Below are positions 1 through 32,000 of a stretch of 32,000 bases of DNA, piece after piece. Position 1 is the first letter of the stretch; each line of letters starts with the position of its first letter. Position numbers and translations under genes: made by a program. The notes below the pieces were generated by a model, which worked only from the letters and a program-made list of their open reading frames with translations, had not been told where the DNA came from and did not search any database. This DNA comes from Fastidiosibacter lacustris (GTDB taxonomy: Bacteria; Pseudomonadota; Gammaproteobacteria; Francisellales; Francisellaceae): the NCBI RefSeq assembly GCF_003428155.1, contig NZ_QLIR01000017.1:1-32000 (forward strand), given 5' to 3'.

Positions 1-1
1 T

Positions 2-142
2 CTCCGTGTACTAAATGAAAACGTAATAGGCATGTTAAAACGTTTTAAAATTATTGCCGACAAATATCGGAATAGACGAAAAAGGTTTGGACTTCGATTT
101 AATTTAATAACGGGAATTTACAACTTTGAATTGACTAATTGA
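2..142 (+). mobile_element. C-terminal 46 codons of an IS4/IS5-superfamily DDE transposase; the 5' part lies outside the window
   Basis: Frame 2 reads LRVLNENVIGMLKRFKIIADKYRNRRKRFGLRFNLITGIYNFELTN*, with TGA at 140-142. R-x3-E-x6-K (RVLNENVIGMLK) matches the Y(2)R(3)E(6)K signature around the third catalytic residue of IS4/IS5 transposases. The RYRNRRKRFxLRxNLI tail is typical of IS5-like elements. The terminal inverted repeat cannot be located without the other end. Confidence 0.6.
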
Positions 143-382
143 GGTTTGGAAAGAATTCTATTATAAAAACAAATGTGCCAGATGATAACAATACCGAAAA
201 AATTATCACGTAAAGTACTTTCTCATAAGGGTTTATGGTAGGTCATGTTTTACTGATATTCATCAAAGAAGAATAATAAGGTTAAGCAACTATAAAAATT
301 TAAAATAATTTGATCGTTAATCTCCTTTCTATTTTATCAAAACCTCTTTATCCTATAGCCTGATTTTCAACACCGCTAACTT

Positions 383-1522
383 ATGGGGGATTTATGCTCG
401 ATGGAGAGAATAACCAATAAAAAACCATTGATTAGTATTCGCAATCTCACTAAGCGTTTTGATGATGGACATACTGCCGTAGATGGCATTTCTTTAGACA
501 TTTATCCAAAAGAGTTTTTTGCTTTACTTGGTAGCTCAGGTAGTGGCAAAAGTACGCTTTTACGCTTATTAGCAGGATTTGAGCAACCAACTGATGGTCG
601 AATTTTAATCGATAGTGTGGACATGACAAATGTTCCACCTTATAAACGCCCAATTAATATGATGTTTCAGTCCTATGCCTTATTTCCACATATGACAATT
701 GAGCAAAACATCATGTTTGGCTTGAAACAGGATAAACTACCAAAAAATGAAATCCTTGCACGCACAGCAGCTGCACTTAAAATTATTAAAATGGAACATT
801 TAGCAAAACGTAAGCCACATCAATTATCAGGTGGTCAGAGACAACGTGCAGCCTTAGCACGCTGCTTAGCCAAACGCCCCAAGCTAATACTACTAGATGA
901 ACCCTTGTCTGCTTTAGATAAAAACTTGCGTGATCAAATGAAATTTGAGTTAGTTGACATTCAAGAACAAACTGGTAGCACCTTTATCATGGTAACACAT
1001 GACCAAGAAGAAGCGATGACAATGGCATCTCGCATTGGTATTATGTCTGAAGGCTGGCTTGAACAAGTCAGTCCTCCACAAGAAGTGTATGAGTTTCCTA
1101 AAACCCGCTTTGTTGCTAGTTTTATCGGTAAAAGTGCTATTTTCGAGGGAATAATTGCTGAAATAAATGATGACTCTAGTACGATTGATTCTAATGAGAC
1201 AAAAAGTGTATTTAAACTTGATCGCAAAATCGAAGGTGTTGAAGGACAACAAATATGGATTGGACTTCGTCCTGAAAAAATATCCATTTCTAAGACTGCA
1301 CCAATAGATTACAATCTAGAACGACCAATTAACACCATCGTTGGCAAGGTGAAAGACATTGCTTACATGGGAGGCTTATCGACTTATTATGTAGAAAGCG
1401 CAACAGGTAAACTTATTACAGCAACAGATTTTAACGTCGAGCGCAATGCAGATCACCCCACCTGGGAAGATACCGTATACTTAACGTGGGAACCTGAAAA
1501 CATCATGGTGTTATATTCATGA
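383..1522 (+). CDS. potA: Spermidine/putrescine-type ABC transporter ATPase (PotA/PotG-like) with a C-terminal TOBE-like domain
   Basis: Walker A GSSGSGKST, ABC signature LSGGQRQR, Walker B LILLDEPLSALD, H-loop VTHD. Followed by two permease genes with an ATGA overlap. An alternative in-frame ATG at 401 lies 10 nt after GGGGGA. Confidence 0.85.
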   Translation: MGDLCSMERITNKKPLISIRNLTKRFDDGHTAVDGISLDIYPKEFFALLGSSGSGKSTLLRLLAGFEQPTDGRILIDSVDMTNVPPYKRPINMMFQSYALFPHMTIEQNIMFGLKQDKLPKNEILARTAAALKIIKMEHLAKRKPHQLSGGQRQRAALARCLAKRPKLILLDEPLSALDKNLRDQMKFELVDIQEQTGSTFIMVTHDQEEAMTMASRIGIMSEGWLEQVSPPQEVYEFPKTRFVASFIGKSAIFEGIIAEINDDSSTIDSNETKSVFKLDRKIEGVEGQQIWIGLRPEKISISKTAPIDYNLERPINTIVGKVKDIAYMGGLSTYYVESATGKLITATDFNVERNADHPTWEDTVYLTWEPENIMVLYS

Positions 1523-2430
1523 GGTTTATAATTGATTCAGTCTTGATCCACAAATGGCAAAAACGCTTTGTCATATTGGTTCCTATGTTATGGTTTATGG
1601 TGTTTTTACTTATCCCATTTTTATTTGTTTTAGCTATAAGCTTTACTGTGCCTGCGGATGGAACACCCCCTTTTAGCGCTATTTCACAATACACTGATCA
1701 CACACTTCATATTATTTTACATTTAACTAACTACATGCAAACGCTAAGCTCAAATTTGGTATTCATTGCCCTTTATGACTCAGCAAGTATTGCTCTTATA
1801 ACAACTATTCTATGTATTTTAATTGGCTATCCAATGGCTTTAGCGCTTTCGCGCATAAAAAGCAAGCACACTCAGCTTATATTTTTGATCATGATTATCA
1901 TTCCCTATTGGACATCGTTTTTATTACGAACGTATGCTTGGGTGACATTACTTGGTAACCATAAACTCAATGTTTTTCTAATGGAGTTTGGCTTGCCAAG
2001 CATGGCATTATTATATAATAATTTTTCAATGTATTTAGGCATGGTTTATTGCTACTTACCCTTTTTGGTCTTACCGCTCTATGCTATATTAATCAAGCTT
2101 GATCCAATTCTAAATGACGCTGCAGCTGACTTAGGTGCCACCCCAATTAAAACATTTTTTAAAGTAACACTACCCTTATCCATGCCTGGATTAATCGCTG
2201 GTAGTCTACTGGTTTTTATCCCTGCCGTTGGAGAAGTTGTTGTACCTCAGATCATGGGTGGGTTAAATAGCGTTATGATTGGGAGTATAATCTGGGAGCA
2301 GTTCTTTACTGCAAATAACTGGGGGATGTCAGCTGCAATGTCGGTTATCTTATTGATCATTCTTGTATTACCTGTTATTTGGATGCAAAAAATTCAGCAA
2401 CGTCAAGCTAAAGCCTCAGGAAGTTTATAA
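1519..2430 (+). CDS. potB: ABC transporter permease, PotB-like
   Basis: Multi-TM protein with EAA-loop motif NDAAADLGATPIKTFFKVTLPLSMPG. Its start overlaps the potA stop (ATGA at 1519-1522). Confidence 0.8.
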   Translation: MRFIIDSVLIHKWQKRFVILVPMLWFMVFLLIPFLFVLAISFTVPADGTPPFSAISQYTDHTLHIILHLTNYMQTLSSNLVFIALYDSASIALITTILCILIGYPMALALSRIKSKHTQLIFLIMIIIPYWTSFLLRTYAWVTLLGNHKLNVFLMEFGLPSMALLYNNFSMYLGMVYCYLPFLVLPLYAILIKLDPILNDAAADLGATPIKTFFKVTLPLSMPGLIAGSLLVFIPAVGEVVVPQIMGGLNSVMIGSIIWEQFFTANNWGMSAAMSVILLIILVLPVIWMQKIQQRQAKASGSL

Positions 2431-3246
2431 ATGCGTACCTTTTCTTACAGTAAAGTAATGCTCATTCTTGGATTGATCTTCTTATATATCCCACTTTTTA
2501 TCCTTATATTGTTTTCATTTAGTAATTCCCAAATCATCAACCTTTGGGGCGGATTTACATTAGATTGGTATAAAGCACTGTTTAATGATAGCGACATCAT
2601 TAGTGCCGCCTTAATCAGTTTGCAAATTGCGCTTATTGCCTCACTTTGTGCCACTACGTTAGGCACAATAATCGCTTATATAATGACACGCTTTGAATAT
2701 TTCCGTAGTAAAAGCTTTCTCTATGGTATGGTGATCACCCCGCTTGTCTTACCTGATATTGTATTAGGAGTATCACTTTTATTAATGTTTACTTCATTAC
2801 AAAATTTAATTGGTTGGCCACATGGTCGTGGCATGATGACCATTATTATTGCACATATCACCTTTTGTACGGCCTATGTCACAATTGTCATGCAAGCTCG
2901 AATTGCTAGCGTTGATCGTTCGATTGAAGAAGCAGCAATGGACTTAGGTGCGAAGCCTGCAAGAATCTTTTTTCAAATTACCCTGCCACAAATTATTCCT
3001 TCCCTAATTGCCTCATTTTTATTGGCATTCACACTTTCAATAGATGATTTAGTTATCACTGAATTCGTTGCTGGTAGCAGCGATCCAACCTTACCTATGT
3101 ATATCTATTCAACGGTTAAAAATGGTCCTACACCTGAAATTAATGCTCTTGCTACCATTATGATTGCAATTATTTCAACCTGTGTGGTAATCGGTGCCTA
3201 TATTGCCTTTAAAATGGAAGCCAAGAAAAAGAAAAGCAGAAAATAA
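2431..3246 (+). CDS. potC: ABC transporter permease, PotC-like
   Basis: EAA-loop motif EEAAMDLGAKPARIFFQITLPQIIPS. The ATG directly abuts the potB stop (TAAATG). Confidence 0.8.
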   Translation: MRTFSYSKVMLILGLIFLYIPLFILILFSFSNSQIINLWGGFTLDWYKALFNDSDIISAALISLQIALIASLCATTLGTIIAYIMTRFEYFRSKSFLYGMVITPLVLPDIVLGVSLLLMFTSLQNLIGWPHGRGMMTIIIAHITFCTAYVTIVMQARIASVDRSIEEAAMDLGAKPARIFFQITLPQIIPSLIASFLLAFTLSIDDLVITEFVAGSSDPTLPMYIYSTVKNGPTPEINALATIMIAIISTCVVIGAYIAFKMEAKKKKSRK

Positions 3247-3340
3247 TACAACAGGAAAGATAAAACCTTGCTACTAGAAATCTCAACTAAGGCACCATCA
3301 ATAAAAAAATCTGCAAGTTTAACAATTACTTTTCACGGCG

Positions 3341-4327
3341 TTATAAGTCTAAATTATTACGCTTAAATACACGATCAGCACGATAACTTGAACGCACCAT
3401 AGGTCCTGAAGCTACTTCTAAAAATCCTTTTTCAAGACCAATCTGGCGATATTCCTCAAATTCTTTTGGAGTGACAAAACGCTCAATCACCAAGTGATGC
3501 TTAGTCGGCTGCATATATTGACCTAGCGTTAAAATATCAACTCGTGCTAAGCGTAAGTCATCCATTGTTTTAAGCACTTCTTCTTTTGTCTCGCCCAATC
3601 CTAACATTAGACTCGTTTTAGTTAATACCTTTGGATTTTGCTGCTTGACATATTTCAAGACGTTAATTGTTTGCCAATAACCCGCACGAGGATCACGCAC
3701 AACATATGTTAAGCGTTCAACTGTTTCAACGTTTTGGGCGAAAACATCCATGTCCGTCTTAAGCAGTTTATCGATATGCTCATGTTTCCCCTGGAAATCT
3801 GGTGTTAACGCTTCGACCTTAATCGTAGGGCTAAGCGCTTTGATTTCATTAATCGCCTGCGCATAATGACCTGCACCACCATCTTCTAAATCATCTCGAT
3901 CGACTGAGGTTAACACCACATATTCCAAGCCCATAAGCTTAACACTTTCTGCTGCATTTTTTGGCTCATCACGATCCAGCCACCCTTTGGGATTACCTGT
4001 ATCCACTGAACAAAACTTACACGCTCTCGTACACACACTTCCCATTAACATAATCGTTGCTGTACCGTGCGACCAACATTCGTTAATATTAGGGCATTTT
4101 GCTTCTTCACATACCGTTGACAAGCGATGTGTTTTAGTAATGGATTTCACTTTACGGTAGGTTTCGCTTGAGTCCTGCTTAGCTACTTTTAACCAATCTG
4201 GTTTTTGAATGCGAACTGGATTGACCTTACTATTTTTAATGCCATCTTTTACTGCACTAAAGCCCAGCTCAGTTTGGTATTTCTCACCGCTTTCCACTTT
4301 AACTGGGATATCAATTAATTTAGTCAT
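3341..4327 (-). CDS. lipA: Lipoyl synthase (radical SAM)
   Basis: Auxiliary cluster motif [12 protein letters not shown] (CX4CX5C) and radical-SAM motif CTRACKFC (CX3CX2C), at typical LipA length. The ORF-track start at 4339 is TTG; the first ATG (MTKLIDIPV) is at 4327. Confidence 0.93.
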
Positions 4328-4386
4328 TAGAGATATCAACTAACACTTAAAACTGTGGCTCATCATGACAAAACTTATTCCTAGTT

Positions 4387-5625
4387 TCAAGTGTTATGTG
4401 AGTAATAACGCATTGCCCATGCAAAGAAAACAGCAGACAACACAAAAATTAAAAACCATGTAAAGATCGCAATTGAGCCCACTCCAAGCCCAAAGATATA
4501 AACACCTAAATAACTACCCACACCCAAGCCAAGCGAGCTAGTACACAAATTGTAGAAAGACATATTGGCTTTGAGTTTTGTAGGGTCTTTTTCATTCGAG
4601 ATAGCAATAACAGAAACTTGTGGCGCGATAATCTCACCAAGCGTAAAGAGTAAAATGCAAAAATAAAGCCAAGGTAATGATTCAGCTTGAAAAGTAAATA
4701 AAACTAATGCGACACAAGAGGCTCCGATACCTAAAGTATATTGAAAGCTATAATTTTTAATTCTTGCAACAAGGTTAATAACCTTGATTGTCATAAAAAT
4801 AAGCAAGATAGAATTCAAAGTAAAAATACTCGAAATAACAGCTGTATATTCGTGATAATTTTGCTTAATCATCAGCGTAAAATAAGTATATATTTGTGCT
4901 TCAAAGATAAAATGAAAGAAACTTGCAATGCCAATCAATAAAGTCTTTTTATTGACTCTAAATGACAAAAGCATTGGTTGGCGTTCAGTTTTTTTGGTTG
5001 TAGTAGGTGTTGAAATAACTCTTACCACCAAGCATGCTGAAATCAAAAAACATAACAAGGAAAAAAATAGAACTCCTTGAAAGCCTGCTAATTTTAGCAT
5101 TAACGCACCAATAAGAGGTCCCATGGCTCCACCTAAACTATTAACCATTTTAATATAGGCAAAAAGCTTAGTTGTATCGCTTTGATTCACTAAGTACTCA
5201 AGTTGTAATACTCTGGAATAAGTAAAGTATATGCCGAGACTGAAACGATAAAGCAGTAAGCATAGAAGAATTAAAATATATGCTACCTGTAAAAATAAAG
5301 AGCTAAGATAACAAAATACAATGGCAACGCCCAAAAGAATAATTGTCAGAAAAAACCCTTTTTTTGACGCCTTGCTTGGCAATAAATTTACCAGAATGTA
5401 GGCGGAAAAATTCCCAACAATCATCCCAATAAGCATTAAAAAACCAATATCATTAACGGATATTCCGCTAAAAATAGGAAGTTCAACAACAACATATGGA
5501 AAAAAAGCGAACATCCCAACACATGAAAGCATCATAACAATAAGTAATAAATAGTTATTTTTTGAAAAATTAGGATTTAACCGCCTTAATGATTGCCTCA
5601 AAGAAATCTGCCTCATTTTATTCAT
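4387..5625 (-). CDS. MFS transporter, probable exporter of the upstream operon's product
   Basis: About 412 aa and highly hydrophobic, with a multi-TM profile consistent with 12 TMS. The track start at 5631 is TTG; the ATG at 5625 overlaps the upstream ATP-grasp stop by 8 nt (ATGAATAA). Confidence 0.75.
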   Translation of the reverse strand: MNKMRQISLRQSLRRLNPNFSKNNYLLLIVMMLSCVGMFAFFPYVVVELPIFSGISVNDIGFLMLIGMIVGNFSAYILVNLLPSKASKKGFFLTIILLGVAIVFCYLSSLFLQVAYILILLCLLLYRFSLGIYFTYSRVLQLEYLVNQSDTTKLFAYIKMVNSLGGAMGPLIGALMLKLAGFQGVLFFSLLCFLISACLVVRVISTPTTTKKTERQPMLLSFRVNKKTLLIGIASFFHFIFEAQIYTYFTLMIKQNYHEYTAVISSIFTLNSILLIFMTIKVINLVARIKNYSFQYTLGIGASCVALVLFTFQAESLPWLYFCILLFTLGEIIAPQVSVIAISNEKDPTKLKANMSFYNLCTSSLGLGVGSYLGVYIFGLGVGSIAIFTWFLIFVLSAVFFAWAMRYYSHNT

Positions 5626-6796
5626 ACTCAAATTTTACGTTCTGATAAATACCATCAACCACATCGTTATGTGTCTTAGGATTATTTGCAAAGGCAATAA
5701 AAAAACCAGGTCTATCATAAGATGAGCTCCCAAGTTGCGGAGTCTCAAAAATAGCTGCTCGTATTTCATAACTTGCAACATGTGGGTTTATTCTCATACG
5801 CTCTTGACCAATAACACATTTGACCTTATGCAAAGTTGGGTTAAAAAAGTTTGTAGAACACACTATAGTGTTTGGTGAAACTTTTAATGAAGGCAAGCTT
5901 AAGCGCATACGCTGTCTGATAGTTAACTCATACAAGTCTATTCCTGTCTTTAAATATACAAGATCAGGGATGCTATCCCCACCAACGCGGTTATGAGATT
6001 CGATGATAAAGCAACTACCACCATCAACGATAACTTCTGTATGATATGCTCCATTTTCTACGTTCATATCACACAAAAACTGAATAACTGTGTCATGAAT
6101 TAGCGCATTAACGTTTGCAGGAATTTCCTCTCCAATAATATGCCTTTGCTCGACAAACTTACTATCAGCAGTTTGGTAAAGCATCTTTTTAGTAATTGCT
6201 AGAATATTATGCTGGGTATTACATGAGAAACTCTCAACGGAATATTCAATTCCATGAATAAATTTTTCCGCAATCAAAGGCGATGAACAATCAATTTGTG
6301 CTATGTCACTCCAAGATTCAACTTTAGAAACATTCTGACTACCCACACCACTCTTAGGCTTGGTAATAATCGGGGCTTTGATTTGGTTATAAAAATCAAT
6401 CAACTCCTTACGGTGGGTGATGGAACAAAATGGAACGCTATAGGGTTTTGTTGCTATAAACTCGCGCATAGCAACTTTATCTTTTAATTTTTGAGTAATC
6501 ACTAACTCGTTTTCCCAACCTAATCCCAACTCTTTATTAAGCAAAGCAGCACTAATAAGGGCATCTTCCCTTAAGGTAACAATGGCTTGAACTTTATGAT
6601 GTTTCAGAAAGGAAACCATGCAATCAAGATTATTATGGTCTCCATAGTCAAGTAACAAACACTGATCAGCCAAAGCACGTGATCTATCAGTAACTTCTTG
6701 TGCTTTATGAATCAAAACAACTGAAAGCTTTAATTGTTTCGCTCGATCCAGTAACAGCTCATTACTGCCAATAAATGCAATTTTATTCATCTGCAT
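5618..6796 (-). CDS. ATP-grasp enzyme, L-amino-acid-ligase-like (ligase 2)
   Basis: ATP-grasp motifs PIITKPKSGVGSQNV, LIAEKFIHGIEYSVE and HTEVIVDGGSCFIIESHNRVGGDSIPDL (the E-x-N-x-R-x-G Mg/ATP site). About 390 aa, as in BacD/RizA/TabS-type ligases. Alternative ATG at 6790 (MNKIAF). Overlaps the upstream gene. Confidence 0.75.
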   Translation of the reverse strand: MQMNKIAFIGSNELLLDRAKQLKLSVVLIHKAQEVTDRSRALADQCLLLDYGDHNNLDCMVSFLKHHKVQAIVTLREDALISAALLNKELGLGWENELVITQKLKDKVAMREFIATKPYSVPFCSITHRKELIDFYNQIKAPIITKPKSGVGSQNVSKVESWSDIAQIDCSSPLIAEKFIHGIEYSVESFSCNTQHNILAITKKMLYQTADSKFVEQRHIIGEEIPANVNALIHDTVIQFLCDMNVENGAYHTEVIVDGGSCFIIESHNRVGGDSIPDLVYLKTGIDLYELTIRQRMRLSLPSLKVSPNTIVCSTNFFNPTLHKVKCVIGQERMRINPHVASYEIRAAIFETPQLGSSSYDRPGFFIAFANNPKTHNDVVDGIYQNVKFEYE

Positions 6797-8036
6797 ACAC
6801 CTCTACTGCAATTTTTTGTGATGTGCTTTCAATAAAATTAATCGCCTGTGATGTGGAGCTAAAAGTTTGTATTACAAAACCCAAACGATCTTCTGTACTG
6901 GTTAACCCTTTTATTTTCTTTGGAAGTTGGGCAAGGTGAGTTTTATGACTGTGCTCAAAGTTGCTGCCAATTTTAAGTTGACTCACCTCTCCTTCTTTAG
7001 TTGAAAATAAAAAGCAAATGGCGGCATAAGTTTTTCCTTCACTTTGCTGTTGCTTTTTGTCTAACTCCAATGCTTCAAACCTAATTCCAAGGGATGCGCG
7101 TAGATATAATGCGATAGGATCTATGTGTTTGGCGAGTTTCATCAGCTCAGGAATCTGATCCCCACCAACTCGAGGATTGATTTCTATTAATTTTAGAACA
7201 CCACCTATAACTTTAAACTCTACATGGGCAAAGCTATTTTTAAAACCTATTGTTGCAAGCACTTCTTTTAGCTGCAATTCAACCTCTTTTTCAAATTGAG
7301 CATCTCCAAATGGGAAAATATGCCCAACTTCAACGCAATATGGAGGAGGAGAAACAAATTTCTTTGTCACTCCCAATAATAACCACTCATTTAAATCAGG
7401 ATTCCAAACCATTTCTGCACTATACTCATCACCTGGAATATACTCTTCAACGAGGATTTTTGTCGCAATCTGATACCCTCTACAATTTGGTGAAGTGAGC
7501 TGATAAATATTATTGACAGCCTCGATAAACTCTTCATTGCTGTGACAAATTTTCACCCCAACACTTCCACTTTCATCATTTGGCTTAACGACACAAGGAT
7601 AACCAATTGGACTAGAGTCGTATTTTTGTTTAAAGTCAATGACCTCATATGCCACTGATTGTTTAAGGTGGCTAACAGCTTTTCGCATTATATCTTTAAA
7701 ACGGCAGGCAAGTATTGACTCCAAAGTAGCACCTTTATGAGTATATTTAGCATTTAAAATAGCTGCCTGAACAATCCGAAAATCATCAAAAGCAACAATA
7801 ACCTCTATCTTTTCAGATTCCTTTTCATCCTCAAAAAAATGAAGCAGCTTTGTAATATCATAGGTATTAACTTCATGAACCTCATCAGCAAAAGTGCATG
7901 GATTAATAACTGCATCAGCATATTCTGTCATGTTAGTACAGATGAATTTCACTTTGTAACCAAGCTTTTTCGCTTCACTAGTTGCTATAGCTGCATTCCC
8001 TGCCATATTGCTCTCCAATAGGTAAATACATGACAT
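6783..8036 (-). CDS. ATP-grasp enzyme, L-amino-acid-ligase-like (ligase 1)
   Basis: Motifs YPCVVKPNDESGSVGV, ILVEEYIPGDEYSAE and HVEFKVIGGVLKLIEINPRVGGDQIPEL. A strong RBS (AAGGAG) lies 7 nt upstream of the ATG at 8036. Confidence 0.75.
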   Translation of the reverse strand: MSCIYLLESNMAGNAAIATSEAKKLGYKVKFICTNMTEYADAVINPCTFADEVHEVNTYDITKLLHFFEDEKESEKIEVIVAFDDFRIVQAAILNAKYTHKGATLESILACRFKDIMRKAVSHLKQSVAYEVIDFKQKYDSSPIGYPCVVKPNDESGSVGVKICHSNEEFIEAVNNIYQLTSPNCRGYQIATKILVEEYIPGDEYSAEMVWNPDLNEWLLLGVTKKFVSPPPYCVEVGHIFPFGDAQFEKEVELQLKEVLATIGFKNSFAHVEFKVIGGVLKLIEINPRVGGDQIPELMKLAKHIDPIALYLRASLGIRFEALELDKKQQQSEGKTYAAICFLFSTKEGEVSQLKIGSNFEHSHKTHLAQLPKKIKGLTSTEDRLGFVIQTFSSTSQAINFIESTSQKIAVEVYADE

Positions 8037-8099
8037 TTTTTTCTCCTTCTAGTTAGCTTTTTAAAATCAAGTTACACTATATAACTTTAAAAGTGGTGA

Positions 8100-9473
8100 T
8101 TAAATTAAACTCTTTAAGCAGGCTGTTAGCTCATTCTCAAAGGCTCTTGTTAATAGCTTTCTTCCTTCATGAAAACCACTTAAGTCAAGTTTGCCTGAAT
8201 AAGTATGGTGTTCGATCAAGTCTGTCCCATTTAGAATTCTTTTGCTAAGTTGGAGCTCAGTTTTCTGTTGAGCCAAATATGTTTTTTTCAGCCCAACTGA
8301 CGAATATGCCACTCTAATTTTGATTTTATCAAATCCCATTGTAATAGCCGGAGATAGCGCTAATTTGAAATTCCTTAATGCGTAACTTGAAAAATCAAGG
8401 CTATTTCTTATAGACAATGCTTTGACCTTCTTTTTTGCGAGTAATTGATCAAAACACAGTACAATGCCATGTCCTGATTCTGGTTGATGCAAAACTGAAA
8501 CTAATTCTTCTTTCAGGCTATGGTTTATCTCTTTTACCAACATATTTATAATTCCCACCCTTTTTTTGCATTCAACGCTATTTTCTTCAAAATAGCTCTT
8601 TGGAATGCAAAAAGCCGCAGACACCATATCACCCAGTATTTTGGGGATAGTGGCAGAACGACTGATAATAAATGAGTTGATCTCAGAAATTATTTCCCGC
8701 GACCCACAACACCATCCTATGCGTAAATTTGCTAGGTTAAATCGCTTAGAAGCGCTCTTAACGGTAATAACTTTGTCAGCATACTCTTTGAAAGCTTCTA
8801 GTTGAGGCGTTCTGTTGGAAAAATCAAATTCTGTACCTGAAAATACGCTATCAACGATAACCCAAATCTGATAATCATAAGCAACTTGAGCAAGTTTTTT
8901 CAATTCACACTTCGTATATATCGCTCCGCTATGGGTAGGATTTTGCAGGAAAAGTCCATTTATTTGTTTATTCTCATTAAGATAAAGGATTAACTCTTCT
9001 GCTGTTAATTTATAATCGCTATCTAACTTGGTATATAAATGATTTAGATTACCTCCATACAATGAAAACCATTTAGGAACATTGTGGTAATAAGAGGTTG
9101 GTATGACAAAATGAAGGGAACCAAGCTTTTGTTTTAAAATTTGTAGAATCGAACAAATAAGCGTTGAAGATCCAAAATCAATTGCAATATTTTTTGCAAT
9201 ATCTTGATCAATACCATCTTCAATAAAATCTGAGAAAATATTGTGCTTTAATTCATCATGTTCTTGCAAGTACAAATAATCATCCAAAGAGCCATTTACA
9301 GAATCTAATAACGACACAATTCCTTTAGTAAGGACATCAGGATGAGGTCTTCTTATCCCGTCACCATGCGCCAAAGAAACGATATCCTTATCAAACATTG
9401 AAGGATATAATTTTAGTTCAGAGTCATTAATCCCGCCCAGTATTTTTCTTGCTTCAGTGAGATGCTTAAGCAT
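8100..9473 (-). CDS. PLP-dependent aminotransferase, fold type I (class I/II)
   Basis: LQNPTHSGAIYT resembles the NPxNPTG motif, VIVDSVFSG carries the PLP-ring Asp region, and SASKRFNLANLRIGW is the SxSK Schiff-base lysine plus GxRxG. The start overlaps the upstream gene's stop by 8 nt (ATGCTTAA). Confidence 0.8.
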   Translation of the reverse strand: MLKHLTEARKILGGINDSELKLYPSMFDKDIVSLAHGDGIRRPHPDVLTKGIVSLLDSVNGSLDDYLYLQEHDELKHNIFSDFIEDGIDQDIAKNIAIDFGSSTLICSILQILKQKLGSLHFVIPTSYYHNVPKWFSLYGGNLNHLYTKLDSDYKLTAEELILYLNENKQINGLFLQNPTHSGAIYTKCELKKLAQVAYDYQIWVIVDSVFSGTEFDFSNRTPQLEAFKEYADKVITVKSASKRFNLANLRIGWCCGSREIISEINSFIISRSATIPKILGDMVSAAFCIPKSYFEENSVECKKRVGIINMLVKEINHSLKEELVSVLHQPESGHGIVLCFDQLLAKKKVKALSIRNSLDFSSYALRNFKLALSPAITMGFDKIKIRVAYSSVGLKKTYLAQQKTELQLSKRILNGTDLIEHHTYSGKLDLSGFHEGRKLLTRAFENELTACLKSLI

Positions 9474-10605
9474 GAATTAACTCCCATTTTTCAGCGAACT
9501 TCTTATAGCGTGAAGCTAACTCCCAAGCATGTACCTCAATATTTTTAGTATCAATGTTCTTGCAATAATAACCCAAAACAGAGTGCACAATCTCGACAGA
9601 GGCATCCATGAGAATGACTCTCCCATCCTCCGTAATTTCTTGAATACCATCAAATTGCTGACCAAGTTTATTGATTTGTATGGCTTGCTCTAGAGTAACA
9701 TCTTCTGGGAGGTCAAATTGATATTGTCCAGCTTTTATTTGCAATGGATAGCCTCCAATTAACCCCATAGGTCCTGGCGCATGAACTGAAGTAAATTCCT
9801 TATTAGTAAAGGCCTGTATTAACCTGGCTGCTGAAGAAGCAGTAATCCACATTCCATCTTTTCCACGTGGGCGAGTAAGCTCTGTTTTCACTAAATTAAA
9901 AATATCATCATGAGAGATCCCAACTAAAAGATCCTCTCCATTTCTATCTCTTGCTTCCAGTATGTATGGGGCTTTAGATTGTCCTTGTGATGGAATAGCA
10001 TTGCTGACTGCATGGTGGCAAACCATCTTTACGTGCACTTCATGTACATTGATCTCATGTTTTAATGCAATAGCAGATTGTATGGCAGGAACTATATTGG
10101 CAACATTACCTATTCCAATATCAGGGGAGAGTCCAAGTGTTTTTAAAGCCGGATTTATAGCATCTGGAAATGCTGAGTTAATCACAATACCTTTGATTCC
10201 ACTTTGTTTATATGCCTTCATTAACTTATAAACAGGCGCAAGATGCATAGGAATCCACGGTCCAATACCAGCTAAAGAAAGCGCTTTGTAAATTGGCTCT
10301 GGGAGACTTGAAATTACCCAATAAGACTGCATAGTTGCTGTATTAAAGATTATATCAGGGTTGAGTTCTTTTAGCGTGCACGATGTTTCTTCAACATTGT
10401 CTAGATCAATATTTACATGACGTATAGTTATATGATTATTCAGATTAAGTGAAGACAATGAGGCAAGATTTACCAGTTGCTTTCCTCTAAGACTATTTCT
10501 AGTTCCAATGATAATTTCAACTTGCTTAGGCTCTAGCAACGTCCAACTTAACATTTTTGTTACCATAGACGCCAAAACACCATTCCCTATAATTAACAAT
10601 TTCAT
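9466..10605 (-). CDS. NAD(P)-binding Rossmann oxidoreductase, saccharopine-dehydrogenase-like (tentative family call)
   Basis: N-terminal MKLLIIGNGVLASMV (GxGxxA). The beta-alpha-beta spacing, followed by NPDIIFNTAT and GIVINSAFP, resembles Sacchrp_dh_NADP-type proteins. The ATG at 10605 directly follows GGAGGGAAGGAA, whereas the track start at 10656 has no RBS. Confidence 0.5.
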   Translation of the reverse strand: MKLLIIGNGVLASMVTKMLSWTLLEPKQVEIIIGTRNSLRGKQLVNLASLSSLNLNNHITIRHVNIDLDNVEETSCTLKELNPDIIFNTATMQSYWVISSLPEPIYKALSLAGIGPWIPMHLAPVYKLMKAYKQSGIKGIVINSAFPDAINPALKTLGLSPDIGIGNVANIVPAIQSAIALKHEINVHEVHVKMVCHHAVSNAIPSQGQSKAPYILEARDRNGEDLLVGISHDDIFNLVKTELTRPRGKDGMWITASSAARLIQAFTNKEFTSVHAPGPMGLIGGYPLQIKAGQYQFDLPEDVTLEQAIQINKLGQQFDGIQEITEDGRVILMDASVEIVHSVLGYYCKNIDTKNIEVHAWELASRYKKFAEKWELIHA

Positions 10606-10656
10606 TTCCTTCCCTCCTACAGGTATTCCTTCTTGATTAATACTATTAAAGTCCAT

Positions 10657-10684
10657 AATATAGTCATCCTACAAAACGAAACAA
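10657..10684 (-). promoter_or_regulatory. Candidate sigma70 promoter for the biosynthetic operon
   Basis: Minus-strand TTGTTT, 16 nt, TATATT, ending about 50 nt upstream of the ATG at 10605. AT-rich background makes chance matches likely. Confidence 0.25.
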
Positions 10685-10730
10685 TACCACAAAAAATAAG
10701 ATTATCAAAAATAAATCTCAAACTGTAAAA

Positions 10731-11420
10731 CTAAAGAAATTCTATTGCATTTTTCATCTGCCAGATTTTGATTTCCCAACCATTCTTGAGTGCAAGTTTT
10801 TTAAGCTTAGGATCTGGATTAATGCAAATAGCTTGATCAACAATTTCTAGTAATGGTGCATCGTTAATTGAGTCAGAATAAAATATGCTGTTTTTAAATA
10901 GTTTTTGTTGTTGAGCAAGCCATTGCTGATAATGATAAACTTTCCCTTCAGCAAAGCTCAGAGGCTCAAGCACTTCTCCTGTGATTACCCCATTTTCCTT
11001 GATGCTTTGTACACCAATAATATTATCTTCTTCAAACCCAAGCAATAAACCAATTGGACGAACAATGTCAATTATACTGGCTGAAATAAGTAGAATTTTA
11101 CCACCTTGAGCTATACTCTTTTGGATGGTATGATATGCCTCAGGATAAGTACATTCATTGACAATATATTCGGCAAAATTATTAAATATTTTTTGCAAGT
11201 CATCACTGCTATAGCCAATCAGCGGTTGCAATATAAAACGAGAAAAGCCAAGCATATCAACTTGACCTTCAAGATAAGCGCGGGCATAGGCATTTTTAGT
11301 TGCCATATAAGCTTTTGGGTTATTCACAAAGTTTTGTTGACAGAGATATTTTGTCCACTCATTAGAGCAGTCAACAGAAATAAGAGTATGGTCAAGATCA
11401 AAAAGAGTGATGTTAGGCAT
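10731..11420 (-). CDS. HAD-superfamily hydrolase, subfamily IB (SerB-like phosphatase fold)
   Basis: Motif I FDLDHTL (DxDxT) at the N-terminus, motif II LISAS, motif IV YSDSINDAPLL. 229 aa. Separated by about 125 nt from the downstream oxidoreductase gene, so operon membership is uncertain. Confidence 0.75.
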   Translation of the reverse strand: MPNITLFDLDHTLISVDCSNEWTKYLCQQNFVNNPKAYMATKNAYARAYLEGQVDMLGFSRFILQPLIGYSSDDLQKIFNNFAEYIVNECTYPEAYHTIQKSIAQGGKILLISASIIDIVRPIGLLLGFEEDNIIGVQSIKENGVITGEVLEPLSFAEGKVYHYQQWLAQQQKLFKNSIFYSDSINDAPLLEIVDQAICINPDPKLKKLALKNGWEIKIWQMKNAIEFL

Positions 11421-11472
11421 TATAATAAATTCTTACATATTTATGTTGCTTTAGTTTACATGACACTTCCCA

Positions 11473-11492
11473 CATTGCACTAGAGTGCAATG
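11473..11492. promoter_or_regulatory. 20-bp near-perfect palindrome in the divergent HAD/recN intergenic region (candidate operator)
   Basis: CATTGCACT-AG-AGTGCAATG: 9-bp perfect arms around a 2-bp centre, read directly from the sequence. Confidence 0.3.
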
Positions 11493-11632
11493 CAACTTGC
11501 AGCACAGTTTTTATCATACCTCTTATAATAATTTAGAATTATCAAACCCACACCCCTCAATGATATTTTAAAAGATTTTTGCCTTAAGATATGTTAAATT
11601 TTTGGTACACTGTGTTTGATACGAAAGAGCCT

Positions 11633-13294
11633 ATGCTAAGTTTTTTGAGTATTAAAAATTTTGCCATCATCAAAAGCACTGAAATCCATTTTAAACAAGG
11701 CATGACCACTATTACCGGAGAAACTGGTGCTGGAAAGTCAATCTTGTTAGATGCACTTAATATTGTGCTAGGTGCAAGAGTTGACAAATCGAATTATCCT
11801 CAGAGTGAACCTTGTGAAATCTCCGCTATTTTTATTATTAAAGATATTCCTGAAGCAATACGTTTTCTAGAAGAATTGGAACTCAATGAAGGCAGTGAAT
11901 GTATTTTACGGCGCATTATCCATCATGATGGTAAAAACCGTGCTTTTATTAATGGTGCTCCAGTCACGTTAAACCAACTCAAAACATTAAGCCCGTACCT
12001 TATTAGTATTTATGGTCAAAATGCGCATCACAGTTTACTTGAATCAGCTAATCAACTCTTACGTTTAGACACTTATGCAGGTCTTATCAATGAAATTGAG
12101 TCACTTTCACAAACTTATAAAACTCTAACTGAGCTTACTCATGCTATCACTGACGAAGAAGAGAAAATTGCTAAGGAAAAAATAGCTTTGGTCTTGATGC
12201 AGTATCAATATGATGAACTTAAACAACTTGAATTGAAAGAAGATGAACTTCAGCAATTAGATAGTGATCACAAGCAACTAGCTAATGCTAAAGGACAAAT
12301 TCAAGCTATTGCGCAGATAAGCGATATTGTAAATGACAGTGAACAAAGTTTATTAAGTATGATAGATCACCTATTAAATAGCCTATATTCTTATAGTGAA
12401 CAGCCACAGTTCAAAAACATATTAGAACTACTTACACAAGCTAAAGTCTATCTCCAAGAATGTGATCAAGAAGCAAAATCAATTCTTAATCAGTTGGAAG
12501 TCAATCCTGAGAAGCTCTATGAGGTTGAGCAAAGACTCGATCATATTTATAAGCTTGCTCGTAAACATAAAGTCGAACCGAAATTATTATATCAACATAT
12601 CGCAGAACTTGAACAAAGCTTATCCCTTCACGATCAAAGTGAACAAAAGCTAAAAGAATTAATCGCACAAAAAGATGTGCTGCAACAAAGTTATCTTAAC
12701 CTGGCCAAAGACCTAAGTAACAAGCGTCAAATAGCAGCTAAAGCATTTGCTAAAGAGATTGAAACACATATTCATAAGCTTAATATTCCTAAAGGCGAAT
12801 TTTATGTCAAACTCACACCAAGCAAAACACAGCAGGCGACAGGGATAGACCACTGCGAATTTTTGATTAACTTTAACACAGGACAACAAGCTGCTGTAAT
12901 TGACAAAGTCGCTTCAGGTGGAGAATTAAGTCGTATTGGTTTAGCTATTCACGTCGTTTCTTCTAAAAAAATAGCACCTCCTACTATTATTTTTGATGAA
13001 GTAGATGTAGGAATTAGTGGTGGCACTGCTGAGATCGTTGGCAAACTATTAAAACAGGTTTCACAAAATGCCCAAATTCTCTGTATCACTCATCAAGCAC
13101 AGGTGTCCATTCAAGGCGATCAACAACTTCATATTGTTAAAAAACACCTCAAAGATCATACGGTTTCTGAAATCATTGAGCTTGATAAAAATCAGCGAAT
13201 TCACGAAACTGCTCGCATCATTGGTGGTGTTGAGATGACCGATAAAACCTTACAGCATGCAAAAGAGATGTACGAACTTTATCATTTGCAATAA
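11633..13294 (+). CDS. recN: DNA repair protein RecN
   Basis: Canonical N-terminus MLSFLSIKNFAII, Walker A GETGAGKS, long coiled-coil middle, SMC signature SGGELSRIGLAI, Walker B IIFDEVDVG. 553 aa from the ATG at 11633, preceded by GAAAGAG; the track start at 11591 adds 14 atypical residues. Confidence 0.95.
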   Translation: MLSFLSIKNFAIIKSTEIHFKQGMTTITGETGAGKSILLDALNIVLGARVDKSNYPQSEPCEISAIFIIKDIPEAIRFLEELELNEGSECILRRIIHHDGKNRAFINGAPVTLNQLKTLSPYLISIYGQNAHHSLLESANQLLRLDTYAGLINEIESLSQTYKTLTELTHAITDEEEKIAKEKIALVLMQYQYDELKQLELKEDELQQLDSDHKQLANAKGQIQAIAQISDIVNDSEQSLLSMIDHLLNSLYSYSEQPQFKNILELLTQAKVYLQECDQEAKSILNQLEVNPEKLYEVEQRLDHIYKLARKHKVEPKLLYQHIAELEQSLSLHDQSEQKLKELIAQKDVLQQSYLNLAKDLSNKRQIAAKAFAKEIETHIHKLNIPKGEFYVKLTPSKTQQATGIDHCEFLINFNTGQQAAVIDKVASGGELSRIGLAIHVVSSKKIAPPTIIFDEVDVGISGGTAEIVGKLLKQVSQNAQILCITHQAQVSIQGDQQLHIVKKHLKDHTVSEIIELDKNQRIHETARIIGGVEMTDKTLQHAKEMYELYHLQ

Positions 13295-13401
13295 CCATAA
13301 CAAAAACCAAAGTGCATAATTCAAAGTGATAAAATCTGTAAAATGGTTTGTGATAGGTATATAATAATGCCACTTCACTCAAAGTATAAAAAAATTTCTA
13401 A

Positions 13402-14208
13402 ATGTTGATTTATCCACAAATTGACCCCGTTGCATTTTCACTTGGTCCAATTAAAGTACACTGGTATGGCATTATGTATCTTGTGGGCTTTGCTGGGGCG
13501 TGGGCTCTTTCACTTATCCGTTGCAAAAAACCATATAGTCCGATTAATAAAGACCAAGTTTCTGATATGATTTTTTATGCAGCTTTGGGCGTTATCGTAG
13601 GCGGACGCCTTGGCTATATGGTTTTTTATGATTTATCTAATTTCATCAGTGCACCTTGGGTTATTTTTAAAGTCTGGGATGGTGGCATGGCATTTCATGG
13701 TGGTTTAATCGGAGTGATTCTTGCAATCTCCTTATTTTGCCGCAAACATAAATGTAATGTTTTTGATATTCTTGATTTTATTGCTCCTATGGTGCCGATT
13801 GGACTAGGTGCTGGACGATTGGGTAATTTTATAAATGGTGAGCTTTGGGGGCGTGTAACAGATTCCCCGATTGGAATGATTTTTCCAAATGGCGGTCCTT
13901 TGCCACGTTATCCTTCCCAGTTATTGGAGTTTGCATTAGAAGGAGTGGTATTGTTTGTTATTTTATGGTTTTTATCACGTAAGAGACGACCTCGTTTGTT
14001 TATCTCAGCAAATTTCTTGGTATGGTATGGACTCTTTAGATTCATTGCTGAGTTTTTCCGTCAACCTGATTCACAAATGGGTTATATGCTATTTGACTGG
14101 ATGACGATGGGACAATTATTATCTTCACCTATGATTATTTCTGGGCTTTTAATCTTACTATATCTTTCGATGCAAAATAAGAAATCTACTCAAATCCATA
14201 AGGAGTGA
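13402..14208 (+). CDS. lgt: Prolipoprotein diacylglyceryl transferase
   Basis: [11 protein letters not shown] and [14 protein letters not shown] signature motifs in a polytopic membrane protein. The lgt-thyA adjacency matches that in enterobacteria. Confidence 0.93.
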
Positions 14209-14210
14209 CG

Positions 14211-15044
14211 ATGCAACAATACCTTGACTTTCTACGTTATATAAATAGCCATGGCATAGTTAAAACAGATCGCACAGGCACAGGTACTAAAAGCATTTTT
14301 GGCTATCAGATGCGCTTTGATTTAACAAAAGGTTTTCCGCTTGTCACCACCAAAAAAGTCCATTTTAAAAGTGTAGTTTATGAGCTTTTATGGTTTTTAA
14401 AAGGCGATACCAACAACAATTACCTTCTTGAGCACGGCGTACGCATTTGGAATGAGTGGGCGCTGGAAACCGGAGACCTTGGTCCTATTTATGGCAAACA
14501 ATGGCGTAGCTGGCAAACGCCTACAGGAGAGACAATAGATCAAATTCAACAAGCCATTGATCTAATCAAATTTCGTCCAGACTCAAGGCGTATTATTGTA
14601 AATAGTTGGAATCCTGCGGTTTTACCAGACGAATCCCTCTCGCCTCAACAAAACGTTAAAAAGGGAAAAGCAGCATTGCCACCTTGTCACACTTTGTTTC
14701 AATTTTATGTCGCAAATAATAAACTTTCGTGTATGCTCACTCAACGCTCGGCTGATGCGTTTTTAGGTGTGCCATTTAATATTGCTTCATATGCCTTATT
14801 AACATATATGGTTGCACAACAATGTAATTTAGAAATTGGCGAGTTTATCTGGTCGGGTGGTGATTGCCATATTTACAGTAATCATCATGAACAAATACAA
14901 GAACAACTTTCACGTAACCCTTTTCGATTACCAACGCTTTCTATCAATCGTAAACCTGAGTCTATTTTTAGCTATGAGTTTAATGATTTTGAGGTCGTAA
15001 ACTATCAATTCCATCCCACAATAAAAGCTCAGGTTGCCGTATAA
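14211..15044 (+). CDS. thyA: Thymidylate synthase (ThyA type)
   Basis: MQQYLDFL start, DRTGTGT, catalytic [25 protein letters not shown]-terminal AQVAV. AAGGAG lies 6 nt before the ATG at 14211; the track start at 14205 is GTG and overlaps the lgt stop. Confidence 0.97.
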
Positions 15045-16285
15045 TGACACAACAAATGACCTCTTTAAATAAAGCTGCTATTAAAGTTCTTCTACTTGAA
15101 GGCATCCATGAACAAGCGCAAAACGCTTTTATTCAAGCAGGTTACAACAACGTACAAACGCTCCCACATGCACTAGATGACGATGCACTCATTATCGCTT
15201 TACAAGATATTAAAGTTGTGGGAATACGATCACGTACACAATTAAGCGAAAAAGTACTTAAAGCATGCTCTCACCTGATCGCTATTGGTTGTTTTTGTAT
15301 TGGCACTAACCAAGTAGATTTAGATGCTGCACAAATTTTAGGCATTCCAGTTTTCAATGCTCCTTTCTCAAATACACGTAGTGTCGCTGAGCTTGTAATC
15401 GGTCAAATGATTTTACTTTATCGTAACGCTATAGATAAAAACATCCAAATGCACCGTCAAAATTGGCTAAAATCAACAGCTGGTGCACATGAGGTGCGTG
15501 GGAAAACACTTGGTATTATCGGTTATGGGCACATCGGATCTCAAGTAAGCGTACTCGCTGAAAATTTGGGATTGAATATCCTTTTTTATGATATTGAAAA
15601 CAAGCTCCCATTAGGCAATGCCAAAGCATGTGCTAGCATTTTTGACTTATTAAAACAATCTGATATCGTCACACTTCATGTGCCTGATACACCTAGCACA
15701 CAAAACATGATTGGTCAAAAAGAGCTAAGCTTGATGAAGGAAGGAAGTGTTCTTATTAATGCTTCACGTGGTAACGTTGTGGATATTAAAGCACTTTCTG
15801 ATGCACTTAAGTCAGCACATTTAAAAGGTGCTGGAATCGATGTTTTTCCTAAAGAGCCTTCTAAGAATGGAGAATTATTTGAAAGTGAACTTATTGGGTT
15901 AAATAACGTATTTTTAACACCTCATATTGGAGGTAGCACACTGGAAGCCCAACAAAACATAGGTCTTGAAGTTGCTGATAAGCTTATTAAATATAGTGAC
16001 AACGGCTCAACTATTTCAGCAGTGAATTTCCCTGAGCTTTCTTTACCCACACAAGCAAACGTCCATAGAATCTTGCATATCCATGAGAATAAACCAGGCA
16101 CGATGCGTGCAATCAACCGTGTTTTTTCTGACCATAACATTAACGTTGAAGGACAATTTTTAAGAACACTTAATAATATTGGTTATGTGGTTATAGATAT
16201 TAATAGTATTGAGGATACTTCACGTGTACTCGTGCAACAATTAAAAGCGATTGACGGTACTATTCGCTCACGTGTCTTATTTTAA
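15044..16285 (+). CDS. serA: D-3-phosphoglycerate dehydrogenase with C-terminal ACT domain
   Basis: NAD-binding GIIGYGHIGSQV, catalytic region TPHIGGST, ACT-like tail HRILHIHENKPGTMRAINRVF. 413 aa. The ATG shares one nt with the thyA stop (TAATG). Confidence 0.92.
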   Translation: MTQQMTSLNKAAIKVLLLEGIHEQAQNAFIQAGYNNVQTLPHALDDDALIIALQDIKVVGIRSRTQLSEKVLKACSHLIAIGCFCIGTNQVDLDAAQILGIPVFNAPFSNTRSVAELVIGQMILLYRNAIDKNIQMHRQNWLKSTAGAHEVRGKTLGIIGYGHIGSQVSVLAENLGLNILFYDIENKLPLGNAKACASIFDLLKQSDIVTLHVPDTPSTQNMIGQKELSLMKEGSVLINASRGNVVDIKALSDALKSAHLKGAGIDVFPKEPSKNGELFESELIGLNNVFLTPHIGGSTLEAQQNIGLEVADKLIKYSDNGSTISAVNFPELSLPTQANVHRILHIHENKPGTMRAINRVFSDHNINVEGQFLRTLNNIGYVVIDINSIEDTSRVLVQQLKAIDGTIRSRVLF

Positions 16286-16288
16286 AAC

Positions 16289-17524
16289 ATGAATACCGCA
16301 CTTACTAATATTCGAACTTACATTATTCAATATGATAGCCAACACCTATATGTTGCTTATAGTGGTGGGATAGATTCTAGTGCACTTTTATACCTATGCT
16401 CACAATTAGCGTCAGAAGTTTCTGTACATGCCATTCATATCCATCATGGCTTAAGCCCTAATGCTGATAATTGGTTTATACATTGCCAAAATCAAGCTTA
16501 TGCTTTAAATATTGATTTCATCAGTCACAAACTTACTCCTCCTAATAATAAAAGCAATATCGAAAGCTGGGCTCGTAATAAGCGTTATACTTTCTTTCAA
16601 GAAGTTTTATCTCTTAACCCTAATAGCTTGCTTGTCACTGGTCACCATATTGAAGATCAAGCCGAAACATTTTTACTAAATGCACTTCGTGGTAGTGGTG
16701 TTAAAGGTTTAGCATCGATTGCACCACAACAAGCTTTTGCTAATGGACATTTAATTCGTCCTTTTTTACATTTGACTAAGCATGTTCTACATAAATTCTG
16801 TATAAAGCATGGTCTAAAATGGATTAATGATGAAAGCAATGACAATATAAATTTAAGACGAAATGCCATTCGTCATATAATTATGCCTAAGCTTTGTAAC
16901 ATTACAGAAAGTGCAACGATAACGTTGACTAGGAGTGCAAAGCTTTGTGCTGAGGCACATCAATTAATACAAAGTTTCTTATATCCTCTTTTAGATACTG
17001 TGCGTGTTGATAAAAATCATATTAACCTTAATCATCTGCACACTTACCCTATATTACAACAAAAGCATATGGTTAAACTCTGGCTTGATGAATTAAATTG
17101 CCACGTTTCATTTGAACAACTTGAGCAAGTTTGCCTTGGAATCAGCAAAGCCTGTAGTAATTGGCACTTTGAACTCAGTGATCATATGCTTCACATTGAA
17201 AATAAGCGATTGTTTATTACAGCTAAGATGAATGATATCAACCTCAATCACAAGTCAAGTAGAGATGAAATATTTAGCTGGCTTAAACTCCAAAACCCAA
17301 GTTTTAATATGCCAAAAGAAGTACTCCTTATACGTAATCGCGAACCTCATGATCGCTGCCAACCGATAGGGCGCAATCACAGTCAAAAATTAAAAATTAT
17401 TTTTCAAGAAAAAGGAATTAGTGCTGTTAAACGTAAACAGGCTTTAATCATTTGCCTTAAGCATGATCCAAATAACATTATTGCAGTTTATCCTTTTTTT
17501 GTTTGTCGTTCTGGGCAAACGTAA
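16289..17524 (+). CDS. tilS: tRNA(Ile)-lysidine synthase
   Basis: PP-loop motif VAYSGGIDSSALL near the N-terminus, VTGHHIEDQAETFLLNALRGSG, about 410 aa. Confidence 0.9.
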   Translation: MNTALTNIRTYIIQYDSQHLYVAYSGGIDSSALLYLCSQLASEVSVHAIHIHHGLSPNADNWFIHCQNQAYALNIDFISHKLTPPNNKSNIESWARNKRYTFFQEVLSLNPNSLLVTGHHIEDQAETFLLNALRGSGVKGLASIAPQQAFANGHLIRPFLHLTKHVLHKFCIKHGLKWINDESNDNINLRRNAIRHIIMPKLCNITESATITLTRSAKLCAEAHQLIQSFLYPLLDTVRVDKNHINLNHLHTYPILQQKHMVKLWLDELNCHVSFEQLEQVCLGISKACSNWHFELSDHMLHIENKRLFITAKMNDINLNHKSSRDEIFSWLKLQNPSFNMPKEVLLIRNREPHDRCQPIGRNHSQKLKIIFQEKGISAVKRKQALIICLKHDPNNIIAVYPFFVCRSGQT

Positions 17525-18545
17525 TTAACTTCTCTGCACTATCCCCTCTGAGTTGCAAAGACATGCAACGCACACTTCCTCCCATTTTACAAATTTCATA
17601 AGAGTCAACTGGAATAACTTTTTTGGTTGTAATCGCAAGTATTTGCTTTAAAGCAATTTTATCCTCAGGAATTCCAAACTGTGGAAAGTAGATATGCTGT
17701 TTAGTTACTAACATATTCGTATACAAACCACAAGCTGAACCAAAGTGCTTATCATAGATATTTGAGTAATTATAAGCCGTGATTATCTCATAGAGCTTAA
17801 CATTTGGCAAAGACTGCTTTAGAGCTTGCTTTAATTGTTCTGCATAAGCCTGATCTTGTGGGTAACTATTGATCACTAAGGTATTTTCATCAATAAAACT
17901 AACAATACCATCAGCATGTTCTAAACCCCCTTGTTCATCTGCTTCAATAAATGCAATATTTTTAGCATCTGTTAATACTCTTAATTTATCTTTTGCTTCT
18001 TGTGCTGAAAGTTTATTATCACGTAAAAATTTATCACTTAACACTACATTACCTGCGTAATCATCGACAAAATTACCCCCATCATTAATTAAATCTGTCT
18101 TTTTAAAAGCAACGCCTATAGACTCAACCAACCGATAAAAGCCTGCTTGTACCGAATCTGCTAACTTTTGACCTAATTTCCCACCCCCTTGTCCTGCTGC
18201 GCTATAACGAAACATAACAGGTTGAATAGGGTTAGTAAGTGTAAAATCTCTCATCCATATATCTTGCATAGGATAATTTAACACATGATTTTTACCTAAT
18301 GTATCTATATAAACCTGATAAAGTCTATCTGAACTCAAAATTAATACCTGATCACCATTGGCAATAATCTTCTGCGCATAGTTAATCTGAAACTCAATGA
18401 TGTCTTTTTCAACTTTTCTATAATAATCATCATACTCAGGTGGTGATGCAAGCACAATTAGTTCAGCATTAGCAGCATTCATTAACATAATAGAACTCCC
18501 TATAAATAGTATAACTCTCACCACCCAGAATACAGATCTTCTCAC
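17478..18545 (-). CDS. Agmatine deiminase / Porphyromonas-type peptidylarginine deiminase family enzyme with predicted signal peptide
   Basis: Family blocks align to AguA: DIWMRDFT (cf. DAWVRDCGP), DGGNFVDD, EHADGIVSF (cf. GHVDD), and C-terminal GGSVRCMSLQ (cf. GGGNIHCITQQ, catalytic Cys). The N-terminus MRRSVFWVVRVILFIGSSIMLMNAANA/E looks like a Sec signal with an AxA site, but it depends on a GTG start at 18545. Confidence 0.7.
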   Translation of the reverse strand: MRRSVFWVVRVILFIGSSIMLMNAANAELIVLASPPEYDDYYRKVEKDIIEFQINYAQKIIANGDQVLILSSDRLYQVYIDTLGKNHVLNYPMQDIWMRDFTLTNPIQPVMFRYSAAGQGGGKLGQKLADSVQAGFYRLVESIGVAFKKTDLINDGGNFVDDYAGNVVLSDKFLRDNKLSAQEAKDKLRVLTDAKNIAFIEADEQGGLEHADGIVSFIDENTLVINSYPQDQAYAEQLKQALKQSLPNVKLYEIITAYNYSNIYDKHFGSACGLYTNMLVTKQHIYFPQFGIPEDKIALKQILAITTKKVIPVDSYEICKMGGSVRCMSLQLRGDSAEKLITFAQNDKQKKDKLQ

Positions 18546-18760
18546 TTTAAAATTTTCACCTTTTATCTAGGTTCTGTGAACCAAAAAAACTACATAAGTA
18601 TTTTACATTCCAAATGCCTTGTGTTAAAGACAAATGAGCAGAGTCTTGCGCATAAATGTTATAGTTTGCTGCCTCAAAAAGGAGATGATAATAGAATTTA
18701 TGACGCCATCAAATATTATTAAGAATTACGACAGCTATCAGGTGGATGGAGGTAATTTAA

Positions 18761-19057
18761 ATGCATCACTATAGTGAAAGTGAGGTTATAAATTACTTCA
18801 ATCAACTTTCATATGCTAAAAAACAGAAATTCTTGCAAGTAGCAGAGAACGTCTATATCCAAAAAGAGCTAAATTATATTAGCTTCTTATGCCAGATAGC
18901 CAATATAACCGCAGAGAAACGAGATATTAATCTTATTCTAAAACTAGCAGCTAATCATTTTTTAAAGGTTGTTGACAGTGAATCAACAACAATAATCTCA
19001 TACGTTATGCCAGACAACATGCATTATTTTGCTAAATACTTACACAAGGGTAGATGA
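18761..19057 (+). CDS. Hypothetical 98-aa protein, no recognisable motif
   Basis: GGAGG lies 8 nt upstream of the ATG, and its stop abuts the next gene's ATG (TGAATG). No family recognised by eye. Confidence 0.5.
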   Translation: MHHYSESEVINYFNQLSYAKKQKFLQVAENVYIQKELNYISFLCQIANITAEKRDINLILKLAANHFLKVVDSESTTIISYVMPDNMHYFAKYLHKGR

Positions 19058-20272
19058 ATGAAGAATTTAAACTGGATTGTGCCATATTACCTATCTCGAG
19101 CATTTTCTACTGCGAGCTTTGATCGAGGGATTTTCGTATTGTTCTTGCTCTATAAGGACTTTGACACCGCTCAAATTGGGATATTACAAATTATATTCTA
19201 TGTGGGTAATATACTCATAAGTATACCGATGGGATTGCTTGCGGATAGATTTGGTTATCGCAAGGTCATGTTATTGGCGCTTTTCATGATGTCATTAGAT
19301 GCTGTATTACAAATTATGCTTGGCGGCTTTATGATTTTTGCTATCATTTTCGCATTAAAGGGAGCGATGTTTGCAATTATGGTAAGTGTTCCACAATCCT
19401 TCTTTTTTGCTAAATTAAAATCTCTTAATCAAACCCATTTACATATCAGACTTTTAGGGCAAGTGAGGGCAATTGAGTACATTTCTTTAGCAGTCGCCAT
19501 ATTTATTGGCGGATTCTTGCAGTCTATTTCTTGGGAAGCGGTTTATTTAAGCTATGCTGTATTCATGGTTCTAGGTGCCATATGCCTAGGTTTAGTAAGC
19601 GATATAAAAAAAGAAAAGAATATAGCACAAGAAATTACTTCTGAGATGAGTATCCTTAAAAACGCTCAACAGTTTAAAACTTTTCTATGTGAAAAATCTA
19701 ATGCGCCGCTCGCTATTCTTGCATTTGCTTTTGCTTGTCTGCAAGGCGTCATAACCCCTTACTTTGTTTTTGCTCAGGAACTGTTTAACTGGTATGGCAT
19801 GTCTGTTGCGGGTATTAGTACGCTATTTGCTATCATCACAGCCACATCAGGTGTTGCAGTAGTTGTCGCGCATAGGATTACGCGCCTGTTTTCTTTCTCT
19901 ACAGTTAGTTATGTTACAGTCATACTTTTATGGGTAGTCTTGCTTTTAAATATTGTGCCATCGCTGAGCTTGGCTATATGTCTTTTTATTATGGCAATGG
20001 TTATTCCAGAAATAGCAATTATTCTATTTGCTGATTACATCCAACATTCTTTACCAAATGAGATTAGAGCAACCGTAACCTCCGTAATTTGGATGCTTGA
20101 GATAACGTTGACTTCTCTAGGCTACGCCTTATTTGGGGGACTATTTTTGCTGGTGACACCAAACATTGCAATTGCGTTATTTTCTTTTATCGCATTATTT
20201 GTTTTGCTGTTAATGTATATGGTCTTTACTAAATTCAAAATCTCCAAATTTCAAGTGGTGGAAACCACATGA
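19058..20272 (+). CDS. MFS transporter
   Basis: MFS loop 2-3 motif GLLADRFGYRKVM, with about 12 hydrophobic segments in 404 aa. Confidence 0.8.
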   Translation: MKNLNWIVPYYLSRAFSTASFDRGIFVLFLLYKDFDTAQIGILQIIFYVGNILISIPMGLLADRFGYRKVMLLALFMMSLDAVLQIMLGGFMIFAIIFALKGAMFAIMVSVPQSFFFAKLKSLNQTHLHIRLLGQVRAIEYISLAVAIFIGGFLQSISWEAVYLSYAVFMVLGAICLGLVSDIKKEKNIAQEITSEMSILKNAQQFKTFLCEKSNAPLAILAFAFACLQGVITPYFVFAQELFNWYGMSVAGISTLFAIITATSGVAVVVAHRITRLFSFSTVSYVTVILLWVVLLLNIVPSLSLAICLFIMAMVIPEIAIILFADYIQHSLPNEIRATVTSVIWMLEITLTSLGYALFGGLFLLVTPNIAIALFSFIALFVLLLMYMVFTKFKISKFQVVETT

Positions 20273-20350
20273 GATTTCAAGTATAAGCAACCTTTTTGAT
20301 GGATTAAAGTACACCTTGAACTACTTAAAGAGAGAAGAGCGCTTATGGTT

Positions 20351-21133
20351 TTAAGACAACACAATCACTTTACTATTTTTGTTCTTTAATTCAATAAGCT
20401 CAGCCTGTGTTTGGAATGCTTGATAAATATAATTTGATACTAATAAATTCTCCGTTTTATTAAAACCCAGCATCTGCCCATTTTTTAGTAGCACACTTTC
20501 CTGATAGTATTGAAGAGCAATATTTAAGTCATGCCCTATAACAAGTACACCAAGTTCATATTTTTTAGCAAGATTTGACAGAATATTTAAGGTTTGACGT
20601 TGATAATAAATATCCATGTGCGCACTGTATTCATCTAAAAGCAAATAACCTTCATACTCAGAATTCTCTTGACTAAGTTGTACCAGTGCACGAGCAAGCT
20701 GTACACGCTGACGCTCACCTCCAGATAATTGCATATAATTTTTAGTGCAAAAACAGCTACTGTCTAGTAATGACAAGGCTTTCATTGCCTTGGCATAGTC
20801 TTTTTCTTTGAAATCACCATTACAATAAGCTAATCTACCCAATAACACATAATCAATAACCTTAATGTCTCCTAGTACCTGCTCATGTTGACTGACAAAC
20901 GCCATTTTCTGGCTAAGTGTTATTCTTGGCATTTGAGACAGACATTCGCCATCTATCATAATCTGACCAAGGTAATGGGGATACTCTCCTGTGATTACTT
21001 TTAGTAAAGTTGATTTTCCTGCACCATTTGCACCTAAAATACCTGTAATCTGTCCTTTTGCCACTGTCATTGAAATATCATGTAATATCACTTTATTCCC
21101 AAGCTTAAGGCTAACCTCATTTAGTACCAACAT
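20351..21133 (-). CDS. hmuV: Hemin ABC transporter ATPase
   Basis: Walker A GANGAGKST, signature LSGGERQRVQLARAL, Walker B LLLDEYSAHMD (atypical DEY rather than DEP). The ATG at 21133 lies 1 nt after the hmuU stop; the track start at 21193 lies inside hmuU. Confidence 0.85.
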   Translation of the reverse strand: MLVLNEVSLKLGNKVILHDISMTVAKGQITGILGANGAGKSTLLKVITGEYPHYLGQIMIDGECLSQMPRITLSQKMAFVSQHEQVLGDIKVIDYVLLGRLAYCNGDFKEKDYAKAMKALSLLDSSCFCTKNYMQLSGGERQRVQLARALVQLSQENSEYEGYLLLDEYSAHMDIYYQRQTLNILSNLAKKYELGVLVIGHDLNIALQYYQESVLLKNGQMLGFNKTENLLVSNYIYQAFQTQAELIELKNKNSKVIVLS

Positions 21134-21134
21134 G

Positions 21135-22190
21135 TTAACTACCTCTTTGTACTTTCTGACTAAACAACAGATAAATAAAATAAGGTGCACCAATTAAAGC
21201 TGTCATCAATCCAATCGGTAACTCTGCAGGCGCCAAAACCGTACGTGATAAAACATCGGCAACAGTCAATAATAATGCACCAAAAATACTAGCTAATAGC
21301 ATTAAATGCTTGTGTTCAACTCCGATTAAAAAACGTACGATATGAGGCACAACCAGACCTACAAAAGCAATCGGACCTGCAACAGCAGTGCTACTGCCTA
21401 CCAATAGTGCAATGGCAATAATACTTTTAAATTTCTGCTTTTGAATATTTACGCCTAACATACGTGCAAAGCTTTCTCCAGCAATCATTGCATTAAGATA
21501 TTTAGCCGTATTGGAAAGTAGGAAAACACTCATAATCACACAAGGGACTAAGAACATGACCTGTCCCCAGTCAATATTAGCCAAACTCCCCATACTCCAA
21601 AAAGTAATGCTACGTAAAATGCTATCATCTGACAAATAAATCATCACACCAATTAATGCGCCACATAAAGCATTAATTGCCACTCCTGCCAATACCAAAA
21701 GACCAAGGTTACTTTGTCCCTTTGTCACAGATAGTAAATATGTTAAAAAAGTCACAACTAAGCTTCCAGCAAAGGCACTCAAGCCTAATCCCCATGTCAC
21801 TAAAAAAACTGTTTGAGTGATACTTGAAGCCAATAGCAAAAATAAAATTGCAAATAACGATGCACCACTGGTCATTCCTAATAGTGCTGGGTCAGCTAAA
21901 GGATTACGAAATAACCCCTGCATGGTTACACCTGATAATGCTAACGCCGCACCGATTACCATTGTTGCTAACAAACGCGGTAATCGTAGCTCAACGATAA
22001 CTTTCTGCATCAGACTATTTGTGTCAAATACTTGTATCCAACTGATATGAAAAGCACCAAATTGAATGGATAAAAATGCAGACATAGCGAGTAACAATAA
22101 CAAAGCTATTATCCATAATCGGTATTTATTTCGCTGTACTTGAAAAAGCTTTTGTGCATTTATTATTGACTGGTGACTTACTTGATTCAT
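21135..22190 (-). CDS. hmuU: FecCD-family permease of the hemin ABC transporter
   Basis: 351-aa polytopic protein with the typical FecCD layout (ELRLPRLLATMVIGAALALSG, GPIAFVGLVVPHIVR). ATGA overlap with hmuT. Confidence 0.88.
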   Translation of the reverse strand: MNQVSHQSIINAQKLFQVQRNKYRLWIIALLLLLAMSAFLSIQFGAFHISWIQVFDTNSLMQKVIVELRLPRLLATMVIGAALALSGVTMQGLFRNPLADPALLGMTSGASLFAILFLLLASSITQTVFLVTWGLGLSAFAGSLVVTFLTYLLSVTKGQSNLGLLVLAGVAINALCGALIGVMIYLSDDSILRSITFWSMGSLANIDWGQVMFLVPCVIMSVFLLSNTAKYLNAMIAGESFARMLGVNIQKQKFKSIIAIALLVGSSTAVAGPIAFVGLVVPHIVRFLIGVEHKHLMLLASIFGALLLTVADVLSRTVLAPAELPIGLMTALIGAPYFIYLLFSQKVQRGS

Positions 22191-23032
22191 GCCTCATATA
22201 CCTTCTTGGCAAGTTGTAAAACTGTATCCCCAAAAGATGCACCAAAATTATCTAAGCTTGCAGCATGAATAGTAGTGATTTTTGTTTGATTTTGTTTATG
22301 TAAATATTCTAGTATTTCAGCATATGGCAACGGCATGTTATTTATAGCTTGAGCAACAATAACAACGTCTGGTTTTAATATCATTAACCCCTCTTTAGAT
22401 GCTGGACGCATCCCTTTAAATGACAGTATGTTTTGTGCACCAATTAAACTTAGCCAACGATTACTTTGTGTATCTGTGCCCAACATGTAGACATTACTTG
22501 CGGCTATTTGTAATAAAACGAGCACCTTTTTTGGCTTATATTGATCAATAATTTTAATTGCTGACTGTAATTTTTGATCCATTTCTTCTAATATAACCCT
22601 AGCTTCTGTGTGTTTGGCTAATGCCTTTGCAACCATAGTAATATTTGCTTTTACATCTGATAAACCCTTAACTTCCTTAAGACTAATAACCTCTATGTTA
22701 AAGTTACTCAAACGCTTAATAACTGAAATAGGAGAAGCTGCTGCATCTGCAATAACTAAATTTGGCTGTAAGCTGACAATACCCTCAATCGTTAAAGCAC
22801 GCATGTAACCAATATCTTTTACCTTTCCTACATTTTCCATAAGCTCAGAATTTCTTGATTGTTTATTACCTATAAACTCAATACTTTCGCTATCAGCACC
22901 AACTATACTTTTTTCGCCTAATGCCACTGCAATTGAACTTGCACTTGGACCAATTGTAACCACTTTACTGGCATACGCACTAAATGTACTCAACCAAAGA
23001 CCAATCATAATTAACCAGAATTTCTTATCCAC
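22187..23032 (-). CDS. hmuT: Periplasmic hemin-binding protein (cluster-8 SBP, Peripla_BP_2-like)
   Basis: Signal peptide MDKKFWLIMIGLWLSTFSAYA/S (GTG start), followed by KVVTIGPSASSIAVALGEKSIVGAD, typical of HmuT/BtuF-type SBPs. Sits between tonB and hmuU. Confidence 0.78.
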   Translation of the reverse strand: MDKKFWLIMIGLWLSTFSAYASKVVTIGPSASSIAVALGEKSIVGADSESIEFIGNKQSRNSELMENVGKVKDIGYMRALTIEGIVSLQPNLVIADAAASPISVIKRLSNFNIEVISLKEVKGLSDVKANITMVAKALAKHTEARVILEEMDQKLQSAIKIIDQYKPKKVLVLLQIAASNVYMLGTDTQSNRWLSLIGAQNILSFKGMRPASKEGLMILKPDVVIVAQAINNMPLPYAEILEYLHKQNQTKITTIHAASLDNFGASFGDTVLQLAKKVYEA

Positions 23033-23705
23033 CTATTTGCTCCTGTAAGTTAAATGAAACTACCTGCACCACTTTTGTAGATACCACTTTGCCTTGACTT
23101 AATGCAGGGGTAAATTTTAACTTTTTAAACCACTTAATTGCTGCTTGATCTAATGCTTGAAAACCACTTGATTGAATAATTTTCAACTCTCCAACTGCAC
23201 CTGTTATTGTAATGTTGGCCTCAATTTTTACCTTTCCTTGTTCATTATTGTTAATTGCAGTAATTGGGTAATTTAATTTAGGTGGGGTATAAGCAAGCTT
23301 AGGCTGTCGTGTAATTTCAACCACTGCTTGCTGAGTTTTTACTGATTCTTCATGTTGTTTGAGTGCATGTTCTTTCATTTTTTTATAATCACTATGATGG
23401 AGCTTAGTTTCTTTTTTTGTTTTTGTCGTAGCTATAATCTTTTCATCTAATTTCTGCTTATCTATTGACGTATTTGCAAGCTTTAGCTCTTGTGGTGGTT
23501 GTGATAAGTTTTTTTGTACTTTTGCTTGAGACTCTTGTGAAAGCGTGATGCTTTGTAATATTTGCTTAAGTTGCTGTGACTGTAATTGGCTTTCGCCAAG
23601 TTGCCACTTTGTAAGGGAATTTGAGCTTAAAACGCCTAATATCGCTAAATTCACTGCAAATGAACCTAGAGCTGCCACAATAAGTTTTAAATAACCTTCA
23701 AACAT
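23025..23705 (-). CDS. tonB: TonB-family energy transducer
   Basis: N-terminal TM anchor LIVAALGSFAVNLAILGVL, a long Q/K/E-rich linker, and a C-terminal TonB_C-like domain YPITAINNNEQGKVKIEANITITGAVGELKIIQSSGFQALDQAAIKWFKKLKFTPA. Confidence 0.75.
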   Translation of the reverse strand: MFEGYLKLIVAALGSFAVNLAILGVLSSNSLTKWQLGESQLQSQQLKQILQSITLSQESQAKVQKNLSQPPQELKLANTSIDKQKLDEKIIATTKTKKETKLHHSDYKKMKEHALKQHEESVKTQQAVVEITRQPKLAYTPPKLNYPITAINNNEQGKVKIEANITITGAVGELKIIQSSGFQALDQAAIKWFKKLKFTPALSQGKVVSTKVVQVVSFNLQEQIGG

Positions 23706-23713
23706 GTATTTAC

Positions 23714-25792
23714 CTAAAAACGATAGCTAAGCTGAGCATAAATACTTCTACCGATTGCTGGCACCAAAGTACTGCCATCATAATCTTGATAGTATTGATC
23801 AAAAATATTGTCTACACCCGCCGATAAAGTAAGACCTTTAGCAAAACGCGGTTGCCATTGATAACTTAAGCCCAACAGTGCATAACCTGGTACTTTAGGT
23901 GTATTATTAGGCACATAGTTTTGCGCTAAGGCATAATCAAAACGTGTCTGCACAGTGCTATCGATCATCTTAATCGGCACAGCCAATGCAACCATTCCCT
24001 TAGCTTGTGGAATAGGTAAGGCACTGCCTGAAGGAATGATCTTGCCTCGATCATTAGTATATGCTGATTTGGTTTTCCCACGCGTATACGTGAAATTAGT
24101 CATTACATCAAACCAGTTGGTTTGATAGCCCGCTGATAAGTTAAATCCATAGATCTGCACTTTGGAAATATTAATGTTTTGATTAACTGCTGTTGGTGGT
24201 AGTGGTGGGTTAATAATAAGACTAACGTTACTATTTAGAATATAATCATCAATGTCATTTAAAAACACGTTGCCTGAAACACTTATTTTTTGTGTATCGG
24301 TTAAGTCTTGAGCATACACAAAACCAATTGTTTTATTATGCCCAATTTCAGGATTAAGGTTGGGACTTGGGATAAAGCGTAAAAATACATAACTACTATA
24401 AGGATGATTTCCACCTAAATATAAGTCTTGAATCGATGGAATTCGATAACCTTCTGTATAACCAATGTAGACCTTAAGTGGCGTAATAACCTGATAGCTG
24501 ATACTGGCTTGTTTAGTGAAAAATGAGCCATCGCTACTCAAATTACTACTTTGACTTTGATAACCATTAAATCGACCACCAATCGTTACATTTAGGCTTG
24601 AAATAATATCCCAACTATCTTGCAAATAGAAACTATAAAGCTGTTGGGTTGCGGTTGGAAAATTTGCACTTGTATTACTGTTATAACCATCATAACCATT
24701 AATAAAGTTATATTCACCACCATATAAAAGCCTCTGCTGAATAACTTTTGTATTATTCGAAAACATCACGCCTGTAGTGTTGACATTTATATCTTGAGGC
24801 AAGGCATAACCATTACCATTTGTAATGGGGGAAGAACTAAAATGATTCTCGTTATAATAGGCTTTGAAATTCAAATCAACATAAGGATTATTAGGGTTAA
24901 ATCGATAATTCAGCATACTTTGAGTTTGGAAATAATTAAAGTTAGAGCTTGGATTGGTAACTGAAGTTTGTTTATTTACCGTTGCAGGGTAAAGTCCTAC
25001 ATTTTGCATCGATAAAAAAGAAAGCTTTAACGTTTGTGCTTGCGAGATATTCCAAACGGTTTTTGCTAAATATTGCAGTTGATTACTTGCTGAATCAGAT
25101 AGGGTTTGACCATTACTTAAACGAACGTTATTATTTCGCACACCTACGATGTCAAATAAATAGCTTACATCTTTTGTTCTCAAAGCAAGACCAAGATTAG
25201 CATTACCGCTTTTATCACCCGTTGCCCCTTCTATTGCCACTTTACCACCAAAATTTTGATCATTTAAAATATCACTTGGCTCTAATGTCACAAAATTAAC
25301 AGCTCCCCCCAGGTTACCATTTCCATAAGTAATATCACCACCAGATTGACTAGCTGAAACTTGTTTATATAAGCTCTGATTAGGTAATAGTCTTGTCTGA
25401 TTATGTCCAAAAGAAGCCAGATTATTATTCACACCATCAATACCTACAAACACACGATCATCTGTGAGTCCTCCAATACTAACAGACTGTGAGATTGGTC
25501 GATTACCACCTATAGTTTGTACACCTGCCATTTCATTTAAAGCATGAATAGTTGATCCTACAGGATTACTAGGTGTTTGTACTGATAGATTAGGTAATAC
25601 CCTATCATTATCAGATGCTAGTGGTAGGGATATTGCTTTGTCTTTTAACTCTTCTGGCAAAGCTTTTTTAATTGCAAGCACTTGAATTTCATCTAGATCT
25701 AACACTCGCTGTTGTTCATTGTTTTGCTGTACTGCATGTGTGGCGTTAGCTATTATCAGCACAATAAAACTTACCAATAATTTTTTCTTCAT
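23714..25792 (-). CDS. TonB-dependent outer-membrane heme/hemoglobin receptor
   Basis: Signal peptide MKKKLLVSFIVLIIANATHA, TonB box LDEIQVLA, plug motifs, terminal ...AQLSYRF. Heme-receptor signature YRIPSIQDLY...GGNHP...SPNLNPE corresponds to the FRAP/NPNL boxes with an intervening His. The ATG at 25792 is preceded by AGGAA. Confidence 0.88.
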   Translation of the reverse strand: MKKKLLVSFIVLIIANATHAVQQNNEQQRVLDLDEIQVLAIKKALPEELKDKAISLPLASDNDRVLPNLSVQTPSNPVGSTIHALNEMAGVQTIGGNRPISQSVSIGGLTDDRVFVGIDGVNNNLASFGHNQTRLLPNQSLYKQVSASQSGGDITYGNGNLGGAVNFVTLEPSDILNDQNFGGKVAIEGATGDKSGNANLGLALRTKDVSYLFDIVGVRNNNVRLSNGQTLSDSASNQLQYLAKTVWNISQAQTLKLSFLSMQNVGLYPATVNKQTSVTNPSSNFNYFQTQSMLNYRFNPNNPYVDLNFKAYYNENHFSSSPITNGNGYALPQDINVNTTGVMFSNNTKVIQQRLLYGGEYNFINGYDGYNSNTSANFPTATQQLYSFYLQDSWDIISSLNVTIGGRFNGYQSQSSNLSSDGSFFTKQASISYQVITPLKVYIGYTEGYRIPSIQDLYLGGNHPYSSYVFLRFIPSPNLNPEIGHNKTIGFVYAQDLTDTQKISVSGNVFLNDIDDYILNSNVSLIINPPLPPTAVNQNINISKVQIYGFNLSAGYQTNWFDVMTNFTYTRGKTKSAYTNDRGKIIPSGSALPIPQAKGMVALAVPIKMIDSTVQTRFDYALAQNYVPNNTPKVPGYALLGLSYQWQPRFAKGLTLSAGVDNIFDQYYQDYDGSTLVPAIGRSIYAQLSYRF

Positions 25793-25854
25793 CGCTATTT
25801 CCTGTTTAAATTTGAAGGTTTTATTAAAATTCAAAGATAGTGATAAAACTCAGA

Positions 25855-26271
25855 TTATTTATTAACTTGTATATCTGCTGTTTTTAAGCCGAGTGCTTTC
25901 ACAAGTGCAAATACCTGCAATATTGTTTGTAATGGCAAATCTTTGTTAGCAGCAAGGCTTATACTATTTAATTTTTGTGTCTGCTGCTTGGTTTGTAAAT
26001 AAGCTTTCAATGAATCAAGCGTATTAAAATGCATACCATCAACCCTATAATCATCATTTGCTTGTAAATAAATGGTTACTAATTCAGTCTTAGTTTGTTC
26101 TGTCACATTGCCCTTGATTTCTGGCAATGGTAACTTGATTACATGCTGGATAGGTCCTGCTAATAAAACAAACATCACCAATAAAACCAAAATAAAGTCT
26201 AAAAGAGGAATTAAGTTTGGCTCATCTACCTCAAGACTTGCATGTTCATAATGACTGTGACTAATAATCAT
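25855..26271 (-). CDS. exbD: Biopolymer transport protein ExbD
   Basis: 138 aa with a single TM, NLIPLLDFILVLLVMFVLL, typical of ExbD/TolR. ATGA overlap with exbB. Confidence 0.85.
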   Translation of the reverse strand: MIISHSHYEHASLEVDEPNLIPLLDFILVLLVMFVLLAGPIQHVIKLPLPEIKGNVTEQTKTELVTIYLQANDDYRVDGMHFNTLDSLKAYLQTKQQTQKLNSISLAANKDLPLQTILQVFALVKALGLKTADIQVNK

Positions 26272-26927
26272 AAGGCGACTTGTGTTTTTAGATTAACCAT
26301 ATTGCTTTCTTTTTGCTTAAGCTTCCGCTCATGTTGACGATCTAAGCTAAGCAGCAAGTAATTCAGTGCTTCCTCGCAATTAGCAAGGTAGCGCTCACTA
26401 TATTGACGGAAGCTATAAAAAGCGAGCAAACTCATCAATGCTAAAGCGATACCAAAGGCAGTGGCATACATTGCTTGAGATAAATACGTGATCATGTTAT
26501 GTAACCCATTACCATCTAGCGATTGTGCTAAAGCTGCAAAAGAATGACTCATGCTCCAAATTGTTCCTAAAAGCCCGAGCATAGGTGAAATAACTGCAAA
26601 TAGGTTTAACCAAATAAGTGGTCGTTGCATACGTTGACGCTGTTTCCTAAGCAAAAGACAAAGCTCACTCTCAGCAATGTGTTTTGATTCGATAAAGAGT
26701 GGTTTTATGTATTTTAACAACGGTTTTTTAAGCTGACCTAAGCATGCATTAAGTTCTTTCTTATTGTCTTGATTGATTGCTAAAATCATATCAGAAACTC
26801 GTTTTAAATTTAGCTTTGGCAAGCTCAAAAAAGTTAATGCTCTTTCGATGCAAAGTGCCACAATAATAAAACTTACCACCAACATGGTATATCCGATTAC
26901 ACCAAATTGAGTAAAAAGATGATTCAT
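26268..26927 (-). CDS. exbB: MotA/TolQ/ExbB-family proton channel ExbB
   Basis: Three TMs and the conserved PMLGLLGTIWSMSHSF motif. Confidence 0.85.
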   Translation of the reverse strand: MNHLFTQFGVIGYTMLVVSFIIVALCIERALTFLSLPKLNLKRVSDMILAINQDNKKELNACLGQLKKPLLKYIKPLFIESKHIAESELCLLLRKQRQRMQRPLIWLNLFAVISPMLGLLGTIWSMSHSFAALAQSLDGNGLHNMITYLSQAMYATAFGIALALMSLLAFYSFRQYSERYLANCEEALNYLLLSLDRQHERKLKQKESNMVNLKTQVAL

Positions 26928-26932
26928 GACTG

Positions 26933-27745
26933 TTATACAACCTTTTCTAAAAACGTTTGTTCATTCATCGCCTGTTGCTGCTTTGCTTTTTTTGTCATTG
27001 CAACCAAAACGGCTCTTAACATCGACATATTGGTAACAACATGATCAAAAGAAATGTAATGATTCTTGTGTGTGCTTTGTAGCCACATTCCCTCCTGATC
27101 AAAGTAAATCATTTTAATGTCCGTATCTTTATCTTCTTTTTTAATGGCAAATAAATCACAATAAAGATGAAGTGCTGCTTGGTGATCTTGATTCATATGC
27201 TCAACCGCACTATTGATCATTTGTAGATTAAACGTTTGTAACAGGCAAAAATCCTCTTTAACTACCCAGTTGATATCGCCAAACCCACCAATAAAGCGAA
27301 CTTTTTCAATTGTTAGTCTATAAAAATGAAAATCGTGCATTTTATCTTGATAATGTGCTGAATCAGGGAAAAACTGCACATAAATTTTAGCTGCCTTTTC
27401 TTCATCTTGAGAAGGCACTAAACGTCCCATTATTGTCACACGTCCGGCTTGTTGAATATCTTGTTTATCATCCTCAATCACTGTTAAAGACACCTTATCA
27501 TCTTTAGCAATGTTACGTGTATGCTGAGCTAACTTACTGATATATAAAATCAAATCTCCTTGTTCATCAAAAGCATACTGCACTAAAGAACCAAATGGGT
27601 AGCCTGGCATAGCAATAGATTGAGTTGCTAATACACCATAAAGCTTTTGTTTCGCCAATTGTCTTGCCCGTATTGCAATTTGTTGTTTTTTACGTTCACT
27701 TGTATCTGATGATACTCCATGAACTGATAATTGTTCCTGCGTCAT
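26933..27745 (-). CDS. HugZ/COG0748-like heme utilisation protein: PNPOx-like split barrel plus C-terminal DUF2470-like region
   Basis: GVLATQSIAMPGYPFGSLVQYAFDEQGDLILYISKLAQHTRNI resembles the split-barrel core of HugZ/HutZ-type proteins. The C-terminal MNQDHQAALHLY resembles DUF2470. First gene of the heme operon, with RBS AGGAGA. Confidence 0.6.
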   Translation of the reverse strand: MTQEQLSVHGVSSDTSERKKQQIAIRARQLAKQKLYGVLATQSIAMPGYPFGSLVQYAFDEQGDLILYISKLAQHTRNIAKDDKVSLTVIEDDKQDIQQAGRVTIMGRLVPSQDEEKAAKIYVQFFPDSAHYQDKMHDFHFYRLTIEKVRFIGGFGDINWVVKEDFCLLQTFNLQMINSAVEHMNQDHQAALHLYCDLFAIKKEDKDTDIKMIYFDQEGMWLQSTHKNHYISFDHVVTNMSMLRAVLVAMTKKAKQQQAMNEQTFLEKVV

Positions 27746-27759
27746 AAATGTCTCCTAAT

Positions 27760-27778
27760 AAGAATGATAACCACTATC
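27760..27778. promoter_or_regulatory. Fur-box-like site 1
   Basis: AAGAATGATAACCACTATC matches 15 of 19 positions of GATAATGATAATCATTATC (counted by hand). Lies 15-33 nt upstream of the HugZ-like ATG. Confidence 0.5.
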
Positions 27779-27791
27779 AAATAGTGGTTAA

Positions 27792-27819
27792 ATGATAATG
27801 GTTATTATTTTTAAATCAA
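27792..27819 (-). promoter_or_regulatory. Candidate sigma70 promoter of the heme operon, overlapped by Fur-box-like site 2 (27794-27812)
   Basis: Minus-strand TTGATT, 16 nt, TATCAT. Plus-strand GATAATGGTTATTATTTTT at 27794-27812 matches 14 of 19 positions of the Fur consensus and covers the -10 element and spacer. Confidence 0.4.
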
Positions 27820-28133
27820 TAAAAAATGAAGTAATTTTTTAAAATTTTTAAATTGTGTAGCTATCTATATTTTCTATCATTAAAAACCTTTTAAGAGACA
27901 AAACCATTTGGTATGCTTCTAATCAAGACTTCGATAATGAAAGAACAATGTTCGATCCCCTGTGCAACATAACTGCTATAAGCGGCTAGCAAAAAAAGGG
28001 AAGAGTGATGATTATTTGCAATTTTAACATATGCCATAAACATTAAACTTACTAAACATCTAGAGAATAGTGCTTCATATAGATTTTCAACTGAATGTTG
28101 AAACTGTGACAGAATTTCCAATTTACATGGGAA

Positions 28134-28200
28134 TTATCTCTATACAGTTTCTAAAGAATACTGAGTTTAAAATTTGATTTTTATCTATATCAGTTTCTAA
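28134..28200. repeat. Two imperfect direct repeats of about 20 nt, 47 nt apart, downstream of the thiolase gene
   Basis: TTATCT-CTATA-CAGTTTCTAA (28134-28154) and TTATCT-ATAT-CAGTTTCTAA (28181-28200). Confidence 0.4.
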
Positions 28201-28234
28201 CTCATATAAAGGACGGATAAGTCCATAAAACAAG

Positions 28235-29425
28235 CTAACATGCTTCAATAATACCAGCTGCCCCCATACCAGTACCAATACACATTGTAATCATGCCATA
28301 TTTTTTACCAGTGCGCCTTAAGCCATGTAATGCTTTCACCGTCAAAACAGCACCAGTTGCACCCAATGGGTGACCTAATGCAATTGCCCCACCACAAGGA
28401 TTCACTTTAGCCTCATCAAGTTTTAACTCATTCATAACTGCTAATGACTGCGCTGCAAAGGCTTCATTTAACTCAATCCAGTCAATATTTTCCAATGTAA
28501 GATTGGTTTGTTCTAGCACCTTTGGAATCGCTTTGATTGGTCCAATGCCCATAATACGTGCTGGGACACCAGCCACAGCAAAACCTAAAAACTTTCCTAG
28601 TGGCTTCAAGTTATGTTTTTTAAGATATGATTCACTGACAAGCACTACAGCAGCAGCACCATCTGAAACTTGTGAGCTATTACCTGCTGTAACAGAACCG
28701 CCTTCTGCAAATACAGGTTTTAGCTTTGCAAGTGCTTCAAGGGAGGTATCAGCACGCGCACCTTCATCTTGTTGAATAACTTTCTTGTGATCGATGATTT
28801 TATCTTTTGCTTCATCTGGCTTTCTATGATGCACTTCAACAGGAACAATTTCATCTTTTAAATAACCATTTTCAATTGCACTCAATGCTTTTTGATGACT
28901 TTTTAATGCAAACTCATCTTGTTGTTCACGAGAGATATTCCAATCTTTTGCAACATTTTCTGCGGTAATCCCCATTCCATAAGCAATAGCTACATTCTCA
29001 TCTTTTGTGAATATTTCACTACTAAACGAAATATTATGTCCACCAAATGGAATCATGCTCATTGATTCAATCCCACCTGCAATAGCAACCTCCATATTGC
29101 CCCTGGCAATTTCATTAGCAGCAATCGCAATCGATTGAAGCCCTGAGCTACAATAACGGTTAATCGTAAAAGCAGGCACTGAATCTGGCAATCCTGCTAA
29201 AAGCGTTGAAATACGTGCCACATTCATCCCTTGCTCACCTTCTGGCATCGCACATCCTATGACAACATCACCAATATCTTCAGGATTAATTCCTGACTCT
29301 TTTACCGTTACGCTTAATATATCTGCTAATAAATCATCTGGTCGCTTCTTAGCAAAACCGCCACGCTTACCTTTTGTGACAGCCGACCTTTTAGCAGCAA
29401 CAATATATACATTTTGTTCACTCAT
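28235..29425 (-). CDS. fadA: Acetyl-CoA C-acyltransferase (3-ketoacyl-CoA thiolase)
   Basis: Acyl-enzyme Cys in NRYCSSGLQSI, NEAFAAQ, C-terminal GGAIALGHPLGATG and CIGTGMGAAGIIE. 396 aa, immediately downstream of the multifunctional beta-oxidation enzyme. Confidence 0.92.
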   Translation of the reverse strand: MSEQNVYIVAAKRSAVTKGKRGGFAKKRPDDLLADILSVTVKESGINPEDIGDVVIGCAMPEGEQGMNVARISTLLAGLPDSVPAFTINRYCSSGLQSIAIAANEIARGNMEVAIAGGIESMSMIPFGGHNISFSSEIFTKDENVAIAYGMGITAENVAKDWNISREQQDEFALKSHQKALSAIENGYLKDEIVPVEVHHRKPDEAKDKIIDHKKVIQQDEGARADTSLEALAKLKPVFAEGGSVTAGNSSQVSDGAAAVVLVSESYLKKHNLKPLGKFLGFAVAGVPARIMGIGPIKAIPKVLEQTNLTLENIDWIELNEAFAAQSLAVMNELKLDEAKVNPCGGAIALGHPLGATGAVLTVKALHGLRRTGKKYGMITMCIGTGMGAAGIIEAC

Positions 29426-29455
29426 CAGAACACACTCCCAATTTTAATTTTCTTT

Positions 29456-29521
29456 AACTGGAGTGACTTATGCTTTTGCAATTTTTTATCGTTAAAAGTA
29501 ACAACGTGAGTCACTCCAGTT
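29456..29521 (-). other. Intercistronic stem-loop between the FadN-type gene and the thiolase gene
   Basis: Perfect 13-bp inverted repeat AACTGGAGTGACT (29456-29468) / AGTCACTCCAGTT (29509-29521) with a 40-nt loop. No U-run follows on either strand. Confidence 0.5.
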
Positions 29522-29558
29522 ATTTACATCAACTTGATTAATTTTAATCCAGTCAAAC

Positions 29559-31979
29559 CTAATTTCTCAATGGCTTCCCAGTTTCTAACATATACTGCAT
29601 CCTCGCAGCACTCTTCTCAGACAAAGCAAGTTCAACAAAGTTTTCAAGCTCGCGTTTCAGTAACCAATCCTCAGACACTAATGTATCTTTTTCAATTTCA
29701 CCACCACACATCGCATCAGCAAGATTTGTTGCAATCTTATAGTCATGTGCTGAGATCTGATTACCATCACGCATATTCACTAAAAGACCTTTCACTGTTG
29801 CAATCCCCGCTTCACCAAAGACTTTGACAGGCAGTTTCAATGGTGGTTGATATCCACAATAGGCAAGGTATTTAGCTTTTTCAATTGCAACACTTAAAAT
29901 TTCTTTGCTATTCATTACAACTGTATCGCTTTCACACAAAAAGCCCATTTCAATTGCTTCATAAGCACTTGTTGCTACTTGCGCCATTGCTAAATTCTTA
30001 TAACGTTTTTCAAATTCTTTCCAAGGATCTTGAGCAACTGATGCACGTTTTGCCATCTCTTTTGAACCACCCCAGCCAGGAATAATGCCAACACCTGCTT
30101 CCACTAAACCAATATAGCTTTCATGAGCAGCCACAACTGCATCGCAGTGTAAAAGAATCTCGCACCCACCACCAAAGGCAAAGCCTTTTACCGCTGCTAC
30201 CACTGGGATTTTACTATAACGCAACTCTTGAGTGATGATTTGATGCCCCTTTTGAATAACCTCATACACAGCATCTTTACCATTCATCATGAACTTAAAG
30301 CCAAATTCCTCAAGGTTTGCACCTGCTGAAAAAATATCTTGTTCTTGCCAAATGACCATTGCTTTTAATTTTTGCTCGACAATCTTGATGGCTTGTGAAA
30401 TGCCATCTAATACATCCGAACCAATTGCACACATTTTACTTTTAAAGCTTAAAATGCCCACCTCACCATCAATTGTCCATAAACGTACGCCTTCATTCTC
30501 ATAAAGTGTCTCTGCTAGAATATCGCTATGCTCGTTAAACACATAATCTTGAATCAATTGTCGATCATATACCGGTAGTTGCTTGCGTGTTATCAAAGCA
30601 TTATTTGCAAAGCTAAAGGATTGATTGTCACCATAAACCCCCTCTTTTAACTCGTGCACCCAATCTGGTAATGCTCGCGCTGACAAAGTCTTACCTAACC
30701 TAATATCTTCCTCTATCCAATGGATGACTTTGTGCCAACCTGCTTGCTGCCAAATTTCAAAAATTCCCTCTTTCCAACCAAAGCCCCAACGAATCGCCAA
30801 GTCCATATCTTTAGGATAATTTGAAATTTCACCTACAAGACAAGCTGCGTAATGAAAGTTATCTCTAAAACATGACCATAAAAATTGTGCTTGTGGGTGA
30901 TTTAGATTTTTTAATTTCTCAAGTTTTACTGACCAGTTTTTTTCAGCCAAAATTTCTATTACTTCTTTATCTGGCTTTTGATCAGATAAACGATAGGTTT
31001 TGGTTTCTAAATCCAATACTTTTAAGCCATCTTTTTCTTTAACATAGAACCCTTTTTTAGTTTTCTGACCAAAAGCACCTTGCGCCAGTAGCAAATGAAT
31101 CCAGTCTGGCAGTTTATATACCTTCTCCCAACCATCTTTAAGATTGTTTGCCATTGTATCGACCACGTGACCAAAGGTATCAAGCCCAACAACATCTGCT
31201 GTTCGATAAGTTGCACTTTTAGCACGCCCTAGCTTTTTACCCGTTAAACCATCAACAACTTCCAATGGAATATTAAATTTTTCCGTGTAATAGCAAGTTG
31301 CCAACATAGAAAAGACGCCTAAACGGTTTGCAATAAAATTTGGAGTGTCTTTGGCACGAATAATGCTCTTACCTAATTTTTGCACCAAAAAGGTTTCGAG
31401 CTCATCTAATACTTCTGGCTTGGTTGTATGATGAGGAATAAGTTCAACCAATGGCATATAGCGTGGCGGATTAAAAAAGTGTACCCCACAAAAACGTGCA
31501 TGCAGTTGTTCTGGCAAGCTTTTAGTTAATGCCTTAATACTTAATCCTGAAGTATTAGACGCAAGAATCGCTTTACTTGAGACATATGGTGCTATTTTGT
31601 GATATAAATCCTGCTTCCAATCCATCCTCTCAGCAATTGCCTCGATAATTAATCCACAATCTTTCAATTTCTCTAAGTCGTCATCGTAATTCGCCGCGGT
31701 GATATAGTGTATCGCTTTAGATGAACTAAATGGTTTAGGATTGAGTTTCTTGAGTTTCTCAAGTGATGCTTCAACTAAAGCATTGGCTGAGCCTTGCTTT
31801 GCTTTTAAGTCAAATAAAACAACTGGAATCCTAGCATTACCAAAGTGTGCTGCAATTTGAGCCCCCATGACACCTGCTCCTAAAACCGCAACCTTCTGAA
31901 TACAACGCTGAGCTTGCATCTCACTTAATAAGGGTTGATTTTGAGTATGACTATTTTCTTGTTTAGCTGATACCGACAT
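29559..31979 (-). CDS. Multifunctional 3-hydroxyacyl-CoA dehydrogenase / enoyl-CoA hydratase, FadN-type domain order
   Basis: N-terminal NAD-binding VAVLGAGVMGAQIAAHF (3HCDH) and C-terminal crotonase motif VAAVKGFAFGGGCEILLHCD. 806 aa. The order is reversed relative to E. coli FadB and matches Bacillus FadN. Confidence 0.9.
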   Translation of the reverse strand: MSVSAKQENSHTQNQPLLSEMQAQRCIQKVAVLGAGVMGAQIAAHFGNARIPVVLFDLKAKQGSANALVEASLEKLKKLNPKPFSSSKAIHYITAANYDDDLEKLKDCGLIIEAIAERMDWKQDLYHKIAPYVSSKAILASNTSGLSIKALTKSLPEQLHARFCGVHFFNPPRYMPLVELIPHHTTKPEVLDELETFLVQKLGKSIIRAKDTPNFIANRLGVFSMLATCYYTEKFNIPLEVVDGLTGKKLGRAKSATYRTADVVGLDTFGHVVDTMANNLKDGWEKVYKLPDWIHLLLAQGAFGQKTKKGFYVKEKDGLKVLDLETKTYRLSDQKPDKEVIEILAEKNWSVKLEKLKNLNHPQAQFLWSCFRDNFHYAACLVGEISNYPKDMDLAIRWGFGWKEGIFEIWQQAGWHKVIHWIEEDIRLGKTLSARALPDWVHELKEGVYGDNQSFSFANNALITRKQLPVYDRQLIQDYVFNEHSDILAETLYENEGVRLWTIDGEVGILSFKSKMCAIGSDVLDGISQAIKIVEQKLKAMVIWQEQDIFSAGANLEEFGFKFMMNGKDAVYEVIQKGHQIITQELRYSKIPVVAAVKGFAFGGGCEILLHCDAVVAAHESYIGLVEAGVGIIPGWGGSKEMAKRASVAQDPWKEFEKRYKNLAMAQVATSAYEAIEMGFLCESDTVVMNSKEILSVAIEKAKYLAYCGYQPPLKLPVKVFGEAGIATVKGLLVNMRDGNQISAHDYKIATNLADAMCGGEIEKDTLVSEDWLLKRELENFVELALSEKSAARMQYMLETGKPLRN

Positions 31980-32000
31980 TTTTGGTGCAATTTCTACTTT

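What the first reader, a model, noticed from the sequence alone, without database searches (positions are those of the whole stretch)
4387..10684. Orphan NRPS-independent biosynthetic operon: SDH-like oxidoreductase, aminotransferase, two ATP-grasp ligases and an MFS exporter
Seen in sequence:
- Five co-directional minus-strand genes run from a candidate promoter at about 10657-10684.
- Three of the four junctions are 8-nt start/stop overlaps; the fourth is a 63-nt gap ending in AAGGAG.
- Domain content by motif is a Rossmann oxidoreductase (GxGxxA, saccharopine-dehydrogenase-like layout), a fold-type-I PLP aminotransferase (SASK lysine), two roughly 400-aa ATP-grasp enzymes carrying the E-x-N-x-R-x-G nucleotide site, and a multi-TM MFS protein.

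Established knowledge: ATP-grasp L-amino-acid ligases (BacD, RizA, TabS, DdaF) make dipeptide antibiotics without NRPS. The bacilysin bac operon combines oxidoreductases, an aminotransferase, one such ligase and an MFS exporter.

Inference: an unusual amino acid or amine is made by oxidation and transamination. It is then joined through two successive ATP-dependent amide bonds and exported. Two tandem ligases plus an SDH-like enzyme do not match any characterised cluster I can name. No NRPS, NIS synthetase or precursor-peptide gene is present. The product and its role (antibiotic, siderophore-like chelator, polyamine conjugate) are unknown.
Basis: partly seen in the sequence, partly recalled or inferred. 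Interest (0 to 1): 0.8.

Follow-up and report, generated by a model that had tools for sequence, protein, structure and literature searches.

The report
Conserved uncharacterised ATP-grasp peptide gene cluster
Five co-transcribed-looking genes in Fastidiosibacter lacustris form one copy of a rare gene cluster, shared gene-for-gene with Serratia, Vibrio, Bacillus-group plasmids and actinomycetes, that most likely builds and exports a small unusual peptide without a ribosome or NRPS and whose product nobody has identified.

Summary
Five intact minus-strand genes lie at 4387-10656 with the reported overlaps and a 63-nt gap.

Four domain calls are confirmed: a class-I/II aminotransferase, two L-amino-acid-ligase-type ATP-grasp enzymes and an MFS transporter.

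The "SDH-like" oxidoreductase (OXR) is only loosely that. It has no Pfam or NCBIfam hit. It belongs to a rare unnamed family of about 500 representatives. Its N-terminal Rossmann domain weakly resembles saccharopine and carboxyspermidine dehydrogenases. Its whole fold is nearest lactate/malate dehydrogenases.

All five genes have colinear orthologues at 28-44% identity in Serratia entomophila, Vibrio mediterranei and a coral metagenome bin. Rearranged versions occur on Alkalihalophilus and Bacillus plasmids and in Dactylosporangium and Streptomyces. Most copies also carry a HAD phosphatase.

OXR, aminotransferase and phosphatase also occur without ligases, next to an EamA exporter. They therefore look like a building-block module.

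Best reading: a phosphorylated primary metabolite is oxidised, transaminated and dephosphorylated. Two ligases then extend it and the MFS protein exports it. No characterised cluster or paper matched.

A 99.7%-identical sister genome has lost OXR and most of the aminotransferase, and carries inactivating mutations in the second ligase and the transporter.

The parts
9466..10656 (-). OXR: NAD(P)-type Rossmann oxidoreductase of an unnamed family. The likely true start is ATG at 10608. RefSeq WP_116964460, annotated 'hypothetical protein'.
   Evidence: No Pfam or NCBIfam hit. 145 homologues at 34-43% identity, mostly annotated 'hypothetical'. 518 representatives at E<=1e-30 among 1.84 billion proteins. 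AF2 model pLDDT 91.7. Foldseek top hits are LDH/MDH, TM 0.5-0.55. A family profile gives weak N-terminal hits to carboxyspermidine and saccharopine dehydrogenases. Invariant motifs GxG, VINxAxPD, GIGNxAN and HAPGxxGxxGGYP.
8100..9473 (-). AT: class-I/II (fold-type I) PLP aminotransferase, AspAT/prephenate-aminotransferase-like, 457 aa. The RefSeq model of 432 aa is probably too short.
   Evidence: Aminotran_1_2 at 1.8e-24. Lys243 (SASK), Asp208 and Arg387 are invariant in 13 orthologues, and the N-terminal 25 residues are conserved. A family profile scores AspAT/prephenate AT at 1e-33, ACC synthase at 8e-21 and GntC at 5e-16. Foldseek top hits are prephenate AT and AspAT; BacF ranks 33.
6783..8036 (-). 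AG1: ATP-grasp ligase of the L-amino-acid-ligase type, 417 aa.
   Evidence: ATP-grasp_4 at 3e-24; weak LAL_C2. Best NCBIfam hit is the N-terminal ATP-grasp half of PRK02186, 1.7e-44, below its cut-off. PDB best hits are 4dim and the L-amino-acid ligase 3vot. Orthologues at 35-44% identity in Serratia, Vibrio, a MAG, Alkalihalophilus and Dactylosporangium.
5618..6796 (-). AG2: second, paralogous ATP-grasp ligase, 392 aa (26% identical to AG1). The start may be the inner ATG at 6790.
   Evidence: ATP-grasp_4, ATP-grasp_3 and ATPgrasp_N, with weak LAL_C2. PDB best hit is the L-amino-acid ligase BL00235, 3vot, at 7.8e-9. A weak DdaF-model hit of 46.8 bits against a cut-off of 840. Orthologues at 28-40% identity.
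4387..5631 (-). MFS transporter, presumed exporter, 414 aa. The start may be the inner ATG at 5625.
   Evidence: MFS_1 at 1.7e-16. About 11 hydrophobic segments. A weak hit to the H+ antiporter subfamily TIGR00900. Orthologues at 28-34% identity at the same position in Serratia, Vibrio and the MAG.
10609..10730 (-). AT-rich leader and candidate promoter region upstream of OXR.
   Evidence: TTTACA-17-GATAAT at 10729-10701 and TTGATA-16-TATTGT at 10708-10681. A Shine-Dalgarno sequence, GGAGGGAAGG, precedes ATG 10608. The number of promoter-like sites is not above chance. No Rfam match.
8037..8099 (-). 63-nt AT/AG1 spacer carrying an AAGGAG ribosome-binding site.
   Evidence: Sequence read. No terminator-like site on the coding strand in this spacer.

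Best explanation
The five genes are one copy of a conserved, horizontally scattered, NRPS-independent biosynthetic cluster.

Proposed mechanism:
1. OXR and the AspAT-like aminotransferase form a building-block module. OXR oxidises a hydroxyl on a phosphorylated primary metabolite, a phospho-hydroxy-acid or sugar/polyol phosphate, to a carbonyl.
2. The aminotransferase converts that carbonyl to an amine, most likely giving an alpha-amino acid.
3. A HAD phosphatase removes the phosphate. It is encoded in most other copies and is supplied in trans here.
4. The two paralogous L-amino-acid-ligase-type ATP-grasp enzymes each form one ATP-dependent amide bond. The result is a tripeptide-like molecule containing the unusual residue.
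5. The MFS protein exports it.

The logic is that of SerA/SerC/SerB, NtdC/NtdA/NtdB or Pur10/Pur4/Pur3 followed by ligation, as in bacilysin or dapdiamide.

Shown: gene content, orthology, conservation of order, fold assignments, association with phosphatases, and the existence of a ligase-free OXR-AT-HAD-exporter version.

Inferred: the order of reactions, the phosphorylated nature of the substrate, the amide-forming role of both ligases, the direction of transport, and any bioactivity.
For: Conserved gene set:
- Colinear orthologues of all five genes occur in Serratia entomophila (OXR 43%, AT 41%, AG1 44%, AG2 40%, MFS 33%), in Vibrio mediterranei (flanked by IS elements) and in a coral MAG.
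- Rearranged sets occur on an Alkalihalophilus plasmid and a Bacillus sp. ZJS3 plasmid with three ligases. Others are in Dactylosporangium with three ligases and in Streptomyces with five.

Phosphatase link:
- A TIGR01459-family HAD sits first in the Serratia and Vibrio operons and after AT in Dactylosporangium and Roseibium.
- The Bacillus-group copies carry an unrelated HAD-IA instead. The function is conserved rather than the protein.
- 44 of 80 OXR loci have a HAD within 5 kb.

Building-block module:
- Roseibium and Labrenzia have OXR-AT-HAD-EamA with no ligase.

Enzyme assignments:
- AT is nearest true transaminases (AspAT, prephenate AT, BacF) by profile and by fold. It keeps the PLP Lys, the Asp and the carboxylate-binding Arg.
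- OXR has a confident Rossmann-plus-alpha/beta model nearest LDH/MDH.
- Both ligases are closest to L-amino-acid ligase structures and far below the cut-offs of primary-metabolism families.

Dispensability:
- A 99.7%-identical genome has deleted OXR and most of AT. It carries a nonsense mutation in AG2 and a frameshift in MFS. This fits a dispensable accessory unit.
Against: - No product, substrate or activity is known for any member, and nothing here tests the chemistry.
- The window copy and the MAG copy lack a cluster-encoded phosphatase. The adjacent HAD-IB gene is a vertically inherited housekeeping-type gene.
- By motif reading, OXR lacks the Arg171 equivalent that binds the 2-hydroxy-acid carboxylate in LDH/MDH (GIGNVANIVP against GxGxxLDxxR). 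A simple 2-hydroxy-acid substrate is therefore doubtful.
- TM scores to LDH/MDH are only about 0.5.
- Class-I aminotransferases rarely act on sugar ketones.
- Methionine-salvage genes sit inside the Dactylosporangium copy and this scheme does not explain them.
- Codon usage and GC give no sign of foreign origin.
- MIBiG and antiSMASH could not be queried.
Confidence: 0.55

Rival explanations
1. SAM-consuming route. The 'aminotransferase' would be an ACC-synthase/GntC-like PLP enzyme that performs gamma-elimination or gamma-replacement on S-adenosylmethionine and releases methylthioadenosine. OXR, as a saccharopine-dehydrogenase-like enzyme, would make or cleave a secondary amine. The product would be a diamino or aminocarboxypropyl building block that the ligases then extend.
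For: The Dactylosporangium orthologous operon embeds a full methionine-salvage set between the HAD and the ligases: MtnA, MtnB, ARD, MtnC-like and PNP_UDP_1, plus an extra transaminase in one species. The best NCBIfam hit of AT is GntC, 81 bits, far below its cut-off. The OXR N-terminal domain weakly resembles carboxyspermidine and saccharopine dehydrogenases.
Against: The AT family profile scores AspAT/prephenate AT at 1e-33, against ACC synthase at 8e-21 and GntC at 5e-16. No ACC synthase appears among the top 50 fold matches. No PDB sequence hit to the SbzP homologue PsePQ was seen. Salvage genes occur in only one genus. The conserved phosphatase is left unexplained. The OXR C-terminal domain has no SDH match.
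Confidence: 0.12
2. Hydroxy-acid and depsipeptide route, with VanH/VanA-like logic. AT would deaminate a standard amino acid to its 2-oxo acid. The LDH-like OXR would reduce it to a 2-hydroxy acid. An ATP-grasp enzyme would then form an ester or amide with it.
For: The OXR fold is nearest 2-hydroxy-acid dehydrogenases of the LDH/MDH type. AT is a bona fide 2-oxo-acid transaminase type. ATP-grasp enzymes such as VanA are known to ligate hydroxy acids (established knowledge).
Against: OXR appears to lack the LDH/MDH carboxylate-binding arginine (motif reading). The recurrent phosphatase has no role in this scheme. The ligase-free OXR-AT-HAD-exporter module would only make a common hydroxy acid.
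Confidence: 0.1
3. Not a specialised-metabolite cluster. The genes would serve a housekeeping or physiological role, such as an osmolyte, a cofactor tail, a cell-envelope modification or a siderophore-like chelator.
For: ATP-grasp ligases also build cofactor tails and osmolytes (established knowledge). In Serratia the operon lies 1.8 kb from an aerobactin-type siderophore locus. Codon usage matches the host.
Against: The distribution is patchy across phyla, with plasmid and IS association. The specific AT is very rare, with 9 clusters at E<=1e-30 in that word-indexed search of the 5.8 billion-protein collection, which scored only the 8,000 candidates sharing most words. The cluster is lost and decaying in a 99.7%-identical strain. 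Relatives such as Cysteiniphilum show no such genes beside the HAD orthologue.
Confidence: 0.1

Closest known systems
Bacilysin bac operon (BacA-G, with the ligase BacD/YwfE and the exporter BacE)
   Same: NRPS-independent. It combines oxidoreductases, a class-I aminotransferase (BacF, a fold match at rank 33), an ATP-grasp L-amino-acid ligase and an MFS exporter. The unusual residue is made first and then ligated.
   Different: There are no BacA/BacB-type prephenate-processing enzymes. There are two ligases rather than one. OXR is unrelated to the SDR enzymes BacC/BacG. A phosphatase recurs in the family. AG1 scores 20.6 bits on the BacD model against a cut-off of 850.
Dapdiamide (DdaA-I) and tabtoxin (TabS/TblF) clusters
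   Same: Two successive ATP-dependent amide ligations on a non-proteinogenic amino acid, plus an MFS efflux protein. They yield Trojan-horse di- or tripeptide antimetabolites.
   Different: The building-block enzymes differ: SbnA/SbnB-like DdaA/B, or beta-lactam synthetase. AG2 reaches only 46.8 bits on the DdaF model (cut-off 840) and AG1 only 30.9 bits. One dapdiamide ligase is an adenylating enzyme, not an ATP-grasp.
Dehydrogenase, aminotransferase and phosphatase triads: SerA/SerC/SerB (serine), NtdC/NtdA/NtdB (kanosamine), Pur10/Pur4/Pur3 followed by the ligase Pur6 and the exporter Pur8 (puromycin), and the azasugar three-gene cluster (PMC8382821)
   Same: The same three-step logic on a phosphorylated substrate. 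In puromycin this is followed by aminoacylation of the new amine and by MFS export.
   Different: None of the enzymes is homologous. OXR is a new family, AT is AspAT-like rather than DegT- or GabT-like, and the phosphatase is TIGR01459 or HAD-IA. The analogy comes from my own knowledge and gene content, not from a test.
Saccharopine/carboxy(nor)spermidine dehydrogenase family, and the LDH/MDH family (for OXR)
   Same: An N-terminal NAD(P) Rossmann domain with weak sequence similarity to SDH and carboxyspermidine DH. The overall two-domain fold resembles LDH/MDH.
   Different: No Sacchrp_dh_C, Ldh_1_N or Ldh_1_C match. Identity to LDH/MDH is 11-17% and TM is about 0.5. The LDH substrate arginine appears to be absent. 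The family has its own invariant motifs.

Membership tests
ATP-grasp L-amino-acid ligases (LAL; BacD, RizA, TabS, BL00235) | ATP-grasp nucleotide-binding domain | tested here: met
   ATP-grasp_4 scores 85.8 bits for AG1 and 45.6 bits for AG2, both above the cut-off of 27.
ATP-grasp L-amino-acid ligases (LAL; BacD, RizA, TabS, BL00235) | C-terminal LAL_C2 domain | tested here: inconclusive
   The window proteins score 17.5 and 18.4 bits against a cut-off of 29.4. Orthologues in Dactylosporangium and Alkalihalophilus carry recorded LAL_C2 hits.
ATP-grasp L-amino-acid ligases (LAL; BacD, RizA, TabS, BL00235) | Closest solved relatives are LALs | tested here: met
   3vot (BL00235) is the best hit for AG2 (7.8e-9) and the second best for AG1 (2.8e-6). 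4dim, an uncharacterised ATP-grasp, is the other top hit.
ATP-grasp L-amino-acid ligases (LAL; BacD, RizA, TabS, BL00235) | ATP-dependent formation of an alpha-peptide bond between free amino acids | not testable with these tools
   Needs an enzyme assay.
Primary-metabolism ATP-grasp families (Ddl, PurK/PurT/PurD, RimK, cyanophycin synthetase, CPSase) | Score at or above the NCBIfam equivalog cut-off | tested here: not met
   Scores against cut-offs: Ddl 48 vs 404; purT 19.5 vs 502; purD 18 vs 288; rimK 22 vs 143; cyanophycin synthetase 16.5 vs 877; CPSase 18.6 vs 599.
Saccharopine dehydrogenase family (OXR) | Sacchrp_dh_NADP N-terminal domain | tested here: inconclusive
   The window protein has no hit, even at E<=1. 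13 of 19 family members give weak hits, the best at 4.8e-7. A family profile hits 8deb at 9e-5 and 4ina at 2e-4 over about 100 aa.
Saccharopine dehydrogenase family (OXR) | Sacchrp_dh_C catalytic domain, or an SDH-like whole fold | tested here: not met
   No Pfam hit in any member. No SDH appears among the top 50 Foldseek PDB matches.
LDH/MDH family (OXR) | Two-domain LDH-like fold | tested here: inconclusive
   The top 50 Foldseek hits are all LDH/MDH, with E of 6e-11 to 2e-9, but TM is only 0.47-0.56 and rmsd 5-8 A.
LDH/MDH family (OXR) | Catalytic His-Asp pair and the substrate-binding Arg171 | tested here: inconclusive
   By motif reading of alignment A1, His215 is nearly invariant, Asn187 replaces the Asp, and Pro190 sits where Arg171 would be. 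No structural superposition was available.
Class-I/II (fold-type I) aminotransferases | Pfam domain, PLP lysine, PLP-N1 aspartate and alpha-carboxylate arginine | tested here: met
   Aminotran_1_2 scores 87 bits. Lys243, Asp208 and Arg387 are invariant in 13 orthologues. The nearest folds are prephenate AT and AspAT.
SAM-dependent PLP enzymes (ACC synthase, SbzP) | Closer to ACC synthase or SbzP than to transaminases | tested here: not met
   ACC synthase scores 8e-21 against 1e-33 for AspAT/prephenate AT. PsePQ was not among the PDB sequence hits. No ACC synthase is in the top 50 folds.
Major facilitator superfamily | MFS_1 domain and about 12 transmembrane segments | tested here: met
   MFS_1 scores 60.5 bits. 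There are 11 hydrophobic peaks. The direction of transport was not tested.
Bacilysin-type cluster | BacA/BacB prephenate decarboxylase and isomerase, and a BacD equivalog | tested here: not met
   No such genes lie in 4387-11420. The BacD model scores 20.6 bits against a cut-off of 850.

The most novel reading that the evidence does not exclude
OXR would found a previously undescribed NAD(P)-dependent enzyme family. Together with an AspAT-like transaminase and a TIGR01459-type phosphatase, it would form a new three-enzyme module that turns a phosphorylated primary metabolite into an exported non-proteinogenic amino compound. The ligase-bearing version found here, and in Serratia, Vibrio, Bacillus-group plasmids and actinomycetes, would make a new class of small peptide antimetabolite or signalling molecule.
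Probability: 0.35. Interest if true: 0.7.

Novelty: new variant of a known kind. Interest (0 to 1): 0.6.

Why it matters
ATP-grasp-built dipeptide and tripeptide antimetabolites such as bacilysin, dapdiamides, tabtoxin and rhizocticins are few, and each revealed new enzymology and a new cellular target.

This work delimits a compact five- to six-gene cluster present in culturable, genetically tractable bacteria (Serratia, Vibrio, Streptomyces). Its key enzyme has no family assignment. Its building-block module also circulates on its own.

The near-isogenic natural deletion strain and the Serratia operon make the product directly accessible by comparative metabolomics or heterologous expression.

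Tried and rejected
1. Upstream HAD-IB gene (10731-11420) as a sixth cluster gene: rejected as an orthologous member.
- Its closest relatives are 66-68% identical proteins of the same bacterial family (Cysteiniphilum) and 52% in Facilibium.
- In Cysteiniphilum it sits beside lysS/prfB with no cluster nearby.
- It is unrelated to the TIGR01459 and HAD-IA phosphatases of the other copies.
- It could still act in trans.

2. SbzP/altemicidin-like NAD+SAM annulation (PMC13518217): no sequence support.

3. ACC-synthase-like reading of AT: disfavoured.

4. Genomic-island signatures: none. GC, GC3 and codon usage equal the flanks. There is no tRNA and there are no flanking repeats.

5. Riboswitch or leader RNA: no Rfam match.

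6. Precursor peptide: there is no room for one inside the operon.

7. RibD next to OXR on the Alkalihalophilus plasmid: absent from the related Bacillus plasmid, so probably incidental.

9. Eight literature searches found no paper on this cluster.

10. GC3-based gene calling in high-GC loci was too noisy. It was replaced by the pre-called genes from the look-up of encoding contigs.

Full report
**Source and observation.** Exact protein look-up places the window in Fastidiosibacter lacustris. Five consecutive minus-strand ORFs occupy 4387-10656.

I read the junctions directly:
- OXR/AT overlap by ATGCTTAA, 8 nt.
- AG1/AG2 and AG2/MFS both read ATGAATAA. That is 8 nt if the inner ATG is used and 14 nt with the outermost start.
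- AT/AG1 are separated by 63 nt ending in AAGGAG-N7-ATG.

AG2 has the shifted variant E-S-H-N-R-V-G.

Pfam confirms Aminotran_1_2, ATP-grasp_4 (twice) and MFS_1. The transporter has about 11 hydrophobic segments.

Two start sites probably need correcting:
- OXR most likely begins at ATG 10608. A GGAGGGAAGG sequence precedes it, and every homologue starts there.
- The 457-aa start of AT is right and RefSeq's 432 aa is too short, because the first 25 residues are conserved among orthologues.

The candidate promoter cannot be confirmed. The 122-nt AT-rich leader contains several sigma-70-like hexamer pairs, but the region has no more of them than shuffled sequence.

**The oxidoreductase.** OXR matches no Pfam or NCBIfam model and no PDB sequence.
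- It has 145 detectable homologues at 34-43% identity, nearly all annotated 'hypothetical'.
- A profile search of 1.84 billion representatives finds only 518 at E<=1e-30.
- Invariant motifs include GxG, VINxAxPD, GIGNxAN and HAPGxxGxxGGYP.
- An AlphaFold model built on 19 sequences is confident, at pLDDT 91.7.
- Its top 50 Foldseek PDB matches are all lactate/malate dehydrogenases, but at TM of only about 0.5 and 11-17% identity.
- The saccharopine-dehydrogenase resemblance is real but weak, and confined to the N-terminal Rossmann domain. 13 of 19 members give sub-threshold Sacchrp_dh_NADP hits, and the window protein gives none. The family profile hits carboxyspermidine DH at 9e-5 and saccharopine DH at 2e-4 over about 100 residues.
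- By motif reading, the LDH substrate arginine is replaced (GIGNVANIVP against GxGxxLDxxR), while a nearly invariant His215 is kept. I mark this as inference.

**The aminotransferase and the ligases.** The AT family keeps the PLP lysine (K243), Asp208 and the carboxylate-binding Arg387. It also has a distinctive N-terminal HGDGxRRPHP motif.
- Its profile scores AspAT/prephenate aminotransferases at 1e-33, ACC synthase at 8e-21 and GntC at 5e-16.
- Its model (pLDDT 78) is nearest prephenate AT, Legionella AspAT Lpg0070 and Thermus AspAT. The bacilysin enzyme BacF is at rank 33, and no ACC synthase appears in the top 50. It therefore reads as a true transaminase.
- AG1 and AG2 are 26% identical paralogues.
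- Their nearest solved relatives are the L-amino-acid ligase BL00235 (3vot) and an uncharacterised ATP-grasp (4dim).
- Every primary-metabolism ATP-grasp model scores far below its cut-off.

**Comparative genomics.** This is the main new result.
- A scan of 185,579 species genomes with the OXR alignment returned 80 loci. Searching them with the window proteins showed a fully colinear OXR-AT-AG1-AG2-MFS set in a coral metagenome bin. It also showed OXR-AT pairs or OXR-plus-ligase sets in Dactylosporangium, Streptomyces, Roseibium and others.
- An AT homologue search added Serratia entomophila and Vibrio spp..
- In Serratia and V. mediterranei the operon is HAD-OXR-AT-AG-AG-MFS. In Vibrio it is flanked by IS elements.
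- Window-to-Serratia identities are 43, 41, 44, 40 and 33% for the five proteins. All five, including the transporter, are orthologous.
- Rearranged versions lie on an Alkalihalophilus plasmid (OXR-AG-AG-AT-HAD-MFS) and a Bacillus sp. ZJS3 plasmid (MFS-AG-OXR-AG-AG-AT-HAD).
- Dactylosporangium has OXR-AT-HAD, then five methionine-salvage genes, then three ligases and an MFS.
- Streptomyces has an expanded cluster with five ligases, a class-II aldolase, a PALP enzyme and redox enzymes.
- The cluster family thus spans at least seven genera in three phyla, with two to five ligases.

**The phosphatase clue.**
- The HAD in Serratia, Vibrio, Dactylosporangium and Roseibium scores above the cut-off for the uncharacterised TIGR01459 family, and RefSeq annotates the Mesorhizobium one as TIGR01459.
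- The Bacillus-group copies use an unrelated HAD-IA. That is non-orthologous replacement, which argues that the pathway needs a phosphatase activity.
- Of the 80 OXR loci, 44 have a HAD within 5 kb.
- Roseibium and Labrenzia carry OXR-AT-HAD-EamA with no ligase. Mesorhizobium pMLa carries OXR beside alr-DMT-TIGR01459. OXR plus a PLP enzyme plus a phosphatase plus an exporter therefore behaves as a self-contained module.
- The commonest OXR context is different. In 26 of 80 loci it is HAD-transaldolase-sulfotransferase-SDR-OXR-methyltransferase-MFS with PAPS-synthesis genes. That again involves sugar-phosphate enzymes.

**The HAD-IB gene next to the window operon.** The window copy lacks a cluster phosphatase. 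The HAD-IB gene immediately upstream (10731-11420) looks tempting, but it is a vertically inherited, histidinol-phosphatase-like gene.
- It is 66-68% identical to proteins in Cysteiniphilum and 52% to one in Facilibium.
- In Cysteiniphilum it sits in an unrelated context with no cluster.
- It is not part of the conserved set, although it could serve in trans.

**Mechanism.** The best-supported scheme is a dehydrogenase, transaminase and phosphatase route from a phosphorylated primary metabolite to a non-proteinogenic amino compound. Two ATP-grasp amide ligations and MFS export follow. This is the logic of SerA/C/B, NtdC/A/B, Pur10/4/3/6/8 and the azasugar three-gene cluster (PMC8382821). The named analogies come from my own knowledge.

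What is shown:
- gene content, orthology and gene order;
- the fold classes;
- the phosphatase association;
- the existence of a ligase-free module.

What is inferred:
- the identity of the substrate;
- the order of reactions;
- the regiochemistry of ligation;
- the direction of transport;
- any bioactivity.

I put 0.55 on this general scheme.

**Rivals.**
- A SAM-consuming route (0.12) is prompted by the methionine-salvage genes in Dactylosporangium. AT's clear affinity to transaminases disfavours it.
- A hydroxy-acid/depsipeptide route (0.10) would follow VanH/VanA logic.
- A non-specialised physiological role (0.10) is the third rival.

**Accessory status.**
- Composition gives no island signal. 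There is no tRNA, riboswitch or flanking repeat.
- A second genome, GCA_024208055.1, is 99.6-99.8% identical across window positions 160-8355 and 11232-19483. It lacks window 8356-11156, which holds most of AT, all of OXR and the 3' part of the HAD-IB gene.
- That genome also has a RES-Xre toxin-antitoxin cassette inserted in the HAD gene with a 6-bp duplication.
- Its remaining AG2 carries a nonsense change and its MFS a 1-nt deletion.
- The cluster is therefore dispensable and is decaying in a near-isogenic strain. This fits the five genes working as one unit and provides a natural knock-out for metabolomics.
- One caveat: recN is also split in that assembly, so some of these lesions could reflect assembly quality.

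**Novelty and verdict.** No paper in the searchable library describes this cluster, the OXR family or the TIGR01459 phosphatase in this role. MIBiG and antiSMASH could not be queried.

I class it as a new variant of a known kind. It is an ATP-grasp, NRPS-independent peptide cluster whose building-block module, and especially OXR, is new. Interest is 0.6. The finding is not categorically new, but it is well delimited, conserved and experimentally tractable, and it has an unassigned enzyme family at its core.

Noticed in passing
window 8356-11237; L094 8259-9653: A 99.7%-identical sister genome (GCA_024208055.1) has a 2.8-kb deletion. It removes most of AT, all of OXR and the 3' part of the HAD-IB gene. 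A 1.3-kb RES-Xre toxin-antitoxin cassette is also inserted in the HAD gene, with a 6-bp target duplication (window 11232-11237). AG2 carries a nonsense change at window 5952 and MFS a 1-nt deletion at window 5438.
   Followed up: yes
window 11591-13294 (recN); L094 6196-7899: recN is called as two fragments (353 + 203 aa) in the sister genome. This is either a real pseudogene or an assembly error, and it tempers the 'decay after loss' argument.
   Followed up: partly
window 9399-9473 and 10609-10656: Two RefSeq start sites look wrong. AT is annotated as 432 aa, but the 457-aa ORF has a conserved N-terminus and the 8-nt overlap. OXR is annotated as 396 aa, but homologues and a strong Shine-Dalgarno sequence point to ATG 10608 (380 aa).
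   Followed up: yes
L083 4511-11242; also L022-L078 (26 of 80 OXR loci): The commonest context of the OXR family is a different uncharacterised cluster: HAD_2, transaldolase/FSA, sulfotransferase, SDR, OXR, methyltransferase and MFS, often followed by APS kinase and a PAPS_reduct/CysD-like gene. It occurs in Pseudomonas, Streptomyces and Salinarimonas and suggests a sulfated, methylated, sugar-derived metabolite.
   Followed up: partly
L081 13497-17437; L003 13282-18515: A complete methionine-salvage set is embedded inside the Dactylosporangium version of the cluster: MtnA, MtnB, ARD, an enolase-phosphatase-like HAD and a nucleoside phosphorylase, plus an extra transaminase in one species. The main model does not explain it. 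It hints at SAM consumption or a methionine-derived residue in that lineage.
   Followed up: partly
L095 3706-8146; L090 6823-11997: On rhizobial plasmids and chromosomes OXR sits beside an alanine racemase, a DMT exporter and a TIGR01459 phosphatase (seen together on pMLa, L095), and in Neorhizobium (L090) and other Rhizobium loci also beside a LuxR/LuxI pair. This is another small exported-metabolite module built around OXR.
   Followed up: no
L091 3952-6225; L008, L009, L011, L013, L017, L019: In Desulfobacterales, NC10 and Chloroflexi bins OXR is preceded by a choline-kinase/APH-type kinase instead of a phosphatase. This again links the family to phosphorylated substrates.
   Followed up: no
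window 5961-5989 and 7144-7172: A 29-nt direct repeat (79% identical) is simply the conserved R-V-G-G-D-x-I-P-x-L ATP-grasp motif shared by AG2 and AG1. It is not a mobile-element scar.
   Followed up: yes
window 383-3246 and 15044-16285: The flanks carry housekeeping genes. They include an ABC ATPase plus two permeases (PotABC-like), lipA, recN, lgt, thyA and a SerA-type 2-hydroxy-acid dehydrogenase with an ACT domain. The SerA-like gene is unrelated to OXR.
   Followed up: no
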